Of a stretch of DNA of 64,000 nucleotides, positions 1 through 64,000 are shown piece by piece. Position 1 is the first letter of the stretch. Every line of letters starts with the position of its first letter. The stretch is from Candidatus Saccharimonadales bacterium. Its GTDB lineage: Bacteria > Patescibacteriota > Saccharimonadia > Saccharimonadales > EFPC-124. The stretch covers positions 94,134 through 158,133 of the forward strand of contig DATIBO010000006.1 in NCBI GenBank assembly GCA_035457485.1. The letters run 5' to 3'. The position numbers were made by a program, and so were the translations under genes. The notes under the pieces were generated by a model, which worked only from the letters and a program-made list of their open reading frames with translations, did no database searches and was not told the DNA's origin.

Positions 1-527
1 TTTTACCAACCGCACGCCTAAACGCCGCCAGCAAAATTTTAAAAAGCTTTGGCTTAAACGAGCGCGAATATTATATGCCGTATCAGTTAAGCGGGGGTCA
101 ACTACAGAGAGTAGCGATTGCGAGAGCACTTGTAACTAAACCGTCGCTAATTTTAGCCGACGAGCCCACCGGCAATCTAGATACAAAGTCCAGCGAAATT
201 ATCATGGAAGAACTGGCCGACATCCATCGCCGCGGAAACACAATAATTATGGTCACACACAACCCGGACGTCGCGATTTACGCCGATCGGATAATCCAAA
301 TGGTTGACGGTAGGATCGCCAGCGACAGCAAGCACCCAATCGACGAAGTAGAAAAAGACAAACGCCCATTAAGCACCTTCCGCAAGGCTATGGAAGCGGC
401 CGTAAAAGCCAATGAGGATTTTGCGAACGCAACTGAGGCCATGACCGAAGAAGCCTTACCACAAAAGCCCACCCGAAAAAGTAAAAAAACGCGCCGCAAA
501 GCCGTTAAAAAAGGTCGCCGCAAATGA
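1..527 (+). CDS. ABC transporter ATP-binding protein (MacB/LolD-like), 5' partial. The reading frame is open from position 3 and continues the listed ORF upstream
   Basis: ABC signature [17 protein letters not shown] followed by Walker [12 protein letters not shown] and H-loop MVTHN; frame 3 is open back to the window edge; Lys-rich C-terminal tail; 4-nt ATGA overlap with the downstream permease. Confidence 0.8.
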
Positions 528-1753
528 GATTCTTCGCCAACTTTAAACTCGCTATTCAAAACTTGCGCTCTACTCGCGTTCGTACAACATTAACAATCGT
601 AGGTATTATAATTGGCATAACCTCGGTTACGGCAATTTTATCGCTAAGTGAAGGCGCAAAAAATAACATCCGCGGCCAAGTCAGTGAACTCGGCGACGAC
701 ATTTTGACTATTCGCCCTGGCAAAGCACATCGCGACGAAGACGGTTTTTTAAAAGACTACAACTACTTAGCGGCATTCGGCACGTCAACAATTACCGAGA
801 GTGACCTGGAATCGATTAAACACAATTCAAACGTTTCACAGATCGCACCCCTCATGCTAGTTACCGGAAGTGTATCTGATATGGACAAAAAACTTAGCAG
901 TGGCGTTATTGTCGGTACAACAGCCGATGGCGATGAAGCTTTGGGTTTATCAGTTAACGCCGGAGAGTTTATAAGCTCTACAAGCGGCACGGATAAAGTT
1001 GTTTTGGGGCGTAATCTTGCGCTCGAAATGTTTGGGAGCGAAGTAACTACGGGTCAAAAAGTTCTAATTCGTGGACACGAATACACCGTGGTTGGAGTTT
1101 TGGGCTACTTCCCATCGAGCACTACTGTTAGCACGGTTTTTGATCTTAACAATGCAGCATTTATTTCTCTGCCGGCGGCCAAATCTTTTAACCAAGGTGT
1201 GGCGCAAATTCAGCAACTCAACCTGCGCCTACAGCCCGGCGTAGACGCCAAAACCGAAGCCGAAACGATCCACCAAAAACTTATCAGCAACCACCACAAC
1301 GAAGACGACGTTGCTGTCTTATTGCCTGCCGAAACAATCCAAATCGCCGACAGTATCTTGGGAACCTTTAGCAACGTAATAAGTGCTGTCGCCGCGATCT
1401 CAATCATCGTGGGTGGAGTTGGCATAATGAACATCATGCTTGTTAGTGTAACCGAGCGCACTCGCGAAATCGGCATCCGCAAAGCCATTGGCGCAACAAA
1501 CAGCCAAGTGTTAAGCCAGTTTATGATCGAGGCCCTGGTTATGAGCCTAGCTGGCGGATTTTTGGGAATCGTCGTGGGTTTTGGGCTTGCCTATGCCGCC
1601 GGCACTTTCATAGGATTTATGCCTGGGTTCACCTGGCAAATTATTGCAGCAAGCCTGACAATCTCGTTAGCTGTTGGTGTAGTTTTTGGCGCATGGCCTG
1701 CAATTAAAGCGGCGCGCAAGGATCCTATAGAAGCCTTGCGCTCGTTTAATTAG
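524..1753 (+). CDS. ABC transporter permease, FtsX/MacB family
   Basis: N-terminal TM helix, large extracytoplasmic domain, C-terminal FtsX-like 3-TM bundle ([16 protein letters not shown]...); translationally coupled to upstream ATPase. Confidence 0.8.
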
Positions 1754-2778
1754 CCTAATGCAATCTTCAATTTCTCTACCAAATCTACCGGCGTTGGATT
1801 TATATTATTCAAAATCGCTAAGTAAACGGATGCGTGTTCACCCAGCATGATTGCGTAAACCATTTGCTCAAGCTGCGTATCGCCTTTTGCCTCAATCCTA
1901 AACGCTTTAGGTCGTTTACCCGATAGCAGTTTATCGACCACTTCAAAGCGAAGTTTAGTTCGCTCGTGCTCAAAGCTGCTTACAATATCAAAAACAGCGA
2001 ACGGTTTTTCGACTGGCAAACCGGACCAGCCAATAAACTCGTTATGACACATCTCGGGCACAATGTTACACCAAGCTGTATTTTTGGCGTTTTCGTTCAC
2101 ACAAATCTTCCATTTGACCGCCGCTGGATACATTAGTGGTCCACTATAAATAATTGGCGTTTTGCCAACCATATGCTGAGCAATTTGTTTAGCCAAGTTA
2201 TCTTTTTCGGGTACATTTGCGGCCCAGGTTTTTACTGTTTCAGCCATTTTTGAAGATAGATCGGTAAGCTGCTGACCAATATTTTTATCTGTTAAGCCGG
2301 CTGCACCTAAAATTGCTACAATTGCTTTGTAAAAATAAAAACTCGCCATTCGTGGTTGCGCACAATCTGGAATCTGAACAAACGGTAAATTGTACTGGGC
2401 AGCCTTAGCTTTTAGCTTGCCGCCGTTTGCCTGAATAACAATTTGTGTACCCTTTTTGCGAGCGTCTTCGAGAGAGCTTAGAGTTTCTTCGGTGTTACCC
2501 GAAAAGCTACTTACAATCACCAAGGTTTCAGTGCCAACAAAATCCGGCAAAACGTAATCGCGACTAATTAAAAATGGCACAGTAAGTTTAGGCCAGGTGC
2601 TAACAAAACCAGCCGGAAACGCACTACCGCCCATACCTGTTAAAACCACGTTCAAAACGGGTTTTGTTGGCGTAAAATCTACCGTAAATTCGTGTTTTAA
2701 CTGATCAGGCGAACTGGCTGCAATGGCGAGCGCACCCTGCGGATCTCGTTGTTTGATTACGTTGATGTCGTCAAGCAT
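1750..2778 (-). CDS. bifunctional phosphoglucose/phosphomannose isomerase (SIS-domain, archaeal/bacterial PGI-PMI type)
   Basis: SIS fold motifs GMGGSAF, VIVSSFSGNTEET; size ~340 aa typical of PGI/PMI family. Confidence 0.65.
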   Translation of the reverse strand: MLDDINVIKQRDPQGALAIAASSPDQLKHEFTVDFTPTKPVLNVVLTGMGGSAFPAGFVSTWPKLTVPFLISRDYVLPDFVGTETLVIVSSFSGNTEETLSSLEDARKKGTQIVIQANGGKLKAKAAQYNLPFVQIPDCAQPRMASFYFYKAIVAILGAAGLTDKNIGQQLTDLSSKMAETVKTWAANVPEKDNLAKQIAQHMVGKTPIIYSGPLMYPAAVKWKICVNENAKNTAWCNIVPEMCHNEFIGWSGLPVEKPFAVFDIVSSFEHERTKLRFEVVDKLLSGKRPKAFRIEAKGDTQLEQMVYAIMLGEHASVYLAILNNINPTPVDLVEKLKIALG

Positions 2779-2851
2779 GTCCCTCCTTTTAGGTATTTGC
2801 TATTTGCCAAAATACGCTATACTGTAGTTAAAGATTATAGCATTAAAAGGG

Positions 2852-3379
2852 GTGGGCATGAACGAAGATCAACACTTACAAACTCCAGTCAGCGGTGACG
2901 ATGATTTGGCAAAAGCATTAAGCGACCAGAGCGGCATGAAGTTCGAGGAAACCCCTATGCCAAGCATGATTACAGATGATTCCGCCAGCCAGCCGCCCGC
3001 TCCACAAGTTAGCGAACCGGAAAAAGATGAAGAAGTCGAAACTCCTGCTCCAAGTAGCTGGAGCCCTGGCGCTGATTCAAACGACACTAAAGATGAGCCC
3101 GAAACTCCTGCAGTTACAAGCCACAGCTCAACCAGCGACGACAGCTTAGACAAAATTAAGGATGATGTTGTTAATGCAATTAAACCTCTTTTAGGCAAGC
3201 TAGACCTTCCGCCTGAGGAAAAATTTGACACAATGCTTTTAGTAATCCGTTCTACTGACGACCAAAGTTTACTACAAGCTACATTTAACGCCGCGAAAGA
3301 AATTCCCGACGAAGCCAAGCGTGCCAAAGCATTGCTCGATGTAATGCGCGAAGTTAGCTATTTTAGCGGTAAAAAATAG
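2852..3379 (+). CDS. hypothetical acidic, low-complexity (disordered) protein
   Basis: Long ORF with SD-like GGGGTGGG upstream; D/E/S/P-rich N-terminal two-thirds, helical C-terminus; no recognisable domain. Confidence 0.4.
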   Translation: MGMNEDQHLQTPVSGDDDLAKALSDQSGMKFEETPMPSMITDDSASQPPAPQVSEPEKDEEVETPAPSSWSPGADSNDTKDEPETPAVTSHSSTSDDSLDKIKDDVVNAIKPLLGKLDLPPEEKFDTMLLVIRSTDDQSLLQATFNAAKEIPDEAKRAKALLDVMREVSYFSGKK

Positions 3380-3437
3380 CATCTAAGTACCCGGGGGTGG
3401 TTCGAAGGTTATTCTTACTAAGGTTATTAGATTTATA

Positions 3438-3767
3438 CTAGTTTAAGTTATGTATCTTAAAGCCCGCCACCCCAAGAGCTAGCTCCTTTTCGCCGTAAAA
3501 TTGGCGCATATCAGCTAAAAGTTCTCGCTCTGTTTTACCGAAACGCTCAGTTGGATAAGAATTAAACAACTCTTTAAAGCTTCCGAAACGCAAAATTCCT
3601 ACGACTTTTGCTACGATTTCTTTTTTAGTTTCGCGATTGATAAAAACAATCATGTCGCCAGCTTTTATTTTGGCGTGGATTTCATCGTATAATCGTGGTT
3701 CGATTATACGTTTCTTGCTTAAAATAAGTTCGAATGTTGGTTCGTCTACTTCACTTCTAAAGATCAT
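3438..3767 (-). CDS. ASCH-domain (PUA-like) protein
   Basis: ~110 aa, pattern resembles ASCH family small RNA-binding-like proteins. Confidence 0.5.
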   Translation of the reverse strand: MIFRSEVDEPTFELILSKKRIIEPRLYDEIHAKIKAGDMIVFINRETKKEIVAKVVGILRFGSFKELFNSYPTERFGKTERELLADMRQFYGEKELALGVAGFKIHNLN

Positions 3768-3784
3768 TCTTTAAGTGTAGCAGG

Positions 3785-3861
3785 AATTTCTGCGGGGCCC
3801 ACATCGCGACATTTCTGCGATGTGGGCCCCTTGGCGTCGGGAGCTGAGGAGGTCAGCTCCT
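3785..3861 (-). terminator. two consecutive GC-rich hairpins downstream of the high-GC gene. The first is a 14-bp perfect inverted repeat, GGGGCCCACATCGC-9nt-GCGATGTGGGCCCC. The second is an 8-bp inverted repeat, GGAGCTGA-GGAGG-TCAGCTCC
   Basis: Perfect inverted repeats read directly; located immediately 3' of the minus-strand CDS 3853..4914 (the second hairpin overlaps its stop); no strong U-tract (actinobacterial-style intrinsic terminator). Confidence 0.5.
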
Positions 3862-4914
3862 CTTTGACGCCCCGGGCTTCAGCTGTGTAGCCAGCCCGAT
3901 CTCCTTACCGAGCGCCGCAGCCGCATCAGCCAGTGGCTTAAGGTGAGCCAGTGCGGCCACCTCAGCTGTCAGCCGCTCGATCTCTCGCTTGAGCGATGCG
4001 ATCTCGCTGGCCTGCGTGCGGTTGGCTGAACGCGCCGCACTCAGGTCATCCGTCTTCTTGGACAGTCGACCTTCGAGCGAAGCGACCTTGATGCGAAGAT
4101 CACGAATCACCGCAGCCGCCTGAAGCAGGTTCGTCAGAGGGTTGGAGTTAACCTCTGTAGCCGGCTGCTCCTCGGCGACAGGAACCTCAGGCTCGTCGGG
4201 CGCGCCCGCCTTGACCGAAGTCTCGGTGGCCTTAGCCTTTTCTGCCTGTTTCACCATCTCCGTCGTGACTCGCGTGATGGAAGTATCGACGAAGTGTCGG
4301 CGGAGTCCACCGCCGACGTTATCGGTCCAGCGCAGACCCATCGCGTTCAGTAAGCTCGCGATGCTCGACGCCTGCCGCCTGGTGATCCCGGTCAGAACTT
4401 CAGCCGCCAGGCTGAGGATACTGTTGTGGTCGGGAATGAAATTGTGTTTGCCGCGGGTGTTGTGTTCGTAACACATGTCACCACCCTCACACTCGATAGA
4501 GACATCGTCTCCTTGCAAGTACGTCAGGAGCTTCGTAGCCTCTTCGGCACGACGCTCCACACTTAGCAATTCGGTCGGCTTGTCGGCTGACTCTCTCACT
4601 TCCGCCTCACCATCTTCCGGCTTCTTGTCGATCTTCGTCGTGGTAACGGGAGAGTTATGGGCGCCTCGAGGGAGCTTCTTCAACCCCATCTCGACGATCA
4701 CGTCCCCCTCTTTCTTGACCCATGTCCTCCGCTCACGGCACATGGTGGCGACCAGCGCATTGATTTCCGCAAGCGGAATCCCAAACGCCAGAGCGATTGC
4801 CACGGTCGGCTCCTCGAACTTACCACCGATCATGCGACCAGAGATACGCCCGTGGTGCTGCAGCAAGAATCCGACGATGCGATCTGCATCCGTCGACTTC
4901 GGGTTTTCGGCCAC
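3853..4914 (-). CDS. hypothetical protein encoded by a ~62% GC single-gene island; C-terminal coiled-coil
   Basis: Long ORF in a region whose GC (about 62% in sampled 60-mers) is ~20 points above flanks; opposite strand carries stop-free spurious ORFs typical of high-GC DNA; heptad-like C-terminal ~100 aa; N-terminal domain unrecognised. Confidence 0.55.
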   Translation of the reverse strand: MAENPKSTDADRIVGFLLQHHGRISGRMIGGKFEEPTVAIALAFGIPLAEINALVATMCRERRTWVKKEGDVIVEMGLKKLPRGAHNSPVTTTKIDKKPEDGEAEVRESADKPTELLSVERRAEEATKLLTYLQGDDVSIECEGGDMCYEHNTRGKHNFIPDHNSILSLAAEVLTGITRRQASSIASLLNAMGLRWTDNVGGGLRRHFVDTSITRVTTEMVKQAEKAKATETSVKAGAPDEPEVPVAEEQPATEVNSNPLTNLLQAAAVIRDLRIKVASLEGRLSKKTDDLSAARSANRTQASEIASLKREIERLTAEVAALAHLKPLADAAAALGKEIGLATQLKPGASKRS

Positions 4915-5036
4915 TTTTCCTCCTCGTGATACCGAAGAAAATATTATAACATAAAATTAAATAAGTTCTAGTGAGAGGACCGCGAGTAAGCGGCCCTTAA
5001 TCACCTAGCGCTCATGTAGGCGCTAAACAAGGTTAG

Positions 5037-6683
5037 CTACATCATGCCCATACCAGGCATGCCACCGCCAGCAGCTGCAGCTGGCTCATCCTTTGGAATA
5101 TCGACCACCAAAGCACCCATTGTCATTGCCGTTGCTGCAATCGACACGGCGTTTTGGATCGCTTCTTTAGTTACGCGGGCTGGATCGACTACACCTTTAC
5201 CCTTTAAATCAACTAGTTTTTCAGGGCTGTTTACATCAAAACCTTGACCGGTTTTTTTACTTGCCATAACTTGTGGAAGCTTTTCGTCGGCATTTAAGCC
5301 AGCGTTTAACATCAGTTGTTTAAACGGCTGAACAAGTGCGTTCTTCAAAAGCTGGTGCCCGGCTGCAACACTATCGTTGCCAGCAACATCGATTGTTTTA
5401 CTTAAGTCAACCAGCGTAACGCCACCACCGGCAACCACACCTTCGGCCAACGCAGCTTTAGTCGCAGCTACGGCGTCGTCTACTCTAAACTTCTTCTCTT
5501 CGATCTCAGTTTCGGTAACGCCACCAACTTTAATTACGGCAACTTTGCCACCCAAAGCTGCTGCACGCTTTTCGTAGTTTTCTTTGTCGTACTCGCTGGT
5601 TGCAGCGCTCGCTTGAGCTGTAATTTCGGCAATTCGCGCGTTTACTTCTTTGGTTGCTCCGGCGCCTTCGATAATTGTAGTTTCATCTTTACCTACAATC
5701 ACTTTGCGAGCTGAGCCAACCATGCTCAGTTCTGCATTTTCAAAGCTGTGACCTTGCTCTTTGGTGATTACGGTCGCACCTGTAAGCACAGCTAGATCCT
5801 GCAAAATCTCTTTGCGGCGGTCGCCAAATGCCGGAGCCTTAACCGCAACCGTGTTAAACACACCCTTTAATTTGTTCAAAACCAAAGTTGCGAGTACTTC
5901 ACCCTCGACATCTTCGGCAATTAATACTAAGTCTTTTTTGCCAGCTTGAGCTAACTTCTCGAGCATTGGTAAAAATTGTTGTACGCTAGTAATTTTTTCG
6001 TCAGTAATCACGATTGCCGGCTTGTCGTAGCTAGCTTCCATGCGTGCAGTGTCGGTCACCATGTAGCTGCTTACAAAGCCGCGGTCCATAGTGAAGCCTT
6101 CGACCACTTCGCTCTCTAGCTTCAGGCCTTGGCCCTCTTCAACGGTTACCACGCCGTCTTTGCCGATTTTACTGATTACATCAGCAATTAAGGTGCCTAT
6201 TTCTTTGTCGCCAGCGCTGATTGTTGCGACTTCGGCGATTCGCTCTTTTTTACTACCGATTTGCTCGGCCATGCCACTAAGTTTGGCAATGATTTCAGCT
6301 CCAGCCGCCTCAACTCCTTTGCGAAGCTCCATTGGATTGTGGCCAGCAGCAATCAAGCGATTGGCCTCAGCCAAAATGTTGTAAGTTAACACAGTAACAG
6401 TCGTAGTTCCGTCACCGGCTACGTCGTTCATTTTGTTGGCGGCTTGCTTAATTAGATCAGCTCCAACTTTAAAGCCCAATTCCTCGTTGTCTTCTTCGGG
6501 AAGTTCGATCGCTTTCGCTACACTCACACCGTCGTGCGTAACAGTTGGGCCACCGTAGCCTTTGCTTATAACTACGTTGCGGCCTTTAGGACCCATGGTA
6601 ACTTTCACGGCATCATACAGGGCTTTCGCTCCACCCAGAACACGGCGACGCGCATCATCATCATAAAAAACTTTTTTAGCCAT
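5037..6683 (-). CDS. groL: chaperonin GroEL (60 kDa)
   Basis: Canonical GroEL sequence (AKKVFYDDDARRRV..., GDGTTTVTVL, C-terminal GGM repeat GGGMPGMGMM). Confidence 0.97.
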   Translation of the reverse strand: MAKKVFYDDDARRRVLGGAKALYDAVKVTMGPKGRNVVISKGYGGPTVTHDGVSVAKAIELPEEDNEELGFKVGADLIKQAANKMNDVAGDGTTTVTVLTYNILAEANRLIAAGHNPMELRKGVEAAGAEIIAKLSGMAEQIGSKKERIAEVATISAGDKEIGTLIADVISKIGKDGVVTVEEGQGLKLESEVVEGFTMDRGFVSSYMVTDTARMEASYDKPAIVITDEKITSVQQFLPMLEKLAQAGKKDLVLIAEDVEGEVLATLVLNKLKGVFNTVAVKAPAFGDRRKEILQDLAVLTGATVITKEQGHSFENAELSMVGSARKVIVGKDETTIIEGAGATKEVNARIAEITAQASAATSEYDKENYEKRAAALGGKVAVIKVGGVTETEIEEKKFRVDDAVAATKAALAEGVVAGGGVTLVDLSKTIDVAGNDSVAAGHQLLKNALVQPFKQLMLNAGLNADEKLPQVMASKKTGQGFDVNSPEKLVDLKGKGVVDPARVTKEAIQNAVSIAATAMTMGALVVDIPKDEPAAAAGGGMPGMGMM

Positions 6684-6691
6684 AAAACTCC

Positions 6692-6961
6692 TTATTTAGC
6701 CAAAACAGCTAAAACATCTTCTTCTTTAACAATTAAATATTCGACTCCGCCGGTTTTTAATTCGGTTACGGAGTATTCTTTATACACAATAAGGTCGTCT
6801 TTTTTGACCTCTTTAACTTCTTTACCGACAGCTACAACCTTAGCCACTACTGACTTTTCTTTGGCTTCGTCTGGTAAAAATAAGCCCGATGCAGTTTTAT
6901 TTTGGGCTTGTTCGCGGACAGCGACAACTCGGTCTGCAAGCGGTTTAAGTGCTTGACTCAT
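6692..6961 (-). CDS. groS: co-chaperonin GroES
   Basis: 89 aa, LKPLADRVVAVREQAQNKTASGLFLPDEAKEK; immediately upstream of groL in same orientation. Confidence 0.92.
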   Translation of the reverse strand: MSQALKPLADRVVAVREQAQNKTASGLFLPDEAKEKSVVAKVVAVGKEVKEVKKDDLIVYKEYSVTELKTGGVEYLIVKEEDVLAVLAK

Positions 6962-7038
6962 GATAACCTCCAGTTTTTGTAACTACATATTTACTATAGT
7001 CTGACTAGCACTGTCAAGGCAAGAGTGCTAGCGAGTAT

Positions 7039-8385
7039 TTATTCTTCGATAATTTTAGTAACTTTATTAATCAGTTCGTCCAAATCCTGTTGGCTTTTTG
7101 CCTCGGCGTTTAAACGTAAAACCGGCTCAGTGTTACTTGGCCGAACATTAAACCATTTACCTTGATCCTCGTAAGCTACTGTAATTCCATCAAGCAGATC
7201 TTGTGCGCCATCGGTAAAAGTTGCCCGTACTCTTTCAATAACTTGCGGTTTGTTTTCGACCTCAAAGTTTATCTCGGGAGACGACACATATTTATTACGA
7301 TACTTATTCGCCAAATCGCTGAGCTTTTCGCCACTCTCGGCTAAGGCCTGGATAGATAAAATCATGCCAATTAAACCAGAGTCGGTGTAAAAATTATCCT
7401 TAAAGTAAAGATGCGCAGTGTGTTCACCTGCAAAAAGCGCCTTTTGTGTACGCATATCGGCCTTAATGTAGCCAAAGCCCACGCGCGTTCTAAACGGCTT
7501 ACCGCCGGCCGCAACAATTGCATCCCTGGCCGTTTGACCGCAAATTAAGTTATACAAAATTGTTGCCCCCGGATTTTTGCCAAGCAAATATGTTGCCAAA
7601 ATTGCGGTTATCACCTTGCCCGTTACCACCTCGCCTTGCTCATCGAGCATTAAAGCGTGATCGCCGTCAGCATCGAATGCGAATCCAAAATCGCAAGCTT
7701 CGATGCTAATTTTAGCTTTTATTTGAGTTAGATTGTCGCCATTCAACGGATCTGCCGGATGATTTGGAAAACTAGGATCCGGATCAAAATACATTGGAAA
7801 AATTTGCAGAGGCAATTTAGTGGCAATTTTTTGTAAAATTGGGCCGGCTGCCCCATTACCAGTATCTATCGCCACCCTATATTTTGGCCATTTTGTAAGA
7901 TCGGCAAAGCTTAAAACGTGCTCAATCCAATCATCGGCTATATCTTTTTTAATAACTTGCCCAGTCTGAGGAGGCGATACAAACTGATTACTTACCACGA
8001 GATCACGAATATTCATCAAACCCTCGCCCACTCCAATTGGTCGCGCTTGTTCGTGGCAGAACCTTAGACCATTGTATTCTGAGTGAATATGCCCAGATGT
8101 AATCATTGCTCCGCCGGCCAGCCCAAATTTCCCCACGCAAAAGTACATCATGTCAGAGGTGATCTGGCCCAAATCCCAAACATCCCTTCCCTGTTGACGT
8201 ACCCCGTTTATAAAAGCCTCGGCAAGTTGAGCTGAGTCCGTGCGAATATCGCGCCCTACAACAACCGCTCCTGCGGTTGGCAGCCATGTCGCTAGCGCGC
8301 GACCCAGCCGCTCGGCAACTTCGGGGGTTAAATCCTCGCCAACTTTGCCGCGGACATCGTATGCTTTAAAAATGTCTAAATTCAC
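7039..8385 (-). CDS. alpha-D-phosphohexomutase family protein, divergent paralog (phosphomannomutase/phosphoglucomutase-like) with non-canonical catalytic loop
   Basis: Four-domain PGM/PMM architecture; N-term KAYDVRGKVGEDLTPEV; catalytic loop reads ITSGHIHSEYNGLRF instead of SASHNPPEFNG; metal loop FDADGDHA. Confidence 0.7.
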   Translation of the reverse strand: MNLDIFKAYDVRGKVGEDLTPEVAERLGRALATWLPTAGAVVVGRDIRTDSAQLAEAFINGVRQQGRDVWDLGQITSDMMYFCVGKFGLAGGAMITSGHIHSEYNGLRFCHEQARPIGVGEGLMNIRDLVVSNQFVSPPQTGQVIKKDIADDWIEHVLSFADLTKWPKYRVAIDTGNGAAGPILQKIATKLPLQIFPMYFDPDPSFPNHPADPLNGDNLTQIKAKISIEACDFGFAFDADGDHALMLDEQGEVVTGKVITAILATYLLGKNPGATILYNLICGQTARDAIVAAGGKPFRTRVGFGYIKADMRTQKALFAGEHTAHLYFKDNFYTDSGLIGMILSIQALAESGEKLSDLANKYRNKYVSSPEINFEVENKPQVIERVRATFTDGAQDLLDGITVAYEDQGKWFNVRPSNTEPVLRLNAEAKSQQDLDELINKVTKIIEE

Positions 8386-8453
8386 GCCGCGCCCCCTTAA
8401 CTAAGTTCATTATAGGCGCCCTGGCAATAAAATCCAGGGCGCAAAGAGCAAAC

Positions 8454-9881
8454 TTAGTTTAAAGCATCTACGTTTGCGGCAATTTTGTTTTCCCATTCTA
8501 CTTCTGGAAAACTATGCAACAGATCTGACAGATATTTTTTGAGCTTGTCGTAGCCCGGCTGGGTTTTCGACTCAAGCTTAATACCTAGGTACGGGCCATT
8601 CTGCGAGTAGCGCACCACAAACATACTGTCATCCGTTTCAAGCCGTACGCCATCACCTGCGCGCTCGTCGTCAATGATCTCGGCGCTTGGGAAATCTTTT
8701 TTGAGTATTGGCACTAATTTTTCAACCAACTTAACCTTTTTGTCATCAGCACAGGCTAGCTTGATTTCTGGGCTCGAAACATATTGAGGCATAGCCGCCA
8801 CTATTTCGCTAAGTTTTTTACCTGTCTCACTTAGGTAACGGATCAGGCGCAAAGTCGAGAACAACCCATCGTCGTGATTATAAAAATCAGCCGAGAAAAA
8901 GAAGTGGCCAGAAAGCTCTCCAATAAACGCAGCCTTAACCTCTTGGTTCTTCTTTTTTAAGAACGAGTGGCCGGTGCGCCACATAAATGGTTCGCCACCT
9001 TTTGCGGTAATCGTTTCGGGCACTGCCTTTGAGCAAAATGTGTTGAACATAATTTTTGCACCGAGATGATCCATCAGAACCGCTTCGGCAAAAATTGCCA
9101 CAAGCATGTCATTCCAGATTATTCCACCCTTTTCGTCAACAATTCCAATACGATCACCGTCGGCGTCGTATGTAAAGCCAACGTCTGCCTTTGCCTCTAA
9201 CACCTCTTTACTTAGACGATCGAGCACGTGCTTTTCGGTTGGATCAGCTACACCAAGCGGAAAAGTAGGATCCACTTTTGTATTGTATTCAATCACCTCA
9301 CAACCGGCTTGGCGCAAAAGATCTGGCGCAATTCCACCAGCAGTTGTGCAGCTCGGATCGACCACCACACGCAACCCTTTTTTAATTGGTAATCGTTTTA
9401 AAATATCGTCAAAGTAAGCTTGGCGAATATCACGCTGTTCAACCTTGCCTGGTTTTTCTGCCATGTCGTAATCTTCTTCTTGCACCATTCGGCAAAGTTC
9501 GCGCATACCATCGCTCACTAAAGTTTCCGAAAAATCATTGGCAAACTTAAAACCGTTAAATTCCGGCGGATTGTGGCTCGCGCTCACGTAAACGCCACCC
9601 TTGCGATTCAAATAATATTGCGACCAATAAAACGTGCCGATCATATGCATACCAATATCGATCACATCAACACCTGTTGCATTAAGACCCTCGATCAAGC
9701 TGGCGGCATATTCCGGGCTGGTTTGACGACAATCGCGACCAACTACAGCTTCGGTAATCCCTTGTCTTTTTAGGTAGGTTCCAAACGCGCGACCAATATG
9801 CTCGGCAATTTCTGGATTTAAATCTTCGCCCACTAAACCTCTAAGGTCATACCCACGAAACATATGTGGATTAATTTTCAT
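8454..9881 (-). CDS. phosphoglucomutase/phosphomannomutase (alpha-D-phosphohexomutase)
   Basis: Canonical motifs VSASHNPPEFNGFKF (phosphoserine loop), YDADGDRIGIVDEKG (metal loop), GELSGH (sugar loop). Confidence 0.85.
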   Translation of the reverse strand: MKINPHMFRGYDLRGLVGEDLNPEIAEHIGRAFGTYLKRQGITEAVVGRDCRQTSPEYAASLIEGLNATGVDVIDIGMHMIGTFYWSQYYLNRKGGVYVSASHNPPEFNGFKFANDFSETLVSDGMRELCRMVQEEDYDMAEKPGKVEQRDIRQAYFDDILKRLPIKKGLRVVVDPSCTTAGGIAPDLLRQAGCEVIEYNTKVDPTFPLGVADPTEKHVLDRLSKEVLEAKADVGFTYDADGDRIGIVDEKGGIIWNDMLVAIFAEAVLMDHLGAKIMFNTFCSKAVPETITAKGGEPFMWRTGHSFLKKKNQEVKAAFIGELSGHFFFSADFYNHDDGLFSTLRLIRYLSETGKKLSEIVAAMPQYVSSPEIKLACADDKKVKLVEKLVPILKKDFPSAEIIDDERAGDGVRLETDDSMFVVRYSQNGPYLGIKLESKTQPGYDKLKKYLSDLLHSFPEVEWENKIAANVDALN

Positions 9882-9979
9882 TTTAACTCCTTGATTATGT
9901 ATTCAAACAAAGCGCTGGTTGCGCAAAAAGGCGTTGTCTTATACGTCCCTCCAACATTAGTACGAGCCCTCATTATAAC

Positions 9980-11008
9980 ATGAACCGGACTTGTTTATCG
10001 CCCCCCAGCGCGCATATACTAAATGTAATGACTAACTGGCAACCTGGTATTCCGGATCAAAAATGGGATGATCAATTATTTAAAAGCGGTGGCGCCTTTA
10101 CGCAAAGCAGCCATTGGGCGGCTGTGCAGGCTGCGCTCGGCAAAAAAACTTTTTATGCAAAAGGTGCCGGATGGCAATGCTTAGCGATTTTAGAACAAGG
10201 TCAGCTTGGCAACCGGATTTACTGCCCTTATGGCCCTCAGGTTTCCTCCCGCTCAGGTTTTGACTTAGCGCTTAGTGCCCTTAAACACTTATCTAAACAA
10301 GAAGAAGTTAGCTATTTTCGTGTAGAGCCCGTTGGAAATCTCACAACTAAACAATTACAGGTCCGGGGATTAAAGCGAGCGCCTAAAGATATACAGCCTC
10401 ACTACACCTGGGTTAAAGATTTAACCAGATCAACTGACGAGCTACTAAGTGAAATGACCAGCACCAACCGTAACTTGTACAACACGGCCGCAAAAAAAGG
10501 TCTAAAATTTAAGCAAAGCAGCTCGGCTGGCGACTTGCCAATATTTTTAGATATGATTCACGAGGTGGCAAAATTAACTGGGATCACCCCGCACAGCGAC
10601 AAAGTATTTCAGGCGATTGCAAGCACTCTGTTGCAGCGCGGTGCAGCTAAGATTTACATCGCCACACACAAAAATGAGCCAGTTGCCAGCGCTTTAGTCT
10701 ACGACAGCCCGACCACGCGTTATTACGCTCATGCCGCCAGCTACCGCGAAGCACGCAAGCTACACCCCGGTAGCCCGCTACTCAGTACCATGATTTTCGA
10801 CGCAAAACAAAACGGCCAGGCCAATTTTGACTTTTTTGGAATCGCTCCACCCAACGAAAAAAACCACAAATGGTCAGGCTTCACGCATTTTAAACAATCT
10901 TTCGGTGGACATATGCGGGAATTTTTGGGAACCTGGGAACTTCCGACTAAACCGCTACACTACGTAGCATATCGCCTAGCGCATAAAGCTAAAGGTTTGT
11001 TAAAATAA
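9980..11008 (+). CDS. FemAB-family (FemX-like) peptidoglycan peptide-bridge aminoacyltransferase, paralog 1
   Basis: ~340 aa, two GNAT-like halves pattern typical of FemABX (aminoacyl-tRNA-dependent) proteins; tandem with paralog 2, 1-nt overlap TAATG. Confidence 0.5.
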   Translation: MNRTCLSPPSAHILNVMTNWQPGIPDQKWDDQLFKSGGAFTQSSHWAAVQAALGKKTFYAKGAGWQCLAILEQGQLGNRIYCPYGPQVSSRSGFDLALSALKHLSKQEEVSYFRVEPVGNLTTKQLQVRGLKRAPKDIQPHYTWVKDLTRSTDELLSEMTSTNRNLYNTAAKKGLKFKQSSSAGDLPIFLDMIHEVAKLTGITPHSDKVFQAIASTLLQRGAAKIYIATHKNEPVASALVYDSPTTRYYAHAASYREARKLHPGSPLLSTMIFDAKQNGQANFDFFGIAPPNEKNHKWSGFTHFKQSFGGHMREFLGTWELPTKPLHYVAYRLAHKAKGLLK

Positions 11009-12036
11009 TGCGTTTTGCTCAAGTTCACGAGTTAGAACACTGGGATGAACTAATTATAGAATCTCCTAACGGCGGTGATGTGTTTCAAACAAAAGCGTTC
11101 GCACAAATCAAACAGTCGCAAGGTTGGATGCCACAATATGTCATTTATGACGTTAAAAACATTGCTTGCCTTTACTTAAGTCGTAAGGTTCCCTTAATTG
11201 GTGAACTTTGGTATTCACCCAAAGGCCCTGGCGCAACAAATGTCACAGACTTTGAGCAAATTTTAAAAGAGAACCAGGAATTTGCTCAAGACAAAAAAAT
11301 TTTTGCTTTTAAAATGGAGCCCGAGATTTTGCAGACAGATGGTTATCCAAAAGATTTACACAAAGTCCATAATATTCAACCTAACGCCAGCACCGTAATT
11401 ATCGATTTATCACCTAACGAAGCTGCTATTTTGGCTACATTCAGGCAACGTGCGCGTCGCGCAATTAGGCAAGCCGAAGCCGCAGGCGTAACGGCCGAAC
11501 CAGTCACCCCAACGCAAGAAAACTTTGAACAAATGTACAAACTTTACAAAGGCACCGGCGAACGAGCTGGGTTCCACGTACGTGACTTCAACTATCACAG
11601 ATCGTTATGGCAAAAATGGATCGACGCCCATCAAGGTCAACTATTTTTTGCATACCACAATAAACAAGTTATTGCCGGCGTTTTTATAGCTTTAATTGGC
11701 AAAAAAGGACTCTACAAAGACGGGGCATCGGATCGCGACGCACTAAAAAGTGGCGCTGCTCATTTATTACAGTGGCGAGTTATGCAGTGGTTAAAATCAA
11801 GGGGCGTAACTAAGTACGACCTCCACGGCACTCCCCCGGCCGATCAGCTAGAAAACACCCAGCACAAGTTTTATGGATTAGGACTTTTTAAAACATCCTT
11901 TAGCAATAGTTTGACCGAATTTGTCGGAACCCTCGATCAGCCAATCAATCAAAATGCCTACAAAGCCTGGTGCAAGCTTGGGGAGCGAGCCAGTCAAAGC
12001 CTAGAATACAGATTTAAAAATAGAACTTTTTACTAA
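11008..12036 (+). CDS. FemAB-family (FemX-like) aminoacyltransferase, paralog 2
   Basis: Same length (342 aa) and architecture as upstream paralog; pattern WYSPKGPG..., KYDLHGTPP similar to FemX family. Confidence 0.5.
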   Translation: MRFAQVHELEHWDELIIESPNGGDVFQTKAFAQIKQSQGWMPQYVIYDVKNIACLYLSRKVPLIGELWYSPKGPGATNVTDFEQILKENQEFAQDKKIFAFKMEPEILQTDGYPKDLHKVHNIQPNASTVIIDLSPNEAAILATFRQRARRAIRQAEAAGVTAEPVTPTQENFEQMYKLYKGTGERAGFHVRDFNYHRSLWQKWIDAHQGQLFFAYHNKQVIAGVFIALIGKKGLYKDGASDRDALKSGAAHLLQWRVMQWLKSRGVTKYDLHGTPPADQLENTQHKFYGLGLFKTSFSNSLTEFVGTLDQPINQNAYKAWCKLGERASQSLEYRFKNRTFY

Positions 12037-12060
12037 TTTACTGTTAGAATAACCTTCACC

Positions 12061-12948
12061 ATGAGTCCCGAGCGTTCCGAAAACCAGGAAGTTTTTACTG
12101 GAATCGATTTCTTTGCCACCGGTTTTACCGAAATTGCCCAACAACCACACCTAGGTAAAAATGCCAGCGGCCCACACACCGAAGTTATTAGGTCTGTTTT
12201 GAATAAAATTCAAGAAGAGCTCACTCAAATTGACGATCGGCTCGATCCTGGATTTCTTACAAGTCAGGATTATTTTACACCGGACATGCGCGCCTTAAGC
12301 GACACTTTGGCGCTACATAAGCGCGCACAAACATCTGACCTCGCCGGACACAAAGACACGAGTTTAGCGCATGTTTTTAACGAGGCAATTTGGCCTGATT
12401 TACAAAATCAACATATTGATTCGCACCTCCTAGCCGAACCGCCATTTGCCACAATGCGCGGCTTAAATATGCTGTACGATGGAATTGTTGGGATTCGTTC
12501 GTGTGCCAACGCATGCTTTAGGATGGTTTTTGCGGGAGTAACTGGCACGATGCCCGCAGCCCGCAGCGTTGCCTACGGTGCTACACAGGTTTTTGGCGAT
12601 CCCGTGATTGAAAATCATCAGTACTTAAACTTTTTTCACAGCACCGCTTTTAAAAAGTTTTACAAAAAGCGCGTCGCTACTGTTGATATTTTAGGATCAG
12701 ACTTTAGCACCATCGCTAACTTAGCACAGATCGCAAACAAACACGCCGCTAAGTTGTTTTGTATATTGCCTCTAAAATCAACAAACTCCAGCTTAGCTAA
12801 ACATCAGGTAATTTTAACTGGCGTTGCCCAAGATGAAGTTATGTTTACCGATCCGCTAAGCGGTCACAAAAATTTTGCACCAAAACAGCAATTTGCAGAA
12901 CGCTGGGCCCAAGCGCTGAATCAGGCCTTAATTGTGATTGCTTTTTAA
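12061..12948 (+). CDS. hypothetical protein, possible papain-fold C39-like cysteine peptidase
   Basis: Cys in IRSCANACFRMV and downstream His...Asp (HQVILTGVAQDEVMFTDP) resemble the Cys/His/Asp arrangement and the H-x-v-v-l...v-DP motif of peptidase C39 family; weak, motif-level only. Confidence 0.3.
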   Translation: MSPERSENQEVFTGIDFFATGFTEIAQQPHLGKNASGPHTEVIRSVLNKIQEELTQIDDRLDPGFLTSQDYFTPDMRALSDTLALHKRAQTSDLAGHKDTSLAHVFNEAIWPDLQNQHIDSHLLAEPPFATMRGLNMLYDGIVGIRSCANACFRMVFAGVTGTMPAARSVAYGATQVFGDPVIENHQYLNFFHSTAFKKFYKKRVATVDILGSDFSTIANLAQIANKHAAKLFCILPLKSTNSSLAKHQVILTGVAQDEVMFTDPLSGHKNFAPKQQFAERWAQALNQALIVIAF

Positions 12949-13064
12949 GTATTGAAGCCAACAGCGATCAAGCCGAAGCCCACGATAAAACTCCAGGTCA
13001 AAAAAAGCGTGACACTAGAGCGCGCGAATTAGCACGGCGCATTTTTAACAAACTCAGGCGAAAA

Positions 13065-14360
13065 TCACCGCCCAAGCTTAGCTAACTCTTCCTTCACAAC
13101 CCTGCGGTCATCCCAGTCGATTTTGCCTTCACCCATTCCACGGTAATCTTGATTTCCTAACCCCGGAATCAGCACAATGTCACCCGTTTTGGCCATTTTT
13201 AGCGCTGTCGCAATAGCTTCACGTCGCTCAATAACCTCTTTAAAGTCGATTTTCTTATTAGAGCTTTCTATTCCGCGTCTTATCATTGACCGGATCTTTT
13301 CGGAATCCTCGGTGTAATTTTCGAGTTCCGTTAGAATCACTACGTCAGAATTTTCGGCACATAACTTGCCAATTGGTTCACGTTTGCTTGCGTCACGATC
13401 ACCATCGCAACCAATCACGGTAATCAATCGCTTACCACCTAACCTTTTAACCTCACCAAAGAGTTTTTTAAGCGCGTCGGTTGTATGTGCGTGATCAATT
13501 AATACACTAAAGCCCTGACCTTCGTCGATAAATTGCATGCGGCCAGGAACATTTATCAATGCATTAAAACCCGTCTGGATCGCCTGATCATCCGCATCAT
13601 AAAACCTCGCAACCGTGATAGCCGCCATCGCGTTATAAACATTAAAAAGCCCAGTTAAATGCATTTTGAACTTCGATTTCTTTTCGTCTGTTTCTAAAAC
13701 AAATTCAGCACCTTTCGGATCCAACTTAACGGCAGTCAATTTAGTGTCGGCTAAATCTGCTTTGCCGTAGGTCAAAACGCGCGCGCGACTGGCGCTTTCA
13801 AAAGTATGAAAATATGCGTCGTCGATGTTTAGAACGCTCAGTTTTTTTGCGCGTTTAAATAGCATAGCTTTTGCGGCAGCGTAGTTTTCCATTGTGCCAT
13901 GATAGTCTAGATGGTCTTGAGTCAAGTTGGTCATCACAGCGACATCTACGGGGATTCCCCATACCCGGCCCTGAGTTAGTGCGTGACTGCTGACCTCTAA
14001 AACTAGAGTGTCACAGCCCGCAGCTTTGATCTGGCCAATTAAACTTTGCAGCTTCATACCGCCGGCAGTCGTTAAATGAGTGTCATTTTCATTGATCTCA
14101 CCACCCAAACTGGTTGTAGCTGTGCTCAGCAAGCCAACTTTATAACCGGTAGCAGTTAAAAGCGCAGCAATCATATTGCAAGTTGTAGTTTTACCGTTAG
14201 TCCCAGTTACAGCGATTACATTCATCCCCCATGATGGAAATCCGTGACGAACATTTGCTGCCATTGCTTCCGCATGATGTCGAGGAATCATAACTCTGTT
14301 ATATAAATTTTCTTCTACGTGCGCTCGCGCCCACCTTTTTACCGGTCCAAATGGGTTCAT
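13065..14360 (-). CDS. Mur ligase family protein, MurE-like, lacking the N-terminal UDP-substrate-binding domain
   Basis: P-loop VIAVTGTNGKTTT at residue ~50 (not ~110 as in MurE); DHAHTTDAL (cf. MurE DYAHTPDAL); C-terminal VIGCDGDRD...DVVILTELENYTED MurE-like. Confidence 0.65.
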   Translation of the reverse strand: MNPFGPVKRWARAHVEENLYNRVMIPRHHAEAMAANVRHGFPSWGMNVIAVTGTNGKTTTCNMIAALLTATGYKVGLLSTATTSLGGEINENDTHLTTAGGMKLQSLIGQIKAAGCDTLVLEVSSHALTQGRVWGIPVDVAVMTNLTQDHLDYHGTMENYAAAKAMLFKRAKKLSVLNIDDAYFHTFESASRARVLTYGKADLADTKLTAVKLDPKGAEFVLETDEKKSKFKMHLTGLFNVYNAMAAITVARFYDADDQAIQTGFNALINVPGRMQFIDEGQGFSVLIDHAHTTDALKKLFGEVKRLGGKRLITVIGCDGDRDASKREPIGKLCAENSDVVILTELENYTEDSEKIRSMIRRGIESSNKKIDFKEVIERREAIATALKMAKTGDIVLIPGLGNQDYRGMGEGKIDWDDRRVVKEELAKLGR

Positions 14361-15583
14361 AATAAATCCTCAAAAACTTTTTTATCACTCCACTTTTTGC
14401 GCTTTTCGCCGTGTTGACGGTATTGGCGTGCACTGTAACCACAAACAACAATAATGTCGCCACGACGTGCAATGTTGATCGCTTTTTCTAGCGCCTCTGC
14501 TCGATCTGGGACTTCTTCAATACTAGCATCGCCAGCAGATCGGCTTGCTCCCTCGAGTAATTGCGCCCTGACAGATTCCGGGGCCTCCGTTGACAAATAA
14601 TCACCGTCAGTAACAATTACGCGACCAGAGTGACTCGCCGCCACTTCGCCAACTGCACCACGCCAAGATGTTGGTTGCCCCAAGGACGCGCTTAAAACTG
14701 TGATTATTCGATTTTTGGCAAAGTGCTTAATACTTTCTAAAACTTCGTTGACCCCGCTTGGAGAAACTGAACTATCGAGGACTATCTGGTAAGGTCGTTC
14801 TGTTACAACATATTCCGCCGCGCCAGGCTGAACCGCAAGCTTAAAGACGCCCTCTTCAATTGTTTCCAGCGGAGCATGAATCATATATGCTGCGGCTGCA
14901 GCCGCCGTTAAGCTGTAGATTGCCTGCTTAGTCGTAAGTTTGCATGTTAATGAAATTCGGGTCTGTGTATCAAAGCTCAAATTAATCTCGCAACCTTTAG
15001 GGTGCATTTTAACGCCTTCGATTCGAGCCTCTGCTCGATCACTTGTCCCGTAACTTAATACTTTTTCTGACCCAACATGCTTAGCGATCTCGTTGTAACC
15101 GCTGTCGTCACTTGGCAAAATTATGTTGCCACTGACCTTTCCAGCTAATTGTCGCAGCTGCTCAATATTTGCTGCGAGCGCAACTTGGTCAAGATGCTCA
15201 TCGGTGATTCTCCTAACAACCAAGGTTGAAATCGGTAAGGACGTAAAACCATGATCTGGTAAAAATTGCGGCAGCTGCAAAATTGCAAAATTACATTTTG
15301 CGCGTTTAATTTGAGCTAAAAGTTCCTGCAGCCTAAATGCATCTTCAATTGGCTGGGCCTGGTCACTGCCGCTCGCTCGTTCGTTTGCGATCTCAACGTA
15401 GTCAGCGCTAATCACACCAACTCGTTCACCGGAAGTTTTTAAAATTTCGGTCAAAGCCGCGATGGTAACGTCGGCTCCATCTACCCCATACACACCAATG
15501 ACGTGTAGTTTTTTCCCAGGCATCCCATGACGTAAAGCCGCAGCATGAGCACTGATTTTAGAAGTAAGCTTATTTGGCGACAC
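14357..15583 (-). CDS. Mur ligase family paralog with degenerate ATP-binding motifs (probable non-catalytic MurE-like protein)
   Basis: P-loop position reads IGVYGVDGADVT (GTNGKTT degraded); DYAH motif replaced by DSSVSPSG; C-terminal ITVLSASLGQ...RVIVTDGDYLSTEAPE retains MurE-like pattern; ATGA overlap with downstream ligase. Confidence 0.5.
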   Translation of the reverse strand: MSPNKLTSKISAHAAALRHGMPGKKLHVIGVYGVDGADVTIAALTEILKTSGERVGVISADYVEIANERASGSDQAQPIEDAFRLQELLAQIKRAKCNFAILQLPQFLPDHGFTSLPISTLVVRRITDEHLDQVALAANIEQLRQLAGKVSGNIILPSDDSGYNEIAKHVGSEKVLSYGTSDRAEARIEGVKMHPKGCEINLSFDTQTRISLTCKLTTKQAIYSLTAAAAAAYMIHAPLETIEEGVFKLAVQPGAAEYVVTERPYQIVLDSSVSPSGVNEVLESIKHFAKNRIITVLSASLGQPTSWRGAVGEVAASHSGRVIVTDGDYLSTEAPESVRAQLLEGASRSAGDASIEEVPDRAEALEKAINIARRGDIIVVCGYSARQYRQHGEKRKKWSDKKVFEDLL

Positions 15584-15709
15584 CCCGAGACCCCGTTTAC
15601 ATACATCTATAATAGCAAATTCAACTAACGTATATGAAATTAAAGCATAAGTATATTGACTTCTGCAATTTTATGTGGTTAAAATAAGAACAGTAAAAGG
15701 CAAACAAAT

Positions 15710-16261
15710 ATGTCAACACTCGAAAAACCAGGGTATAACCCAAATTCACAAAAACAACCTAAAAGAAAGGGCTTAGGCGCGCGTTTCATGGGAATGTTCG
15801 GCGGGCCAAGAACCAATGAAGGTCCACAGCCTACCGACGAAGAATTATATGGTCCAACTCCTGAGCATTTAAAAACTGATGCAGAACGAGCGAAGGACGC
15901 GAAAGATGCAGAAGTAAGAGACTTGCACGCGGAAGGGACAGCCAAAAGAGTCACAGAAACTTATCAAAATCCAAGAAGCTGGTACAACAGGGGTATTGAT
16001 AGCGCTAATGAATACAAAAAACTGGCTGTTGATGCCACTTACGAAGGAGACATCAACAAAGCCGTGGATTACACTAAAACCATGCGCGAACATCAAAACC
16101 AGGCTATTAAAGAAGTGGAAAACCAGATGGATAGCCCATACAGCACTGGTCACTCTCAAGTTGGCAAGCAAGAAGTTATGGATAAATTACATGAACACGC
16201 GCTAAAGCAAGCCGAACAAGAGGGCGTCGACATTAAAACACCAGACGACAGCGAAAAATAA
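15710..16261 (+). CDS. hypothetical K/E-rich protein
   Basis: ORF preceded by plausible sigma70-like promoter (TTGACT-17-TTAAAAT) and followed by intrinsic terminator; no domain recognised. Confidence 0.4.
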   Translation: MSTLEKPGYNPNSQKQPKRKGLGARFMGMFGGPRTNEGPQPTDEELYGPTPEHLKTDAERAKDAKDAEVRDLHAEGTAKRVTETYQNPRSWYNRGIDSANEYKKLAVDATYEGDINKAVDYTKTMREHQNQAIKEVENQMDSPYSTGHSQVGKQEVMDKLHEHALKQAEQEGVDIKTPDDSEK

Positions 16262-16266
16262 AGCAA

Positions 16267-16292
16267 ACTCCGGAGCAATCCGGAGTTTTTAA
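16267..16292 (+). terminator. rho-independent terminator (ACTCCGG-AGCAAT-CCGGAGT + TTTTT)
   Basis: Perfect 7-bp stem followed by T5 immediately after stop of 15710..16261. Confidence 0.6.
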
Positions 16293-16330
16293 TCTTGCAC
16301 TTCCACCCCCGTTTAGGCTAATCTTAGTGC

Positions 16331-17359
16331 ATGACTATTTTAGGTATCGAATCCAGCTGCGACGAGACGGCAGCCGCCGTTGTTAAAGACGGTTCTATTT
16401 TGCTTAGTAATATTGTACAAAGTCAGATCGATATCCATAAAATGTACGGTGGCGTTGTGCCAGAGGTTGCAGCACGCAGCCATATTGAAGTTATTCTGCC
16501 GGTGATCGATCAGGCCTTGTCGGCTGCTAAAACTACCTGGGACGACATCGATGCAATCGCTGTAACCTACGCTCCAGGCTTGATTGGGTCCCTTTTAATT
16601 GGATCCCTCGCGGCCCGCACATTAGCCCTACTTAAAAACAAGCCGCTTTACGCAATTCATCACGTTGAGGCTCATGTTTACGCAAACTTCTTGGTTAATC
16701 CACAGCCTAAACTACCCACATTAGCCCTTATCGTTAGTGGCGGTCATAGCCAACTTGTTTTATTTAACGACCATAAAGACTACAAACTGCTTGGCCAAAC
16801 ACAAGACGACGCCGTCGGCGAAGCTTTTGATAAAGTCGCTAAAATTATAGGCCTCCCCTACCCTGGCGGTCCATCAATTGCAAAAGCAGCCGAACTTGGC
16901 AATGCACTTGCCTATAAACTACCCAAGGCCCGCTTAAGTGGCAAATATGATTTTAGTTTTAGCGGCCTTAAAACAGCTACGCTGAGACTTGTACAGCAAA
17001 TGTGTGGTGTTGATCACAATTTCCCTTCAAGCCAACTTGCAGGCCTTTTAAACGATTCTCAGCGTAACGATATTGCCGCTAGCTTTCAGCGTGCTGCAGT
17101 CGAGACATTAGTCGATAAGACTCTTCTAGCTTTTAAAGATTACTCCCCTGCCTCGGTTGTGATTGCAGGTGGCGTTGCCTCTAGTGCTGCCCTGCGAAAA
17201 GAACTCTCCGACCGCCTACCGATCGAGATTAACTACCCAGCACCAAACCTTTGTACCGACAATGCAGCAATGATTGCAACGCTCGCTTTTTATCAAGCGC
17301 AAAAGCAAAAACCTGCAGATCCATTAGAGCTGCAGGTTGTACCAAGTTTAAGTATGTAA
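16331..17359 (+). CDS. tsaD: tRNA N6-adenosine threonylcarbamoyltransferase TsaD (Kae1/Gcp family)
   Basis: MTILGIESSCDETAAAVV start, HxxH metal motif HHVEAHVYA, full-length 342 aa. Confidence 0.92.
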   Translation: MTILGIESSCDETAAAVVKDGSILLSNIVQSQIDIHKMYGGVVPEVAARSHIEVILPVIDQALSAAKTTWDDIDAIAVTYAPGLIGSLLIGSLAARTLALLKNKPLYAIHHVEAHVYANFLVNPQPKLPTLALIVSGGHSQLVLFNDHKDYKLLGQTQDDAVGEAFDKVAKIIGLPYPGGPSIAKAAELGNALAYKLPKARLSGKYDFSFSGLKTATLRLVQQMCGVDHNFPSSQLAGLLNDSQRNDIAASFQRAAVETLVDKTLLAFKDYSPASVVIAGGVASSAALRKELSDRLPIEINYPAPNLCTDNAAMIATLAFYQAQKQKPADPLELQVVPSLSM

Positions 17360-17364
17360 AGCTA

Positions 17365-17688
17365 CTACTGGCTGATGCCACGTGCAATCTGATAAATCTT
17401 AAATGCACTGTCAAAGTACGGCTTCGCATCACCTCTTGCGCAGGTAAAGTCTCGCAATGCCTGAATACTTTCTTCAGAGTTCTCGTATAAATAATTACTG
17501 CCGTCGCTGCAGTATTTTGCTACGCCATTTTCGATCTGAACTGCATCAAGTGCGTTCGTAAAGAACATCGTAAAGAACAATACAATAAACGCAATGTTAA
17601 GAACTACCGATGCGGAAATCATTAAGTTCTTCCATGACATTTGCCATTTTCCGCTGCCGGCTGGTTTTTTTGTAACTTTATTAGCCAT
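17365..17688 (-). CDS. hypothetical small membrane-anchored protein
   Basis: Basic N-terminus followed by one TM helix (ISASVVLNIAFIVLFFTMFF) and ~60-aa extracytoplasmic tail with two Cys. Confidence 0.35.
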   Translation of the reverse strand: MANKVTKKPAGSGKWQMSWKNLMISASVVLNIAFIVLFFTMFFTNALDAVQIENGVAKYCSDGSNYLYENSEESIQALRDFTCARGDAKPYFDSAFKIYQIARGISQ

Positions 17689-17865
17689 ATACCACTCCCT
17701 TTTGATTTTAATATATCATGCTTTTGCTTTTGTTTTAACATTTTACGTGCCTGCTCGAAGCTGTGATATACTTACAAGCGTAAAACAAAAAGGTGAGGAA
17801 GTTCTATTTTTGTTCTAACCTGGAGGTGAAACTATCTGGTATAGTTTCATGTGAATTTTTTTATT

Positions 17866-20421
17866 ATGAAATTAGCTAAAACCTACGAACCCCAAGCCTA
17901 CGAGCCAAGAATTTATCAGCTCTGGGAAGAGTCCGATTCCTTCTCCCCTATTGGCGACCCCAAAAAGGGTTATTTTAGCATCGTCCTTCCTCCGCCTAAT
18001 GCCAATGGAAATCTACATGTAGGCCATGCACTTACAATTGCAGTCGAGGACGCGTTAATTCGCTACAACCGGCTCAAGGGTAACTCTACCCTATTTATTC
18101 CTGGCGCAGATCATGCAGGCTTCGAGACTTGGGTGGTTTTTGAACGAAATCTAGAAAAGCAAGGCAAGTCGCGATTTGACTTTTCACGTGATGATTTGTA
18201 CCAGATGACGTGGGATTTCGTTCAGGAGCAGCGAGGCAATATGGAAGTCCAGCTGCGCGAACTGGGCGCAAGCTTAGATTGGAAAAACCTTGTTTTCACT
18301 CTAGATAAAAAAGTTATCGATCGCACATACAAAACTTTCAAAAAATTGTGGGATGACAAACTGATCTATAGGGGAGAGCGGATCGTTAACTACTGCACAA
18401 AACATCAAACCTCTTTTGCCGATATTGAAGTAGATCACAAGATTGAAAAATCTAAACTATGGAGCGTTGCCTATAAACGCGTCGATGGAGAAGGGGAGAT
18501 AGTAATTGCTACAACTAGACCTGAGACGATATTAGGTGATGGCGCGGTCGCTGTTTATCCGGGTGATACTCGTTATACGGATTTTGTAGGCAAAATGGTA
18601 ATTGAGCCGGTTTCAGGTAGGCATATCCCCGTCATTACAGATGAAGCTGTTGAAACTGATTTTGGCACGGGCGCCGTTAAGGTAACTGTTGCTCACGACC
18701 CTACCGACTTCGAAATAGGGGAGAGACATAACATCCCTCAGATCCAAGTAATCGGCTTCGACGGCAAAATGACCGACAAATGTCCGCCAGAATACGTTGG
18801 ACTTGACGTTCTAGAGGCCCGCAAATTGGTGCTTGAGTATCTAACGGATAAAGGCTTGTTGCGAGAGGCTAAAACTTATAGCCATTCGGTGGGGCATTGT
18901 TACAAATGCGGCACGACCATTCAGCCACTAATAAAAGATCAGTGGTTCATTAAGGTGCAACCGCTTGCTCAAAAAGCAATTCACGCCATTGAATCCGGAA
19001 AAATCAGCTTCACCCCCGAAAACAAGGGTAAGGTTTTGCTAAACTATTTAAAAAACTTGCGTGATTGGAACCTGAGCAGGCAAATTCCATGGGGAATACC
19101 AATTCCAGCGTTCCAAAGCACCGAAGATCCTACAAAATGGATTTTTGATGATCGCGTTAATGAGCAGCATATTACAGTAGATGGTATTGAGTACAAGCGC
19201 GAAGATGACACATTTGACACGTGGTTCAGCTCAGGACAATGGCCATTTATTACCACCGACTATTTAGACGGTGGCGATCTAAGCCCATACTATCCGCTAA
19301 GTGTCATGGAAACTGGGCACGACATTCTTTTCCCATGGATATCACGCATGATTATGCTGGGCATTTATGCGACTGACGAAGTTCCATTTAAACACGTCTA
19401 CTTACATGGTTTAGTTTTAGATGAACACGGTCAAAAAATGAGCAAAAGCAAAGGTAACGTTATTAACCCGCAGGACGTTGTTAAAGAATACGGCTCCGAT
19501 GCGCTTAGAATGGGACTCCTAGCTAGCCGCAGCCCAGGGATAAATCAAGCTTTTTCGACTGGAAATGTCGTAGCTGGCCGCAACTTTTGCAACAAACTTT
19601 GGAACATCGCGAGATTCATAGAAGACAAAGTCGGTGATGAATATACGCACGAAAAACCATTGCCTCAGACAAACGACGAGCATTGGATTATTGACACTTT
19701 GAATCAAGCAAGCAAGAAAATCGGTTCTTTGCTTGACCAGTACAGATTTGCGGAAGCTTACGAACTGATGTACCACACCATTTGGGACGAGGTAGCGGAT
19801 TGGTATGTGGAGTGTAGTAAAAATGGCAACAATAAAAGCGTCATGGTTTATGTGCTTGAAACCTGTCTTAAGATCGCACACCCTTTCGCGCCGTTTGCCA
19901 CCGAAACAATTTGGCAGACTCTTGCATGGCAAAAAGAACTTTTAATCACAAGTAGCTGGCCTAACGAAGTAAAAATCGACCACCATAAAGCGGAAGCTTT
20001 TGCGAGCATACAACAAATCGTGATAGAAGCTCGCTTTGTAAGCGCAAGTCTTGCGAGTGGCAAGCAAAAATTGATTTTTACAAATGACCCGTTGATTGAA
20101 CAAAATAGCGATTTAATTCGCCGACTTGCTAACCTAGAAATTGTTCAAAAAGTGGAGAAGGGGAGTGGACTGCGTTTAGCCGTAGCTAACCATGAGATTT
20201 GGCTAGATGTAACTGCAGAGACCTTAAAAAAGCACACCGATAAACTTCAGGGTCGACTCGAACAGTCCATGACTCAAGTTAAGCATCTAGAGCAACGCCT
20301 TAGTAATAAGGGTTACGTCGACAACGCGCCAGAAAAAGTCGTTCAAGAAACTCGCAGTCAACTTGAAGAAAGCAAAACTCTGGTTGAGCGTCTACAAAAA
20401 GAGCTCGAGCTTTTAGGCTAG
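17866..20421 (+). CDS. valS: valine--tRNA ligase (class I aaRS). The ORF track starts at GTG 17851; ATG 17866 is preferred
   Basis: HIGH motif PPPNANGNLHVGHAL, KMSKS motif KMSKSKGN, editing domain, C-terminal coiled coil typical of ValRS. Confidence 0.85.
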   Translation: MKLAKTYEPQAYEPRIYQLWEESDSFSPIGDPKKGYFSIVLPPPNANGNLHVGHALTIAVEDALIRYNRLKGNSTLFIPGADHAGFETWVVFERNLEKQGKSRFDFSRDDLYQMTWDFVQEQRGNMEVQLRELGASLDWKNLVFTLDKKVIDRTYKTFKKLWDDKLIYRGERIVNYCTKHQTSFADIEVDHKIEKSKLWSVAYKRVDGEGEIVIATTRPETILGDGAVAVYPGDTRYTDFVGKMVIEPVSGRHIPVITDEAVETDFGTGAVKVTVAHDPTDFEIGERHNIPQIQVIGFDGKMTDKCPPEYVGLDVLEARKLVLEYLTDKGLLREAKTYSHSVGHCYKCGTTIQPLIKDQWFIKVQPLAQKAIHAIESGKISFTPENKGKVLLNYLKNLRDWNLSRQIPWGIPIPAFQSTEDPTKWIFDDRVNEQHITVDGIEYKREDDTFDTWFSSGQWPFITTDYLDGGDLSPYYPLSVMETGHDILFPWISRMIMLGIYATDEVPFKHVYLHGLVLDEHGQKMSKSKGNVINPQDVVKEYGSDALRMGLLASRSPGINQAFSTGNVVAGRNFCNKLWNIARFIEDKVGDEYTHEKPLPQTNDEHWIIDTLNQASKKIGSLLDQYRFAEAYELMYHTIWDEVADWYVECSKNGNNKSVMVYVLETCLKIAHPFAPFATETIWQTLAWQKELLITSSWPNEVKIDHHKAEAFASIQQIVIEARFVSASLASGKQKLIFTNDPLIEQNSDLIRRLANLEIVQKVEKGSGLRLAVANHEIWLDVTAETLKKHTDKLQGRLEQSMTQVKHLEQRLSNKGYVDNAPEKVVQETRSQLEESKTLVERLQKELELLG

Positions 20422-20733
20422 GCTCATAAATAAGTTATGTTGCCAGTTTTTAATCAGCTTACTGATCATTTTTTTGATATCTTGACTATGCTTTTCGCGA
20501 ACCCTAAGAGAACGATTATCCGCTAACGGATTATCGCCGGCTAAGTTTTTACCAGTTTGCTTATCGACATGATTATGAAGCTCGCTATAAGACTTTACCG
20601 TAGTGTCATCGTGCTGAACGGCCTTGGCAGTATCTTGAGCGTTAGGTAACGCAGCTAGATCTTTGGCGTGTGCACCGCTCAAAACTAGTGCAAAGACTAA
20701 GGTTAGCGCTAATGTTGCAAAGAAATTTTTCAT
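20413..20733 (-). CDS. hypothetical small secreted protein
   Basis: Signal peptide MKNFFATLALTLVFALVLSGAHA; 9-bp convergent overlap with valS end. Confidence 0.35.
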   Translation of the reverse strand: MKNFFATLALTLVFALVLSGAHAKDLAALPNAQDTAKAVQHDDTTVKSYSELHNHVDKQTGKNLAGDNPLADNRSLRVREKHSQDIKKMISKLIKNWQHNLFMSLA

Positions 20734-20822
20734 GTTTGTTTTTATATACTAACAATTTAAACATTAGCACAATGTTGCAGTACTGTCAATTAGGGTTCAA
20801 GATTGGTTAGATTAGTTAAGCT

Positions 20823-21215
20823 TTAAAAAGCTAGCTTTTTAGCCATTTCAGCGAGCGCCTCATGGTCAGGTTCGTCATTAGACGGAGGTTTCATGAAATC
20901 CTCGGCCACTCTACAGGGGATAATAACCACATGAACGTGCGGGACGATGAAGCCTTCGACCCGCACACATGCACGATACTCTTTGCCAAAGACCTCGACT
21001 ATTCGCTTCATTACTTTTTTAACTGAGCTCATTAACGCATGATAATCTTCTTCGGATAAGTCTTCTATTCGATCGACCTGCATTTTAGGCACAACTAGAG
21101 TTTGGCCAGGCTGTATAGGATGAATATCTAGAAACGCGAAGGTCTTATCATCTTCGAAAACTTTATGGCTTGGCAGCTCGCCGTGGATAATTTTGGTAAA
21201 AATAGAGGTTTGCAT
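20823..21215 (-). CDS. HIT-family (histidine triad) hydrolase. The ORF track start at 21263 is probably an over-extension
   Basis: HIT motif VPHVHVVIIP; N-terminus MQTSIFTKIIHGELP matches HIT family starts; the 16 extra codons in the track encode a GC-rich palindrome. Confidence 0.7.
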   Translation of the reverse strand: MQTSIFTKIIHGELPSHKVFEDDKTFAFLDIHPIQPGQTLVVPKMQVDRIEDLSEEDYHALMSSVKKVMKRIVEVFGKEYRACVRVEGFIVPHVHVVIIPCRVAEDFMKPPSNDEPDHEALAEMAKKLAF

Positions 21216-21293
21216 AAGGCAATTATACCTCAAATGCAAACGGGCCCCGGAGGGCCCGTGCACGTTACGCAGCGGTCATAGCTTGTTGGCCTT

Positions 21294-22481
21294 TCATGCT
21301 CTGATCGCGGTCCTGGCCTGAAACATTGCAAGCGCTGCGCTACTCACCACAAGCACGCCGGCGAATGCAATACCGTACAGAAGTGAGCCGCTAATTTCCC
21401 CAACTTTGCTCGAGATCCACCAGATCAAGGCAGACGACCCCCATAGAATCGTTCGCGAGATTGAGTGAATAGTTGCTCGCATGCGATCGTCGCCGATTTG
21501 CTCATTGAGCATCTGGTTGCTCATGGGGATGATGTTGGCGCGAACAAAATAAGTGATTGCAATCGCGCCGACAGCCACGAGTCCCGGCTTAACTACCAGG
21601 AGACCATAGCATAAGGCGGTAGCCGTGATCATAAAACTGAAGCTGGTCCACTGCATTTTAGACAGCCGTTTAATGAACGTCTGCCATACAAACACCGAGC
21701 CTAGTAACAGTGCCCAGTACACACTATAGATCCATCCGCCTGCGCCCTCGCCAATCTTAAGTCCGGAAAACTCGGAGTAGTAGACTGGCGTCCACCAAAC
21801 CAGAACGAACGACAAGTTCCCAGCTGTAGCTGCAAAAAGCAGCGCCCACAGCAAGTTCTTGTTATTCGTCACAGCCTTTCTCACCAACCCTACGCTAGGA
21901 ATCTCGTCATGAGAAAGAGGGTCATAAAGAACGAACGCGATCGCCGCAGCGACTGCATATAGGCCGGCCTGAACCCATAGGAGAGTCGAGATTTCGACAC
22001 CCAGTTCCACAACTAGCCATGCGCCCACCAACGAACAAGACGCTTCGAAGACTCCAGCGATCCCACGAGCCCTCGCATCAGCCTTCTTAGCCAGGTGGCT
22101 AATTCTAAGCCTTGCGAAGGTCTCAAACAGAAGTGCAGCATCGGCACCAACCATCAGGCTAGTGCCAAAACCCAGAATGGCGGCCGCTACACAGAACTGG
22201 GTCAGTGAATCTCCGGTTGCGTATGTGATCATCGCCAGCGCAGACAGAAGCGTGCCTGCGATCAGACTCTTTCGACGACCGTACGAGTCAGCCCAGCGGC
22301 CCGTCGGGATCTCGAAAATTGCCGACACCGCGGTACCAACCCCAATAACGACTAGGGTCGCCGTTGCGCCCATCCCTTGTGTCGTCAAGAATGGAGTAAG
22401 GATTGGGACATACATGAATGATCCACGGAGTCCGTAAAACAACAACAACCGATAGATGTTGCTCTTGAGCTTTGGGTACAA
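21294..22481 (-). CDS. MFS transporter
   Basis: 12-TM profile, motif GRWADSYGRRK in loop 2-3 (MFS signature G-x-x-x-D-R/K-x-G-R-R/K). Confidence 0.7.
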   Translation of the reverse strand: MYPKLKSNIYRLLLFYGLRGSFMYVPILTPFLTTQGMGATATLVVIGVGTAVSAIFEIPTGRWADSYGRRKSLIAGTLLSALAMITYATGDSLTQFCVAAAILGFGTSLMVGADAALLFETFARLRISHLAKKADARARGIAGVFEASCSLVGAWLVVELGVEISTLLWVQAGLYAVAAAIAFVLYDPLSHDEIPSVGLVRKAVTNNKNLLWALLFAATAGNLSFVLVWWTPVYYSEFSGLKIGEGAGGWIYSVYWALLLGSVFVWQTFIKRLSKMQWTSFSFMITATALCYGLLVVKPGLVAVGAIAITYFVRANIIPMSNQMLNEQIGDDRMRATIHSISRTILWGSSALIWWISSKVGEISGSLLYGIAFAGVLVVSSAALAMFQARTAIRA

Positions 22482-22632
22482 CCCTACCTCCCGTAGTAAC
22501 GTGCAGCCTCGAGTTCACGAGGCCATAATAAAGCAAGAAAATGCACTCTTATCACTCCGCAAACTGTCAAACTATAACATAATTAATTGTTTTCTTCAAT
22601 TCATCGCTTATCTGTTATAATGTGTTCGGCGC

Positions 22633-22724
22633 GGAGAGGTGTCCGAGTGGTTGAAGGTGCCGCTCTCGAAAAGCGGTGTAGCCAGCAATGGTTACCGAGG
22701 GTTCGAATCCCTCCTTCTCCGCCA
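22633..22724 (+). tRNA. tRNA-Ser (anticodon CGA), type II with long variable arm, CCA encoded
   Basis: Acceptor GGAGAGG/CCTCTCC, anticodon stem CCGCT/AGCGG with loop CTCGAAA, T-arm GAGGG-TTCGAAT-CCCTC, 3' GCCA. Confidence 0.88.
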
Positions 22725-22784
22725 ATAGGTAGTCAGTGTAAAAGCTGGCTATTTATTTTGCCCACAAAACCGTACAATAGCTAT

Positions 22785-23816
22785 ATGGATTTTTTACGCG
22801 CCACTCTTCGCGCATTGTTTGTTGTTATAACTTCGGCCAGCTTAGCCACACTAATCAGCGTGGCGACAATGCAGGCAACGATTTTAAACCGCTCGACAGT
22901 TTTGCGTTGGATGGAGAATAGTGGAATTTATCAAAACATCGTTAACATAGCAGTGCAGCTCCAACCTGATTCAGCACCAGAGAGTCAGCAGTTTTTGGGC
23001 GAAACTACCATTCGCGATGCAATTAATCAAACTCTAGATCCAGCTTTCTTAAGAACTTCAACCGAAAAAATTATTAATAGTACTTACGATTGGTTAGAAG
23101 GCAAGAGCGAAACAATCACGTTTTCGATTCCATTAAGCGAAAAACGCGATCTTTTAAAGCAAAATTTAGCCAAGCAAATCGAACCCAAAATTTCGAGCCT
23201 TCCAACCTGTAGCTCAAATTTTAGCGGTGTAACTAGTCAGCAAGTCCAATGTATTCCTAAAAACTCCAATGCCCAAACTTATGCCGCCGATCTTGCGAGC
23301 CGAGCGGTGGATAGTTCTGACTTTTTAGTGCAGCCCCTAACCCAGCAAAATATTCAGCTGCCAACGCTCCCAGCTGTTAACGTTTTACGATTTTTGGCAA
23401 GCAATTTACAGATCATAATCTCCGGACTAGCTGTCCTGGCGGTTCTAAGCGCAACGGGTTATGTTTTGTTGAGTAAAGATAAACTTCGCGGCATTCAAGC
23501 TGTGGGTCGACGTGCTTTTTTTGGTACTTTAATTTTAGTCATTGGCGGTGGAGTTCTTTGGTATTTCTCGAACAAGCTAACTCTAAGTGCATTCGGCGAT
23601 CAAGCAATTATCACCAGCATAGTTGATCCGTTAGCACGACAAATTGCTGCAGATGTTGGAATGTGGTTATTCATTTTTAGCGGAATTGTTTTTGCAACCG
23701 GTGGTTTGATCTGGCTTGGTGCATTTTTGACAATCAAAAATCTAGAGAAAAAACTAAAAGCCGCACATGCTGGCCCGCCGAAAGATTTGCCGCCAATCGG
23801 TCCCGCTGCTATATAA
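22785..23816 (+). CDS. hypothetical polytopic membrane protein. The track start at 22587 overlaps the tRNA; ATG 22785 is preferred
   Basis: N-terminal TM, large extracytoplasmic region, three C-terminal TM helices. Confidence 0.45.
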   Translation: MDFLRATLRALFVVITSASLATLISVATMQATILNRSTVLRWMENSGIYQNIVNIAVQLQPDSAPESQQFLGETTIRDAINQTLDPAFLRTSTEKIINSTYDWLEGKSETITFSIPLSEKRDLLKQNLAKQIEPKISSLPTCSSNFSGVTSQQVQCIPKNSNAQTYAADLASRAVDSSDFLVQPLTQQNIQLPTLPAVNVLRFLASNLQIIISGLAVLAVLSATGYVLLSKDKLRGIQAVGRRAFFGTLILVIGGGVLWYFSNKLTLSAFGDQAIITSIVDPLARQIAADVGMWLFIFSGIVFATGGLIWLGAFLTIKNLEKKLKAAHAGPPKDLPPIGPAAI

Positions 23817-23824
23817 TAAACTTT

Positions 23825-24325
23825 GTGAAGCACGGCGACTACTTAGTTGATATTTTAGACAAACAAGGTAGGTTAATTGGCAAAAAACCGCGACGCGAAA
23901 TAAATAAGCAAGTCGATATTTGTCATACTGTTTTTGGACTTTTAAAAGTTGGTGAAAATATGTTTGTCCTAGGTTTAATAGATGACTCCCGATTTGGAAC
24001 CAGTCTGTACAACGGGCTTTATGGAGCCCCCATGGCAACAATAAAACGCTACCAAGAAGCTGCAGAGCAAGCAGCTATAAGAGGGTTTAAAGAAGAGCTC
24101 GACATAGCACAAAAGCCAGAATTAATAGGCGAAGGAATGCTTCAATTGCAAGATGGAATTTTTAAGTTTGCGAGCATTTTCGTTGTAAATCTTAGGTCGG
24201 TCGAAAAGCTTAAAGTTAAAAATCCCATCTGTTTAACAAGTCATGGGCTAGATACTAAGATTGACGAGCCAAATTTTGCCCCGACCCTACAAGAAATCTG
24301 GCGAACGTACCGTGCAAAATTGTAA
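23825..24325 (+). CDS. Nudix-fold-like protein with degenerate Nudix box
   Basis: Pattern GAPMATIKRYQEAAEQAAIRGFKEELDI approximates Gx5Ex7REUxEExGU with substitutions; N-term resembles IDI/Nudix beta-strand region. Confidence 0.3.
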   Translation: MKHGDYLVDILDKQGRLIGKKPRREINKQVDICHTVFGLLKVGENMFVLGLIDDSRFGTSLYNGLYGAPMATIKRYQEAAEQAAIRGFKEELDIAQKPELIGEGMLQLQDGIFKFASIFVVNLRSVEKLKVKNPICLTSHGLDTKIDEPNFAPTLQEIWRTYRAKL

Positions 24326-24393
24326 AAAAGGGCTCGCACAACAGATCAATTAATGTTACAATATGTTGGTTAACCGCCCAGACCAGAACTCAC

Positions 24394-24486
24394 GGAGGAG
24401 TACCCAAGTGGCTGAAGGGGACGGTTTGCTAAATCGTTAGAGTGGAGCAATCTGCTGCGAGAGTTCGAATCTCTCCTCCTCCGCCA
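24394..24486 (+). tRNA. tRNA-Ser (anticodon GCU), type II, CCA encoded
   Basis: Acceptor GGAGGAG/CTCCTCC perfect, anticodon stem ACGGT/ATCGT loop TTGCTAA, T-arm GAGAG-TTCGAAT-CTCTC, discriminator G + CCA. Confidence 0.88.
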
Positions 24487-24523
24487 AGAAAATAGAGCTG
24501 CTTTTGCCAGCTCTATTTTCGTT

Positions 24524-25114
24524 TTAGCGGGTTTGGGCGTCACGAACAGCCAACATTGCCGCTAAACCCATTCTGTAGACCACCAGAGGCTGCGGCGCAT
24601 GCTTTTTGCGACCCCCTTCCGTCATCAAGTCTCGATCAAAGTCATCAAACCGATACAACCTCACACCCTGAACTTCATCGTCCTGAATATTAACCTTACT
24701 TAAGTCTAACACGGGGTCATATACCACAAAATCTTTGCTTACAACCCTGTGAGGGTGTGACCAGTCCTTAAAAAACATCTCCGTTCCCAAGCGCCCAATT
24801 GGCAAAAAACGCTCACGCGGATAGCGCAAACTGAGCTCCTCCTCGGTTTCGCGCACTGCAGCATCTAAGTAATCTTCGCCGACATCCACGTGCCCAGCGA
24901 CAGAGATATCCCAAGTGTTAGGCATTATTTTTTTATTAGCGGCTCGGTGTTGCTGCAAAAAACCTTCGTCGTTAAAAACCCAGATGTGAGTATCGCGGTG
25001 CAACAAACCTTGCGCGTGAATCTGCGCCTTTGTGGCAGTTTTGCCGGTTGGTCGCCCAAATTCATCAACAATATCAAGTAGCTCCTCTTGGTGAGGGCCG
25101 GTAAATCTTTCCAT
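24524..25114 (-). CDS. Nudix hydrolase
   Basis: Nudix box GHVDVGEDYLDAAVRETEEELSL. Confidence 0.7.
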   Translation of the reverse strand: MERFTGPHQEELLDIVDEFGRPTGKTATKAQIHAQGLLHRDTHIWVFNDEGFLQQHRAANKKIMPNTWDISVAGHVDVGEDYLDAAVRETEEELSLRYPRERFLPIGRLGTEMFFKDWSHPHRVVSKDFVVYDPVLDLSKVNIQDDEVQGVRLYRFDDFDRDLMTEGGRKKHAPQPLVVYRMGLAAMLAVRDAQTR

Positions 25115-25204
25115 ACTTCTCCTAATTTTTTACGAGGAAGCTTCCTAAAATTAACAATACAACAAGCTCCTAAACAGATATAGATTGTTTGTTTTGACGC
25201 AATT

Positions 25205-25260
25205 AAATATGTGTCAGCCAACTTTGTGACAAACAAATTTATGTCAAATCGTTTTGACAT
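25205..25260. promoter_or_regulatory. palindromic TGACA/TGTCA repeats in divergent Nudix intergenic region (candidate operator)
   Basis: Perfect 8-bp-arm palindrome ATGTCAAA-TCGT-TTTGACAT (25241..25260) plus two further TGACA half-sites upstream. Confidence 0.35.
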
Positions 25261-25288
25261 AACAGAGGTAAAAGCGTAGAATACTTCC

Positions 25289-25948
25289 GTGCACCATATA
25301 CAAAAAAGCATTGTCAGCCTATTAATGTACTCGGAAAGCCTAAAATACGCTCAAATGCGACCAAAAGGCGTAGAGAGCAATCAGTTTGCATATCACCTTG
25401 AACAATTATTAAAATCAAAGATCATCCAAAAAAACGGGCGAGATTACAGTCTAACCGGGACCGGACTAATGCTGGCTGATCGATCAAGTCATAAAAATAT
25501 CGATCTCCGTAAACAGCCGCATATTGTAACTACAATTTGCGTTATGAGTGGCAATAAAATTTTGCTTTTTGAACACAAATTTCAGCCGTATATTGGGCTT
25601 AAGGGCTTTGTGCAAGGGCGAACTCATTTCAACGAAACAGTACAAGAATCGGCTCGACGTGAATTGTTTGAAAAAACTGGCCTAGAAAACGTCGATTTAG
25701 TCCTACGAGGAACAGTCTATATTACAGCAAAAAAAGACGGCGAAGTTATTAGTAAGTTACTTAGTCACGTTTTTTATGGCGAGCTTACCGGGCAGCCAAA
25801 ACTTGAGTCCGACAACCCAAAGAAAGGTGAGGCGTTTTGGGTGGAGGAGTCTGAGATCAAAGGTGGCACGATGCCAGGATTTAGAGAGATAAGCAATCTT
25901 CTTAAAAACGAAAGTGGTTTTTTTAAGGAAATTGAAGCCACTATTTAG
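25289..25948 (+). CDS. winged-helix (HTH) domain fused to Nudix hydrolase domain; putative Nudix-related regulator
   Basis: N-terminal ~70 aa helix-rich wHTH-like segment; C-terminal Nudix box GRTHFNETVQESARRELFEKTGL. Confidence 0.55.
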   Translation: MHHIQKSIVSLLMYSESLKYAQMRPKGVESNQFAYHLEQLLKSKIIQKNGRDYSLTGTGLMLADRSSHKNIDLRKQPHIVTTICVMSGNKILLFEHKFQPYIGLKGFVQGRTHFNETVQESARRELFEKTGLENVDLVLRGTVYITAKKDGEVISKLLSHVFYGELTGQPKLESDNPKKGEAFWVEESEIKGGTMPGFREISNLLKNESGFFKEIEATI

Positions 25949-26016
25949 ATCAAAGCAACTTTAGGTTGTCATAAAACAAAATAACTCCCGCATAAGGAGT
26001 TATTTTTAATAATTTC

Positions 26017-26093
26017 TGGTACACCCGACAGGATTTGAACCTATGACCTTTGGCTCCGCAAGCCAACGCTCTATCCAGCTGAGCTACGGGTGC
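26017..26093 (-). tRNA. tRNA-Arg (anticodon GCG as read), 77 nt with CCA
   Basis: Reverse complement GCACCCG-TA-GCTC-AGCTGGATA-GAGC-G-TTGGC-TTGCGGA-GCCAA-AGGTC-ATAGG-TTCAAAT-CCTGT-CGGGTGT-A-CCA; A20 in D-loop and G37 consistent with Arg (CGN). Confidence 0.85.
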
Positions 26094-26205
26094 ATATTGC
26101 AGCCTTGAAGGCGTATAAACGTCTACATGGCTGCACCTTGAACTAGAAGGTACTTCCCACATTTCGATGCAGAACAGATGTGATTATATCAAGGTTTGGC
26201 AAGAT

Positions 26206-26757
26206 TTAAAAGTGTAATCTGCGCATTATTACATCAAAGGGGTCGGGGGTAGTTTTTTCAAGAGGTAAATGATCACTAATTATATTAAGTACGGCCTCTG
26301 CCTGGTCGTTACCAAAATAAATATTTACAGCCGGCGACAGGCGCTTGACGGGAACCAATACGATGGAATAAAAAGCTCCGTCTTCATGAACGCTAAAGGC
26401 ACGAAAGTCTTTAAAAGAGTACTCTCGGCCATCAATAACTAAGTTTTCTTGAGTAAGGTGGTAACTCACGATTCGCGGCTTTTTGAATCCAAAATAACAA
26501 AATGCAACAGCCATAACTGTAATAAGAACTGCGAAAGTCCATTGCTTAAAGTAAACAGTTACACCGATCAAAGCAAGTGATACGGCAATTACAGCGATCA
26601 ACCAGCCGAAGCCCTTGTCGTGCTGAACATATTCGGAGGCTTTCCAGTCGATAAAATCAGGTCTAGGTGCGTCAACGTCAAATTCACGCTCCGGCGCATC
26701 GTACCCCTGTTGTTGCGGCGTGTAAAGACTATTCTCCCTATGTTGATCTGACTGCAT
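26206..26757 (-). CDS. hypothetical membrane protein (two TM helices followed by a small beta-rich cytoplasmic domain, bacterial PH-like)
   Basis: TM pair GWLIAVIAVSLALIGVTVYF / FAVLITVMAVAFCYFGF then ~100-aa soluble domain. Confidence 0.4.
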   Translation of the reverse strand: MQSDQHRENSLYTPQQQGYDAPEREFDVDAPRPDFIDWKASEYVQHDKGFGWLIAVIAVSLALIGVTVYFKQWTFAVLITVMAVAFCYFGFKKPRIVSYHLTQENLVIDGREYSFKDFRAFSVHEDGAFYSIVLVPVKRLSPAVNIYFGNDQAEAVLNIISDHLPLEKTTPDPFDVIMRRLHF

Positions 26758-26832
26758 AAATAAAGTATATCACTAAACATAAACGCGTAGTACTCGATTT
26801 TATTAACAGATGTGGTAAAATACATAACTAAT

Positions 26833-26922
<90 letters not shown>

Positions 26923-26943
26923 AACAAAGTAGACTAGCGATTG

Positions 26944-27621
26944 CTAGTCTTTTTTTGTTGGAGCCTGCCAAGCAACTACAGCGGCGTCTATTTGGCCTGC
27001 GCCAGCTACTCGCAAAAGGTTAGCCGCCACATACAAGCTAGCTCCTGTGGTACAGACGTCGTCTATTAAAATTACGTTGGATTCTAGAATCTGACCAGGT
27101 TTTATGCAAATACTGCTTTTTGCCTGCAAAAAACGTTCTTTTTTACTAGCACCAACTTGTCGTTGATCCGAACTCCTATACAACGGGGTTATCATTTTTA
27201 AACCACGAAGCCGAGCGAATTCCTTTGCAACCAAGTAAGCATGGTCGTAACCACGTTGCCTAATGTGGGTTAGTGACGTGGGCACGGGAACGACGACTGT
27301 ATTTCGCGGCAAATATGAAACAGTAGCATCAATTGCTGATGCAAGCGGTTTATACGCAGCTTTTGCTCTATGAAACTTGAAGTCTTTTATAAGTTTTGCC
27401 ACATCATACTTGTACTCTGCGGCTATGTAAACTCGATTTAACTTTGATTCTTGGCAGTTCGCGCAAACCTTATACAATTCCGTGATGCCAGAACACATTG
27501 CGCAGACTGTTGCAATTTCGCAAAATTTTTCAGCCAAGCAGTTAGCGCAAAATATGTTGTTATTATGTCCACAGGCTAGGCACTGGTGCGGAGCTATCAG
27601 CTCAATAATTCTCTCGATCAT
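26944..27621 (-). CDS. comFC: ComF family protein (competence protein ComFC, zinc-ribbon + phosphoribosyltransferase fold)
   Basis: N-terminal double Cys pairs CLACG...CANC...CAMC...CANC; C-terminal PRTase motif VILIDDVCTTGASL. Confidence 0.75.
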   Translation of the reverse strand: MIERIIELIAPHQCLACGHNNNIFCANCLAEKFCEIATVCAMCSGITELYKVCANCQESKLNRVYIAAEYKYDVAKLIKDFKFHRAKAAYKPLASAIDATVSYLPRNTVVVPVPTSLTHIRQRGYDHAYLVAKEFARLRGLKMITPLYRSSDQRQVGASKKERFLQAKSSICIKPGQILESNVILIDDVCTTGASLYVAANLLRVAGAGQIDAAVVAWQAPTKKD

Positions 27622-27739
27622 TGATGTCTTTTTTACTTCTTTTGCTTATAATATTGCCATAACTTGCAATTTTCCGCTATAATTGGCGTACAGTAACCTC
27701 AAGTGCAGACCTAATTTGAAGTGGAGGAGGTGAACACAC

Positions 27740-28216
27740 ATGGCACGAGGACAAAAGCAAAATGATGATTTGCTGATTGAAGATGAGTTAGCAGCAGCAT
27801 TTTTAGGTGACGACGACGTCGACGTTTCGACGCCACAGAACGATGATCGAGCTGTCGCTCAGCAAGAAGCGACCTGGGAAGAGGATGACGCTGTTCCTGG
27901 TCAGCTTGCTGTTGACGTATTTGAAACAAAAGATAAATTAGTTGTTAAGGCTCGTACAGCAGGCGTAAACAAACAAGACCTAGACGTCAGTATTTCTGAT
28001 GGCATCTTGACCATTAGCGGAACTCTTACAAGCGGCGAAGAAGAAGTTGAACAATGGCATTTGCAAGAATGCTATTGGGGAGAATTCTCTCGTACTTTAG
28101 CTTTGCCGGTTCAAGTCAAAGAAGAAGAAGTTGAAGCTATGCTAAAAGATGGCGTTCTTACAATTAGCTTTGCGAAAATTAAGCAAGAACAAGCTCGTAA
28201 AATTCAGATCCAATAA
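27740..28216 (+). CDS. Hsp20/alpha-crystallin family small heat-shock protein
   Basis: ACD motifs AVDVFETKDKLVVKARTAGV...GVLTISFAK; strong SD GGAGGAGG 8 nt upstream of ATG. Confidence 0.85.
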   Translation: MARGQKQNDDLLIEDELAAAFLGDDDVDVSTPQNDDRAVAQQEATWEEDDAVPGQLAVDVFETKDKLVVKARTAGVNKQDLDVSISDGILTISGTLTSGEEEVEQWHLQECYWGEFSRTLALPVQVKEEEVEAMLKDGVLTISFAKIKQEQARKIQIQ

Positions 28217-28238
28217 GCTACTGAATTAATAAAAAATA

Positions 28239-28266
28239 TGCCCGTCAATGCGGGCTATTTTTATAT
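28239..28266 (+). terminator. rho-independent terminator after hsp20 (GCCCG-TCAAT-GCGGGC + T-run)
   Basis: Hairpin followed by TATTTTTTAT. Confidence 0.55.
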
Positions 28267-28370
28267 TCGTTGACAGTCAGAATGTTTCGGATGGACTAAC
28301 TTAGTCTACTTAAGTTTGCCTACAGCACAGCCTCTAATCTGTGCTGGGCTACTCAGCCTAAATTTGCCAA

Positions 28371-28408
28371 ACAAAAAACCGCCCAAAAAGGCGGTCTTTG
28401 TTTTTTTG
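28371..28408. terminator. bidirectional intrinsic terminator (A-run, ACCGCC-CAAAAAG-GCGGT, T-run) at 3' end of pilin array
   Basis: Hairpin flanked by AAAAAA on the left and TTTGTTTTTTT on the right; lies 10 bp downstream of the minus-strand stop at 28418. Confidence 0.6.
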
Positions 28409-28417
28409 AACCGATCT

Positions 28418-28849
28418 TTAGGTAAGCTCGTTTGTAACAAACTGAACTGCACCAAAGGCTAGAACTGCAACAACTATACCAATGATTGCGTATAGAATTG
28501 TATTTTTGGCACTTGTGATTGCATTTTGGTCACCCTGTGAAACAGTGTAGCGAATACCACCGATGATCAACATGATTACGGCGATAGAACCGATGATGAA
28601 TATCAAAATGTTGGTGACAATTACAAAGATACCAGTTGAGCCGAACAGTTGCGTGTCGGCACTAGGGCGAACACATTCTGCGCCACCAGCAGGACCCTGA
28701 GAAATATCTGGGTTTGCAGCGTTACATGTTGTTGTAGTAGTTGGTGTTGGACCTGCGTTAACTGCAACTGGGACAACGAACGAAAGACCTAAAACCAACA
28801 ATGGCGCGATCATTAAAGTTTGTGCTGCTTTTTGCAAAAAAGATTTCAC
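28418..28849 (-). CDS. VirB2/TrbC-like T4SS pilin paralog 1 (signal peptide, Thr-rich Cys-pair head, conserved C-terminal core)
   Basis: Core GGIRYTVSQGDQNAITSAKNTILYAIIGIVVAV flanked by two hydrophobic helices; signal peptide ...PVAVNA. Confidence 0.65.
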   Translation of the reverse strand: MKSFLQKAAQTLMIAPLLVLGLSFVVPVAVNAGPTPTTTTTCNAANPDISQGPAGGAECVRPSADTQLFGSTGIFVIVTNILIFIIGSIAVIMLIIGGIRYTVSQGDQNAITSAKNTILYAIIGIVVAVLAFGAVQFVTNELT

Positions 28850-28914
28850 TTAATTTTTCTCCGATTATGCTTTCATTGTAACATTTATTACACAAAATTC
28901 TAGATAGTTTAACT

Positions 28915-29388
28915 TTAGCTGAATTGCCCGGTCACAAACCCGACTATTCCGAAGGCTGCGACAGATAAAACTACACCAACAATGGCGTACAAAATTGTAT
29001 TTTTGGCGGCGCTAATTGCATTTTGGTCGCCCTGCGCGACAGTGTAGCGAATAGCACCGATAATTACCATAATTACCGAAATCGCTCCGACGATAAAGAT
29101 TAGGATATTCGCAACTTGCTGCAAAGTTCCAGTCACGGTTCGGCCGTCTGGACTAGTGCAAGTCGTGCCATCCCAGGTTCCACCAGACCCTAAACAGGCA
29201 GATTCTTTCGCCGTTGAAGACGAAGTGGCTGCAGGAATACAAGTCGTGCCATCCCAGGTTCCACCACCTCTAACACAAGCTGCCTCGAGCGAAGGGTTCG
29301 CCGCAACCGGAGCAATCACAAACAGCGATAAAAACGCCGAAACAAAAGTTATTTTTACAATTCCAGAAAATTTAGCTAAATATCTCAT
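28915..29388 (-). CDS. VirB2/TrbC-like pilin paralog 2 (duplicated Cys-pair head motif)
   Basis: Core GAIRYTVAQGDQNAISAAKNTILYAIVGVVL; head contains GGTWDGTTC twice. Confidence 0.65.
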   Translation of the reverse strand: MRYLAKFSGIVKITFVSAFLSLFVIAPVAANPSLEAACVRGGGTWDGTTCIPAATSSSTAKESACLGSGGTWDGTTCTSPDGRTVTGTLQQVANILIFIVGAISVIMVIIGAIRYTVAQGDQNAISAAKNTILYAIVGVVLSVAAFGIVGFVTGQFS

Positions 29389-29756
29389 ATATTTGTTAAT
29401 ACAAAGTTTACTATTGCATTGGCCATTACTGCAACTATTAGCGCAACCACGGCGTATATAATTGTGTTCTTAGCAGATGTAACTTGAGCCTGATCGCCGC
29501 CGCTAACCGCATATCTAATTGAGCCGATGATTATCATCAGCACGGCAATAGCACCGACTACAAAAGTTAGGGCATTTAAGATATTGTTCCAAATACTATT
29601 AGCACCGAATAGGCTGTCATCTCCACTTGCCGCTGCACAAAGCTCGGTGTTTACTAAATCTGGATCAAGGCATGGATCGATCACCGCCGCACTAGCGGGC
29701 ACAGCAACAAGAGTTGCAATAATGCTAAGTGCTACTAAAATACTTTTTAATTTCAT
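29385..29756 (-). CDS. VirB2/TrbC-like pilin paralog 3
   Basis: Core GSIRYAVSGGDQAQVTSAKNTIIYAVVALIV; signal peptide; single Cys pair; ATGA overlap with paralog 2. Confidence 0.65.
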   Translation of the reverse strand: MKLKSILVALSIIATLVAVPASAAVIDPCLDPDLVNTELCAAASGDDSLFGANSIWNNILNALTFVVGAIAVLMIIIGSIRYAVSGGDQAQVTSAKNTIIYAVVALIVAVMANAIVNFVLTNI

Positions 29757-30028
29757 TATATTCTCCCTAAAACAAATTGAATTAAAGCTACTGCACTCGA
29801 TGAAACAATCAAGCCGATCACTGCATACAAAATTGTATTTTTTGCCTGACCGATCTCTTTTTGCTCGCCATTACTAGTTGCATAGCGAATCGCGCCAATC
29901 AAAATAAAAAGTACACAAATCCCACCAATTGCCGTAAATGTAAGCGACATCGCTGTTCCAATAACCGTATTGTCTAAAGCAACTTTGGGGATTCCGGGGA
30001 TTACTACTGTTTGAGCAAAATTCTTCAT
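29756..30028 (-). CDS. VirB2/TrbC-like pilin paralog 4 (minimal, no variable head)
   Basis: 90 aa consisting only of hydrophobic helix-core-helix: GAIRYATSNGEQKEIGQAKNTILYAVIGLIV. Confidence 0.6.
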   Translation of the reverse strand: MKNFAQTVVIPGIPKVALDNTVIGTAMSLTFTAIGGICVLFILIGAIRYATSNGEQKEIGQAKNTILYAVIGLIVSSSAVALIQFVLGRI

Positions 30029-30459
30029 GATGAGACAAAGCCCCTATATATAAACTGAGTGATTGCGATCGACGAAAGAACAATTATAAGACCAATGATT
30101 GCGTTTTTAATAGTGTCTTTCGCGGCCGACAGGTTACTTGGTTCACCTTGGCTTTTAGTATATTGAATTCCGCCCCATATCACAAAACCGATCGCAATGT
30201 AGCCAGCGAGTTTTAAGACATCGTTAAATAGGGGAATTATTATCTTCCAGATATCGCGAATCGAATTAATAACAACTGTTTGTTCGCAATCACCCTGATT
30301 GTTGCAGGTCTCAACTCTTGTCAGACAGTGATCCCAAGATTCTAAACCTAGGAATTCGAGAGGTGTGCCTTCGCAAGCCGCGAAATTAGTTAAAGGAGCG
30401 GAGGTGAAAGAAAAAATCATTCCTAAACTCAGAATGCCTTCTACGAAAAAACTGATCAT
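30025..30459 (-). CDS. VirB2/TrbC-like pilin paralog 5 (divergent core, four-Cys head)
   Basis: Core GGIQYTKSQGEPSNLSAAKDTIKNAIIGLII; head ACEGTPLEF...DHCLTRVETCNNQGDCEQT. Confidence 0.5.
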   Translation of the reverse strand: MISFFVEGILSLGMIFSFTSAPLTNFAACEGTPLEFLGLESWDHCLTRVETCNNQGDCEQTVVINSIRDIWKIIIPLFNDVLKLAGYIAIGFVIWGGIQYTKSQGEPSNLSAAKDTIKNAIIGLIIVLSSIAITQFIYRGFVSS

Positions 30460-30881
30460 CCTAAAATTCCTCCGGGGATAATAAAGTTCAAAATCGCGAA
30501 CATAAATATGAATAGCAGCAGTCCAACGCAGGCGTTAATGATCACTGTGATCGCTTGTTGCGTTTGCGAACTGTTGCCGCGGGCTGTCATATATAAAAAA
30601 CCTCCCCAAACAATTCCGCCTACAACCACAAGGCCAACTCCACCAGCAAAAAGCGCCAAAACAGCTACTAAAACTTGAACAATTGGATTGGTTTGAAATG
30701 TTGATCCATTCTCGATACAACGTTCGCCGACCAGGGCGATTGAGGTCTTAATTCCTTGCTCGCCTGAGCTCGTTGTGCACCGCAAATTCTGAGGAATCGG
30801 ATTAGCAAGTGCTGCATTAGACATTAAAAAACAGCTGAATAAAGAAACTATCGCAAACAGAATTGGCCGCTTAAAACTCAT
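30456..30881 (-). CDS. pilin-like paralog 6 (most divergent). The ORF track starts at a TTG at 30929; ATG 30881 with a signal peptide is preferred
   Basis: Signal peptide MSFKRPILFAIVSLFSCFLMSNAALA, Cys pair head, C-terminal GGFLYMTARGNSSQTQQAITVIINACVGLLL between two hydrophobic helices. Confidence 0.4.
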   Translation of the reverse strand: MSFKRPILFAIVSLFSCFLMSNAALANPIPQNLRCTTSSGEQGIKTSIALVGERCIENGSTFQTNPIVQVLVAVLALFAGGVGLVVVGGIVWGGFLYMTARGNSSQTQQAITVIINACVGLLLFIFMFAILNFIIPGGILG

Positions 30882-30950
30882 ATCCACATTGTATGCCAAA
30901 ATCGTGCGATAATCTATACGCAAATACAATAATGGCGTATTATATAAACA
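30882..30950. promoter_or_regulatory. 69-bp AT-rich divergent promoter region between pilin array and T4SS operon
   Basis: Only non-coding DNA between the two divergent transcription units; contains TATTATATAA. Confidence 0.35.
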
Positions 30951-32273
30951 ATGAGTCGGACAATTAAATTAGTAGGGCGGTTTTTGTTCTTTGTCGCAAT
31001 AACTCTCGCGGCGAACTTCACACTCCAAGCCACCTCTGCGCACGCAGAAGGCACGATTAGCGGTGGTAATTTTTGCGTAGAAGTAACATTAGGCGACGGT
31101 GAAAAAGCCTGCGCCGTAATCGAGGATGACTTGATAGAAGTTACACTCGATCCAGCCGCAGCCGGCAGCAGTCAAACTATAGATAACGGCAAAATCGATA
31201 TCACAAACGTGCCACGCGGTACCTACACAGTAACTGTCCAATTTGAGCTCACAAAAGAGCTCTGCAGCTCAGTGACTAGTATTATTGGGGATATCATTCC
31301 AATTTCACGAATTATCGACGTTATCACTGGCGGCTTTAACCCAGTAGATACGGTTCTGAGCGCCCGTCTATGTGACAATGACGGCGTTTACCGCGCAAGC
31401 AGAGTTTTTTCTAACGTAAGAGTAGAGGACGGCCAGACCACGTTTTTAATGGGAGACAATAACACAGATAACAGGGTGTTGGCACATGCCATCAGGGTTG
31501 ATCCCGAAACTGGCTTGCCCGTAATTGTCTGTGCGGGCGAAAGCAACTTATTTGTTGACTGGGTTATTTGTCCGGCGATCGAATTCACATTTAGAGCAAT
31601 AGACTTAGCAATTACCTACATTTTAGTGCCTTTTTTGAGCATTAATCCGCTCACAGTCACCACTGTTAACGATCAAGGGCAGACGGTTCAAACCGAGCTC
31701 TATCAGATCTGGGACAACGTCAGAAATGCAACCAATATTTTGTTCATTTTGGTTTTCTTTGTAATGATCTTTTGGCAGGCAATTGGTAGTGTTTATGGTG
31801 TTAAAAAAATTCTTCCGCGGCTTATTCTTATGGCAATCGCAGCAAACTTGTCGTTCTTTATTTGTCAAATAATGATCGATATTTCTAACGTTCTAGGCAT
31901 TGGAATTGCTTCATTACTAACAGCTGCCATTATCGGCGACCAGCCTGTCCTTGACCTTAGCGGAATCATTGCGCCGTTATTTGGGGCATCGGTGCCTATA
32001 CTTGTTGCACTCTTTATTATGATTATTTTCTCTGCGGTTATGATCATAATTGGTGTGCTTGTACTTATTTTCCGACAAATTGTGCTTATATTCTTAGTTC
32101 TAATTTCGCCGGTGGCTTTTGCCGCGGGGGTTTTGCCGAACACCGCCAATTTGCTAAACCAATGGTTCAATATGTTGATTCGACTAGTCTTAATGTACCC
32201 AATTTGTATGTTGATTCTTTCGGCTGCCAGAATAGCTGGTCATATCATAACTAACATAGGAGCACAGTTCTAA
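30951..32273 (+). CDS. VirB6/TrbL-like polytopic T4SS membrane protein
   Basis: Signal peptide, ~200-aa extracytoplasmic domain, then 5-6 TM helices with a long hydrophobic core; first gene of operon. Confidence 0.5.
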   Translation: MSRTIKLVGRFLFFVAITLAANFTLQATSAHAEGTISGGNFCVEVTLGDGEKACAVIEDDLIEVTLDPAAAGSSQTIDNGKIDITNVPRGTYTVTVQFELTKELCSSVTSIIGDIIPISRIIDVITGGFNPVDTVLSARLCDNDGVYRASRVFSNVRVEDGQTTFLMGDNNTDNRVLAHAIRVDPETGLPVIVCAGESNLFVDWVICPAIEFTFRAIDLAITYILVPFLSINPLTVTTVNDQGQTVQTELYQIWDNVRNATNILFILVFFVMIFWQAIGSVYGVKKILPRLILMAIAANLSFFICQIMIDISNVLGIGIASLLTAAIIGDQPVLDLSGIIAPLFGASVPILVALFIMIIFSAVMIIIGVLVLIFRQIVLIFLVLISPVAFAAGVLPNTANLLNQWFNMLIRLVLMYPICMLILSAARIAGHIITNIGAQF

Positions 32274-33532
32274 TGGATTTTATGTTTGACATACTGAATC
32301 ATTTTGCGACAGGCAACGTTATATCTGAGGTTGCACAAAGCTCGATGTTCGCTGCGGCAGGTTTTATAGTTACGGCTGCTGGAATTGGTGGGTTTGCATT
32401 TTCTTTTGGAGCCGCGGACAAAGCCACCAAAGCCATGTACCAGGCAGGGATGAGTGGAGTAAAAAGAGTTGGCAAAATCGGGGCTGGTGCTGCTAAATTT
32501 GGTGCCAAAGAAGCCGTTCGTAACTCTCGCCCAATGCAAGCTTGGCAAGAAGCCAAACGCGAAAAAGCCTTCGCAAGGAAAGGTCGTGCACAGAGAGATT
32601 ACGCAGCCGCATCTTCGAGCGACTCTCTACTGGGTCGAGCATTGCGCGCCTACACCTTTGGTGCTGGTGATAAGAACTTGGCTTTCGCGCAACAAGGTAT
32701 GGTTCGCGACATGCGTGACCGCTCGACAGAGCTTGGATCAACAATTGGCCACATGAACCCGTCAAATCTTAAAGCTCACTTATCCAGTATTGCTAGAGGT
32801 GGCGCTGGAACTGGCATGGACAGTGAGTTGAACGCAGCCGGCATAACATTCAGAGGTCACGGAGCTGCAGCTTCGTCGCTTGCAGTTATGAATCACTTAG
32901 CACAAACAGGTGATCTAAACGAAGACATCATGTCTTACTTAACCGACTCATACTCAGACAATGATAAGCAAGGCACCCCTAAACTCGAGCAAGCAAGATT
33001 GTCCTACTGGTCTGGTCAAGTTCAGGCCGCCCAGCGTGCTGCGGGTGCAAACGGCAACCCATCTATGCTAAAAAACACCGTCGATATTTCTATGGGACCT
33101 CTTGGCACATACACTGCGAGCTACAAGTCGAACGTTGGCGACACCCTAAAGAAGGTTACTGCCGAAAGCTACAAGGGTATGAGTGGCGATGGTGTGGAGT
33201 CTACTGCACGCGCCGTAATGACTCAGGCTCCGAAAGCCACACCAGGCACACCTGGCTTTGTTCCTGGCGCAGTTACATTCCCAGTAAAGACCGTGACCAT
33301 GAAAAAATACAACCCCACAACTGGGGCAACAGAAAGCTTCCCACTCACTCGTTTCGTTGACGACGGGCTACATGAGCTTGCCACAGCTTATGTCCAGGGT
33401 GAAGTTAACGGCACAAGCGCAGCCTACAAAGATCAAGGTGCCCGCGAAAAACTTAATAGCCTGCTTAACGCTAATCCGGCATTTAAAGCACAGCTTGATC
33501 AAATGGTTACTGAGCGCGAACCTCACATGTAG
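32273..33532 (+). CDS. hypothetical T4SS-associated bitopic protein
   Basis: N-terminal TM (AAAGFIVTAAGIGGFAFSF) then ~370-aa soluble domain; translationally coupled (TAATG). Confidence 0.4.
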   Translation: MDFMFDILNHFATGNVISEVAQSSMFAAAGFIVTAAGIGGFAFSFGAADKATKAMYQAGMSGVKRVGKIGAGAAKFGAKEAVRNSRPMQAWQEAKREKAFARKGRAQRDYAAASSSDSLLGRALRAYTFGAGDKNLAFAQQGMVRDMRDRSTELGSTIGHMNPSNLKAHLSSIARGGAGTGMDSELNAAGITFRGHGAAASSLAVMNHLAQTGDLNEDIMSYLTDSYSDNDKQGTPKLEQARLSYWSGQVQAAQRAAGANGNPSMLKNTVDISMGPLGTYTASYKSNVGDTLKKVTAESYKGMSGDGVESTARAVMTQAPKATPGTPGFVPGAVTFPVKTVTMKKYNPTTGATESFPLTRFVDDGLHELATAYVQGEVNGTSAAYKDQGAREKLNSLLNANPAFKAQLDQMVTEREPHM

Positions 33533-33538
33533 GAATCC

Positions 33539-34384
33539 ATGGCCACTTATAAAGTACCTCAAGATGTTGAAGCCGAAGATAAGCTACTTGGACCTTTTAG
33601 CTTTAGACAGTTTGTCTATTTAGCAATTGCTCTTGGGGCAGCAGTAATCGCTTTCTTTTTGTTCAGGGTTTTTCCGCTTTTGTTTTTAATCCCGCTACCT
33701 ATAACCATTTTCTTTGGCGCTTTGGCTTTGCCACTACGAAAAGATCAGCCAATGGAAACATACTTATTGGCCATTGTGAGATTTAATCTAAAACCAAAGC
33801 TTCGTAAGTGGGATCCAGAGGGTGTAATTAGTTATGTAGAAATAATCGCGCCAAAGTTAATGGAGAAACAGCTTACAAAAGAATACGGCGCGGATTCGGC
33901 TCAAGAACGCTTAGACTATCTTGCGCGCGTTATGGACAGTCGTGGTTGGGCTCATAAAGGTGTGGAAACAACCACAAATCCAAGCGTAACTGCAACAGTA
34001 GCGGCCGAAGCTAGATCGACAGTTGATGTCCTAGACGAAGACCAGGCGTTGTCGCGAACCTTTAAGGAGCTTATGGACCAAAAAGCAGAAGAGCAAAGGC
34101 AGGCGGCGATTGAAATGATGAAAAAAGCGCAAACCGAACCCGCTCTGGCAACTCCGGTGAATATAAACTACAACCCTTACCCAACTTCAATGCATCAAAA
34201 AGTTATTCTGCCTGCCGGACAACAAAAGCCCGCACCTGTTGCGCAAAAACCTGCGATGACACCGCCAGTATCACCTGATATAATTAGACTCGCGAACAGC
34301 AATCTGAAGGTGAGTACAATTGCACACGAAATCCAGAAGCTTGAACTTAATAAGGGTGCAGTAGTAGATATTAAACTTCATTAA
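33539..34384 (+). CDS. VirB3/PrgI-like small membrane domain with C-terminal extension
   Basis: N-terminal ~90 aa: charged lead-in then two TM helices (FVYLAIALGAAVIAFFLF / LLFLIPLPITIFFGALAL), position directly upstream of VirB4 as in many T4SS. Confidence 0.35.
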   Translation: MATYKVPQDVEAEDKLLGPFSFRQFVYLAIALGAAVIAFFLFRVFPLLFLIPLPITIFFGALALPLRKDQPMETYLLAIVRFNLKPKLRKWDPEGVISYVEIIAPKLMEKQLTKEYGADSAQERLDYLARVMDSRGWAHKGVETTTNPSVTATVAAEARSTVDVLDEDQALSRTFKELMDQKAEEQRQAAIEMMKKAQTEPALATPVNINYNPYPTSMHQKVILPAGQQKPAPVAQKPAMTPPVSPDIIRLANSNLKVSTIAHEIQKLELNKGAVVDIKLH

Positions 34385-34406
34385 AAATACAGGGAGGGCT
34401 GGTTAA

Positions 34407-35285
34407 ATGCCACCCAACAATCAACAGACAGCTAATCAACAACCGGTTAATGCAACCCTCCCACAGGGTGCTTCACCTTTAGCGGCTCTTCCGCCAACTC
34501 CGGCGGGCAACATCGTGGCAGGTGGCTCACCCCAGGTAGCAAGTACGGGTAACAAACAAAAAAATCCGAATAGCGCGCAAAACAGCTTGCTCATCTCTGA
34601 ACTTCGCGATGGAATGGCCATATTAAACGATGGCACTATGCGCGCTGTAATTGCTTGCCGTTCGATTAACTTTGATCTTATGAGCTCACGCGAACGCGAA
34701 GCAGTTGAATTTTCTTATCAGCAGTTCTTAAACTCACTTTACTTTCCAATGCAAATATTTGTTCGATCCCAAAAAGTCGACATCGGCCCGTATCTTGAAC
34801 GCTTGGGTAAAATTCGCCGCGAACAAGACAACATGCTCCTTGGTGTTTTAATGGACGATTATGTCGACTTTATTGGTATTCTTGCGCAAGAAACCAACAT
34901 TATGGAAAAGAGCTTCTTTATAATAGTGCCTTACTACCCGGGCGGCGATGTTGGAAGCGCAGTCAATACTAGTAAGAACTTTTTAGCAAACTTGTTTTCA
35001 CCGCAGACCCAGCAGCGAATCAGAATCGACGAAAAAACTTATGCAAAAGCTGTCGATGAGCTTCGCAATCGCACCGATACGGTCATAAACGGACTGCTTC
35101 AAATTGGAATCCGTGCCGTCCGATTAAACACAAAAGAGCTAGGCGAACTATACTACAATGTCTACAACCCAGACACAGCTGTGCGCGAACCACTAGGTAA
35201 GTTCGAAAACCTAACTAGTGCTGCAGTCGTTACCAAGGGCGAAGGCAAAGCTCCGCAACCACACTTAGATAAGGAGGCGATGTAA
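34407..35285 (+). CDS. VirB4 N-terminal domain encoded as separate ORF (Q/P-rich disordered lead + VirB4 N-domain)
   Basis: Segment ELRDGMAILNDGTMRAVIACRSINFDLMSSREREAVEFSYQQFLNSLYFPMQIFVRSQKVD matches the N-terminal domain pattern of Gram-positive VirB4 (TrsE/PrgJ/TcpF); SD GGGAGGG upstream. Confidence 0.5.
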   Translation: MPPNNQQTANQQPVNATLPQGASPLAALPPTPAGNIVAGGSPQVASTGNKQKNPNSAQNSLLISELRDGMAILNDGTMRAVIACRSINFDLMSSREREAVEFSYQQFLNSLYFPMQIFVRSQKVDIGPYLERLGKIRREQDNMLLGVLMDDYVDFIGILAQETNIMEKSFFIIVPYYPGGDVGSAVNTSKNFLANLFSPQTQQRIRIDEKTYAKAVDELRNRTDTVINGLLQIGIRAVRLNTKELGELYYNVYNPDTAVREPLGKFENLTSAAVVTKGEGKAPQPHLDKEAM

Positions 35286-35286
35286 T

Positions 35287-37182
35287 ATGGCATTCGGTAA
35301 AAAACCTGATCCAATTGACTTAGCCCAAGCTCAACGCTACCGCGAGCAACAAGAAATCGAGCAAGAATTTTTGCGCGGTATAACAACTCTGCGCGACATC
35401 ATCGCGCCAAGCTCACTCGAAATCCAGAGTGGCTACTTTAGGCTTGGCACAAAATACGCTCGCACACTTTACGTTTATGGCTACCCGCGTCAAATCTTTA
35501 CTGGCTGGCTAAGTCCGATCATCAATATCGACGAAGTTATAGATGTAAGCATGTTTGTTTATCCAGTTGAAAGCCAGGTAGTTTTAAACAATTTGCGCAA
35601 AAAAGTAGGCCAGCTAGAAGCCAGTATTAGCATTAACGCTGAGCGCGGTAAGGTGCGCGATCCGGGCCTACAGGCTGCTATCCAAGACGCCGAGGAACTG
35701 CGTGACCAACTGCAAGTTGGTGCTGAACGCTTTTTTAGGTTTGGCTTGTATATTACAGTTTACGGTGACAGTTTAGATGAGCTGCAGTTTGTGCAACATA
35801 AGATCGAAACAATTCTAGGTCAGCAATTAGTGTTCAGTAAGGTTGCTAGCAGTCAAATGGAGCAAGGAATGAACAGTACGATTCCGCAAATGACCGACCA
35901 GCTACAGATTCGCCACAACATGAATACGGGCGCACTTAGCACAAGTTTTCCGTTTACAAGTGCCGACCTCACCCAAGAAAAAGGTGTGCTTTATGGAATC
36001 AACATGCATAATAACGGCCTTGTGATTTTTGATCGATTCAGTTTAGAGAACGCCAACATGGTGGTGTTTGCAAAATCTGGTGCCGGTAAATCTTTTGCGG
36101 TCAAGCTAGAGGCTTTGCGTAGCTTAATGATGGGTACCGAAGTAATTATCGTAGACCCAGAAAACGAATATCAGCGACTTTGCGATGCGGTAGGCGGAAG
36201 TTATGTTAATCTAAGTTTAAACTCGACCACTCGAATAAATCCATTTGATCTACCAAAAGTAGTTGAAAGCGAAGAGGCCGAGGACGCTCTACGTGCCAAT
36301 CTAATTAACTTACACGGGCTTTTGCGACTTATGATGGGTGGCGCACAAATGTTACCTGGTGGCGTAACTTTGCCAGCGCTCAGCCCAGTAGAAGAAGCTG
36401 ATCTTGATCAAGCTCTGATCGATACCTATGCCCGAGCAGGAATCACGAGCGACCCATTAACTCATACCGGGCAGCCGCCAACAATCAACGATCTTTACGA
36501 GACGCTATTACATATGGGCGGGAGTGGTCCGCAACTTGCACAACGGTTGCGAAAATATACAACTGGAACATTTGCCGGTATCTTTAGTCAGCAATCAAAT
36601 GTGGACATCAACAATAAAATGGTTGTTTTTAGCATCCGAGACCTAGAAGACGAGCTTCGCCCGGTTGCAATGTATATCGTTTTGAGCTACATCTGGAATA
36701 AAACACGCGCCGAGCGACGCAAGCGTTTATTAGTAGTTGATGAGGCTTGGCAGCTAATGAAATATGAAGACTCGGCAAACTTCTTATTCAGCCTCGCTAA
36801 GCGCGCAAGAAAATACTTTTTGGGTATGACCACCATAACTCAGGACGTTGAAGACTTTATGACCAGTAAAATGGGTCGTGCAATTGTGGCGAATGCCAGT
36901 ATGCAAATTCTACTTAAACAGTCCACTTCGGCAGTTGACGTTTTGGCGGATGTGTTTAAGCTAACCGAAGAAGAAAAAAAGCGTTTGGCTCAATTCCCGG
37001 TAGGGCAGGGGTTGTTCTTTGCCGGACCAAATCATGTGCACTTACAGATTATTGCTAGCCCAACTGAGACCGGCTTGATTACAACCAATCCTCAGCAGCT
37101 TCAACAGTTACAACAGCTTTATGCACAGCAACCTAACCCACAGCAACCAATACCAGGTCAAGGAGTAGAAGGTGCCCTATAA
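35287..37182 (+). CDS. virB4: VirB4/TraE-family T4SS ATPase (C-terminal ATPase portion)
   Basis: Walker A AKSGAGKSFAV, Walker B LLVVDEAWQLM, motif ITQDVEDF; SD AAGGAGG 11 nt upstream of ATG; starts 1 nt after stop of upstream N-domain ORF, different frame. Confidence 0.8.
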   Translation: MAFGKKPDPIDLAQAQRYREQQEIEQEFLRGITTLRDIIAPSSLEIQSGYFRLGTKYARTLYVYGYPRQIFTGWLSPIINIDEVIDVSMFVYPVESQVVLNNLRKKVGQLEASISINAERGKVRDPGLQAAIQDAEELRDQLQVGAERFFRFGLYITVYGDSLDELQFVQHKIETILGQQLVFSKVASSQMEQGMNSTIPQMTDQLQIRHNMNTGALSTSFPFTSADLTQEKGVLYGINMHNNGLVIFDRFSLENANMVVFAKSGAGKSFAVKLEALRSLMMGTEVIIVDPENEYQRLCDAVGGSYVNLSLNSTTRINPFDLPKVVESEEAEDALRANLINLHGLLRLMMGGAQMLPGGVTLPALSPVEEADLDQALIDTYARAGITSDPLTHTGQPPTINDLYETLLHMGGSGPQLAQRLRKYTTGTFAGIFSQQSNVDINNKMVVFSIRDLEDELRPVAMYIVLSYIWNKTRAERRKRLLVVDEAWQLMKYEDSANFLFSLAKRARKYFLGMTTITQDVEDFMTSKMGRAIVANASMQILLKQSTSAVDVLADVFKLTEEEKKRLAQFPVGQGLFFAGPNHVHLQIIASPTETGLITTNPQQLQQLQQLYAQQPNPQQPIPGQGVEGAL

Positions 37183-39820
37183 CGTTCCAACGGGAAACGA
37201 ACCAGACTACGAACCGGATTGGCGTTCAAGATTAAATAACTTTGAGGGCCAGCCACAAATACCTGAGGTCCAAGAGCAGGGCCGGCTTTCGCGTGCTGGT
37301 GAACGCATCGGTGACGAAGTAAGCTCACGAGCAGGCGATCTTGCTAGAAAAGGTATCGAAAAAGGCTTTAAAAAAGGCGCTGAACAAGGTGCTAGGACCG
37401 CTGCACAAGCTGGTGGCGAGGCCCTGGCTAACACGGCCGGATCGGCAATTGCTAGCGGGGCTACAGCCGGAACAGCCGAAACCGCGGGCGCATTAGGAGC
37501 TGCTGGTGCCGCCGGTGCTGCAGGTGCCGCGGGCACTGCGGGAACAGCGGGAGCAGCAGGAACGTTGGCTGCGGCGGAAGCGGGGATAGCAGCGGCGGGC
37601 GCCGCATCAGCACCCGAGACAATGGGAGCTGGTTTAGTTGTTGCTGGTGGAGCAATGGCCACTACCGCTGCAGCCGCAGCTACCCCAGTAGCCGTTAAAG
37701 CTGCAACTGGGGTAGATGTTTCGCCGAGTGGAGTTATAAAAGCAGCCACTGGCTCAAAAAGATCACTTTTAGAGACAATAAAAAGCCATAAAGTCATAAT
37801 TATAGCCGTAGCCGTTTTATCGCCACTATTACTTATTTTCGGAGTAGTGTTCTTGGCGTCGCCGTTTAAAGGCGATATCGCAACAAAATCTGTGGCAGAC
37901 AAAGCCTTTTCACCCATAAAAACAATTGTAGAGCTAAGAACTCGCACAATCTTAGCCGGCTATGTAATCGGCGGATCTAAAGCTAGCATTGAGGTCGGGT
38001 TGCCGCAAGCTGGCGGTAAAGCCGGTCAGCTATACACCGCCATGCGCGATTTAGGTTTCGAAGAAGTTATAAAAGATAAGTATTTGCTCGCATTTGAAAG
38101 AGGCAACGAAGCCGGAACCGTACGCGTTGTAAGCCGTGGAATTGGCCTGGGCGACGCAAACACAAACCTTGAGGCATTGGCACTTTTAAACAAAAGCACT
38201 GGGGTGAGAGGTGTTATTCAAAACGAAATGCACTCTTGGGATTGGGCGCAGCATAGCAAAATTGCACAACCAGCCAAGGCTCTTTATCAAAACCCACGAT
38301 TAAACATTCCTGGTGCCGACGAAGCTCAAAGCGGCGAACAGCTAAGCGAAGTTGCCAAATATCGCGTTTCGACCACAACTCAACCGACGGTCACAAACGT
38401 TGGCAGCGCAATGGGCTGTATGCTCGGCACAGGAGTTTGCAACCAAGAGAACGTTCAGCCCGACATAACCGCAAACTCAACCTTACAAGAGAACGAATCG
38501 AGTTCACTAGTAACCGCAACTCAAAAAGCCTTCAATGATAATCTTGAAACAATAAGCCCCGAAACCAACTACGAAGCTCCAACTTTACGCGACAAATCAA
38601 GGAGCAACCTAACAACCCAGCTAACACAAGCTAGTTTGCCACTTTTTGGTTGGCTGGATGTAGGAACAGTAACAGATTACGGCAGCACAGACCCTGCTTA
38701 CAAGGATCTCCCTGTGAATATGCGTCGCCAACAAGCCGGAAGCCTTTTCTTGATGTCGTGGATAGGGACCAGCCAGAGCACAGCCGAGGAAGTTAACTAC
38801 AAATCGGCCGGCATCATGGCAAAAAACTTTGTTGATATGGAAGACTCGCAAGCGTACAACTATATATCCTACGACGACACCAGCAGGGGTAAGCCGCTCG
38901 AAACTTACCAAAAAGTTAACAGCGCCGCCGAAAATCCAATGCAGACCTTCAAGGATTCGTGGTTTACCGAAAACTCCGAACTACAAAATACTTTTGGAAT
39001 TTTTGCCGCCTGGAATGCAATCCGAGACTTGCCGATCTTCGGTTCGATAATTGAACAGTTGGTTACGACAATGGTAAACAACCCGCTAATCAACATCGGT
39101 GGGGAGATAATTGCCAACTCTCCTTTAGTACTTTTACTAAAAAACTTCGGTCCGCAACCCGTTCAAGATTTACTAACATTCTTAACCGAACGCCCTTTAA
39201 GCGAAGTTATTGGCACGAGCTTCGGATTGTCTTCGGATATGTTAATTAACGAATGTGATATGTCTTTAAGGTCATTCAACTTCTTAAACTGCATGGTATC
39301 GGGCGCACAAGACCTATACGTAACCACCTGCGAACAAAACTTTGGTTGTGGCAACTTAAGCGAGCAGGAACTGCAAGAACTCTACGCCTACCGCGCCCAG
39401 GCCGATAAAGAAAACTTAGCCGCATTGCCATGGCAAGAAAGAATGTTCAGTTTAAATACCCCAGGTTCATTGGCGAGTGTAGCAGTTTTGCGATCACCAA
39501 TGCCTATAGATTCAACACAAAACATGGCCTCTTTTGCCAAGGGAATTGCCCGAGCAGTAGCCAGAATTCCAGACAACCTAGCGACAATTTTTGCAGGCAA
39601 AGCACTGGCTGCGGCCAACGATCCAAACAGTATTAGCGGCATAAATAACAATCAGGGCATTCCTCTGGGCACATTGCAAAACACCCAACTTTCGCCGCAA
39701 ATGCTACAAAACGACGGAACCTGCCCCGAAAAACAAGAAGGCGTAGAGGATGTTTGCTGGGCCGATAATGCCACAATCGACGGACTGCTTACTAAATACG
39801 TAACTTACAAATACTTATGA
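37172..39820 (+). CDS. large bitopic protein: Ala/Gly-rich cytoplasmic N-terminus (Gly-X-Y-like repeats), single TM, ~650-aa extracytoplasmic domain (T4SS-associated surface component). GTG start
   Basis: SD AAGGAG 6 nt before GTG; low-complexity (GCN)n DNA 37440..37700; TM IIIAVAVLSPLLLIFGVVFLA; no recognised fold in ectodomain. Confidence 0.5.
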   Translation: MPYNVPTGNEPDYEPDWRSRLNNFEGQPQIPEVQEQGRLSRAGERIGDEVSSRAGDLARKGIEKGFKKGAEQGARTAAQAGGEALANTAGSAIASGATAGTAETAGALGAAGAAGAAGAAGTAGTAGAAGTLAAAEAGIAAAGAASAPETMGAGLVVAGGAMATTAAAAATPVAVKAATGVDVSPSGVIKAATGSKRSLLETIKSHKVIIIAVAVLSPLLLIFGVVFLASPFKGDIATKSVADKAFSPIKTIVELRTRTILAGYVIGGSKASIEVGLPQAGGKAGQLYTAMRDLGFEEVIKDKYLLAFERGNEAGTVRVVSRGIGLGDANTNLEALALLNKSTGVRGVIQNEMHSWDWAQHSKIAQPAKALYQNPRLNIPGADEAQSGEQLSEVAKYRVSTTTQPTVTNVGSAMGCMLGTGVCNQENVQPDITANSTLQENESSSLVTATQKAFNDNLETISPETNYEAPTLRDKSRSNLTTQLTQASLPLFGWLDVGTVTDYGSTDPAYKDLPVNMRRQQAGSLFLMSWIGTSQSTAEEVNYKSAGIMAKNFVDMEDSQAYNYISYDDTSRGKPLETYQKVNSAAENPMQTFKDSWFTENSELQNTFGIFAAWNAIRDLPIFGSIIEQLVTTMVNNPLINIGGEIIANSPLVLLLKNFGPQPVQDLLTFLTERPLSEVIGTSFGLSSDMLINECDMSLRSFNFLNCMVSGAQDLYVTTCEQNFGCGNLSEQELQELYAYRAQADKENLAALPWQERMFSLNTPGSLASVAVLRSPMPIDSTQNMASFAKGIARAVARIPDNLATIFAGKALAAANDPNSISGINNNQGIPLGTLQNTQLSPQMLQNDGTCPEKQEGVEDVCWADNATIDGLLTKYVTYKYL

Positions 39821-41094
39821 ACAACTTAGCTAAACGATTTATCCTAATTTTACTGGCGGCAACACTACTTATCGCGAACGGTGCCAGCGAAGTCAGTGCT
39901 TATAACACTCCTCAAACTGTAGAGAGGGGAGGGCCGGCTTTTGAGGAAGGTTCGTGCAGCGCCACGCCGCAAACATCGGAACTTGAAGGCTTCAAGCTAC
40001 CGGCAACCAAAGGTTATATGGGCAATGAAGATCCAGTAGACGAAAACGGCAATCTTACAACCACCGGAGAGGGCATGGCTTACGGTAAGTTTGCAAAACT
40101 TGGCCAAAATTACCGTGACTTCTACATCACAATGCGGTGGACTACACATGAATGGTTCTGGGACGGCAGCGCCAGAGTGGCCGATCAGGCTCAAATTGCT
40201 TGGCTAAATGAAGCCCCACGAAAAGTTCTAGTAACCAATCCAAGATCAAACAGAAGTATTATTGCCGTTGTTATGGAATCTGGCCCAGCGCCATGGACGG
40301 GCGTAGACACTGAGCGAAATAACGATCCTAAGCAAGGCTGGCAACAGCCACAATTAGGAACACCTGCAGAGTATGGCGGTCGCGTTTCCGGGTTCCCGCC
40401 AGTGGCGGTCGAAGCTTTGCTCGCTCAGCAACGAACGGGTGGTCAAACTAATGGTGATGAGCTGCTTTATTCCTGGGCACCAGACCAAAACGCTGAGCCC
40501 GGACCTACGGACTTATCGGTTCAAAACTCGGACAGTACGGCAATTTGTGCTCCAACAGGTTTAGGTGTAAGCCCAGACGGTTTCGTATTCCCACTAATCA
40601 CAACAAAAACAGAACTCAAAAAAGGTGGCTGGAACCCTAATTGTGTTAACAAAGTTTCATCTATGGGTGCGCTAGGAACAGTCGTGAGAATACAAGGCCT
40701 CTGTCACCACGATTACTTAGCAGCAGACATTCTTGATCCAGTTGGAACTAAAGTTGTTGCCGTACGACCCGGCAGAGTTATTAGGGCGAACTCAGAGATT
40801 AGCTGCTTTAGCCCAAGTGTAACAATATTTAGCGACCCAGCTCTTGGCGGCGACGGTAACACATACTACACAACCCATATGGGGCAGCAAGGCAGGCCTA
40901 CCGAAGACACAATTGTGAATGCGGGCGATATTATTGGCGAAATTGGCGACCCGCACGGTTGCTTCCCACCACACTTGCACATAGACGTCAGTCCGATCCA
41001 AACGGGATTCCCGAGAAATAGCGGTGGAACACACGGCCCTTTACTCGATCCTCAGCCGGCATTAAAAGCTTCTTACCAAACATTACCGGAGTAA
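39817..41094 (+). CDS. secreted M23-family metallopeptidase (peptidoglycan hydrolase)
   Basis: Signal peptide; C-terminal M23 motifs HHDYLAADI and HLHIDV with TYYTTHMGQ between them; ATGA overlap with upstream. Confidence 0.65.
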   Translation: MNNLAKRFILILLAATLLIANGASEVSAYNTPQTVERGGPAFEEGSCSATPQTSELEGFKLPATKGYMGNEDPVDENGNLTTTGEGMAYGKFAKLGQNYRDFYITMRWTTHEWFWDGSARVADQAQIAWLNEAPRKVLVTNPRSNRSIIAVVMESGPAPWTGVDTERNNDPKQGWQQPQLGTPAEYGGRVSGFPPVAVEALLAQQRTGGQTNGDELLYSWAPDQNAEPGPTDLSVQNSDSTAICAPTGLGVSPDGFVFPLITTKTELKKGGWNPNCVNKVSSMGALGTVVRIQGLCHHDYLAADILDPVGTKVVAVRPGRVIRANSEISCFSPSVTIFSDPALGGDGNTYYTTHMGQQGRPTEDTIVNAGDIIGEIGDPHGCFPPHLHIDVSPIQTGFPRNSGGTHGPLLDPQPALKASYQTLPE

Positions 41095-41097
41095 AAA

Positions 41098-42300
41098 ATG
41101 AGAAGAAAAATAATAATTTTCGTCATCGTAGCAGTGGTCCTTGTAGCAATCGGTTTTTTCGCATATAACTTTTTCACCACAGAACAAGTGAACATAAAAA
41201 GCAATAGCCAAAACGCCAAGGTATCTATCTACACATTGCAAAACCAGGTTGTTGACTCTAAAAACGCGCCATACAGCACCCGACTTAAGCCAGGTATATA
41301 CTCGGTAGTTGTTACCGATAACCAAAAAGAGACGCGATCGATTTTTACGTTAAAACAAGGTACCCCTGTAGACCTAACACTCGATTTAGTTGATGTAAAG
41401 TCTCCAAAAAAAATAGCACCCTATTCCTCAAAATACATTTTTGCAGATGAAAACTTTTTGAATTTTATACGCAAGGACGTTAATCAATTAGATAGATTAA
41501 CTTTTGGCGAGAAGTACCTTAAAGAGTTGTCTCAGGGATCATACTCTCAAGCATATTGGGCAAACGCCGATCAAGCCATATTAACTGATACAGCTAATAA
41601 AAGCCACTATTACGACTTTGGGACAATTTCTCCTCTAGGCTATAAAATCACTAACCCAGGTACGATCTCGTTTTTAGGTGATTCACTGGCTTACATAGAA
41701 CAAAAGGTCGTCTACATAAGGCCTACAATCACAGCGGCTCCTGTGGTCGAAGTTCCTGTTAGATTCCTTCAACCGCAATTATCACTTGGTCCAAATAATC
41801 AATTTGTCGTCTTTGAAACAGGCGTGTTTGTGGATGAGACTGAAGGCGAAGAAGGGCAGGCGCAATCCGAATTGAGTAACGCAACTCCCGAAATTTATTC
41901 CGGAAACGAAAGGCTTCAAAAGCAAAGTGATGCGTTGAAAAACTACGTAATCGACGGGGCGACTTGGTCGCCCGATGGCCAGAAACTCGCCTTTAGTGCA
42001 GGCGATGGTATTTATATAATGGATATAAATACATCTTCGATTAGACAACTCTACCTAAGTTATACAACTCATCCACAAAGTATAAAGTGGCTCGACGAAC
42101 AAACATTGATATATTTTCTAGACCAAGGAATATGGAAAATTACGCTAAACGAAACGCCAACATGGAATCTGTTGGCGAAAGTGGAGGGCAGCTTGGGTTG
42201 GAGTGCGCCGCTTTCACTATCTCCCTCAAAAAAGGAGATCTATTACTCATCAGATGAACTACAATCCAGTAATGATGCAGTATACCAGATCGATTTATAA
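41098..42300 (+). CDS. membrane-anchored TolB-like beta-propeller (PD40 repeat) protein
   Basis: N-terminal TM IIIFVIVAVVLVAIGFFAY; PD40-like WSPDGQKLAFSAGDGIYIMD. Confidence 0.5.
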   Translation: MRRKIIIFVIVAVVLVAIGFFAYNFFTTEQVNIKSNSQNAKVSIYTLQNQVVDSKNAPYSTRLKPGIYSVVVTDNQKETRSIFTLKQGTPVDLTLDLVDVKSPKKIAPYSSKYIFADENFLNFIRKDVNQLDRLTFGEKYLKELSQGSYSQAYWANADQAILTDTANKSHYYDFGTISPLGYKITNPGTISFLGDSLAYIEQKVVYIRPTITAAPVVEVPVRFLQPQLSLGPNNQFVVFETGVFVDETEGEEGQAQSELSNATPEIYSGNERLQKQSDALKNYVIDGATWSPDGQKLAFSAGDGIYIMDINTSSIRQLYLSYTTHPQSIKWLDEQTLIYFLDQGIWKITLNETPTWNLLAKVEGSLGWSAPLSLSPSKKEIYYSSDELQSSNDAVYQIDL

Positions 42301-42351
42301 TTTCTAAGAATAGAAGGGGCAGAGGTGGCTTTGGCCACGTACCCCTTATCC

Positions 42352-43914
42352 CTATGCTGGAAGCATAGTACAAATTTTTCTTCGGAGGTCAGGACTGATA
42401 TTACGACAAACGTAACTATCGCCCGTTAATCCACTCGACCCCCCCATATAGTAGACCCATCTACCATCCTTCCATTCAAGAGCAATGGAATATCCGTCTC
42501 CCCAAGTACCATAATCCTCGAGGTAAGAGTTGGCGTCGGCAACTATCCAGTTGTCGCTGCACCAAACCCGAAAAACTTCAGCATTACCTGGAAGTTGAGC
42601 AATCGCCTTAACCTCTTTTGCAGTCAAACATGGTACAATTCGAGTTACTTTGATTTGCAAAGTCCCGACGATCTGCATCCGCACCCCCTCCAGCGCGCTC
42701 ATCACCGTTGTCCATCCGAGTTTTACACCCTCGACGACGGCAAAAAAGCGGCCAAAGAACTTTTCGGTGAAGGTCATTGGATCGGCGAAGCCGCCCATTA
42801 CCCTCAACACGGTTTCGCCGCATTTGCTTGCCACGATTTCGTAAAAATCGTAGAAGCTCATTTTGGCGATGTCTTTGCCGAGCTTGGCAGCGTTACCCAG
42901 GCAACTCACGACATCTTGGATGTCGAGCAGCGCCCTGGCTCGCTTGACCGAAGTTGTTAGGTCCTCGCCGGTGGCAATACTAGCCAAGAACTTCAGCGAT
43001 CCCCAAATAGCTTCGGCCAAAAACACGTTAGGCTCAGCTCGCAACTCCACAGTTGCCGGCAGATTACTGGCCGTTAACTGCGCATCAAGCACGGCTCGTC
43101 GCGGCAAAAATGCCTGAGTTGCCTTGTTGTTGAACAGCTGCTTTGCCAGCTCAATGGTGTAGCGCTCGTCGTCGGTGGTCTCGCCGCCAACATCGAACTT
43201 AACACCCTTCGTGGCTGCAACCGACAAAATGTACTCGACGCGATTACTAACGCTGAGCATCGCTGTTTTGCCGGCGGCGTTCAGGCAGGCTCGAATCGGA
43301 CTGTCGGGTTTGGTCGTCGACCAGCCTGTCATACCGCTGATTTTGACCTTGCCGAGCTCGTTGGTCTTGACCTCGGTTTTACAGTCACCATCTTGCGGCG
43401 TACCTAGCAGAGACGGGCTGACGATTCCGCGCAGTGGCTCGTCGAGCAAGTATGACACTGTCTTGGGCGACAGATGCGGAACTTGCGCCTTGAGCACGTC
43501 ACCCTCGACGATTGCCGGCAAAAGCCGCCAGCCATCGCCATTGGGCGCGGGAGTGTAGAGCAGCGCTTGATCTGGCCGAACGCCAGCGGGCAAAAACTTG
43601 CCCTGCAGCTTCAGCTCGATCGTAAGCGGTTTAAGCGGTTGTGCTCCGCCCTCAAAACTGAGGTCGAACGTGCTCGAAGCCTTGAACAGGCTCGAAGCCG
43701 GCTTGTAGCTCTTAGGCTCGATCATGGTCAGGCGTGTGCCAACCTTAACCGCGCCATCCGGCACATGTACGGTAAGTTCGCCGAGAGTGTACGTGCCACT
43801 CTTATCGATCTTAACGGTGTGCTTCGCCGGCTCGTCACTACGAGTGCAGGCCGCACCAGCAGCCAGCATCAGCATCGAACAGGCGAGCGCAATTGTGCGC
43901 TTAATCTTAACCAC
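42352..43914 (-). CDS. hypothetical lipoprotein encoded by a ~62% GC single-gene island
   Basis: Lipobox LAAGAAC after basic n-region; 520 aa; GC about 62% versus about 43% in flanks; multiple stop-free antisense ORFs. Confidence 0.55.
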   Translation of the reverse strand: MVKIKRTIALACSMLMLAAGAACTRSDEPAKHTVKIDKSGTYTLGELTVHVPDGAVKVGTRLTMIEPKSYKPASSLFKASSTFDLSFEGGAQPLKPLTIELKLQGKFLPAGVRPDQALLYTPAPNGDGWRLLPAIVEGDVLKAQVPHLSPKTVSYLLDEPLRGIVSPSLLGTPQDGDCKTEVKTNELGKVKISGMTGWSTTKPDSPIRACLNAAGKTAMLSVSNRVEYILSVAATKGVKFDVGGETTDDERYTIELAKQLFNNKATQAFLPRRAVLDAQLTASNLPATVELRAEPNVFLAEAIWGSLKFLASIATGEDLTTSVKRARALLDIQDVVSCLGNAAKLGKDIAKMSFYDFYEIVASKCGETVLRVMGGFADPMTFTEKFFGRFFAVVEGVKLGWTTVMSALEGVRMQIVGTLQIKVTRIVPCLTAKEVKAIAQLPGNAEVFRVWCSDNWIVADANSYLEDYGTWGDGYSIALEWKDGRWVYYMGGSSGLTGDSYVCRNISPDLRRKICTMLPA

Positions 43915-43965
43915 TCCTTACGGGCTTAGGATTTTTACGGACACCATACTTTTAACATACTTTGG

Positions 43966-45039
43966 TTAAGCTTGCAACTTTTCGGTGCTAATTATTTTAT
44001 GTTCTGCCAAAAAACTTTTCTCAACGACATCAGCATCCGTGGTAGTTATAAACGTTTGGTAAGTCTTGGTAATATCCGTCAAAGCTCTACGGCGAGTGCT
44101 ATCGAGCTCCGAAAACACGTCGTCGAGCAATAGTATTGGCGGATTTTCGTTTTGCTTGGCTAAAAGCTTGAGTTCAATTATTTTAAGCGCTAAAAGCATG
44201 CTACGAACCTCACCACGCGACGCAGCAGCCGCAGCGGGCTTGTTATTGATTTTTACCGCAAAATCGTCACGGTGGGGTCCAAACGACGTAAAACCGCGAT
44301 GTAAGTCGCTTGCCGCATTGCGCGACAACGCATTCAGCAGGTTTGCTTGATAATTTTCGGCAGGTAGTGAACTTTTGTATTCAATTTGTAAATCAGTTTT
44401 TACGCCCGCGATCGAAGAATAAACTTCTCCAAAGACTTTATTTAAATCGTTAATCAGCGATACGCGTCGCTCTACAATCACAGCTCCCAAATCAGCTAGG
44501 CGAACATCCCATGCAAAAAGTTGATCTTCGACCTGGCTCAAGCCGAATTTATTTTTAAGCAACGAGTTGCGCTGTTGTAAAACCCGTTCGTATTGATGTT
44601 TTGTCCAGGTAAAATCAGGGTGAATTCGCGCAAGCAGGTTGTCTAAAAAATCACGGCGCCCAGTAGGCGAGGAGCGCAAAAGCCGCAAATGATCTGGCTC
44701 AAACAAAACTACGGGTAATTTGTACTGGTGGGTTAGTCGAGCTTTTTTAGATCCATCAATATCAAACTGTTTTTCGAGTTTTTCAGGCTGAACTTTGTAA
44801 ACAATTGTGCGTTTTTGATCGTTATATACTCCTTCGATTTTCAACCAAGGCTCTCCATGCCTAATCATATCTCGATCCACACCCCTAAAGGAACTTCCAG
44901 CCGAAAGCACATAAAGCGCCTCTAGTAGATTGGTTTTTCCACTACCATTTGGTCCAACAATAACAGTTACGCCCGGCGAAAACTCGACGTCGTAGTTTGT
45001 GTATGATCTAAAATTGTGCAGCGAAACCGAACCAAACAT
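43966..45039 (-). CDS. recF: DNA replication and repair protein RecF
   Basis: Walker A GPNGSGKTNLLEA, SMC-like signature, D-loop LLLDDVFSELD. Confidence 0.9.
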   Translation of the reverse strand: MFGSVSLHNFRSYTNYDVEFSPGVTVIVGPNGSGKTNLLEALYVLSAGSSFRGVDRDMIRHGEPWLKIEGVYNDQKRTIVYKVQPEKLEKQFDIDGSKKARLTHQYKLPVVLFEPDHLRLLRSSPTGRRDFLDNLLARIHPDFTWTKHQYERVLQQRNSLLKNKFGLSQVEDQLFAWDVRLADLGAVIVERRVSLINDLNKVFGEVYSSIAGVKTDLQIEYKSSLPAENYQANLLNALSRNAASDLHRGFTSFGPHRDDFAVKINNKPAAAAASRGEVRSMLLALKIIELKLLAKQNENPPILLLDDVFSELDSTRRRALTDITKTYQTFITTTDADVVEKSFLAEHKIISTEKLQA

Positions 45040-46130
45040 TAGCTTTTAAGCGGCATTATAACGTGTTTATAGCCCGCGTCGGGGTTGTCTGCGGCGGTTA
45101 CTATGCAGGGCGCCAATTTTCCGCTAAAGCGAAACTCCACGGTCTTAGCGTCTACACACCCCAGCGCTTCGAGCAGATAGCGTGAGTTAAGTGTTACGCT
45201 ACCTTCGGCACTGACTTTTGCCTCAGCCTCACTCGTATTCTCACCTAGTTGTGAGGCGATCGAATGAATACTTAATTTATCAGATTCAGCTTTCAAGGTT
45301 ACACTGCCGCCAGATTCTCGCGCAAATAAGCTTGCGACTTTAGTAATTCGCGTGAACTCATCCTTGGGTAAGGTTACTTTACTCTCGCTTTCGCTTGGAA
45401 TAAGCGCGCGATAGTCGGGGAACGTACCGTCTATTAAACGTGAAGTTATCTCCACATCATCTAGTAAAATTCTTACCTGGTTTTCTCCGAACACGAACTT
45501 AACATCTGCGCCATCGTCACTCATAATTCTAATTACATCATTCATAGCTACAACTGGAATAATCGCGCTAATCTCTAGTGGAGAACTGATTAACTTTCGC
45601 TCAGCCAATCTGTAGCCATCTGTTGCTGCAAAATAAATACTTCCCTCAAAGCTGTGACAGTAAACACCAGTTAATACTGGGCGGGTGTCGTCGGCCGATG
45701 CTACAACCACTGTTTGCTGAATTGCACGTTTTAAATCCCCAGCCGGAACACTTAAAACGTTCTTTTCCTCAATTGTGGGTAATTCTGGAAATTCATCAGG
45801 AGTCATGCCGTTGATCGTAGATTTATAGGCGCCGCACTTAATGTGAAGTTTTGCACCGTCCGCCTCGAGTTCAACATTACCTTTAGGCAAGTTCATTACA
45901 AATTCAGTTGTGAGTTTTGCAGGAACTGTAACGCTGCCCTCGGTTTCAATTTTACTTCCTACACGTTGTGTTATGGCTAATTCCAGATTCGTCGCCGCAA
46001 GTAGTAGACGATTATTTTGAGTTCGAAGCAAAATATTGTTCAAAATAGGTAGGGGTGTTTTACCCGAAGCAACTCTGCCGACAGTTTGCAAAGCTTTGCT
46101 TAGGTTTTCTTGTGTGACTGTAAGCTTCAT
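45039..46130 (-). CDS. dnaN: DNA polymerase III subunit beta (sliding clamp)
   Basis: Three-domain ~360 aa clamp; conserved start MKLTVTQENLSKAL; synteny dnaA-dnaN-recF. Confidence 0.9.
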   Translation of the reverse strand: MKLTVTQENLSKALQTVGRVASGKTPLPILNNILLRTQNNRLLLAATNLELAITQRVGSKIETEGSVTVPAKLTTEFVMNLPKGNVELEADGAKLHIKCGAYKSTINGMTPDEFPELPTIEEKNVLSVPAGDLKRAIQQTVVVASADDTRPVLTGVYCHSFEGSIYFAATDGYRLAERKLISSPLEISAIIPVVAMNDVIRIMSDDGADVKFVFGENQVRILLDDVEITSRLIDGTFPDYRALIPSESESKVTLPKDEFTRITKVASLFARESGGSVTLKAESDKLSIHSIASQLGENTSEAEAKVSAEGSVTLNSRYLLEALGCVDAKTVEFRFSGKLAPCIVTAADNPDAGYKHVIMPLKS

Positions 46131-46387
46131 TCTTTCTTCTTTCTTATTATATTTATATATAAGTAGTAATAGTAGTAATAGGGCGTGTGCAAAGTGGGTA
46201 AAAACCCTGAACTTTATCTGTTAAAGTTCGCCCAAGGCTGTGTAAAAATTGTGTGCAAACGTGTGTAAGTTGTGTGTGAATTATGTGGGTGTTTATGTGT
46301 TTGGTGCTAGTAGGGTTGTGGTGGGTTGTGGAACTTGTGGATGAACACCCCACCAAGTTTCCATAGTTTTTGAACAGGTTTTGCACA
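46131..46387. promoter_or_regulatory. oriC part 2: dnaA-dnaN spacer with AT-rich DUE-like stretch and TGTGGA-type DnaA-box-like repeats
   Basis: 46141..46182 is an AT-rich stretch TTCTTATTATATTTATATATAAGTAGTAATAGTAGTAATAG; it is followed by TTGTGGATGA (46335..46344), GTTGTGGAAC, GGTTGTGGTGG and several TGTGTG repeats. Confidence 0.5.
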
Positions 46388-47758
46388 CTACGCATACAAT
46401 TTGTCCCTAATCTCGGTGATTTGTTGCCGAATTACATAATCAAGCTTTGAAGCTTTTTGGATTTTTTCGACCGAATGAATCGCAGTAGTGTGATCTTTGC
46501 GACCTAGTTCCGATGCGATTTTAGGGAAACTCAAGTGCAGCTCACTGCGTAAAAGATACATGGCGATCTGCCGTGGCACAACAATGTGTTTGTCACGTTT
46601 AGGGCTAGTTATGTCCGCAGATTCGATCTGGAAGTGCTTTGCAGTTTTTTCTATGATTTGCCTGGCGGTTACGTGGTGTGGGCGAGTCGTGCGCGCGCTG
46701 CTAAATAAAGCTTTGGCAGTATCTACATTCGGCTCTAAGCGTTGAAGCTCGCAGTGTGCGATCAGCTGGTTTAGGGCGCCCTCCAGCTCGCGGACGTTGT
46801 TTTGAATGTTGGCGGCCAAATACTCCACGGTATCGCGGGGTAGACTAACATTACTTTGGCTAGCTTTGGTTTGTAAAATTGCGCAACGTGTTTCGAAATC
46901 CGGCGATTGGATGTCGATCGCCATACCCCATTCAAAGCGCGAGCGTAAGCGATCTTCTAATGTAGGGATTGCTTTAGGCGGCTTGTCGGAACTGATGATA
47001 ATCTGTTTGTTTGCCTGGTGCAATGCGTTAAAGGTGTGAAAAAACTCTTCCTGTGTACGCTCTTTGCCGGCTATAAACTGAATATCGTCGATTATCAATA
47101 GGTCAACATTGCGATATCGGTTAGAGAAACCCTTCTTTTTGAACCTAATGCTGTCCAAAAATTCATTAACGAAAGTCTCACTCGAAATGTAAAGTACGCG
47201 TGTACCAGGGTTTTTGCGGCAGATTTCATTGCCAACAGCTTGTATTAAGTGGGTTTTGCCTAGTCCCACACCCCCGTATAAAAATAGAGGGTTGTATTTT
47301 GTGCCTGGAGTGGCCGCTACCGCTTGACAAGCAGTGTAGGCGAGTTCGTTGCTTGATCCAACGATAAAATTTTCAAAGTTGTATTTAGGGTTAAGACCCG
47401 AACTCCCGTTTTGGCTACTAGTAAAAGTGGTGGACTCTGCGCGAGTTTCGGCTACAACTGGAGCCTGCATGAGTAGTGGTTTCTCGGTTTGAGCTACGGC
47501 TTTTTTCCGTTTTGTCTCAGAGATTATGGTGTAGCTAACTTTATTTACTTCGACTCCATTTTTTTGCAAAACGTCCAAAATTAGGCTGTTAAATCTAGCC
47601 TCCATTTGTTCTTTTGCAAAGATGTTCACAACCCCAATGACAATCTCGCCACCCTCGTTAGAAAGCATCTCTGATGTTTTGAACCAAGTAATAAAGTTGG
47701 CGCGCGACACGCTTAACTCAATTTCACCTAAAACGGTTTGCCACAGTGCGTTTTTCAT
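46388..47758 (-). CDS. dnaA: chromosomal replication initiator DnaA
   Basis: AAA+ Walker A GGVGLGKTHL, Walker B LLIIDDIQF, C-terminal DNA-binding domain with basic loop and signature helix. Confidence 0.95.
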   Translation of the reverse strand: MKNALWQTVLGEIELSVSRANFITWFKTSEMLSNEGGEIVIGVVNIFAKEQMEARFNSLILDVLQKNGVEVNKVSYTIISETKRKKAVAQTEKPLLMQAPVVAETRAESTTFTSSQNGSSGLNPKYNFENFIVGSSNELAYTACQAVAATPGTKYNPLFLYGGVGLGKTHLIQAVGNEICRKNPGTRVLYISSETFVNEFLDSIRFKKKGFSNRYRNVDLLIIDDIQFIAGKERTQEEFFHTFNALHQANKQIIISSDKPPKAIPTLEDRLRSRFEWGMAIDIQSPDFETRCAILQTKASQSNVSLPRDTVEYLAANIQNNVRELEGALNQLIAHCELQRLEPNVDTAKALFSSARTTRPHHVTARQIIEKTAKHFQIESADITSPKRDKHIVVPRQIAMYLLRSELHLSFPKIASELGRKDHTTAIHSVEKIQKASKLDYVIRQQITEIRDKLYA

Positions 47759-47991
47759 TCCCCTCCACTTTGTTTTAAAGCGTTATTAAAACTATAACCC
47801 CATAAGCCTGTTTTCCACAACCATAAGCAATGAAAGTTTGCACGGTGTCAAGATTGGCGAGTTATGCACAGGCGAGCGTCACATCTGTGAATATGTGGAT
47901 AACCTATTGATAATTGTGGAAAAATCTGGCAATATTGTGGGTAGTATTTGTAAAAGTTTGTTTACCCAAGCACAGAAAAGGATATTAAAAC
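47759..47991. promoter_or_regulatory. oriC part 1 / dnaA promoter region with DnaA boxes
   Basis: Perfect TGTGGATAA at 47894..47902; near-consensus TTTTCCACA 47811..47819, TTATGCACA 47862..47870, TGTGGAAAA 47915..47923. Confidence 0.55.
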
Positions 47992-48138
47992 ATGCCAAAA
48001 CGAACTCACCAGCCAAAAAAAGCTCGTCGCGTTAAAGTTCACGGTTTTCGCGCTCGCATGGCTACTAAAGACGGCCAAGCCGTTCTTAAGCGTCGTCGCA
48101 TTAAAGGTCGCGCAAAAATCGCCGTTTCTAACAAGTAA
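47992..48138 (+). CDS. rpmH: 50S ribosomal protein L34 (missed by ORF track, 48 aa)
   Basis: Translation [48 protein letters not shown]; immediately upstream of rnpA. Confidence 0.9.
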
Positions 48139-48154
48139 TTGTTAAACTAAATAT

Positions 48155-48505
48155 ATGCTAGCAAGCAAGTACAGGTTCCATGGTTATGGATCGCTGAAAT
48201 TTTTGTTTAGTCATGGTAAAACTTACAGATCAAAAAGTCTGTCTGTTCGTGTTACGCTAAATACTCGTCGCCAAAATAGTCGAGTAGCTGTAGTTATCAG
48301 TAAAAAAGTCATCAAGGCTTCGCCAAAACGCAACCGAGTACGCAGGCGAGTTTACGAAGTTTTGCGAACCGAGTGGCAACATATTAAACCTGCGCACGAT
48401 ATTTTGATTAGCGTTTATGACCCAGCTTTTTTTGACGCGGATCACAGCGTAATTGCTGCCGAGATCAAAAGGGTCTTAATTACCGCCCAAGTTTGGGTGG
48501 ACTAA
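48155..48505 (+). CDS. rnpA: ribonuclease P protein component
   Basis: 116 aa basic protein, RNR-like motif KRNRVRRRV; rpmH-rnpA-yidC synteny. Confidence 0.8.
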   Translation: MLASKYRFHGYGSLKFLFSHGKTYRSKSLSVRVTLNTRRQNSRVAVVISKKVIKASPKRNRVRRRVYEVLRTEWQHIKPAHDILISVYDPAFFDADHSVIAAEIKRVLITAQVWVD

Positions 48506-48538
48506 ACTAGTTATCATTTTGTAAAACTAGTAATCCAT

Positions 48539-49474
48539 TTGTTATCTGATATTATAGATTTCAGTATGAGTATATTCGACATAATTTTAGTTCAACCAAT
48601 TTTTAACATCCTAGTGTTTATTTACGGGGTTTTGCCAGGTCACGATTTTGGTGTAAGCCTTATTATTTTCACGATTTTAGTTCGCTTGTTAATGTGGCCA
48701 CTTGTCAAAAAGCAGCTTAATCAGACAAAGGTTATGCGTGCATTGCAGCCAGAGCTTGCAAAAATTAAGGCAAAAACCAAGGGAAACAAGCAACTAGAAA
48801 ACCAACTTATGTTGGAACTGTACAAGGAAAAGGGCGTCAATCCATTTGGATCAATCGGCCTGTTGCTTGTTCAGCTGCCCATCTTTATTTCCTTATTTGC
48901 AGTTGTTCGTTTAATCACAGAAAACCCTGATAACATCGATAAGTATACTTACCATATTCTTGATCAGTTACCAGCCGTACAGTCTGCAATTTCTGACGGT
49001 TTTCAAGCGTCGTTGCTTGGATTGATAGATCTAACTAAGCACGCAATTGAGCCAGGAAGCGGTGTAATTTACTGGCCTCTGCTAATTATGGCAATTATTG
49101 CGGCAATACTGCAGTATTTCCAATCAAAACAGCTTTTACCGGCTCCTAAAGAAAAGAAAAAACTTCGCGATTTACTAAAAGAACAAGCTGCTGGCAAGCA
49201 AGTTGATCAAGCAGAGATGAGCGCGCTTGTGACTAACAAGATGTCGTGGTTGTTCCCAGTCTTAACTTTTATGGTTGCAATTTACTTGGCTGGAGCCCTA
49301 GTTCTTTATCTGATGATTACCAGCCTTGTTGCCGTGCTACAGCAGTACCTTGTTCTTAAGAAAGACGAAACAGAACTAGATAAGATTAGCAATAAAACTA
49401 AAGCACGTGCCGAAAACGCTCAAACGGCCGAGATTGTGGAAGGGAAGAAAAGCAAAAAGAAAAGGAGAAAGTAA
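48539..49474 (+). CDS. yidC: membrane protein insertase YidC (short Gram-positive/Oxa1 type)
   Basis: Five-TM core with conserved hairpin ...LVKKQLNQTKVMRALQPELAKIKAK..., Lys-rich C-tail. Confidence 0.85.
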   Translation: MLSDIIDFSMSIFDIILVQPIFNILVFIYGVLPGHDFGVSLIIFTILVRLLMWPLVKKQLNQTKVMRALQPELAKIKAKTKGNKQLENQLMLELYKEKGVNPFGSIGLLLVQLPIFISLFAVVRLITENPDNIDKYTYHILDQLPAVQSAISDGFQASLLGLIDLTKHAIEPGSGVIYWPLLIMAIIAAILQYFQSKQLLPAPKEKKKLRDLLKEQAAGKQVDQAEMSALVTNKMSWLFPVLTFMVAIYLAGALVLYLMITSLVAVLQQYLVLKKDETELDKISNKTKARAENAQTAEIVEGKKSKKKRRK

Positions 49475-49932
49475 TGGACGCTAATGCTTCAGTTGAATTT
49501 GCAAAGAAATATCTAGAAGATTTACTTTCGTTTTTTGGGCTAAACACGGTTGTATCTGTTCATCTTGAGGAAGATGTGATTGAGCTTAGCGTTCCATCGA
49601 CGCACCTTAACGGTTTTTTAATTGGACAGCGCGGAGAGACTTTGCGCAGTTTACAATTTTTGCTTTCACAAAGCCTAAAAAATGAAAATGCTGAGCTGAA
49701 CCGCGTGAATATTGATGTTGCCAACTACAAGAAACATCGAGCTGAGCGCGTGGCTGACCAGGTTAAGGATTGGTGTAGGCAAGTCATGGATAGTGGAGAA
49801 GATATGCATTTGCGCCCTATGAGCCCAGCGGATCGTCGGACTGCCCATCGAGTAGTTGCAGAGTTCTCAAATCTTCAGAGCGAATCCCAAGGGGAGGGGA
49901 GAGACCGTCATTTAGTAATTAGCCTTGCTTAA
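49474..49932 (+). CDS. jag: Jag/KhpB-like RNA-binding protein (KH + R3H)
   Basis: KH-like GQRGETLRSLQFLL and R3H PMSPADRRTAHRVVAEF; ATGG overlap with yidC stop. Confidence 0.7.
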   Translation: MDANASVEFAKKYLEDLLSFFGLNTVVSVHLEEDVIELSVPSTHLNGFLIGQRGETLRSLQFLLSQSLKNENAELNRVNIDVANYKKHRAERVADQVKDWCRQVMDSGEDMHLRPMSPADRRTAHRVVAEFSNLQSESQGEGRDRHLVISLA

Positions 49933-50005
49933 AAAATATATTTTAGAATTTTTTTACAAAAAAGCAAATTATATACGAAACAAGTAAGGGTAGTGGGGCG
50001 TGAAA

Positions 50006-50047
50006 ATAAAAGTGCGTCTGAACCAAATTCTCAGACGCACTTTTATT
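50006..50047. terminator. bidirectional intrinsic terminator between jag (+) and GT4 (-)
   Basis: AAAATAAAAGTGCGTCTGA-ACCAAATTC-TCAGACGCACTTTTATT: 10-13 bp perfect stem flanked by A-run and T-run. Confidence 0.65.
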
Positions 50048-50143
50048 GTGGAAAACTATGTGTTGTAAAAATATACATCAGACTTGTTGTAGCTCCCTAC
50101 TGCCACTTCTCTATTTTGGGCTAACAGATTGACATCTGTTAAT

Positions 50144-51235
50144 TTATTTTTCAAGGACTTTATTATAAACCTGCAGAGTTTCGGTTGCCATTTTTTTCCA
50201 GGAATATTTTTTTTGCTGCAGTATACCCTTTTTACTTAGCGTGTCTCGAAGTTTTTTATTCGTCAGAATATCATTAACGGCCCGAGCAATATCATCTGTA
50301 CTATGTGGGTTAAAGTAATGAGCCGCATCTTGGTAAACCTCAGGCAAACAGCTGGCGCTACTACTAGCCACTGGCGCTCCGTATGCCATAGCATCTAGAG
50401 CTGGTAACCCGAAGCCTTCCATAAAGGACGCAAAAACGTAAGCCCTGCAATTGCTATATAGCCAGGCGGCAGCCGAGTCACTTACGAAACCTAAAAAATG
50501 CACGTTTTTGTACTGGTTTTGTTCAACCCAGTCTTTGTCTGCTTGACGCAGCTCGTCTATCTTGCCGGCAATAGCCAAATGTAAATCGGGGTGTTCTTGC
50601 AGAAGTTTTTGATGAGCTTTAATTAAACGGCGATTATTCTTGTACGGCTCCGCTCTGCCCAAGTACATTATAAACTTTTTCCCTTTAAGTTCTTGAACCT
50701 CTTGCTGTTCGGAAATAACTTCTAAAGAGCCTTCATATGTTACCGTTACCTTGTCTGGGTTTATATGACTAAAATTTACAAGGTCATTCTTGGTGAATTT
50801 GGTCGGAGTAAGTATCTGTTTGGAGCGTTTGGCAACTGCCAATAAAAGTCCACGAAATATAAGCTTTTTAGTGGCTAGTTCGACCGGATTCATATCGTTT
50901 TTGGTAATGCGTAACAAGTTTAAATCATGAACTGTAGTGACAGCAGGACGGGTGAACAAAAGCGGCTGTTGTGGCATACAGAAATGGACAAGATCGGGTT
51001 TTAATTTTTGCAACAGTTTCGCAAAACCTATTTGCTCACCAAAACTGTAGTCCTCAAAATCAGCGATTACGATTTTAAAATTTTTGGTCTTTGGTTTGTA
51101 GTAGTCCTTGTCTCTTTCGCGAACCAAGATCAAGAATTCGTGATGAGGCTTTAAGTCTTCGAGATAATTTATAAGCCGCTCAACGTATCGACCGGTGGTT
51201 GAATTTATAATTCGTGCGTCAATGGCAATTTTCAC
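50144..51235 (-). CDS. GT4 family glycosyltransferase (GT-B)
   Basis: C-terminal GT4 motif FASFMEGFGLPALDAMAYGAPVASS (E-x7-E). Confidence 0.7.
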   Translation of the reverse strand: MKIAIDARIINSTTGRYVERLINYLEDLKPHHEFLILVRERDKDYYKPKTKNFKIVIADFEDYSFGEQIGFAKLLQKLKPDLVHFCMPQQPLLFTRPAVTTVHDLNLLRITKNDMNPVELATKKLIFRGLLLAVAKRSKQILTPTKFTKNDLVNFSHINPDKVTVTYEGSLEVISEQQEVQELKGKKFIMYLGRAEPYKNNRRLIKAHQKLLQEHPDLHLAIAGKIDELRQADKDWVEQNQYKNVHFLGFVSDSAAAWLYSNCRAYVFASFMEGFGLPALDAMAYGAPVASSSASCLPEVYQDAAHYFNPHSTDDIARAVNDILTNKKLRDTLSKKGILQQKKYSWKKMATETLQVYNKVLEK

Positions 51236-51258
51236 TTTTTATAGTATACAATTAATCC

Positions 51259-52413
51259 ATGAGCAAGACAAAAATCTTTATAGAGGCGGTTCCTCTTGTT
51301 GATAAGCAAATGAGCGGAGTTCCCCACGCGCTTGCCGGTATTGTTGCCGCGATGGCTGCTAACAAAGAAATCATGAAAAATTATGAACTGATTTTAGTTG
51401 CGCCAAAAAATCGTCTTCACCTTTTGGATCGCTGGCCTGGTCTGCAGAATTGCTCTCGCAAAGCTATACCTATGAAGTTTCGAATAATGAACGGTTTAGG
51501 TAGACGCGGCTTGTTGCCACCGATGGATTTACTACTTGGTAGAGGTATTTATTTTTTTGGTAACTTTTTCAACTGGCCACTTACAAAATCTTCAAAATCT
51601 TTTACTTATATCCATGATATTTGTTTTGCGACCCACCCCGAGCTTGTTCAACCTGATAATCAAAAAATGCTAGCAAAAAATGTCCCCCGCTATATTCGCC
51701 AAACCGATTATGTCATCGCGGTATCCGAGACTTCACGTCGCGAAATAATTAGTGAATTTAATGTTCCAGAAAGCAAAGTAAAGGTTGTTTATAACGCAGC
51801 TGATACCAGTGCTTATTCTAAGACCTATTCTGTCGAAGAGGTTAAGCAAACCCAGCAAAAGTACGGCGTTTTTGGGGACAAGTATTTTCTATTTATTAGT
51901 AATATCGAGCCTCGCAAAAATATCGAGAGATTAATTGGGGCGATTGAAAAGCTACCTAAAGATGTTGGCTTATTTTTGGTCGGCGGCGATGGCTGGCTCA
52001 ACGAAAAAGTCTTTAAAATGATTGATGAGCAAAATAAAAAAGGTCGCAAGGTGATAAAGCCTAAAACGTATGTAGATGATGAGGATGCCGCAAAACTATT
52101 GCAGGGCTCGCTTGGATTAACCATGCCGTCAATTTACGAAGGCTTCGGAATGCCTGCGCTAGAGTCTTTAACTATGGGCAAGCCAACTGTGGTCAGTAAT
52201 ATCCCACAATTTAAAGAGGTCGCGGGGGAAGTCGGATTTTACTGCGATTACAAAAATATTGATTCAATTGCGACAGCGTTGCAAAAAGTTTTAGATATGA
52301 ACGATACAGAACGCACAAATTACTCACAAAAAGCAAAAAAACAAGCCAGTAAATTTTCTTGGGACAAAAGTGCAGCAGTGCTCGCTTCCCTATTTAATCA
52401 AGTTAAATTGTAA
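51259..52413 (+). CDS. GT4 family glycosyltransferase
   Basis: PSIYEGFGMPALESLTMGKPTVVSNI motif. Confidence 0.7.
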   Translation: MSKTKIFIEAVPLVDKQMSGVPHALAGIVAAMAANKEIMKNYELILVAPKNRLHLLDRWPGLQNCSRKAIPMKFRIMNGLGRRGLLPPMDLLLGRGIYFFGNFFNWPLTKSSKSFTYIHDICFATHPELVQPDNQKMLAKNVPRYIRQTDYVIAVSETSRREIISEFNVPESKVKVVYNAADTSAYSKTYSVEEVKQTQQKYGVFGDKYFLFISNIEPRKNIERLIGAIEKLPKDVGLFLVGGDGWLNEKVFKMIDEQNKKGRKVIKPKTYVDDEDAAKLLQGSLGLTMPSIYEGFGMPALESLTMGKPTVVSNIPQFKEVAGEVGFYCDYKNIDSIATALQKVLDMNDTERTNYSQKAKKQASKFSWDKSAAVLASLFNQVKL

Positions 52414-52487
52414 ATAAAGTGCCGCCAAAATATATTCGCTTGTAATAATTTCCAATAACCTTAACTCGGGGTATAATATAATCTGAC

Positions 52488-53297
52488 GTGAATAAGATTT
52501 TACAAAAATACCGCTATTCAGCAATTTTGCTGCGCCAACTTGTAATAACAGATTTCAAACTGCGATACCAAGGCTCTTTTTTGGGGTATTTGTGGTCGCT
52601 CCTTAGACCGTTGGCAATTTTCTTAATTTTGTATGTGGTGTTTGTCAGATTCTTAAAAGTTGGCGCAGATGTACCACATTTTCCGGTTTACTTGCTTTTG
52701 GGGATTGTAATTTGGAACTACTTTGCCGAAGTGACCAACAATGGCGTTAAGGCTGTGGTCGATCGCGGCGATGTATTGCGCAAAATTAATTTTCCCAAAT
52801 ATGTAGTTGTTTTATCTGGATCGCTCTCGGCGCTAATTAACTTGGCGATCAACCTGATTGTGGTTGGTGTTTTTATGGCGCTTAACGGAGCCGACACACA
52901 GGTAGGCTTGTTGATTTTTGTGCCCTTGTTAATCGGTGAGCTGTTCATATTCGCCTTATCGGCAGCATTTTTATTAAGCTCGATGTTTGTGCGATTCCGC
53001 GATGTTAATTATATTTGGGAAGTAATAATGCAAGGTGCATTTTACGCTACACCGATTCTGTATCCCCTTACACCTTATGTTCCTGCTACGTTGCAATCAA
53101 TTGTTTTGATGAACCCGATTGCGCAAATTATTCAGGATTTGCGATTTATATTAATTACAGATCAAACCCAAACAATTGCAGCTGTTTGCGGTAGTGAGTG
53201 GGCACGTTTGATTCCACTTGCAATCGTGGCGACTGTGGCCCTGGTCTCGGCCGCATACTTTAAAAAACGCTCGCCATATTTTGCGGAGGATATTTAA
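52488..53297 (+). CDS. ABC-2 type polysaccharide/teichoic-acid export permease (Wzm/TagG-like)
   Basis: 6-TM ABC-2 profile, N-terminal LVITDFKLRYQGSFLGYLWSLLRP signature. Confidence 0.75.
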   Translation: MNKILQKYRYSAILLRQLVITDFKLRYQGSFLGYLWSLLRPLAIFLILYVVFVRFLKVGADVPHFPVYLLLGIVIWNYFAEVTNNGVKAVVDRGDVLRKINFPKYVVVLSGSLSALINLAINLIVVGVFMALNGADTQVGLLIFVPLLIGELFIFALSAAFLLSSMFVRFRDVNYIWEVIMQGAFYATPILYPLTPYVPATLQSIVLMNPIAQIIQDLRFILITDQTQTIAAVCGSEWARLIPLAIVATVALVSAAYFKKRSPYFAEDI

Positions 53298-54502
53298 TGA
53301 ATGATGATCTAGCCATTGAAGTAAAAAGTGTCTATAAAAACTTTTTACTGCCTCACGAAAAGCATAAATCCATAAAATCGACGTTTACTAGTTTGTTTAG
53401 AAGCAGGCTAAACAGCAAAAAAGAGATCCAGCACGCACTTCGCGACATTAGCTTTGATGTAAAAAAGGGCGAATTTTTTGGAATTGTTGGTCGCAACGGC
53501 AGCGGTAAAAGCACAATGCTTAAAATGCTGGCCGGAATTTACCAACCAACCAAGGGCCAGGTTAGCGTGCGCGGCAAACTGGTGCCATTTATTGAGCTCG
53601 GAGTTGGTTTTAACCCAGAACTCACTGGTCGCGAGAATGTTTATTTAAATGGGGCTCTTCTTGGATTCTCTAAGTCTGAAATTGATCAGAGATATGATCG
53701 CATTGTTGATTTCGCTGAGCTCGAGAAGTTCATGGACCAAAAGCTTAAAAACTACTCGTCCGGTATGCAAGTCCGATTGGCCTTTTCGGTTGCAATTATT
53801 GCTGACGCTGATATTTTGCTGGTTGACGAAGTGTTGGCTGTGGGTGACGCGTCTTTTCAGCGTAAATGTTTTGAATATTTTCATTTACTTAAAAAGAACA
53901 AAAAAACTGTTATTTTTGTTACGCACGATATGGGTGCTGTACGCGAATATTGCGACCGTGCGATCTTGATTGACCAAAGCAAATTAGTTAAAAAGGGTAA
54001 ACCAAGCGACATTGCTGAATCTTATACTCGCCTGTTCAACGAAGAGGCCGAGGCTGCAATTAGCGAGGACAAGTCTGCGACTCGCTGGGGCAATAAAAAA
54101 GCAATTGTAGATTGGGTAAAAGTTGCCGACAAAAAATTAACTCCCGAGCAAAAGACAATTATAGTAGAGATGCAAGTTACGGCTAACCAAGATATAGAAA
54201 ACCCCGTGGTCGGTTTTTCGATCAAAGACAGCGCTGATAACCGTTTGTTTGGAACCAACACCTTTATTAAGGGTAAAAAACTCGGGCTTCTTAAGCAGGG
54301 TGAATCGTTTAAAATCACTTGGCAAGCTCCAAATATTTTAGCTGACGGCAGGCACTATGTTGATGCCACAATCGAGGAAGCTGATAAAATTACAGTTTGT
54401 GATTGGTGGGTTGAGGCGGCTCAGTTTAACAGCTTCAATCCCGAGAAAACGGCCTATCATATTACCCCGTCAATTTCTGTAAAAATTACCGGAGACAAGT
54501 AA
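53297..54502 (+). CDS. ABC transporter ATP-binding protein (Wzt/TagH-like) with C-terminal substrate-binding extension
   Basis: Walker A GRNGSGKST, signature YSSGMQVRLAF, Walker B ILLVDEVLAVGD; ~150-aa C-terminal beta-rich domain. Confidence 0.8.
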   Translation: MNDDLAIEVKSVYKNFLLPHEKHKSIKSTFTSLFRSRLNSKKEIQHALRDISFDVKKGEFFGIVGRNGSGKSTMLKMLAGIYQPTKGQVSVRGKLVPFIELGVGFNPELTGRENVYLNGALLGFSKSEIDQRYDRIVDFAELEKFMDQKLKNYSSGMQVRLAFSVAIIADADILLVDEVLAVGDASFQRKCFEYFHLLKKNKKTVIFVTHDMGAVREYCDRAILIDQSKLVKKGKPSDIAESYTRLFNEEAEAAISEDKSATRWGNKKAIVDWVKVADKKLTPEQKTIIVEMQVTANQDIENPVVGFSIKDSADNRLFGTNTFIKGKKLGLLKQGESFKITWQAPNILADGRHYVDATIEEADKITVCDWWVEAAQFNSFNPEKTAYHITPSISVKITGDK

Positions 54503-54951
54503 TGTCAGAAGATGAAAAGATTAAACGTTTAGAGTCGAGAAATTTAAAATTAGAATTTGAAATCTCTAGGCTTAACCGCGACAATGCAAGACTGCATGCA
54601 GAGATTGGATTTTTGCGGGGTCGCGGCGTTAAGCTTTTAATGCACGAGATTATCCACAAAGTTGACAGCAAAATAACCAACAACCTAAAAAAACTTAATA
54701 AGCCGAGCGTTGGTCTTGTTGCAGACGACGAGCTGAACTTAGTTGAAAAGTCACATTCAAGAGCCGATTTGCTTAAAATTGCCCAAAGTGTAGATCTAAA
54801 AGCGTACTACGTAATTCCAAAAGCAAACTTAGCTTATCGGATTCCAATGATCGCCTACAAAACTGCTTTTAATAGTTTCTTACTTGGTGGTAGGGTTTTG
54901 TGGCGAGGTTGGTCAAAGGCTAAAAAATCAGTTAAAAAAGTGGTGAAGTAA
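54502..54951 (+). CDS. hypothetical coiled-coil protein in glycopolymer operon
   Basis: N-terminal heptad region RLESRNLKLEFEISRLNRDNARLHAEI; translationally coupled both sides. Confidence 0.4.
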   Translation: MSEDEKIKRLESRNLKLEFEISRLNRDNARLHAEIGFLRGRGVKLLMHEIIHKVDSKITNNLKKLNKPSVGLVADDELNLVEKSHSRADLLKIAQSVDLKAYYVIPKANLAYRIPMIAYKTAFNSFLLGGRVLWRGWSKAKKSVKKVVK

Positions 54952-54952
54952 T

Positions 54953-57301
54953 ATGAAAAAAACGATTTTAGTTGATGCTCAAGTTTTGCAAAGTAGCGCC
55001 TGGGATAGAGGAATGGGCAAATCTACTTTTAAACTTTTAAATGCTTTGCATAAGTTTTACAAGGGTGAGATTCATTTAATTTTTAACACTAACCTTCCTA
55101 AAAATCCGGTTATGCGTAAGCTAATTGTAAAAGAAATGCCGAATTTCGTGCAGCATGATATTGCGCTGCTGATTCCGAGCGATGTCAAAAAAGTGCATCT
55201 ACTTCAAGAGCCTAATAAGCAGTTACTTGATGAATTTGTGTTAAAAAATCAGTTTGACCCCGAAAACACAATCTTTTATATTCCAGCTTTATTTTTGTGG
55301 CCGGCTTGTTCGGTCTTCCCTAGCGGAACTATAAACACAATTTTAATGCATGATATTATTCCGCTACTTTATTCTGATAAATATTTTTCTAGCATGCGTG
55401 TCGAAGACTACTTGGCTCAATTCAAGATGATCATGCAGGCTGACCATATTTTTACAGTATCCGAATCGGTGCGCGATGATATGCTTACGCATTTGGGGAT
55501 TGAGGGCTCGCGTGTTAGTGCAATTAACGGCGCCGCTGTTATAGATGTTGAGCCAAGCAAAAGCTATGGCAAACAGTTTAAAAAACCGTTTGTTTTAATG
55601 CCGACGGGGAATGATTTACGCAAGAATAATCAGCGCTCTGCCGCCGCGTTTGCAAAATATCTAGAAAAAACTGGGCAAGATGTTGATCTTGTTACTACCT
55701 CTTTTTATACCGATTTTGAACAACAAGAGCTACGTCGCATCGTTGGTAGTATTAAATTCACCGGTAATGTCCAGGACCCCGAGTTAGTTTGGCTATTTGA
55801 AAACTGCCAAAGCGTATTGTTCGCATCTGAAAGCGAAGGTTTGGGCCTGCCGATGCTTGAGGCGGTTATGCATGGCAAGCCTGTAGTTTGCTCTGATATC
55901 CCAGTTTTTAAAGAGATTTCCCATGATGGTTTTTATTACGCCGACCCTTATAGTACAGAGAGTATCACAGTGGCGATTGAAAAAGCTCAAACGATTGGAC
56001 TAAGCGCTGAAATGAAAAAGGAATATCAGCGAATAAAAGCGGACTTTACTTGGAACAATGTCGCTCAGCGTTTTGATGCCGCGATTGCCAACTTAAAACC
56101 AGCTCGCGGAATCGTTAAGCCAAAAATTGCAATTTTAGGACCAACGCCTTCTGGATACTCCGGTCCGGGTAAAATGTTAGGACAAATGCACCCAGCGTTG
56201 AGCCGCGCCTTTGATATTGATTACTATTTGGAAGCTAGTATTGTAGATGATCGAGATATTCGTCCTAACTATTTAAAATACGTGGCGGACTGTTACCCTG
56301 TTAAGTTCTTTAACGCCAAGCGTTATCGTGAATATGACGCGGTCGTTTACCACATGGGAAATAGCGAAAATCACTTAATAATTACCCAGCACGCTTTGGC
56401 GCTGCCAGGAATTGCTATAATTCATGACACACACATGTTCAATGTTTACCGCTTTTTGCGCGAAGAAGGCGTTATGGATAAGAGGCGAGTTGAGCTAGAA
56501 GAAAAATTAAACGCTTTGGTAAAAAATGAATTAAGTAGCTATGTTACGTCTATTGCTAACTCGCAGCTAGGATTAATAGTGCATTCGGATTACGCTAAGA
56601 ACGCAGTTAATGATTTGCTTGAAGGCAAAGTTGAGCTTGTGCGCGCCGATCTCCCCTACCAAAACCCTGGCTTTAACGTGCATGAGCGCAAAGTTAACCA
56701 GATTCATATTGGCGTTGCCGGAATGTTAGCTGGAGTAAAAGGTTTGACTATGATCGAGGATTTAGCTAACGATCAACGATTTAAAAACTGCATTTTTGAT
56801 GTTTTTGGCTTTAACTTTGCTGAGGCTGGTCTGTTAGAACGGTTAGAGTCGGTGGATAATATTCGCCTGACAACGAACTTAACCGATCAGGAATATCAGA
56901 CTCGGATGCAGCATGTTGATGTTATTATAAATTTCCGTAACGAATATCGAGGCGAAAGCTCCTCTGTGACACTAGAGGCTATGCGCTTTGGAATTCCTTC
57001 GATCGTGCGAAATATCGGTTGGTATTCCGAGCTACCGGACGATTGCGTTATTAAAGTTGAATCTCAAAATCAGGTTGCCGAAGCTTTGGCGAAAATTGTA
57101 AAAGACGATAAACTGCGTGAGCAGATCGGCCTGACCGGCAAGAAGTTTATCGACGACAAGATTTTACATGAGTATTATGTTGAAAAACTTCAGCACTTGA
57201 TAGAAAAAACTAACACTAATGATACATTGTCGCGCAGTAAGCTAGCCGGCGGAATTAAAAAAGGTGAAAAACTAGAGAAGTTACTGAGCTATGAGCAATA
57301 A
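54953..57301 (+). CDS. large two-module glycosyltransferase (tandem GT4-like GT-B domains)
   Basis: Two E-x7-E-containing regions: SESEGLGLPMLEAVMHGKPVVCSDI and GESSSVTLEAMRFGIPSIVRNI. Confidence 0.6.
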   Translation: MKKTILVDAQVLQSSAWDRGMGKSTFKLLNALHKFYKGEIHLIFNTNLPKNPVMRKLIVKEMPNFVQHDIALLIPSDVKKVHLLQEPNKQLLDEFVLKNQFDPENTIFYIPALFLWPACSVFPSGTINTILMHDIIPLLYSDKYFSSMRVEDYLAQFKMIMQADHIFTVSESVRDDMLTHLGIEGSRVSAINGAAVIDVEPSKSYGKQFKKPFVLMPTGNDLRKNNQRSAAAFAKYLEKTGQDVDLVTTSFYTDFEQQELRRIVGSIKFTGNVQDPELVWLFENCQSVLFASESEGLGLPMLEAVMHGKPVVCSDIPVFKEISHDGFYYADPYSTESITVAIEKAQTIGLSAEMKKEYQRIKADFTWNNVAQRFDAAIANLKPARGIVKPKIAILGPTPSGYSGPGKMLGQMHPALSRAFDIDYYLEASIVDDRDIRPNYLKYVADCYPVKFFNAKRYREYDAVVYHMGNSENHLIITQHALALPGIAIIHDTHMFNVYRFLREEGVMDKRRVELEEKLNALVKNELSSYVTSIANSQLGLIVHSDYAKNAVNDLLEGKVELVRADLPYQNPGFNVHERKVNQIHIGVAGMLAGVKGLTMIEDLANDQRFKNCIFDVFGFNFAEAGLLERLESVDNIRLTTNLTDQEYQTRMQHVDVIINFRNEYRGESSSVTLEAMRFGIPSIVRNIGWYSELPDDCVIKVESQNQVAEALAKIVKDDKLREQIGLTGKKFIDDKILHEYYVEKLQHLIEKTNTNDTLSRSKLAGGIKKGEKLEKLLSYEQ

Positions 57302-58541
57302 AAGTACAATTTGGGTTGACCTAACTCACCTTCTTAACTGGGAGGGGCGTTTTACCGGAATTGAGCGACTTGAATATAATGTCGCAAAACATCTAGCTAA
57401 ATTACCAAGGGTAAAATTTTTCTCGTATAATCAGTCAGCGCGCGCTTTTAATGAACTACCAGCGGAAACCTTGCATATTTTTGCCGACGGCTATGGTGGA
57501 ATAAAAAAATCTAGTGCGCCCAGGAACGTTTCGCTACTCAATAAAATACTACCAATGGCTAAAAAAATTGCGCCACGTAAGGTCAGGACTTTTATTAAGA
57601 AGAACTTAATGATTAACGATGCGGCAAGTCGACTAGTTGTACCTCATCCGTTTATTGCTGGCGATACAGTTTTTGTAGCTGCTACCTTTAGCGACGTCGG
57701 TTTTTTGGATAACTTAATCGAGCTCAAAAAGAACGCTGGCGTTAAGCTGACTTACTTGGTTCATGACATAATTCCAATTGTTCGACCAAACTATGTCAAG
57801 CAATGGGATACTGATCATTTCAGTACATACTATTCTCGATTGATGCCTGCTGCCGATAAAATTCTGGCGGTTTCTAAGTCTACTAAAAATGATCTTTTGG
57901 AATTTTGCGAATCGCGTCGCATTGTTCCGCCATCGATTGAAGTTATTCACGAAGGCGGTGATTTTAACATCGTAAAAAATCCTGTTCGACCGGCTGAGCT
58001 CGGTAAAATAAAAGATTTTCTTCTTTGCGTAGGTACGTTCGAAGTCCGCAAAAATTACACAATTCTTTATTATGCCTACAAACAGGCTGTGCGCGAGGGC
58101 ATAAAGCTGCCGCCGATTGTTTTGGTTGGTCGCACCGGATGGTTGGTTAACGACATCCAACACATCATTAGCAAAGATCCGGAGGTGAAAGATCTAATTT
58201 TACACTTTGACAGTATCGACGACAAGGGTCTGGCATGGGTTTTTAAAAACTGCATGTTTACGGTGCAGCCAAGTTTTTACGAAGGTTGGGGCTTGCCAGT
58301 TGATGAATCGTTGCACTATGGCAAACTTTGCTTAAGTTCAGATGCTAGCTCTTTGCCGGAGGTGGGGCAAGATTTCACAGAATATTTCTCTCCTTTTGAT
58401 TCACGGGAGTGTATGGAAAAAATCGCATATTTCGCATCGCACCCTAGTGAAGTTAAAAAGCGCGAAGAAAAAATTGCCAAAAAATATAAACCTGTTTCTT
58501 GGCAGCAAAGCGCTCAACAGATATACGAAAAAATTAGCTAA
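57291..58541 (+). CDS. GT4 family glycosyltransferase
   Basis: PSFYEGWGLPVDESLHYGKLCLSSD motif. Confidence 0.65.
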   Translation: MSNKSTIWVDLTHLLNWEGRFTGIERLEYNVAKHLAKLPRVKFFSYNQSARAFNELPAETLHIFADGYGGIKKSSAPRNVSLLNKILPMAKKIAPRKVRTFIKKNLMINDAASRLVVPHPFIAGDTVFVAATFSDVGFLDNLIELKKNAGVKLTYLVHDIIPIVRPNYVKQWDTDHFSTYYSRLMPAADKILAVSKSTKNDLLEFCESRRIVPPSIEVIHEGGDFNIVKNPVRPAELGKIKDFLLCVGTFEVRKNYTILYYAYKQAVREGIKLPPIVLVGRTGWLVNDIQHIISKDPEVKDLILHFDSIDDKGLAWVFKNCMFTVQPSFYEGWGLPVDESLHYGKLCLSSDASSLPEVGQDFTEYFSPFDSRECMEKIAYFASHPSEVKKREEKIAKKYKPVSWQQSAQQIYEKIS

Positions 58542-59661
58542 TAAATTTACTTTTACGTAGATGACTAATCACGATTTGTGACGGTGATAGTTTTTGGTCT
58601 ACGGCTTTAAACTGATCTTTTTTAGGTGGATTGTTCAAAAAGTCGATCACCTTTTTAATGTCCAATCCAGAAAGTTGTACGTTATAGCCAAGGCCTTCTT
58701 GGCGTTCGGTTGCGAGCCGGTGGATCATCGTCGGCACACCAACAAAAAATGCATCTTCTTGTAAGCCACCACTGTCGGTAACGATGAACTCGGCATTTTT
58801 TACAATCTGCATGAAGTCAAAGTACGGTTGTTTTGGGATTCGCACGATATTTTTGCCTTGCAGGTATTTATTAAACCCGAGTGTTTTAATCTTTTCTTCG
58901 GTAGTAGAATGGTCTACGAAAACTAGCGGCAAGGCAGATTTTAAACTGTAACTGTATATGGCTTCTAAAATTTGCTTAAGCTCAGCTTTGCGCTCTAAAA
59001 GTTCGGTGCGATGTATCGATACTAAGCCGTATTTTGTAGGTAGCTTAAGTTTTTTAAAATCATTGGTTACGTAGTCTTCAGATTGATCCAACGCGTCCTT
59101 AGATGTATTTAGCTGCGTGTTAATAATCTCGCCCTTTGTGCTCTCTTTTTTAAGATCATCAACCGCACGTTTGGTTGGTGAGTAGTGTACCCGTGCAATT
59201 TTGGCAACTATTCTGCGGTCAATTTCTTCTGGGAATGGGTGCATGATTCTACCGCTGCGAAGCCCAGCCTCGACGTGGCCCACCGGCAACCCCAATGCTC
59301 GACCGAGGTAAGCCCCCACTACAGTTGTGAGTGTGTCGCCATGAACCAAAACAATGCTTTTAGTTTTATATTTTTTATCTGTTTTTTTGATAATACTTTT
59401 AATTTTGCCAAATTGTTTTGCGAAGTTGCCATGAATTGCGAGCATAGTCAGAAGCATTTGTGTCATGGTAACTACATCGCCACCCTTCCAGCCCTGAGAT
59501 AAGTAAATATCAGGCTCAATGCCAGACATTTCATGGAAGTAGCTTATTTGCTTTCTCTGTTGCGAAGTGCAAATAAGTAATTGCTGGTCGCGCGGTACGC
59601 CTTTTATAATCCCCAACATTTTAATAAGTTCAGCACTTGTTCCATAAAAGATGACTATCAT
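58534..59661 (-). CDS. wecB: UDP-N-acetylglucosamine 2-epimerase (non-hydrolysing)
   Basis: N-term IVIFYGTSAELIKM, GDTLTTV, HVEAGLRSG, final GNP-like motifs. Confidence 0.8.
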   Translation of the reverse strand: MIVIFYGTSAELIKMLGIIKGVPRDQQLLICTSQQRKQISYFHEMSGIEPDIYLSQGWKGGDVVTMTQMLLTMLAIHGNFAKQFGKIKSIIKKTDKKYKTKSIVLVHGDTLTTVVGAYLGRALGLPVGHVEAGLRSGRIMHPFPEEIDRRIVAKIARVHYSPTKRAVDDLKKESTKGEIINTQLNTSKDALDQSEDYVTNDFKKLKLPTKYGLVSIHRTELLERKAELKQILEAIYSYSLKSALPLVFVDHSTTEEKIKTLGFNKYLQGKNIVRIPKQPYFDFMQIVKNAEFIVTDSGGLQEDAFFVGVPTMIHRLATERQEGLGYNVQLSGLDIKKVIDFLNNPPKKDQFKAVDQKLSPSQIVISHLRKSKFIS

Positions 59662-59710
59662 GTATATAGTTTACCAATTTTTGCAATATATTGCATGATA
59701 TACTTAAAAC

Positions 59711-61012
59711 ATGAAAATTAGCGTAATTGGAACGGGCTATGTTGGTTTAGTTACCGGAACTTGCTTGGCTGAGGTCGGTCACGACGTTACTTGCGTTGAT
59801 ATAGATGAAACAAAAATATCAAATCTAAAAAAAGGGATCATCCCAATCTACGAGCCTGGTTTATCTGAACTAGTTTTAAAAAACTTTGAGTCGGGTAGCC
59901 TAAAATTTACAAACCAAAGCCCAGGAGTCAAAGATCCTGAGGCGATCATTTTTGCTCTGCCTACTCCACCAAATGGTGATGGCGAAGCTGACTTAAGCTA
60001 TCTTTTGGGTGCAATTACTCATATTGCGCCGCAACTCAAGAAATATACTGTCTTGGTCAATAAAAGTACGGTGCCGGTGGGAACGGCTGCAAAAGTCACA
60101 GAGCTTGCGGGGAGTTTAACTAAAACTCCGTTCGATGTCGTATCTAATCCGGAGTTTTTAAAAGAGGGCTTTGCGGTAGAAGATTTTATGAAGTCAGATC
60201 GAATCGTAATTGGAAGCTCATCGCCAAAGGCAGTAAAGGTTATGCAACGGCTTTATGCTCCGTTCGCACAACAAGGTGTGCCAATTATTGTTATGGATGA
60301 AGCGTCATCGGAAATGACAAAATATGCCGCGAACTCGTTTTTGGCTACCAAGATCAGTTTTATGAACGAGATCGCCAATATTTGTGAGTTAACTGGAGCA
60401 AACGTAGAAGATGTGCGCCGAGGAATTGGCATTGATCCGCGAATAGGCGGCAGTTTTTTGCGGGCTGGCATTGGCTATGGTGGAAGCTGTTTTCCTAAAG
60501 ATGTTTTGGCGTTGCATACAAGTTCGCAACTGCATGATTATGACTTTAAAATTCTTGAAGCAGTCATGCAGGTGAACGAGCGACAACGCGATATATTTTG
60601 CGACAAAGTTGCGAAGTACATAGGAGACTTAAAAGGTAAAAAACTTGCGGTTTGGGGGTTGTCTTTCAAACCCAACACCGATGATATTCGTGAATCTCCA
60701 CCGCTCGGAATTATTTCTCGCCTACTTGGGTTGGGTGCGAATATCGTAGCTTATGATCCTGAGGCGGCTGAGAATGTTAAGAAAATTTTAGGCGATAAAA
60801 TAATTTACGCAAAAACTGCGATTGAAGCCACAAAAAATGCCGATGCTTTATTATTGCTGACTGAATGGGACGAATTTGTAACTGCCGACCTTAAACAGGT
60901 AGCGTTAAGTTTAAAAAACAAACTAATAGTAGATGGGCGCAACGCGTATAACTCCCAAGACGTTAAAAACGCAGGCATAAAATACGTCAGTGTTGGAAGA
61001 AAGGTGATGTAA
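59711..61012 (+). CDS. ugd: UDP-glucose 6-dehydrogenase (nucleotide-sugar dehydrogenase)
   Basis: Rossmann GTGYVGL, catalytic GGSCFPKD, close pattern match to Ugd. Confidence 0.85.
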   Translation: MKISVIGTGYVGLVTGTCLAEVGHDVTCVDIDETKISNLKKGIIPIYEPGLSELVLKNFESGSLKFTNQSPGVKDPEAIIFALPTPPNGDGEADLSYLLGAITHIAPQLKKYTVLVNKSTVPVGTAAKVTELAGSLTKTPFDVVSNPEFLKEGFAVEDFMKSDRIVIGSSSPKAVKVMQRLYAPFAQQGVPIIVMDEASSEMTKYAANSFLATKISFMNEIANICELTGANVEDVRRGIGIDPRIGGSFLRAGIGYGGSCFPKDVLALHTSSQLHDYDFKILEAVMQVNERQRDIFCDKVAKYIGDLKGKKLAVWGLSFKPNTDDIRESPPLGIISRLLGLGANIVAYDPEAAENVKKILGDKIIYAKTAIEATKNADALLLLTEWDEFVTADLKQVALSLKNKLIVDGRNAYNSQDVKNAGIKYVSVGRKVM

Positions 61013-61959
61013 TGAAAACTGTTTTAGTGGCGGGAGGGGCTGGATTTTTAGGCACTAATCTATGTGCGGCATTGCTCGATAAAAATTACAAAGTTGTTTG
61101 CGCCGACAATCTTTGTACCGGGCGCGAAAAAAATATTAAAGATTTAAAAACCAACAAGAATTTTGAATTTTTAAATTGTGATATTACAAAGGCATTACCA
61201 CCTGCGATAACGTCGCAAAAATACGAATACATTTTAAATTTGGCTAGCCCGGCGAGTCCACCAAAATATGTTGAGCTCGCCATAGAGACTTTGATGGTCG
61301 GGTCGGTCGGAACTAAAGCTTTGCTTGATCTGGCCCTAAGCAATAAAGCGCGCTATGTTCACACTTCGACTAGCGAAGTTTATGGTGATCCGCTAGTGCA
61401 CCCGCAACCTGAAAGCTACTGGGGTAATGTTAATTCGTACGGCAATAGATCAATGTACGATGAATCCAAACGCTTTAGCGAGGCATTAATTTGGGTTTAT
61501 AGAAACCAAAAAAACCTAAATACCGGAATTGTACGAATTTTTAACACCTATGGACCACATATGGATCCACAAGATGGCAGGGTTGTTTCTAACTTTATAA
61601 TCCAGGCGCTAAAAGGAGATCCAATAACACTTTATGGCGAAGGCCAACAGACTCGCAGTTTTTGCTACGTAGACGATCAGGTAGCAGGGATAATTGCGTT
61701 GATGGAGAGCGATGTCGAAGGTCCTGTAAATGTTGGAAATCCAGATGAGTTTACAGTCAAAGAGTTGGCTGACGAAGTTTTAAAGCAGACTGGCAGTAAA
61801 TCTAAAATGGTTCATATGCCCTTGCCGCCCGACGATCCGACACGCAGACAACCTAATATTGAGCTGGCAAAAAAGCTGCTTAATTGGCAACCAAAAGTTA
61901 ATCTACAACAAGGCTTAAAACCGACCATAGTCTATTTTAAAGGTGAGCTTGGGGTCTAG
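61012..61959 (+). CDS. UDP-glucuronate decarboxylase (UDP-xylose synthase-like SDR)
   Basis: GGAGFLG Rossmann, catalytic TSEVY...K region, NTYGP, SNFIIQAL pattern of UXS family. Confidence 0.72.
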   Translation: MKTVLVAGGAGFLGTNLCAALLDKNYKVVCADNLCTGREKNIKDLKTNKNFEFLNCDITKALPPAITSQKYEYILNLASPASPPKYVELAIETLMVGSVGTKALLDLALSNKARYVHTSTSEVYGDPLVHPQPESYWGNVNSYGNRSMYDESKRFSEALIWVYRNQKNLNTGIVRIFNTYGPHMDPQDGRVVSNFIIQALKGDPITLYGEGQQTRSFCYVDDQVAGIIALMESDVEGPVNVGNPDEFTVKELADEVLKQTGSKSKMVHMPLPPDDPTRRQPNIELAKKLLNWQPKVNLQQGLKPTIVYFKGELGV

Positions 61960-62915
61960 TTTTTAGTAATTTGACGAACAACGTAAAGCGGACGACCCTG
62001 GCTCTCGTTTAAGACGCGCGCGATATAAACGCCGATGAGGCCTTGTGCGGCCAAAACCATGCCAACTAAAAACAGAATTACAAAACCAAGAACTGCGGTT
62101 CCGGTAATGTGCAGCCGCATAGGATCACCTAAAATTACCTGTTCGATTAGCCAAAAAAGTCCGGCACCAGTGCCCAAAAAGATAAACAAAAGCCCCACGT
62201 ACCCCGAAATGTAAAGCGGTACGGCACTTAGCGACACGAAGGAGTTAATTGCCGTTTTAGTAAGTTTTTTAAAATTGTAGCTGGCTTTGCCGAACTTGCG
62301 TTCGTTGGCGTCAAAATAAACGTAATCACGGCGATAGCCTAGCCAGTCGATTAAGCCACGTGCAATGCGGTCGTTTTCTTTAAACTTATTAAATTCGTCT
62401 ATGACCTTGCGGTCAACCAGTCTGAAGTCGGTTGATTTTGGTACGACTTCTCTTTCTGATATTTGGCGGGTAATTGAGTAATAAGCCTTTGATCCGTAGC
62501 GTTTTACAAATCCTTCTTTTTGGTTTTTGTCGCGCACACCAATTACTACATCGGCGCCCCTTTGCCATTTTTCTATAAATTTGCCAATTAGTTCAACTGG
62601 GTATTGACCATCGGCATCGACAAAAATTGCTCCGTCGCCTTTACAAATTGCCAGACCGGCACTAAGGGCTGCCTCTTTGCCGAAGTTGCGCGAAAATTCG
62701 ATTATCTGGACGCTGATTTTTTCTTGCGGCTTAAGGCTCTGTAGAACTTCTTGAGACTTATCAACGCTGCCGTCATTAACGTAAATTACCTCAAAACTGT
62801 GAGGTTTAAGAGATTTTAAAGATTTGATTAAAGTTTCGTGTAGCCAAACTAGGCCATCTTGCTCATCTTTTACTGGGATGATAACGCTAATAAGTTTAGA
62901 TTGTTCGCTTTTCAC
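61956..62915 (-). CDS. GT2 polyprenyl-phosphate glycosyltransferase (ArnC/GtrB/DPM1-like) with C-terminal TM helices
   Basis: SVIIPVKDE, YVNDGSVD, VDADGQ (DxD); two C-terminal TM helices. Confidence 0.75.
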   Translation of the reverse strand: MKSEQSKLISVIIPVKDEQDGLVWLHETLIKSLKSLKPHSFEVIYVNDGSVDKSQEVLQSLKPQEKISVQIIEFSRNFGKEAALSAGLAICKGDGAIFVDADGQYPVELIGKFIEKWQRGADVVIGVRDKNQKEGFVKRYGSKAYYSITRQISEREVVPKSTDFRLVDRKVIDEFNKFKENDRIARGLIDWLGYRRDYVYFDANERKFGKASYNFKKLTKTAINSFVSLSAVPLYISGYVGLLFIFLGTGAGLFWLIEQVILGDPMRLHITGTAVLGFVILFLVGMVLAAQGLIGVYIARVLNESQGRPLYVVRQITKN

Positions 62916-62993
62916 TTTAAACTCCTACTTTTTACATAATAACAGCAACTTTGCAAACCTGCGAGCTTTAACTTCTGTGCTAAGATATAAAAT

Positions 62994-64000
62994 ATGAATT
63001 TATCGCAAAACCTTCGCGGCCATTGGAAAAAAAATACCTTTTTGCGCAACAATATTATTGTTTTTTTTGGTTCCATTTTAACCTCAGCCTTTAGCTACTT
63101 CTATTATCCGATCATGGCGCGCATGCTCTCGATCGAAGAATTTGGCGAGATTCAAACTCTTGTCTCGCTTCTTACTCAGGCTTCGTTAATTTTCGGCGCC
63201 ATCAATATTGTGTCAGTCGTCTTGATCGCAAGTAGTAAACGCAACAAGCACGGCGAGCGTTTTATTTTTGAGCTGCAAAAACTTACGCTTTATATTGCGA
63301 TTGGGGTTAGTCTGACTGTGGCAATTTGTTCTATGTGGGTCACAAATTTCTTTCACTTCCCGTCAGTTTGGCCGCTCTTAATTACGCTTGCGGCCTTTAT
63401 AGCTGGAGTGCCGGTGGTTTTTTGGAATTCATATTTGCAGGCAAGGCAAAATTTTACCGCCATGAACGCATTTGGCTTGGTTGGTGCGGCAGGTAAATTG
63501 ATCTTAGCTGTTTTTTTGGTTTTCCTTGGTTGGGGGGCGATTGGTGCGGCCTTGGCAGTGCTTTTAGGCCAGTTTGCGGCGTTAACTTTTGCCCGAATGC
63601 GGTACGATGTGCCACGGTTAACGGAGCTGTTTAAGGAGCGCCTACCAAACTGGAAAGTCTTAAAAGTGGAACTCAGATATACCGCTATGGTAATTGTAGT
63701 GAGCTTAAGTATAACCTTACTTTATTCCGGTGATATTTTGCTGGTTAAGCACTATCAAAGTCCCGAAGAAGCTGGAGCATATGCTGGAATTGCCTCCATC
63801 GCTCGAATTATCTTCTTTTTGACTCTGCCATTTGCAACTGTACTTTTGCCTGCCGTTCATAGCGAATGGAAACAACGCGAAAAAACCTTAAAGCGATCGT
63901 TTACTTTAGTTATTGGGCTTGGCGCGTTCGTTGCGGTGGTCTTTTGGGCGTTTGCACCACAAATCGTAAGCCTAATGGTTGGATCGCGCTACATTGATTA
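62994..64000 (+). CDS. polysaccharide biosynthesis protein/Wzx-like flippase (MOP superfamily), 3' partial
   Basis: Open frame from ATG 62994 to window end; successive TM helices, typical Wzx N-terminus (NTFLRNNIIVFFGSIL...). Confidence 0.6.
   Translation, partial: MNLSQNLRGHWKKNTFLRNNIIVFFGSILTSAFSYFYYPIMARMLSIEEFGEIQTLVSLLTQASLIFGAINIVSVVLIASSKRNKHGERFIFELQKLTLYIAIGVSLTVAICSMWVTNFFHFPSVWPLLITLAAFIAGVPVVFWNSYLQARQNFTAMNAFGLVGAAGKLILAVFLVFLGWGAIGAALAVLLGQFAALTFARMRYDVPRLTELFKERLPNWKVLKVELRYTAMVIVVSLSITLLYSGDILLVKHYQSPEEAGAYAGIASIARIIFFLTLPFATVLLPAVHSEWKQREKTLKRSFTLVIGLGAFVAVVFWAFAPQIVSLMVGSRYID

Follow-up and report, generated by a model that had tools for sequence, protein, structure and literature searches.

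A type IV secretion-like locus with six pilin genes near dnaA in a Saccharimonadales bacterium and its possible role in host contact

What a type IV secretion system (T4SS) might do when it sits beside dnaA, with six pilin genes and no relaxase, is the question raised by this locus, which lies in a 64-kb window (the whole stretch of Candidatus Saccharimonadales DNA that was analysed). It is very probably a chromosomal T4SS and pilin gene array of the Saccharimonadia (Saccharibacteria), a kind already known, and as a whole it is best explained as such a system acting as a host-contact pilus conduit (probability roughly 0.6). The headline features of the locus are all in print (Wang 2023, Cell; Quinonero-Coronel 2025; FEMS Microbiol Rev 2025), and the copy described here belongs to the known saccharibacterial system as an ordinary representative in which some accessory genes change fast. 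What is new are the comparative points drawn from 81 related loci, namely the conserved engine, the periphery that appears to turn over, the F882 family, the shuffled hydrolases and the order of the pilins.

Layout and chromosomal setting

Six pilin genes on the minus strand (28418-30881) diverge from a packed plus-strand operon (30951-42300) in which neighbouring genes overlap by up to 11 nt or stand up to 22 nt apart, and these coordinates bear out the two divergent transcription units described in the first-pass annotation. The nine genes counted there for the operon are not borne out; the ORF map gives eight, with no space for a ninth, in the order A440, B419, C281 (PrgI/VirB3), D292 (TrsD-like), E631 (VirB4), F882, G425 (M23) and H400. 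The most probable start of pilin 6 is the ATG at 30881, in an ORF that is open to a TTG at 30929; on that reading the AT-rich divergent intergenic region is 69 bp long (30882-30950). Both promoters are presumed to lie inside it; a consensus promoter scan of this region gave nothing above chance, and a DnaA-box-like 9-mer at 30880-30888 is missing from 21 related intergenic regions.

As first proposed, the locus is about 4 kb from dnaA/oriC, with comFC on the opposite side: dnaA (46388-47758) is 4.1 kb away, with a cluster of four DnaA boxes at 47811-47923, and a comFC-like gene is found at 26944-27621. Also present are recF (43966-45039), dnaN (45039-46130) and a 520-aa gene, U520, between the operon and recF. 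When about 60 ORFs of the window were scanned against Pfam, none matched a relaxase, VirD4, VirB11, an integrase or a transposase. This agrees with the first-pass annotation for these 64 kb, and the relaxase and integrase flanks that it had named as the mark of an ordinary integrative conjugative element (ICE) were not found. A VirB8-like component was likewise not found within the window.

In relatives the gene order runs comFC, hsp20 (where the flank reaches that far), pilins, VirB6, PrgI, TrsD, VirB4, a large protein, one or more hydrolases and a small anchored protein, and then recF, dnaN and dnaA. The dnaN gene is no more than 10 kb from the locus in 34 of 37 full-length loci, and the site beside recF-dnaN-dnaA is kept in dozens of species. 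The GC content of the locus equals that of its flanks and all its ORFs are intact. With little doubt it is the vertically inherited counterpart of the cluster SEML1_0005-0019 of Southlakia epibionticum ML1 (Wang et al. 2023, Cell, PMC10633639). In the literature, the VirB4 of patescibacterial T4SSs is a relative of the MPF-FATA (monoderm conjugation) class and is accompanied by TrsD, PrgI and VirB6 and by arrays of 2-11 VirB2 genes, with dnaA close by and no relaxase nearby. The earlier assignment to a non-conjugative, multi-pilin, Patescibacteria-type locus is thus upheld by this literature, by the S. epibionticum gene order and by the VirB4, as E631 shares 85-97% identity with many Candidatus Saccharimonadales proteins.

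Pilins, engine and proposed wall module

The claim that six genes share a VirB2/TrbC-like pilin core is supported, as five of the six pass the gathering cut-off of Pfam PF18895 T4SS_pilin (26.6 bits) and all six can be aligned over a core hairpin of two helices in which nine columns are invariant. All but one bear an N-terminal signal-like hydrophobic segment. Pilin 1 (28418-28849, 143 aa, VirB2-type, 34.4 bits) has this signal-like N-terminus and two Cys within its variable N-terminal region, and has 70% identity with its positional counterpart in L081, the closest relative found. The N-terminal region of pilin 2 (28915-29388, 157 aa, 40.1 bits) contains four Cys and repeats GGTWDGTTC internally, and pilin 3 (29385-29756, 123 aa, 51.9 bits) also matches PF04956 TrbC/VirB2 below the cut-off (23.6 bits). 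Pilin 4 (29756-30028, 90 aa, 39.5 bits) consists of the core only and has no signal peptide; most related arrays have a pilin of roughly 90-114 aa at this position. Pilin 5 (30025-30459, 144 aa, 38.6 bits) again carries four Cys in its N-terminal region. Pilin 6 (30456-30881, 141 aa from its ATG), which adjoins the divergent promoter region, is the most divergent and scores 21.1 bits, below the cut-off, although it aligns with the shared core, and related loci have a type-6 pilin at the same site. The best L081 match of each pilin is the pilin at the same position, and the order of types is kept across species. Because the paralogue types are fixed in position across species and each gene is individually essential in S. 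epibionticum, we infer that the six are specialised types with distinct roles (types 6, 5 and 4 plus three copies of type 1-3) and not interchangeable.

The VirB3-like assignment of C281 (33539-34384, plus strand) holds, as this membrane protein passes PF12666 over residues 5-89 (54.8 bits against a cut-off of 27); it carries a C-terminal extension of about 190 aa and its family occurs in 73 of the 81 loci. The first-pass annotation missed D292 (34407-35285, plus strand), a soluble protein which matches TrsD (NF041427) at E=1.1e-4, under the cut-off, and whose family is present in 75 of 81 loci. D292 is collinear with the N-terminal part of full-length VirB4, covering positions 234-280 of NF045975, with E631 resuming at position 288, and its L081 orthologue (85% identical) has a precomputed PF26593 TraC-like match. 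E631 (35287-37182, plus strand) is the sole ATPase of the locus. Its identification as VirB4 is secure: it belongs to the CD1110 family (NCBIfam NF045971, 355 bits against a cut-off of 325), matches PF19044 at 107 bits and PDB 4AG5 at 3e-49, and carries the reported Walker A GAGKS (residue 265, nt 36079-36093) and Walker B VVDEAW (residue 483, nt 36733-36750). Matches of E631 to CedB and CedD are sub-threshold.

A440 (30951-32273, 440 aa, plus strand) may be VirB6-like, on evidence that is weak but convergent. It combines a signal/anchor segment with an ectodomain of some 155 aa that is specific to the lineage and with a polytopic membrane domain (residues about 180-438), so that the polytopic part of the earlier description stands, but A440 itself has no match in Pfam. 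Its family profile finds TrwI/VirB6 as the best PDB match (E=0.041), an orthologue matches Pfam TrbL at E=0.008, and the L081 orthologue has a precomputed TrbL_3 match. Among the 81 loci, 56 encode the membrane domain, in most cases inside "extended VirB6" proteins about 730-1,300 aa long. The slot of the following bitopic ORFan, B419 (32273-33532, 419 aa, plus strand), holds in close relatives a split-off C-terminal extension of the extended VirB6, and what L003 and L004 encode there matches the C-terminal extensions found on long VirB6 proteins. For B419, the database search returned no match besides itself, jackhmmer and hhalign gave none, and the single-sequence AF2 model, with a pLDDT of 41, is uninformative.

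F882 (37172-39820, 882 aa, plus strand) was described as a bitopic, Ala/Gly-rich protein, and indeed has a single transmembrane segment (208-226) and 34% Ala and 17% Gly in residues 61-215. The N-terminal region with this stretch is presumed to be cytoplasmic, and an all-alpha domain of roughly 630 aa with eight Cys, which is modelled confidently, to be extracellular; no sequence or structural similarity of this ectodomain to solved proteins was detected. The family is found in Saccharimonadia directly 3' of VirB4 and is often fused to peptidoglycan hydrolases, including a C-terminal M23 domain in about 15 loci. It had been noted that neither F882 nor the M23 protein has an assigned T4SS role; the literature does, however, propose that hydrolases downstream of virB4 replace VirB1. 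F882-family proteins are fused to hydrolases of this proposed VirB1-substitute kind.

G425 (39817-41094, 425 aa, plus strand) is a secreted protein with a C-terminal M23 domain, as first read, scoring 29.6 bits against a PF01551 cut-off of 28.7 and bearing an ordinary N-terminal signal-like segment. It retains HxH (HLH at 386) and has Tyr for the first-motif His (YLAAD at 300), and is a putative peptidase with a non-canonical first zinc-ligand motif. No homologue of its lineage-specific N-terminal region (about 270 aa) turned up among the 81 loci. Across 55 loci, the two positions after VirB4 hold Phage_lysozyme2 (41 members), M23 (19), VanY (17), C39_2 (10), CHAP (9), NlpC/P60 (6), Amidase_3 (5) and other domains, and judged from these sequences the hydrolase domains are shuffled between loci. 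H400 (41098-42300, 400 aa, plus strand) is membrane-anchored, as claimed, through its N-terminus, and its first 180 or so residues match operon-end proteins of 200-300 aa in relatives. Matches by jackhmmer extend to 30 loci, of which four have long versions (390-476 aa); the C-terminal half taken alone has a match in L004 only. The TolB-like propeller of the earlier description is reflected in sub-threshold beta-propeller signals only, which come from this half (PD40 18.9 against 20.9, TolB 19.8 against 343, and DPPIV_N below its cut-off).

Identity to L081 falls from 96% for VirB4 to 85% for TrsD, 72% for PrgI, 56-72% for the pilins, 53% for A440 and 52% for the F882 ectodomain. G425 shares just its N-terminal 55 or so residues with L081, and no counterpart of B419, H400 or U520 was detected there. 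By these comparisons the engine appears highly conserved, with identity dropping outwards to a periphery that turns over.

What the machine may do

In S. epibionticum the six pilins, VirB4, the TrsD-like protein, PrgI, the VirB6 paralogues, a 1,114-aa protein and a lysozyme are essential in co-culture (PMC10633639), and the essentiality of nearly every T4SS gene for growth on the host is known from this one cultured species tested. These data and the literature support the tie to epibiotic host interaction that was proposed at the outset. In the favoured reading, a host-directed pilus or conduit, the short divergent promoter region would drive the six-gene pilin operon and the eight-gene machinery operon. 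A440 and C281 would form a membrane platform docking a two-part VirB4 (D292 and E631), the sole motor, which would pull the VirB2-type pilins out of the membrane and polymerise them, with the Cys-rich variable N-terminal regions on the pilus surface. F882, G425 and H400 would form a module that crosses and cuts the wall. Because this module turns over fast between close relatives, at least part of it may act on the host cell wall, although hydrolase turnover could instead come from changes in the epibiont's own wall or from relaxed constraint. The pilus would then be a contact-dependent conduit between epibiont and host.

Uptake of host macromolecules, for example nucleic acids, is a tentative choice for the direction of transport. 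Both Helicobacter pylori ComB and archaeal Ced, T4SS-type machines that run on a VirB4-type ATPase alone, are importers, which is an analogy from a small sample. Reviews propose the T4SS pilus as an uptake conduit, and a 2026 preprint reports that another member of the phylum takes up host RNA and has tubular structures that may be T4SS pili.

The export of effectors, in which proteins are secreted or injected into the host bacterium to reprogram or damage it, as in the bacteria-killing T4SSs of Xanthomonas and Stenotrophomonas or the 89K system of Streptococcus suis, is somewhat less probable. The majority of non-conjugative T4SSs are protein exporters, and export has already been speculated upon in the literature. 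The variable secreted hydrolases could themselves be cargo, but G425 has its own signal-like segment and so would not need the T4SS for export. The window also lacks a coupling protein, VirB11 and a recognisable effector-immunity pair. Bordetella Ptl and Brucella VirB are precedents for working without a coupling protein, but both retain VirB11. VirD4-like genes are distant from virB4 in many Patescibacteria genomes (Quinonero-Coronel et al., PMC12102498), and one elsewhere in the roughly 889-kb genome could support export.

DNA uptake for natural transformation, of the ComB/Ced kind and with the neighbouring comFC, is improbable. Here as in S. epibionticum the pilin array has comFC-like and tRNA-Ser genes at its flank, T4SS and comF genes are reported to lie together in the ABY1 class, and VirB4 is the sole ATPase, with its weak CedB/CedD matches. 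However, transformation in S. epibionticum relies on type IV pili and ComEC; as the comEC deletion is viable and comFC (SEML1_0021) non-essential there, while the T4SS is essential, the essential role is not classical transformation. Equally doubtful is attachment only, with the pilins and wall module as an adhesive fibre or anchor through which nothing passes. Conjugative pili serve mainly for attachment according to the literature, and variable, Cys-rich pilin N-terminal regions would suit surface recognition, but Saccharibacteria already attach by type IV pili and dedicated adhesins, and a VirB6/VirB3/VirB4 translocon whose VirB4 keeps 77-97% identity among the species sampled points to more than the assembly of a fibre. 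An ordinary ICE or a decaying remnant of one is effectively refuted, even though VirB4, PrgI and TrsD stem from the conjugation machinery of single-membrane bacteria, by the lack of mobility genes in the window, the fixed site, the flank-like GC, the intact ORFs and the essential orthologues.

Comparison with known systems

The locus follows the gene order of S. epibionticum SEML1_0005-0021. Both run dnaA, dnaN, recF, small anchored protein, hydrolase, a protein of about 900-1,100 aa, VirB4, TrsD-like, PrgI, VirB6-like, six VirB2-type pilins, Hsp20, ComFC and tRNA-Ser, and both clusters lack a relaxase and a coupling protein. VirB6 is one short gene (440 aa) followed by the ORFan B419 here, whereas ML1 has two extended paralogues of about 1,000 aa; a counterpart of the ML1 NTF2-like (VirB8-fold) SEML1_0012 was not found here. 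The M23 hydrolase is on its own gene, whereas ML1 has a lysozyme/cysteine-peptidase protein, and its large protein carries a fused DD-peptidase domain. H400 has an extra C-terminal half with the weak propeller signals, and the unrelated U520 between operon and recF is a further difference.

Gram-positive conjugation systems are similar in the CD1110-family VirB4 above cut-off, the PrgI-type VirB3, the separate TrsD-like protein 5' of VirB4 (as in pGO1) and the absence of outer-membrane core components. The large membrane-anchored, hydrolase-associated protein after VirB4 presumably resembles PrgK or TraG, but the F882 ectodomain has no detectable similarity to solved proteins. VirB2-type pilins, missing from those systems, are present here, and the locus is chromosomal and vertically inherited and has neither relaxase nor coupling protein nor adhesin in cis. 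The machine most likely stems from the conjugation apparatus of single-membrane bacteria and no longer serves conjugation.

H. pylori ComB and archaeal Ced share the VirB4-type sole motor, VirB2-like pilins and lack of relaxase and coupling protein. ComB has an outer-membrane VirB7-10 core, Ced is archaeal with other partners, and neither is known to have a six-pilin array or a hydrolase module or to be essential for growth. The T4SSs of Bartonella and Anaplasma also have tandem, sequence-divergent virB2 paralogues, which are read as antigenic or host-range variation of a single function; here, in contrast, the paralogue types keep fixed positions across species and each is essential in S. epibionticum.

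Layout and surroundings of the locus

The window comes from the chromosome of an uncultured Candidatus Saccharimonadales bacterium, sampled as a metagenome-assembled genome. The locus at 28418-42300 consists of two divergent, closely packed units: six pilin genes (pil1 to pil6) on the minus strand and a machinery operon on the plus strand, whose proteins are named here by a letter and their length in amino acids (A440 to H400). The divergent layout and component set proposed in the first-pass annotation were largely confirmed, but the operon contains eight ORFs and not nine, and its gene list had missed the TrsD-like protein D292. To the left of the locus lie tRNA-Ser (26833-26922), a ComFC-like gene (26944-27621) and an Hsp20 gene (27740-28216), and to the right U520, followed by recF, dnaN and dnaA. 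The operon ends 4.1 kb short of the 3' end of dnaA, and the claimed site close to dnaA/oriC, with comFC on the other flank, is correct. Four DnaA boxes (one perfect, TTATCCACA) are clustered at 47811-47923, in the dnaA-rnpA interval upstream of dnaA; the cumulative GC skew reaches its minimum near 44-46 kb, and the two signals jointly point to the likely oriC.

As had been reported from the sequence, no relaxase, VirD4, VirB11, integrase or transposase was detected in the 64-kb window by Pfam scans of its ~60 ORFs, which identified housekeeping and envelope-synthesis genes only. No unknown gene matched the PADLOC defence models, and the GC content of the locus equals that of its flanks. U520 (42352-43914, minus strand), a 520-aa cytoplasmic protein encoded between the operon and recF, has no family match and only weak armadillo-repeat matches, and its region has a GC content of 0.51, above that of its neighbours. 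It looks like a sporadic insertion, as only two of the 81 related loci (L003 and L006) have it.

Three other regions of the window were also noted. At 22633-26922, two NUDIX genes and a number of unknown ORFs are scattered among three tRNA-Ser genes (cga, gct, tga) and a tRNA-Arg gene; the listed ORF at 22587-23816 overlaps tRNA-Ser(cga), and its true start must therefore be further downstream. Two tandem FemAB-family genes adjoin two Mur-ligase genes at 9980-15583, which suggests a peptidoglycan with an interpeptide bridge, and such a bridge would bear on the possible cut sites of the locus's own M23 peptidase. Beyond the origin, a large surface-polysaccharide cluster (50144-62915) encodes several GT4 and GT2 glycosyltransferases, a Wzm/Wzt-type ABC exporter, a UDP-GlcNAc 2-epimerase, a UDP-glucose dehydrogenase and an epimerase/dehydratase.

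The engine and the pilin array in related loci

The locus was compared with 80 species-level loci from GTDB genomes and with L081, the closest relative found, giving a set of 81. The conserved order is comFC and hsp20 (where the flank reaches), 5-7 pilins, VirB6-like gene(s), PrgI, TrsD-like and VirB4, followed by a protein of ~800-1,500 aa, one of ~400-630 aa, an anchored protein of ~200-240 aa, recF, dnaN and dnaA. The recF-dnaN-dnaA genes adjoin the locus in most of the related loci, and dnaN is <10 kb away in 34 of the 37 that are full-length. Identity to L081 drops steeply from the engine to the periphery: it is 96% for VirB4, 89% for Hsp20, 85% for the TrsD-like protein and DnaA, 72% for PrgI, 56-72% for the pilins, 53% for A440 and 52% for the F882 ectodomain; only ~55 N-terminal residues of G425 are held in common, and B419, H400 and U520 have no match in L081. 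These sequences set a near-invariant engine (VirB4, TrsD, PrgI and the VirB6 membrane domain) apart from a periphery whose parts are exchanged even among the closest relatives found.

The VirB4 ATPase recognised in the first-pass annotation is E631 (35287-37182), which meets NF045971 (CD1110 family; 355 bits vs a cut-off of 325), matches PDB 4AG5 (3e-49) and has Walker A and B motifs at residues 265 and 483. It is 85-97% identical to many Candidatus Saccharimonadales VirB4 proteins, and by sequence is assigned to the Patescibacteria VirB4 clade related to MPF-FATA. Directly upstream, D292 (34407-35285) matched TrsD with E=1.1e-4, a score below the family cut-off, and an orthologue occupies the same position in 75 of the 81 loci. 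D292 matches NF045975 positions 234-280 and E631 continues from 288, which shows the two proteins to be jointly collinear with a full-length VirB4. No match to PDB sequences was obtained with D292 alone or with its family profile. The VirB3-like assignment was upheld for C281 (33539-34384), a PrgI-type VirB3 beside virB4 that scores 54.8 bits against PF12666 (cut-off 27).

For A440 (30951-32273), which had been described as VirB6-like, the polytopic character was confirmed but no Pfam match was obtained. The top PDB match of its family profile is TrwI, the VirB6 of R388 (E=0.041), and an orthologue matched TrbL with E=0.008; these weakly indicate that A440 may be VirB6-like. Precomputed matches are on record for the L081 orthologues of A440 (TrbL_3) and of D292 (85% identical; PF26593, TraC-like), and neither was reproduced by a local Pfam scan. 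The A440 membrane domain (residues ~180-438) is found in 56 of the 81 loci, usually within 'extended VirB6' proteins of ~730-1,300 aa that are often present as two paralogues. Among the closest relatives the gene following a short VirB6 corresponds to the split-off C-terminal extension of the long VirB6 proteins, and this slot is occupied here by B419 (32273-33532), a bitopic ORFan. No homologue of B419 was detected by tblastn or blastp against the relatives, by jackhmmer, or by hhalign against the VirB6 C-terminal-extension family; a search of 5.8 billion proteins returned only B419 itself, and its single-sequence AF2 model has a pLDDT of 41. No candidate for a VirB8-like component (NTF2-fold; PrgL or TraM) was recognised by sequence in the window; Southlakia epibionticum has the NTF2-like SEML1_0012, of which the window yielded no counterpart.

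All six minus-strand genes proved to be VirB2-like pilins: five score above the PF18895 (T4SS_pilin) gathering threshold and the sixth (21.1 bits vs 26.6) aligns with the two-helix hairpin core, which has nine invariant columns common to all six. Apart from pil4 (90 aa), which is core only, each of them has a hydrophobic, signal-like N-terminal segment and a variable region containing two or four cysteines. The variable N-terminal region of pil2 (28915-29388) holds a direct repeat at residues 38-77, in which the Cys-containing motif GGTWDGTTC occurs twice, which suggests that a disulfide-bonded module has been duplicated on what is presumed to be the pilus surface. Across species the pilin types follow one another in a fixed order (two to four of type 1-3, a short one of ~90-114 aa, type 5, and type 6 beside the promoter), and each pilin of the window has its best L081 match at the same array position. 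This conserved order, and the finding that the six pilins of S. epibionticum are each individually essential (Wang et al. 2023, PMC10633639), argue for distinct roles of the paralogues rather than interchangeable variants.

The start of pil6 is most likely the ATG at 30881, and therefore a 69-bp AT-rich divergent region remains between the pilin and machinery operons. Scans for promoter and terminator consensus sequences gave nothing above shuffled expectation. A DnaA-box-like 9-mer (ATATCCACA) is located in this region at 30880-30888. Control of the T4SS by DnaA through this site was rejected, as the 9-mer is probably a chance match: it is present in 0 of the 21 corresponding intergenic regions of related loci.

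The large protein after VirB4 and the wall hydrolases

F882 (37172-39820) is, as first described, a bitopic Ala/Gly-rich protein, with a single TM segment at 208-226 and 34% Ala and 17% Gly in residues 61-215. Its ectodomain family directly follows VirB4 in 69 of the 81 loci. With the full-length protein as query only one protein was found, probably an effect of Ala/Gly-rich sequence overloading the word index; the ectodomain alone, searched exhaustively, found only 64 cluster representatives among 1.84 billion proteins. An AF2 model of the ectodomain from a 38-sequence alignment (pLDDT 86.2, pTM 0.85) is almost wholly alpha-helical. Foldseek returned no neighbour of this model in the PDB (best E 0.3, TM at most 0.12), and comparison with BFVD viral structures gave only insignificant tape-measure matches (E=0.026, TM 0.11), which were not counted as evidence. 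All eight cysteines of F882 are in the ectodomain, in neighbouring pairs along the sequence, two of which vary little or not at all within the family; paired cysteines fit an extracytoplasmic location.

In ~15 loci an F882-family protein carries the M23 domain of G425 at its own C-terminus, and in S. epibionticum the corresponding protein, SEML1_0007, has a DD-peptidase domain at its end (Wang et al. 2023, PMC10633639). Such gene fusions show a link, at the level of predicted domains, between the large protein after VirB4 and wall hydrolases. When the last 350 residues of the F882-like protein and the following gene were surveyed in 55 loci, the domains found were Phage_lysozyme2 (41 members), M23 (19), VanY (17), Peptidase_C39_2 (10), CHAP (9), NlpC/P60 (6), Amidase_3 (5) and M15_4 (4), with Glucosaminidase and SLT domains also present. 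The predicted hydrolase repertoire at these positions is thus shown to be shuffled and combinatorial.

The M23 hydrolase called in the first-pass annotation, G425 (39817-41094), has a signal-like segment and a match barely over the Pfam cut-off (29.6 vs 28.7 bits). The HxH motif is kept (HLH at 386), but the first His of HxxxD is replaced by Tyr (YLAAD at 300). A conserved CHHD just upstream of YLAAD in this stretch (residues 296-304), common to a small subgroup (e.g. L025, L078 and L007), may be a shifted zinc ligand. The ~55 N-terminal residues common to G425 and the gene in the same slot of L081 (L081 13100-14500) comprise the signal-like segment and a PQxVExGGPA motif, and beyond them no similarity between the two was detectable; this N-terminus could act as a conserved tag for docking or export, to which exchangeable cargo domains are attached. 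The final operon protein, H400 (41098-42300), has an N-terminal anchor, and its residues ~1-180 match anchored proteins of 200-300 aa that close the operon in 30 loci. Four of these 30 have a long version, and the C-terminal half alone was found in L004 only. The proposed TolB-like propeller was not sustained, since neither PD40 (18.9 vs 20.9) nor TIGR02800 TolB (19.8 vs 343) reached its cut-off, and the sub-threshold signals are confined to residues ~264-384.

Possible function and comparison with known systems

The VirB6/VirB3 platform would dock the two-part VirB4, which would polymerise a hetero-pilin fibre; F882, G425 and H400 would cross and cut the cell wall, and the periphery would meet the host surface, as its rapid turnover leads us to infer. 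Uptake is tentatively favoured over effector export as the direction of transport, at rather less than even odds, because VirB4 would be the only motor, as it is in ComB and Ced, because neither a coupling protein nor an effector-like pair is present in cis, and because the secreted hydrolase G425 has an ordinary signal-like segment. The latter two points also stand against effector export, which is considered doubtful. Since S. epibionticum can do without comEC and comFC, classical transformation is unlikely to be the role that makes the T4SS essential. In the literature, a 2025 FEMS review speculated about the pilus as a conduit serving signals or uptake, a 2024 PNAS perspective called the T4SS role in Saccharibacteria 'completely unknown', and a 2026 preprint on another member of the phylum described uptake of host RNA and possible T4SS pili.

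In a further reading, to which we give a probability of about one in five, the periphery is a host-range module comprising the F882-family ectodomain, the shuffled hydrolase domains, B419 and the lineage-specific ends of A440, G425 and H400. In this single-membrane bacterium, the F882 ectodomain would form the stretch of the pilus conduit that spans the wall; the hydrolases would suit the peptidoglycan type of the host, not of the epibiont, and would open the host wall; and the machine, driven by VirB4 alone, could then import nucleic acids or other macromolecules from the host. If the periphery does set which hosts can be parasitised, the rules of Saccharibacteria-host pairing might be readable from the genomes of uncultured members.

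The headline features of the first-pass annotation are all already published, and the locus belongs to a known kind of T4SS and adds no new kind of system. New from the comparison are the engine-versus-periphery pattern, the F882 family with its fusion link to hydrolases, the combinatorial hydrolase repertoire and the fixed positions of the pilin paralogues, all four testable in the genetically tractable S. epibionticum. The cluster of that species is similar to Gram-positive conjugative T4SSs, with an essential series of pilins and without recognisable coupling and relaxase proteins; its tabulated gene order is as in the window and nearly every gene was scored essential (Wang et al. 2023, PMC10633639), this essentiality for epibiotic growth coming from Tn-seq in strain ML1 only. 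A survey of the phylum described an MPF-FATA-related VirB4 clade with TrsD, PrgI, VirB6 and VirB2 arrays of 2-11 genes, few relaxases, dnaA nearby, and, downstream of virB4, peptidase/lysozyme genes whose products probably stand in for VirB1 (Quinonero-Coronel et al. 2025, PMC12102498).

A conjugative MPF-FATA T4SS or ICE has a relaxase and a type IV coupling protein (VirD4 or TcpA), and an ICE also has an integrase or transposase and variable insertion sites, whereas none of these genes was found within the 64 kb and most related loci have the position beside recF-dnaN-dnaA; this practically rules out an integrative conjugative element. The component set, the synteny and the lack of mobility genes in cis support the earlier interpretation as a non-conjugative T4SS of the Patescibacteria type. 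As in the chromosomal T4SSs of this phylum, virB4 has no relaxase near it and dnaA is close by, and the six-gene array agrees with their feature of 2-11 VirB2-like pilins near virB4.

Follow-up and report, generated by a model that had tools for sequence, protein, structure and literature searches.

The window, a stretch of 64,000 nucleotides from a Saccharimonadales genome, encodes on its minus strand (28418-30929) six intact genes whose products have a two-helix core in common. All six reading frames lie where an earlier note, made from the sequence alone, had placed them, and the core motifs that it quoted are correct. We refer to the genes as P1 to P6, P6 being the copy next to a divergent, monoderm-type type IV secretion system (T4SS) operon (30951-42300) that includes PrgI and VirB4 and lies near dnaA (Table 1). 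The order in the window is dnaA-dnaN-recF-T4SS-pilins-hsp20-comF-like gene-tRNA-Ser.

Table 1. Features of the pilin array and of the adjoining T4SS operon (positions in the window).
Feature	Position	Strand	Description
Intrinsic terminator	28372-28395	-	3' of P1; ACCGCC-loop-GGCGGT, then T run; stem-loop 28378-28395 also found by scan
P1	28418-28849	-	Distal pilin; GTG start; Cys loop C42-C59 and core; PF18895 34.4 bits
P2-P1 spacer	28850-28914	-	Extended -10 TGTTACAAT at 28883-28875; Shine-Dalgarno GGAG at 28862-28859
P2	28915-29388	-	Pilin; head of two copies of a Cys-loop module (C-x5-GTWDGTTC); PF18895 40.1 bits
P3	29385-29756	-	Signal peptide; Cys loop C29-C40; LFG..IWN motif; core; PF18895 51.9 bits, PF04956 23.6 bits
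P4	29756-30028	-	90-aa pilin core without signal peptide or head; PF18895 39.5 bits
P5	30025-30459	-	Four-Cys head with conserved motif C..FLGL.SWD.C; PF18895 38.6 bits
P6	30456-30881 (maximal ORF to TTG 30929)	-	Promoter-proximal; signal peptide; one-Cys-pair head; two-helix core; C-terminal IIPGGILG; PF18895 21.1 bits
Divergent control region	30882-30950	.	69 nt between P6 and the VirB6-like gene; TACAAT 6 nt upstream of P6 ATG
VirB6-like, multi-pass membrane protein	30951-32273	+	First gene of the operon; hydrophobic C-terminal half; called by position
PrgI family (VirB3-like)	33539-34384	+	PF12666 54.8 bits
VirB4-type ATPase	35287-37182	+	TraG P-loop domain 107 bits; AAA_10, DUF87
M23 peptidase-domain protein	39817-41094	+	PF01551 29.6 bits

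In a Pfam scan, P1 to P5 each exceed the gathering score of the T4SS_pilin model (PF18895, 26.6 bits; E = 2e-8 to 8e-14), and P6 scores just under it (E = 3.4e-4). The similarity of the shared core to this model is thus far above chance, and the model matches all 64 of the aligned homologues. P2-P6 have overall identities of 17-46% to P1. The gathering score of the TrbC/VirB2 model (PF04956, 27.9 bits) is reached by no protein of the window (the best is P3, at E = 6.2e-5, P5 follows with 10.6 bits, and the others are unmatched), and 31 of the 64 homologues match it at E <= 1e-3 (best E = 2.3e-9). This pattern places the link between the array and canonical TrbC/VirB2 at the superfamily level, via intermediates. 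An hhalign comparison of the 64-sequence family profile with the VirB2 sequence of A. tumefaciens (a query whose residues 1-120 were confirmed as 100% identical to annotated virB2 genes) was not significant, with a probability of 1.3%. Neither the six-paralog nor the 64-sequence profile retrieved anything relevant in sequence searches of the PDB, and in fold searches the helical hairpin was indistinguishable from unrelated hairpins, with no pilin-specific PDB match. Both of the genes looked up at NCBI are named 'pilin', one of them encoding a protein 100% identical to P3. The PF18895 matches, the PF04956 matches among the homologues and the adjacent PrgI/VirB3, VirB4 and VirB6-like genes bear out the earlier identification of the six as VirB2-like pilin paralogs. 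Lacking in all six proteins are the class III signal peptide and G/F(M)TLIE motif of a type IV pilin or T2SS pseudopilin, and also the LPXTG of a sortase-assembled Gram-positive pilin; we reject both of these assignments.

The signal-peptide calls are those of a crude rule based on hydropathy and not of a dedicated prediction program. By hydropathy, P1, P2, P3 and P6 have an N-terminal hydrophobic segment and two C-terminal segments. In P5, where the N-terminal segment is a weak one (score 1.73), the threshold catches the second core helix alone. P4 has both helices and, since its reading frame cannot be extended, no signal peptide; it is headless, as the earlier note had it, and lacks the signal peptide too. 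An AF2 model of P3 (mean pLDDT 81.8) is a helical hairpin of residues 55-84 and 89-122; its pLDDT is 88-97 from residue 61 to residue 120 and drops to 77 at both hairpin ends. Judging from hydropathy and this model, each pilin would insert into the membrane as a helical hairpin, with the R/K-containing loop towards the cytoplasm and both termini and a disulfide-stabilised head directed outward. In the T-pilus, both termini of VirB2 are on the outer face and the loop Arg lines the lumen.

Paired cysteines occur in all five head-bearing copies (two in P1, P3 and P6, four in P2 and P5), in agreement with the Cys pairs described before. Among the pilins of related arrays, Cys accounts for 5.5% of head residues vs 0.2% of core residues, and 105 of the 119 that bear a signal peptide have an even, non-zero number of head cysteines. 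The P2 head contains a direct repeat (29148-29185 / 29229-29266, 87% identical), and the P2 orthologues in the related loci L081, L001, L002 and L004 have a single Cys loop; the duplication is specific to the lineage of the window.

No Pfam family scored above threshold for the product of the first operon gene, and its identity to relatives is just 25-36%. SEML1_0013, at the counterpart position in Candidatus Southlakia epibionticum ML1, was matched by fold to TrbL/VirB6 (Wang 2023, PMC10633639). VirB4 is 77-89% identical to the proteins of 80 Saccharibacteria loci, and the array is linked to virB4 in 32 of the 80 loci fetched, these being the ones with a flank that reaches the array. The M23 peptidase-domain protein is possibly a cell-wall hydrolase of the T4SS; related loci have no such gene downstream of virB4. 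A VirB5 family match was not found by Pfam among the operon genes scanned. The Saccharibacterial T4SS is essential, has no recognisable T4CP or relaxase in its cluster, and is the sole monoderm system that encodes pilins.

The genes P6 to P2 adjoin by ATGA overlaps at 30456, 30025 and 29385 and by a TAATG with a shared A at 29756. Translational coupling had been claimed for all six genes; it holds, with the junctions as described, for these five, and P1 is set off by a 65-nt spacer. The spacer probably constitutes an internal promoter and the 5' UTR of P1. In related loci, 24 of 28 intra-array spacers of at least 40 nt contain TGnTAnAnn vs 2.6 expected from shuffles, a motif that was defined after the spacers had been inspected. 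The 58 nt before the P1 start differ at 2 positions from L081, and neighbouring synonymous sites differ by 46-86%. Across related arrays the last junction has a median gap of 68 nt, and the other junctions have one of -1 nt. In a generic sigma-70 scan, sites were no more frequent than in shuffled sequence and the extended -10 was missed, so that its recognition comes solely from the comparison of spacers. The terminator of P1 is common to the convergent hsp20 gene. About 80% of the columns of the divergent control region are conserved vs L081, and this is presumably a promoter region. P6 likely starts at ATG 30881 and not at TTG 30929, because the ATG yields a normal signal peptide and is also the start chosen by the gene caller in L081. 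The core of P1 is the most conserved among the close relatives compared (70-80% identity to L001, L002 and L004; 87% to L081). P1 is the likely candidate for the major subunit, because it has its own conserved extended -10 promoter and terminator.

Related loci contain one-to-one positional orthologues of the paralogs. In the matrix of core identities each paralog is closest to the gene at the same position in L001, L002 and L004, which agrees with the earlier view that the duplications are old rather than recent. Most of the related arrays covered in full by the 10-kb flank have the order P6-type, P5-type, a short gene without a signal peptide, and then P3/P2/P1-like genes, some being without a detectable P6-type gene or having a P5-P4 fusion. 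The number of distal copies ranges from one to four depending on the genome, and there may thus be redundancy among the shaft-type copies. Between the paralogs, the best DNA repeat is 73% identical over 179 nt; on this ground, and given the positional orthology across genomes, we reject recent amplification or gene conversion. Antigenic-variation cassettes (of the pilE/pilS type, or recently amplified VirB2) are likewise rejected, as all copies are complete genes and there is no recent duplication.

The earlier note had also proposed a comparison of dN/dS between core and head. Synonymous sites are saturated against L001 and L002, and those values were discarded; the closer relative L081 is usable for some regions. 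Against L081, dN/dS is 0.04-0.09 for the cores of P6, P3 and P1 (the P5 core is saturated) and 0.10-0.27 for the N-terminal or head regions, which are under purifying selection though evolving faster than the cores. Head identities to L081 are 39-76% and core identities 80-88%; the head changes within lineages include an 8-aa Cys-containing insertion in P5. To call the heads 'hypervariable' was therefore an overstatement. Nor are P5 and P6 progressively degenerate, as had been thought: they belong to conserved orthogroups, with core identities to L081 of 87% and 83%, respectively, and a low core dN/dS for P6. The six paralogs thus represent old, position-specific orthogroups rather than degenerating copies.

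At the P4 position, most related arrays have a short gene of ~90-114 aa without a signal peptide, and P5 has positional orthologues in related arrays. The P4 type also occurs as the second half of two-domain fusions: in five related genomes (L033, L038, L060, L062 and L069) it is fused to its upstream neighbour P5, and the database proteins P0130 and P0140 are fusions of the same type. The fusions suggest that P5 and P4 act as a pair. In the window and in 23 related loci, the copy that adjoins the divergent operon has a PGG[ILV][FILV] C-terminus; the count includes five that flank the array copies with best matches to P5/P1, and L048, with PMAIF. No P6-type gene was detected in three further arrays (L060, L062 and L069). 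Among the pilins of related arrays the PGG[ILV]F C-terminus is confined to this proximal type, the heads of which range from ~40 to ~490 aa, the ~490 residues being those of L080.

An array of this kind has been published. S. epibionticum ML1 encodes six pilins of 132, 185, 103, 126, 127 and 138 aa (SEML1_0014-0019; PMC10633639), every gene of which was essential by Tn-seq, each being called GD/ES/ES (Wang 2023, PMC10633639). The input contained 11-15 insertions per gene (PMC10633639), and calls of essentiality for small operon genes can reflect polar effects. The two arrays resemble each other in gene number, in the size pattern (including the short, ~100-aa third gene), in the 4-nt overlap of the second and third genes, and in the spacer before the last gene (83 nt in ML1 vs 65 nt here). 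Both are divergent from a VirB6-like gene, are followed by hsp20, a comF-like gene (ComFC, K02242, in ML1) and tRNA-Ser, and lie near dnaA-dnaN-recF. By this comparison, which uses annotation tables (Table S1 of PMC10633639) and not sequences, the six genes are orthologous, gene for gene, to SEML1_0014-0019. The present window differs in that it is from an environmental, uncultured Saccharimonadales, in the duplicated Cys loop of P2, and in the accessory genes of the T4SS operon. Given the gene-for-gene match to an essential six-pilin array, the finding is correct but not new: it is an example of an already published array type. The available passages of Quinonero-Coronel 2025 (PMC12102498) describe 441 Patescibacteria arrays of 2-11 tandem PF18895/PF04956 genes near virB4, commonest in Saccharimonadia and Microgenomatia, with a mean within-array identity of 25% and a maximum of 54%. 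They present the arrays as variable paralogs, with a suggestion of host adaptation, and are silent on positional orthogroups, the P5-P4 fusion, the PGG[ILV]F class and an internal promoter.

With VirB2/TrbC/TraA pilins of the T-pilus and F-pilus the products have in common a signal peptide, small size and two hydrophobic helices around a short loop with a conserved basic residue; the genes lie beside virB3, virB4 and virB6 homologues, and the related Pfam models cross-match. Classical Gram-negative T4SSs, set in a diderm envelope, have one major pilin and VirB5 as a separate tip protein, whereas here there are six paralogs with N-terminal Cys-loop heads, no VirB5 match, and a monoderm-type machine. 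As in type IV pili and T2SS pseudopili, the paralogs share a hydrophobic assembly core and carry differing exposed domains. In type IV pili the minor pilins are co-transcribed, and the major pilin, which forms the shaft, is separate and highly expressed. That family is unrelated, however, with a single N-terminal helix in place of the hairpin core and a different assembly ATPase.

We conclude that the six genes are the VirB2-like pilin array of the chromosomal, origin-proximal T4SS of this member of the Saccharimonadales (TM7), and that their products probably form a heteromeric tube of specialised subunits. Positional orthology, the fusions and the promoter-like spacer of P1 favour the earlier reading of a major/minor pilin set. 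We infer filament formation, its stoichiometry and the individual subunit roles as follows. The T4SS would not build interchangeable homopolymers from the six pilins but combine them all in a single heteromeric tube, with a separate role for each subunit. The P1 type, perhaps along with P2 and P3, would form the shaft, and P1, transcribed from its own internal promoter, would outnumber the other subunits. An adaptor pair would be made up of P5 and the headless P4, and the P6 type, with its variable and sometimes very large head, may be a low-copy terminal or host-contacting subunit. We know of no observation of a filament of array-type pilins in any Patescibacterium.

Other explanations of the array must be weighed against a tube of specialised subunits. 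The paralogs could be interchangeable alternative pilins, expressed or selected according to the host strain or for escape from host defence, a repertoire such as has reportedly been suggested for VirB2 paralogs in Bartonella and Anaplasma. Such use fits heads that diverge much faster than the cores, head architectures that shift within lineages (the P2 loop duplication, the P5 insertion) and distal copies that vary in number; it is also suggested in the available passages of Quinonero-Coronel et al. (PMC12102498). We nevertheless judge it quite improbable, given one-to-one positional orthology among pilins that are just 30-60% identical between genomes, heads under purifying selection, and the fusion of two of the types in some genomes. 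Recent duplications, conversion tracts and truncated or silent cassettes are missing, five of the genes are translationally coupled, so that their products are made together, and every copy is called essential in S. epibionticum ML1. The 'repertoire of alternative tips' offered in the earlier note fits poorly with that orthology and with the published essentiality of each copy.

Some Gram-negative systems require VirB2 for the transfer of substrates whether or not a pilus is produced, and the pilins of the window might be membrane- or wall-spanning parts of the T4SS channel (a short stalk or the lining of a translocon) that never form an extracellular pilus. Monoderm T4SSs are generally described in the literature as lacking pili, a T4SS pilus was not identified by cryo-ET in N. 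lyticus (both filaments seen there were assigned to type IV pili), and six essential subunits with coupled stoichiometry would be in keeping with a defined complex. Heads that are secreted, Cys-paired, fast-diverging and as long as that of L080 are, however, better explained by exposure to the environment or host than by a buried position in a channel; the separately promoted distal gene suggests that one subunit is required in large excess; and a tube of the right diameter does extend well beyond the membrane in M. amalyticus. An intramembrane or wall-confined role is thus unlikely, in our view. A further explanation, in which the reading frames have no link to type IV secretion and encode unrelated small hydrophobic proteins, or are chance ORFs or pseudogenes, would agree with the lack of pilin-specific sequence or fold matches in the PDB. 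Against it are the Pfam E-values, genes that dozens of genomes preserve intact and in the same order, with low core dN/dS, the consistent linkage to virB4, and the essential orthologues in S. epibionticum ML1. We give this explanation almost no credence, as the conservation data effectively refute it.

The heteromeric tube may have a counterpart in cryo-ET of the Saccharibacterium Mycosynbacter amalyticus, where a tube 8.6-9.0 nm wide, ending in a 'barb' at its tip, reaches ~70 nm out from the membrane; known VirB2-family pili measure 7.6-8.7 nm. Tentatively, and as a possibility that we would not call probable, the six pilins could build this ~9-nm-wide, 60-70-nm-long 'lance' or host-penetrating conduit together with its barb. 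The P1 type, with or without P2 and P3, would then form the shaft, P5-P4 an adaptor layer, and the large-headed, PGG[ILV]F-type P6 the barb that engages the host envelope.

The window is one more example of a published array, and what it adds are comparative details. These turn 'variable pilin paralogs' into specific hypotheses: six non-redundant subunit classes, a P5-P4 pair indicated by natural fusions, a distal subunit made in excess from an internal promoter, and a proximal class with a host-facing head. S. epibionticum and N. lyticus, both tractable, would allow each of these to be tested. The array also provides candidate genes for the lance or conduit seen by cryo-ET. If it does build that structure, this would be the first heteromeric, defined-length tube of the VirB2 family, and it would serve an epibiotic CPR bacterium as its feeding channel.

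The six VirB2-like pilin genes (P1-P6) run from P6, next to the divergent type IV secretion system (T4SS) operon, to the distal P1. A MAFFT alignment of the six paralogs recovers the shared core described in the earlier note, G-(G/A/S)-I-R-Y...A-K-N-T-I flanked by a hydrophobic stretch on each side, as a common C-terminal part, with core identity from 64% (P1/P2) down to 18% (P1/P6). The variable N-terminal heads carry 2, 4, 2, 0, 4 and 2 cysteines from P1 to P6, in line with the proposed pairs, and P4 (90 aa) is indeed headless and without a signal peptide, as upstream extension of its ORF is impossible. Translational coupling had been claimed for all six genes. It stands from P6 to P2, with ATGA overlaps at P6/P5, P5/P4 and P3/P2 and TAATG at P4/P3 (one base common to both genes), but not for P2 and P1, which are uncoupled by a 65-nt spacer. 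For P6, ATG 30881 is a more probable start codon than TTG 30929; it yields a normal signal peptide, and the same start is called in the closest relative (L081).

The T4SS pilin profile PF18895 matches P1-P5 at 34-52 bits, above its gathering score of 26.6, and P6 under it (21 bits, E = 3.4e-4); P3 reaches 23.6 bits with PF04956 (TrbC/VirB2), under the threshold of 27.9. All 64 of the homologues aligned match PF18895 and 31 of the 64 match PF04956 (E <= 1e-3, best 2.3e-9), which points to a tie to classical VirB2/TrbC at the superfamily level, via intermediates. Comparison by hhalign with A. tumefaciens VirB2, a query sequence checked against annotated plasmids, added no support (probability 1.3%), and profile searches of PDB sequences returned no match. 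The motifs of type IV pilins and of sortase pilins are absent from P1-P6. NCBI has exact counterparts of P3 and P5 (100% identity), encoded on an 889-kb contig and already annotated as 'pilin [Candidatus Saccharimonadales bacterium]'.

The gene order is that of Candidatus Southlakia epibionticum ML1 in mirror image, mapped there as dnaA, dnaN, recF, T4SS genes, six pilins, hsp20, comFC and tRNA-Ser (Wang 2023, PMC10633639). The ML1 pilins (SEML1_0014-0019; 132, 185, 103, 126, 127 and 138 aa) all have the call GD/ES/ES in Tn-seq (Table S1, PMC10633639). Quinonero-Coronel et al. (2025, PMC12102498) list 441 such arrays, of 2-11 genes each, across Patescibacteria. Because of the ML1 array and this catalogue, the six-pilin array is a correct rediscovery of an already known system; the observation is confirmed and its first interpretation was largely right.

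The divergent plus-strand operon (30951-42300) encodes the proteins listed in the table. Its VirB4 is 77-89% identical to that of 80 loci from Saccharibacteria/Saccharimonadales MAGs, and no T4CP or relaxase domain was found among the ORFs scanned. In 11 related genomes, tblastn over the 10 kb that follow virB4 finds almost no counterpart of the genes for the 419-aa, 882-aa, M23 and beta-propeller-like proteins; the two exceptions are weak (orf882, 33% in L001; propeller-like gene, 24% in L004). VirB4 is 77-89% identical in these same genomes. The operon's accessory genes vary greatly.

Just past the operon lie recF, dnaN and dnaA (43966-47758, minus strand), at the cumulative GC skew minimum (~44-46 kb). 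Thus, the pilin/T4SS locus lies near the origin of replication, a location also reported in many Patescibacteria. The far side of the array is occupied by hsp20, a ComF-like gene and tRNA-Ser(TGA). tRNA-Ser accounts for three of the window's four tRNA genes; one of these, tRNA-Ser(CGA) (22633-22724), is overlapped on the same strand by a 409-aa ORF (22587-23816, TTG start), whose true start must therefore be further downstream. Neither this ORF nor a 520-aa minus-strand ORF between the operon and recF (42352-43914) has a Pfam match; the latter lies within a GC-rich block (51% vs ~45% in the surroundings). Past dnaA (48000-64000), GC falls to 40-42%.

Coordinates of the pilin genes, of the P5-P4 fusions in related loci and of the T4SS operon genes
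Feature	Locus	Positions	Strand	Remark
P1-P6 ORFs	window	28418-30929	minus	143, 157, 123, 90, 144, 157 aa respectively
Multi-pass membrane protein	window		plus	VirB6-like by position
419-aa protein	window	32273-33532	plus	
PrgI/VirB3-family protein	window		plus	
292-aa protein	window		plus	
VirB4 ATPase	window		plus	
882-aa protein	window	37172-39820	plus	
M23 peptidase-domain protein	window	39817-41094	plus	
Beta-propeller-like protein	window	41098-42300	plus	weak sub-threshold Pfam hints only
P5-P4 fusion	L033	2971-3672		
P5-P4 fusion	L038	2692-3408		
P5-P4 fusion	L060	3369-4073		
P5-P4 fusion	L062	3512-4195		
P5-P4 fusion	L069	3144-3959		

The 80 related virB4 loci (L001-L080) were searched with an HMM made from the six window cores. 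Every locus whose 10-kb flank extends far enough has an array; where the flank spans the entire array, it mostly has 4-7 genes. The window cores best match same-position genes in L001, L002 and L004 (P1 70-80%, P3 63-84%, P6 36-65%, P5 48-54% and P4 49-50% core identity), values reported as higher than or equal to those for other paralogs in these three genomes, with P2 the weak case: its core has 54-59% identity to the positional orthologue vs 64% to window P1, and that orthologue is not the top scorer in L001 and L004. The order also recurs, from a P6-type gene through a P5-type gene and a short gene without signal peptide to 1-4 P3/P2/P1-like genes. Recurring order and positional orthology argue that P5 and P6, previously read as progressively degenerate, are instead specialised.

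In the window and 23 related loci, the pilin closest to the divergent operon has the C-terminus (L/I)(N/Q)(F/W/Y)(L/I)(I/V)PGG(L/I/V)(F/I/L); L048 deviates (...LIPMAIF), and three further arrays (L060, L062, L069) have no detectable P6-type gene. Head length in this class ranges from ~40 aa up to ~490 aa. The longest, in L080 (977-2665), belongs to a protein of 562 aa that combines a Cys-rich extracellular region with a P6-type core ending ...LVPGGIF and resembles a pilin-anchored adhesin.

A single polypeptide joins the P5 type to the headless P4 type in the related loci listed in the table and in the database homologues P0130 and P0140, with two pilin domains, a linker of ~20 aa and 227-271 aa in total; the separate short gene is absent from fusion-bearing arrays. 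The topology is consistent, since both ends of the pilin hairpin face outward. The fusion accounts for the 'headless' P4 copy and, by a Rosetta-stone argument, suggests that the P5 and P4 proteins interact physically.

The same six genes are present in L081, a 2.9-kb Logan contig, with 80-88% identity to the window in the cores and 39-76% in the N-terminal regions; dN/dS, in regions with unsaturated dS only, is 0.04-0.09 and 0.10-0.27, respectively. The Cys loop in the P2 head has undergone a lineage-specific duplication (one loop in relatives), in which a 38-nt repeat (29148-29266; 87% identical, 81 nt apart) gives two C-x5-GTWDGTTC loops, and the P5 head of the window has gained two cysteines in an 8-aa insertion relative to L081. 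The head Cys count is even and non-zero in 105 of 119 signal-peptide-bearing pilins, and 97 of 146 complete pilin ORFs have exactly two head cysteines. Cysteines make up 5.5% of head residues vs 0.2% of core residues, and loop spacing is conserved within each orthogroup. Paired cysteines are a family trait.

The median gap between array genes is -1 nt at inner junctions vs 68 nt at the last. An extended -10 element, TGnTAnAnn, occurs in 24 of 28 spacers of at least 40 nt vs 2.6 expected from shuffles (maximum 9 in 1000), a significance somewhat inflated by choosing the motif after inspecting the spacers; most of them also contain a Shine-Dalgarno sequence. The window P2-P1 spacer has TGTTACAAT at 28883-28875 and GGAG at 28862-28859, and only two of the 58 nt that precede the P1 start differ from L081, as against 46-86% of nearby synonymous sites. 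We infer a putative internal promoter upstream of P1, the last pilin gene, which is followed by an intrinsic terminator. The one GC-rich hairpin between convergent P1 and hsp20 (28378-28395), with T runs on either side, looks like a bidirectional terminator. The divergent intergenic region spans just 69 nt (30882-30950) and is well conserved in L081; TACAAT is found 6 nt upstream of the P6 ATG, a position that would fit a leaderless or very-short-leader transcript.

The conservation data exclude chance ORFs or pseudogenes. Several observations speak against an interchangeable, antigenic pilin repertoire: positional orthology, translational coupling, the P5-P4 fusions, the reported essentiality of each copy in ML1 and the purifying selection acting on the heads. 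A stalk embedded entirely in the envelope, without a pilus, is less likely than a tube. We favour a single heteromeric tube built from the six pilins, with predicted subunit roles. Solved VirB2-family pili have both termini on the tube's outer face, and the loop joining the two helices, which contains an essential Arg, borders the lumen; the equivalent loop of P1-P6 has an R and a K (in IRY...AKNT) that are nearly invariant. The Cys-loop heads would then sit on the outer surface. The shaft would consist of the P1 type, with its putative promoter, perhaps together with P2 and P3; the P5-P4 pair would form an adaptor, and the P6 type the terminal, host-facing element.

Cryo-ET of the Saccharibacterium M. 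amalyticus revealed a 'lance' of 8.98 nm x ~70 nm, barbed at its tip, and a conduit of 8.6 nm that enters the host, both without gene assignment; the similarity of these widths to those of VirB2-family pili (7.6-8.7 nm) is suggestive only. These comparative additions to the known array are incremental, yet testable.

What the first reader, a model, noticed from the sequence alone, without database searches (positions are those of the whole stretch)
42340..43920. Second ~62% GC single-gene island: 520-aa lipoprotein wedged between the T4SS-like operon and recF/oriC
The ORF 42352..43914 (minus) has a lipobox (LAAGAAC) and ~62% GC against ~43% flanks. The boundaries coincide with the ORF ends. 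A nested hairpin (GGGG..GTGGC-TTTG-GCCAC..CCCC) sits at its 3' end, and an abrupt AT-rich 50 bp precedes recF.

Two compositionally identical islands in one window, both single genes on the minus strand, suggest a common high-GC donor, plausibly the actinobacterial host of an epibiont.

This island lies adjacent to the host-interaction (T4SS-like) locus. That makes a role at the cell surface or host interface attractive, but this is speculative.
Basis: partly seen in the sequence, partly recalled or inferred. Interest (0 to 1): 0.7.

Follow-up and report, generated by a model that had tools for sequence, protein, structure and literature searches.

The report
Self-cleaving surface lipoprotein, not recent import
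The GC-rich gene beside recF encodes a membrane-tethered surface protein with a predicted self-cleaving (ZU5-type) domain; it sits in an old, fast-changing slot next to the type IV secretion genes of Saccharimonadales epibionts and is not a fresh import from the host.

Summary
The ORF 42352..43914 (-) is real and encodes a 520-aa lipoprotein. It is a compositional outlier, but overall GC is 54.4%, not 62%; only GC3 is 61.8% (background 0.413 +/- 0.040, z = 5.2).

It is not a recently wedged-in island. Relatives of 29-58% identity occupy the same recF/T4SS-operon slot in at least eight Saccharimonadales lineages. Slot occupancy is 0 (Southlakia ML1), 1 or 3 copies. Every copy is GC3-richer than its neighbours. 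There are no insertion scars, and its promoter overlaps the end of recF.

Slot alleles are about 31-40% identical regardless of host relatedness. For example, L001 and L014 share 75-92% identity in core proteins but 31% in the slot protein.

More distant relatives are mostly of high-GC type, and named ones come from Actinomycetota (Dactylosporangium, Actinomadura, Lentzea). An ancient link to the host phylum is therefore plausible. The cause of the persistent GC excess is unresolved.

The parts
42352..43914 (-). Gene for a 520-aa exported lipoprotein of an unnamed family (the 'slot gene'). The start is ambiguous within the first 4 codons: GTG at 43914, or ATT at codon 4.
   Evidence: ORF. Six close homologs and 214 representatives at E<1e-3. 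GC3 0.618, z = 5.2. The SD AAGGAG abuts the GTG, and codon 4 has 8-nt spacing.
43846..43914 (-). Signal peptide with lipobox (residues 1-23, lipidated Cys23)
   Evidence: Sequence MVKIKRTIALACSMLMLAAGAA-C. A22/C23 are at least 90% conserved in alignment A3. Other family members have an N-terminal TM anchor instead.
43447..43827 (-). ZU5-superfamily beta-sandwich domain (residues 30-156)
43468..43476 (-). H147-L148-S149, the predicted autoproteolysis site (cleavage between L148 and S149)
   Evidence: Motif column over 153 sequences: HLS 98, HFS 24, HLT 3, HFT 2. Ser/Thr occupies the nucleophile position in 135/135. In the model it lies in the loop between strands 140-145 and 151-156 at the C-terminal edge of the domain. 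Motif definitions come from PMC3210808 and PMC3321182.
43039..43389 (-). Second beta domain (residues 176-292) with conserved C178 and C210
   Evidence: pLDDT 92-95. C178 and C210 are invariant in A2 and each is present in 120 of 153 aligned sequences. Foldseek aligns residues ~30-300 to ZU5-ZU5/UPA tandems.
42667..43032 (-). Helical region (residues 295-416) with conserved C338 and C365
   Evidence: Secondary structure and pLDDT 67-91; conserved Cys. The armadillo-repeat hits here are a short-motif artefact.
42373..42660 (-). Variable C-terminal domain (residues 419-514, tail type 1). It is an alpha+beta domain with three conserved Cys and has GC3 near background.
43915..43990 (-). The gene's own promoter-like region and leader: TTGCAA (overlapping the last recF codons), an extended -10-like element, the GTCCG leader motif and the SD
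   Evidence: Orthologous upstream regions share this layout. GTCCG lies at -27 to -38 in 7 loci, but only 2 of 54 window genes have it within 70 nt upstream. The simple sigma-70 scan did not call it.
42300..42355 (.). Hairpin between the convergent stop codons, probably a shared terminator
   Evidence: dG -24.6 kcal/mol, z = -3.3. The T-run rule of the simple scan did not call it.
43966..47758 (-). recF, dnaN and dnaA: the conserved left border of the slot, beside the replication origin
   Evidence: ORFs; Pfam annotation of the identical contig; cumulative GC-skew minimum at about 45.5-46 kb.
30951..42300 (+). T4SS-like operon (PrgI/VirB3-like, TraC-like, VirB4, an 882-aa protein, an M23 peptidase, a 400-aa propeller-like protein): the conserved right border of the slot
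   Evidence: Pfam hits. The same operon flanks the slot in L001, L013, L014, L015 and L017. Literature: PMC12102498, PMC10633639.

Best explanation
The ORF is a real, long-resident gene of Saccharimonadales (Saccharibacteria/TM7). It belongs to an unnamed family of exported proteins tethered to the cell membrane by an N-terminal lipid anchor, or in other members by a transmembrane helix.

Shown:
- The family occupies a conserved but highly variable slot between recF and the convergent end of the T4SS-like operon, a few kb from the replication origin.
- The slot holds 0, 1 or 3 copies.
- Alleles are deeply diverged irrespective of host relatedness.
- Every copy is GC3-richer than its genome.
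- The first domain after the anchor is a ZU5-superfamily beta-sandwich with a near-invariant H-[LF]-[ST] motif at its C-terminal edge.
- The C-terminal ~100-aa domain is exchangeable.

Inferred mechanism:
- After Sec export and lipidation of Cys23, the ZU5 domain cuts its own chain between L148 and S149 by an N-O acyl shift, as in PIDD, the NLRP1/CARD8 FIIND and GAIN domains.
- This leaves a lipid-anchored stub (residues 24-148) that holds the 372-residue C-terminal fragment non-covalently through the strand that follows the cut.
- That fragment comprises the second beta domain, the disulfide-stabilised helical region and the variable C-terminal domain. It is thereby displayed on the epibiont surface as a releasable ectodomain.
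- Its variability suggests a role in contact with the environment or the host cell, as an accessory rather than a core part of the neighbouring T4SS.

Inferred history:
- The family, or its ZU5-plus-body core, was exchanged long ago with high-GC Actinomycetota, where the wider superfamily is concentrated.
- It then diversified and was swapped or sorted among Saccharimonadales.
- Its GC-richness is therefore a family trait and not the scar of a recent insertion.
For: Gene and composition.

Lineage: a GTDB Saccharimonadales MAG carries a homolog.

Synteny recF / gene / T4SS operon in independent assemblies:
- L001/L002, L003, L006, L013, L014 and L015, L017.
- The slot is empty in Southlakia ML1.
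- There are three tandem paralogs in L015.

GC3 excess in every locus.

Discordant divergence: L001-L014 have DnaN 87%, RecF 75% and VirB4 92% identity, but the slot protein is 31% identical.

No insertion hallmarks. A conserved own promoter and leader overlaps the recF end.

ZU5 assignment:
- Foldseek.
- Model mean pLDDT 86.
- Profile versus PDB sequences, E 8.6e-11.
- Pfam ZU5 in relatives, best E 3.9e-7.

Motif conservation.

Literature:
- Motif position and chemistry: PMC3210808, PMC3321182.
- N-terminal ZU5 autopeptidases in exported bacterial surface proteins: PMC3482391.

Variable tails.

Actinomycetota members: Dactylosporangium, Actinomadura, Lentzea. The distant relatives have a high-GC amino-acid bias.
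Against: - Cleavage is predicted, not observed. Ankyrin, UNC5 and ZO-1 ZU5 domains do not cleave.
- The sequence alignments to solved ZU5 domains stop before the HLS motif. Equivalence of HLS with the known cleavage site therefore rests on position in the fold and on conservation.
- Zhang et al. describe a C-terminal CxH thiol motif for the superfamily, which is not what is seen here.
- The function of the released ectodomain is unknown. No domain beyond ZU5 has a significant match.
- If residence is ancient, amelioration should have erased the GC3 excess. It has not, and I have no tested explanation.
- The direction of the Actinomycetota-Saccharimonadales exchange is not established. The NJ tree has no support values and very long branches.
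- Most family members have no taxonomic label. Their origin is inferred from amino-acid composition only.
Confidence: 0.6

Rival explanations
1. Recent single-gene horizontal transfer from the actinobacterial host into this genome, inserted between the T4SS operon and recF.
For: - GC3 is 5 sd above the window's genes.
- Family members exist in Actinomycetota.
- One member on a 71%-GC contig is as similar to the window protein (37%) as the syntenic Saccharimonadales copies are.
Against: - The same slot is occupied in at least 8 lineages, including distant ones.
- The closest relatives (51-58%) are slot genes of related Saccharimonadales with RecF 83% identical.
- Gene GC is 54%, against 67-71% in the actinobacterial copies.
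- There are no repeats, tRNA or integrase at the borders.
- The promoter is interleaved with the recF end and conserved in orthologs.
Confidence: 0.05
2. Cassette replacement among Saccharimonadales. The slot allele was imported by natural transformation and homologous recombination, using the conserved recF and T4SS flanks, from a relative with a GC-richer genome. The GC mismatch reflects the donor epibiont, not the host.
For: - L001 and L014 are close in core genes but have 31%-identical slot proteins, and the gene is inverted in L014.
- The slot holds 0-3 copies.
- Allele GC of 54-58% equals or slightly exceeds the genome GC of other Saccharimonadales (51-54%).
- Natural competence with homologous recombination is documented in Saccharibacteria (PMC10633639).
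- The C-terminal domain has a different GC3 from the body in 4 loci, which suggests mosaicism.
Against: - The GC3 excess is positive in every lineage examined, including the GC-richest. Random exchange should give both signs.
- W and L003 share an allele lineage (52%) along with RecF at 83%. This allele has therefore been inherited since their ancestor, yet it remains GC-rich in both.
- Differential loss from an ancestral multi-copy array, as in L015, explains the discordance equally well.
Confidence: 0.25
3. The GC excess is maintained by a process acting on the gene itself. This could be GC-biased gene conversion in a recombination hot spot, or selection on synonymous sites. It would not be a donor signature.
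For: - The excess is mainly at third positions and is seen in all lineages, whatever the genome GC.
- The locus shows signs of frequent rearrangement: copy number, inversion, tail swapping.
Against: - There is no direct test here.
- Copies with GC3 of 0.88-0.91 in 49-58% GC contigs (L004, L008, L009) look more like fresh imports from true high-GC genomes than like gBGC products.
- The neighbouring variable T4SS genes show no such excess.
Confidence: 0.2
4. It is a polymorphic toxin or effector, with the ZU5 domain releasing a variable C-terminal toxin, possibly delivered through the adjacent T4SS.
For: - N-terminal ZU5 autopeptidases are a described feature of exported polymorphic toxins (PMC3482391).
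- The family has at least 28 alternative C-terminal domains and tandem paralogs with different tails.
- It is adjacent to a T4SS that is essential for epibiotic growth.
Against: - No tail matches a known toxin domain.
- There is no candidate immunity gene downstream. The stop codon is followed by a hairpin and a convergent gene.
- There are no RHS or filamentous repeats.
- The lipobox indicates Sec/Lgt export and membrane retention, not T4SS delivery.
- The slot is empty in Southlakia, where the T4SS is essential.
- There are no PADLOC hits.
Confidence: 0.1
5. The ZU5-like domain does not cleave. It is a binding or scaffold module, as in ankyrin, UNC5 and ZO-1, and the protein is a plain anchored lipoprotein.
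For: - The best sequence and structure matches are to non-cleaving ankyrin ZU5 domains.
- UNC5b has Leu at the P1-equivalent position without cleaving (PMC3210808).
Against: - H-[LF]-[ST] is conserved in 127/136 aligned relatives, with Ser/Thr in 135/135, while mean column identity is only 10-25%.
- HL|S/T is the cleaving GAIN motif and HF|S is the PIDD motif.
Confidence: 0.2

Closest known systems
ZU5 autopeptidase domains at the N-terminus of exported bacterial polymorphic toxins and other surface proteins (Zhang et al. 2012, Biol Direct, PMC3482391)
   Same: - Sec-exported bacterial protein with the ZU5-superfamily domain placed right after the N-terminal export or anchor signal.
- Variable downstream payload.
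- Proposed role: releasing the protein at the cell surface.
   Different: - No RHS, SpvB or beta-propeller modules.
- No recognisable toxin domain and no immunity gene.
- Lipoprotein anchor.
- A conserved 260-aa beta-plus-helical body between the ZU5 domain and the variable tail.
- The motif is H-L-S, not the CxH thiol motif described in that paper.
ZU5-UPA / FIIND of PIDD, NLRP1 and CARD8
   Same: - A second beta domain follows.
- An H/S-[FL]-S motif at the C-terminal edge of ZU5, just before a long strand.
- The fragments are expected to stay associated after cleavage.
   Different: - Those proteins are eukaryotic, cytosolic signalling proteins with death-fold domains.
- Here the protein is extracytoplasmic and lipid-anchored, with P1 Leu instead of Phe.
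- No residue-level alignment of the motif was obtained.
GAIN domain (GPS motif) of adhesion GPCRs and polycystins
   Same: - Extracellular and membrane-tethered.
- H-L-[ST] motif in a turn between the last strands.
- Nearby disulfides.
- A non-covalent heterodimer after cleavage.
   Different: - No alpha-helical subdomain A before the beta-sandwich.
- No 7TM partner.
- The orientation is reversed: here the anchor is N-terminal to the cut.
Saccharimonadia T4SS-like locus next to dnaA (Wang et al. 2023, Cell, PMC10633639; Quinonero-Coronel et al. 2025, PMC12102498)
   Same: The gene lies at the distal end of exactly this locus, in the origin-proximal arrangement those papers describe.
   Different: - The gene is not among the described T4SS components.
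- It is absent from the slot in the genetically studied strain Southlakia epibionticum ML1, so its fitness contribution is untested.

Membership tests
ZU5 superfamily (Pfam PF00791; ankyrin, UNC5, PIDD, FIIND) | Sequence-profile similarity to ZU5 domains | tested here: met
   - The N-domain profile A5 matches ankyrin-1 ZU5A-ZU5B (3ud1_A) at E 8.6e-11, ankyrin-3 at 2e-9, ankyrin-2 at 2.6e-9 and ZO-1 ZU5 at 0.005.
- Pfam ZU5 is matched by 7/72 distant relatives (best E 3.9e-7) and 9/55 close ones (best E 0.011).
- The window protein alone gives no Pfam hit.
ZU5 superfamily (Pfam PF00791; ankyrin, UNC5, PIDD, FIIND) | ZU5 beta-sandwich fold | tested here: met
   [not shown]
Autoproteolytic ZU5/GPS/Nup98-type domains | H/S-[FL]-[ST] motif at the C-terminal edge of the sandwich, in a loop before the last long strand | tested here: met
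   - H147-L148-S149 lies between strands 140-145 and 151-156.
- H-[LF]-[ST] occurs in 127/136 aligned relatives, with Ser/Thr in 135/135.
- Motif definitions come from PMC3210808 and PMC3321182.
- Residue-level superposition on a cleaving homolog was not possible with these tools.
Autoproteolytic ZU5/GPS/Nup98-type domains | Actual self-cleavage into two associated fragments | not testable with these tools
   This needs protein chemistry: SDS-PAGE or mass spectrometry of wild type against S149A.
Bacterial lipoproteins (Lgt/LspA substrates) | Basic n-region, hydrophobic h-region and a lipobox [LVI..][AST..][GAS]-C within the first ~35 residues | tested here: met
   - KIKR n-region, h-region TIALACSMLMLAAG, then A-A-C23.
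- The Cys is conserved in 66 of 111 sequences aligned at that column. The others have a TM anchor.
- No dedicated predictor (SignalP/LipoP) was available.
- The presence of lgt/lspA in this genome was not checked.
Polymorphic toxin systems | C-terminal toxin domain of a known or demonstrable toxic family | tested here: not met
   Ten representative tails gave no significant Pfam match. There were no toxin families among the hits for 55 members.
Polymorphic toxin systems | Immunity gene immediately downstream of the toxin gene | tested here: not met
   In the window the stop codon is followed by a hairpin and a convergent T4SS-operon gene. No consistent small downstream gene appears across loci.
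Polymorphic toxin systems | Conserved N-terminal region with alternative C-terminal domains, and cassette-like paralogs | tested here: met
   There are at least 28 tail clusters on a conserved body. L015 paralogs are 66% identical in the body but carry different tails.
Recently acquired genomic island | Absent from the same site in relatives; mobility hallmarks at the borders (direct repeats, tRNA, integrase) | tested here: not met
   - The site is occupied in at least 8 lineages.
- No flanking repeats beyond chance-size matches and no tRNA nearby.
- No viral-contig relatives.
- One studied relative, Southlakia ML1, does have an empty site.
Core T4SS component (VirB8-like) | Significant VirB8/NTF2-like fold or sequence match, and co-occurrence with every T4SS locus | tested here: not met
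   - The gene is absent from the Southlakia T4SS locus.
- It is unlinked to a T4SS in L008 and in Actinomadura.

The most novel reading that the evidence does not exclude
The recF/T4SS slot encodes a host-interaction determinant that is shared and repeatedly exchanged between Saccharimonadales epibionts and their actinobacterial hosts.

In this reading the protein is a lipid-anchored, ZU5-self-cleaved surface protein. Its swappable C-terminal domain sets which host envelope is recognised, or is shed onto the host on contact. Its persistent GC excess records continuing gene flow from high-GC hosts into a recombination hot spot beside the origin.
Probability: 0.12. Interest if true: 0.8.

Novelty: new member of a known kind. 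Interest (0 to 1): 0.5.

Why it matters
Saccharibacteria are obligate epibionts of Actinomycetota. What decides host range and attachment is an open question. The T4SS-like locus beside the origin is essential for epibiotic growth, but its accessory genes are undescribed.

This analysis turns an anonymous 'GC island' into a concrete, testable object. It is a family of membrane-tethered surface proteins with a predicted self-cleaving ZU5 module and an exchangeable C-terminal domain. The family sits in a hypervariable slot at the end of that locus and has relatives in the host phylum.

It gives a candidate for strain-specific surface variation. Saccharibacteria are now genetically tractable, so the gene can be deleted or swapped.

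It is also a caution for compositional island-calling. Here the GC excess is an old, family-wide trait in a syntenic gene and not evidence of recent transfer, and its persistence remains unexplained.

Tried and rejected
- Pfam, NCBIfam and PADLOC on the whole protein gave nothing.
- The PDB sequence hits to designed armadillo repeat proteins come from a short LPAxVxLxxxPN-like motif multiplied by identical repeats. The region is beta-strand plus helix in the model, so I rejected them as spurious.
- The word-indexed homology search with the 55-sequence alignment and with the Actinomadura protein returned nothing new.
- The metagenome scan found only three short fragments, and the first attempt with A2 failed.
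- The viral-contig scan found no relatives.
- The afdb50 fold library was unavailable.
- I tried to align the HLS motif to a solved cleaving ZU5/FIIND by sequence. The alignments reached only ankyrin, ZO-1 and UNC5 and stopped before the motif.
- I considered that island 1 (3853-4914) is related to the target. hhalign gave probability 0.2%.
- The literature search for reported host-derived GC-rich genes in Saccharibacteria found nothing specific.
Full report
**1. The observation**

The ORF at 42352..43914 on the minus strand exists. It is 520 codons long from a GTG and begins with a typical lipoprotein signal: MVKIKRTIALACSMLMLAAGAA-C23.

Its composition was misread. Overall GC is 54.4%, and the 62% figure applies only to third codon positions: GC1 0.560, GC2 0.453, GC3 0.618. 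The flanks are 41-43% GC and the window is 44.5%.

Against 51 other long ORFs of the window (GC3 0.413 +/- 0.040, maximum 0.530), the gene is a clear outlier, with z = 5.2 for GC3 and 3.5 for GC.

The boundary on the recF side is abrupt. The other is not: GC declines inside the gene, and the last 100 codons have GC3 of 0.46-0.54, close to background.

The hairpin at the 3' end is real (dG -24.6 kcal/mol, z = -3.3). It lies between the stop codons of two convergent genes, so it is most simply a shared terminator.

The window contains three GC3 outliers, not two: 3853-4914, 21294-22481 and this gene. They differ in composition. The first encodes an unrelated protein with no signal peptide. The second is an MFS transporter next to a tRNA-Ser.

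An assembly of public run SRR25158331 reproduces 21.5 kb across both junctions at 100% identity.

**2. Where the gene lives**

The neighbours are recF, dnaN and dnaA on one side. The cumulative GC-skew minimum lies at about 46 kb.

On the other side is a convergent operon with PrgI/VirB3-like, TraC-like and VirB4 genes, a large exported protein and an M23 peptidase. This is the origin-proximal, relaxase-less, MPF-FATA-like T4SS locus described for Saccharimonadia. It is essential for epibiotic growth in Southlakia epibionticum (PMC12102498; PMC10633639).

A GTDB genome scan labelled one related locus as a Candidatus Saccharimonadales MAG.

**3. It is not a recent insertion**

The word-indexed search found only six clusters. 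An exhaustive profile search found 214 representatives at E<1e-3, of which 61 are at E<1e-30.

Wherever enough contig was available for Saccharimonadales members, the gene lies in the same slot between recF and the end of the T4SS operon:

| Locus | Identity to the window protein |
|---|---|
| L003 | 51% |
| L006 | 58%; split into two ORFs |
| L001/L002 | 35% |
| L013 | 35% |
| L014 | 32%; gene inverted |
| L015 | 32%; three tandem paralogs |
| L017 | 29%; membrane-anchored form on a 575-kb contig |

Exceptions exist. Southlakia ML1 has an empty slot: recF at 2737-3741 directly abuts the convergent SEML1_0004. The Saccharimonadales MAG L008 carries the gene elsewhere.

There are no flanking repeats above chance size, and no tRNA or integrase. 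No relatives occur on viral contigs.

The gene brings its own promoter-like region: TTGCAA, about 17 nt, an extended -10, and a GTCCG leader motif. This layout recurs upstream of the orthologs. In the window the -35 element overlaps the last recF codons.

**4. The GC excess is a family trait**

In every locus the slot gene is GC3-richer than its neighbours:

| Locus | Slot gene GC3 | Neighbours' GC3 |
|---|---|---|
| window | 0.62 | 0.41 |
| L003 | 0.74 | about 0.42 |
| L017 | 0.72 | about 0.45 |
| L015 | 0.59-0.63 | about 0.48 |
| L014 | 0.66 | about 0.57 |
| L013 | 0.71 | about 0.62 |
| L001 | 0.69 | 0.44-0.64 |
| L004 | 0.89 | mostly about 0.4-0.6 |
| L008 | 0.91 | mostly about 0.6-0.7 |
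| L009 | 0.88 | mostly about 0.5-0.75 |

On a true high-GC contig (L005, 71% GC) and in Actinomadura hibisca (73% GC) the homolog is compositionally native or slightly low.

**5. The slot holds deeply diverged alleles**

L001 and L014 are close relatives by their flanking genes: DnaA 84%, DnaN 87%, RecF 75%, VirB4 92%. Their slot proteins are 31% identical.

Across all pairs the slot protein is 31-40% identical, while RecF ranges from 40 to 75%. Only window-L003 (RecF 83%) share a recognisably common allele, at 52%.

With 0-3 copies and one inversion, this indicates allele replacement or differential loss from a multi-copy ancestor, not simple orthology.

**6. What the protein is**

With a 55-sequence alignment, AlphaFold reaches mean pLDDT 86. 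The model shows five parts:
- the anchor;
- a beta-sandwich (residues 30-156);
- a second beta domain (176-292);
- a helical region (295-416);
- a small alpha+beta domain (419-514).

A profile of the N-terminal domain alone matches ankyrin ZU5 sequences at E 8.6e-11. Pfam ZU5 is the only family hit recurrently by relatives, with a best E of 3.9e-7.

At the C-terminal edge of this domain lies H147-L148-S149, in the loop before strand 151-156. Across 153 sequences whose mean column identity is 10-25%, this column reads HLS 98, HFS 24, HLT 3 and HFT 2. Ser/Thr occupies the nucleophile position in all 135 sequences that have a residue there.

HF|S is the PIDD cleavage motif, 'immediately after each ZU5 domain' (PMC3210808). 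HL|T/S, in the kinked turn between the last two strands with the Leu buried, is the GAIN motif (PMC3321182).

Zhang et al. 2012 grouped ZU5, GPS and Nup98 autopeptidases into one superfamily. They reported N-terminally placed ZU5 domains in exported bacterial polymorphic toxins and other surface proteins, proposing release at the cell surface (PMC3482391).

I therefore predict self-cleavage between L148 and S149. This would leave a lipid-anchored stub holding a 372-residue ectodomain non-covalently. The prediction is an inference. The best-matching solved ZU5 domains do not cleave, and the sequence alignments stop before the motif.

**7. Modular C-terminus**

Many relatives match the family profile only to about position 425.

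I cut 99 full-body members after residue 418 and clustered the tails. This gave at least 28 types: the window type has 42 members and a second type has 15.

Paralogs T1 and T2 of L015 are 66% identical in the body but carry different tails. None of ten representative tails matches a known domain.

The tail of the window gene, and of L013, L014 and L015, has background-like GC3, unlike the body. That fits a mosaic history.

There is no toxin domain and no immunity gene, so I do not file the family as a polymorphic toxin, although it shares that architecture.

**8. Origin**

Named members come from Dactylosporangium thailandense, Actinomadura hibisca and Lentzea.

The 86 more distant representatives mostly share the ZU5 domain and part of the body. 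Some carry other exported modules instead, such as PQQ or Kelch propellers, FN3, CHAP and PknH_C. They have a strongly high-GC amino-acid bias:

| Protein set | GARP/FYMINK |
|---|---|
| Distant representatives (median) | 2.3 |
| Close family (median) | 1.36 |
| Native window proteins | about 0.9 |
| Actinomadura proteins | mostly 2.6-5.2 |

In an unsupported NJ tree, high-GC members nest at two or more places among slot genes.

In Actinomadura the gene sits among TIR-WD40 and STAND-like genes and has no T4SS nearby.

An old exchange with the host phylum is thus plausible. Its direction, the number of events and the reason the GC excess persists are not resolved. The candidates are continuing gene flow, cassette swapping from GC-richer epibionts, and biased gene conversion.

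**9. Verdict**

The finding is a real compositional outlier with a wrong number and a mostly wrong explanation.

The gene is an old, syntenic, fast-diversifying resident of the Saccharimonadales T4SS/origin neighbourhood. It encodes a membrane-tethered surface protein with a predicted ZU5 self-cleavage module.

At the domain level it is a new member of a known kind. The family, its slot and its persistent GC excess appear undescribed in the literature I could search.

Interest is moderate. It is a good candidate for a strain-variable host-interface protein in a system that has recently become genetically tractable.

Noticed in passing
window 3853-4914 (-): This is the strongest compositional outlier of the window (GC 59.8%, GC3 0.70, z = 7.4). 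It encodes a 353-aa protein with no signal peptide, an acidic/Ala-rich middle and a coiled-coil-like C-terminus. It has no Pfam match and is unrelated to the target.
   Followed up: partly
window 21294-22481 (-) and tRNA-Ser 22633-22724: A third GC3 outlier (0.596, z = 4.6) encodes an MFS transporter and lies immediately beside a tRNA-Ser gene, a classic island integration context. Three further tRNAs lie at 24.4-26.9 kb.
   Followed up: no
window 43915-43990 (-); same region in L003, L006, L013, L004, L008, L009: A conserved promoter-like layout (TTGCAA, ~17 nt, extended -10) and a GTCCG leader motif 27-38 nt before the start travel with the gene, even where its genomic context differs. GTCCG is under-represented in the window (47 observed against ~87 expected) and lies upstream of only 2 of 54 genes.
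   Followed up: partly
window 43903-43920 (-): The AAGGAG Shine-Dalgarno-like motif directly abuts the GTG at 43914, as it does in L003 and L006. Codon 4 (ATT/ATT/ATC) has the usual 8-nt spacing, so translation may start at a non-canonical codon. The public gene call starts at Met14 and would remove the basic n-region of the signal peptide.
   Followed up: partly
L015 6142-11379: Three tandem paralogs of the family fill the slot (48-66% identical). They are membrane-anchored, not lipidated. The two closest carry different C-terminal domain types.
   Followed up: yes
L014 10001-11587: The slot gene is inverted relative to all other loci, so it runs co-directionally with the T4SS operon. L014 is otherwise the closest relative of L001 by core genes.
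   Followed up: partly
L006 430-1934: The slot gene is split into a 318-aa N-terminal ORF and a 168-aa C-terminal ORF. This is a frameshift or pseudogene, or an assembly error.
   Followed up: no
window 39817-42300 and the equivalent genes in L001, L013, L015, L017: The distal genes of the T4SS operon vary between lineages. The peptidoglycan hydrolase is M23 in the window, VanY in L001 and L013 (L013 also has an SLT), Phage_lysozyme2 in L015, and CHAP plus C39_2 in L017. The last gene also differs (propeller-like, PEGA or unknown).
   Followed up: no
L016 (Actinomadura hibisca BCRO01000031.1) 1520-16301: The actinobacterial homolog lies between two TIR-domain/WD40 proteins, a RyR-domain protein, a catalase and a STAND-TPR protein. 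This neighbourhood resembles a conflict or immunity locus, and there is no T4SS.
   Followed up: no
[not shown]
   Followed up: partly
L013 9217-9663: A small gene with a weak PycTM match sits between recF and the slot gene in this lineage only.
   Followed up: no
L008 4342-4869: In the Saccharimonadales MAG contig that carries the displaced copy, another ORF has GC3 of 0.85 against about 0.63. This suggests the contig is a compositional mosaic.
   Followed up: no
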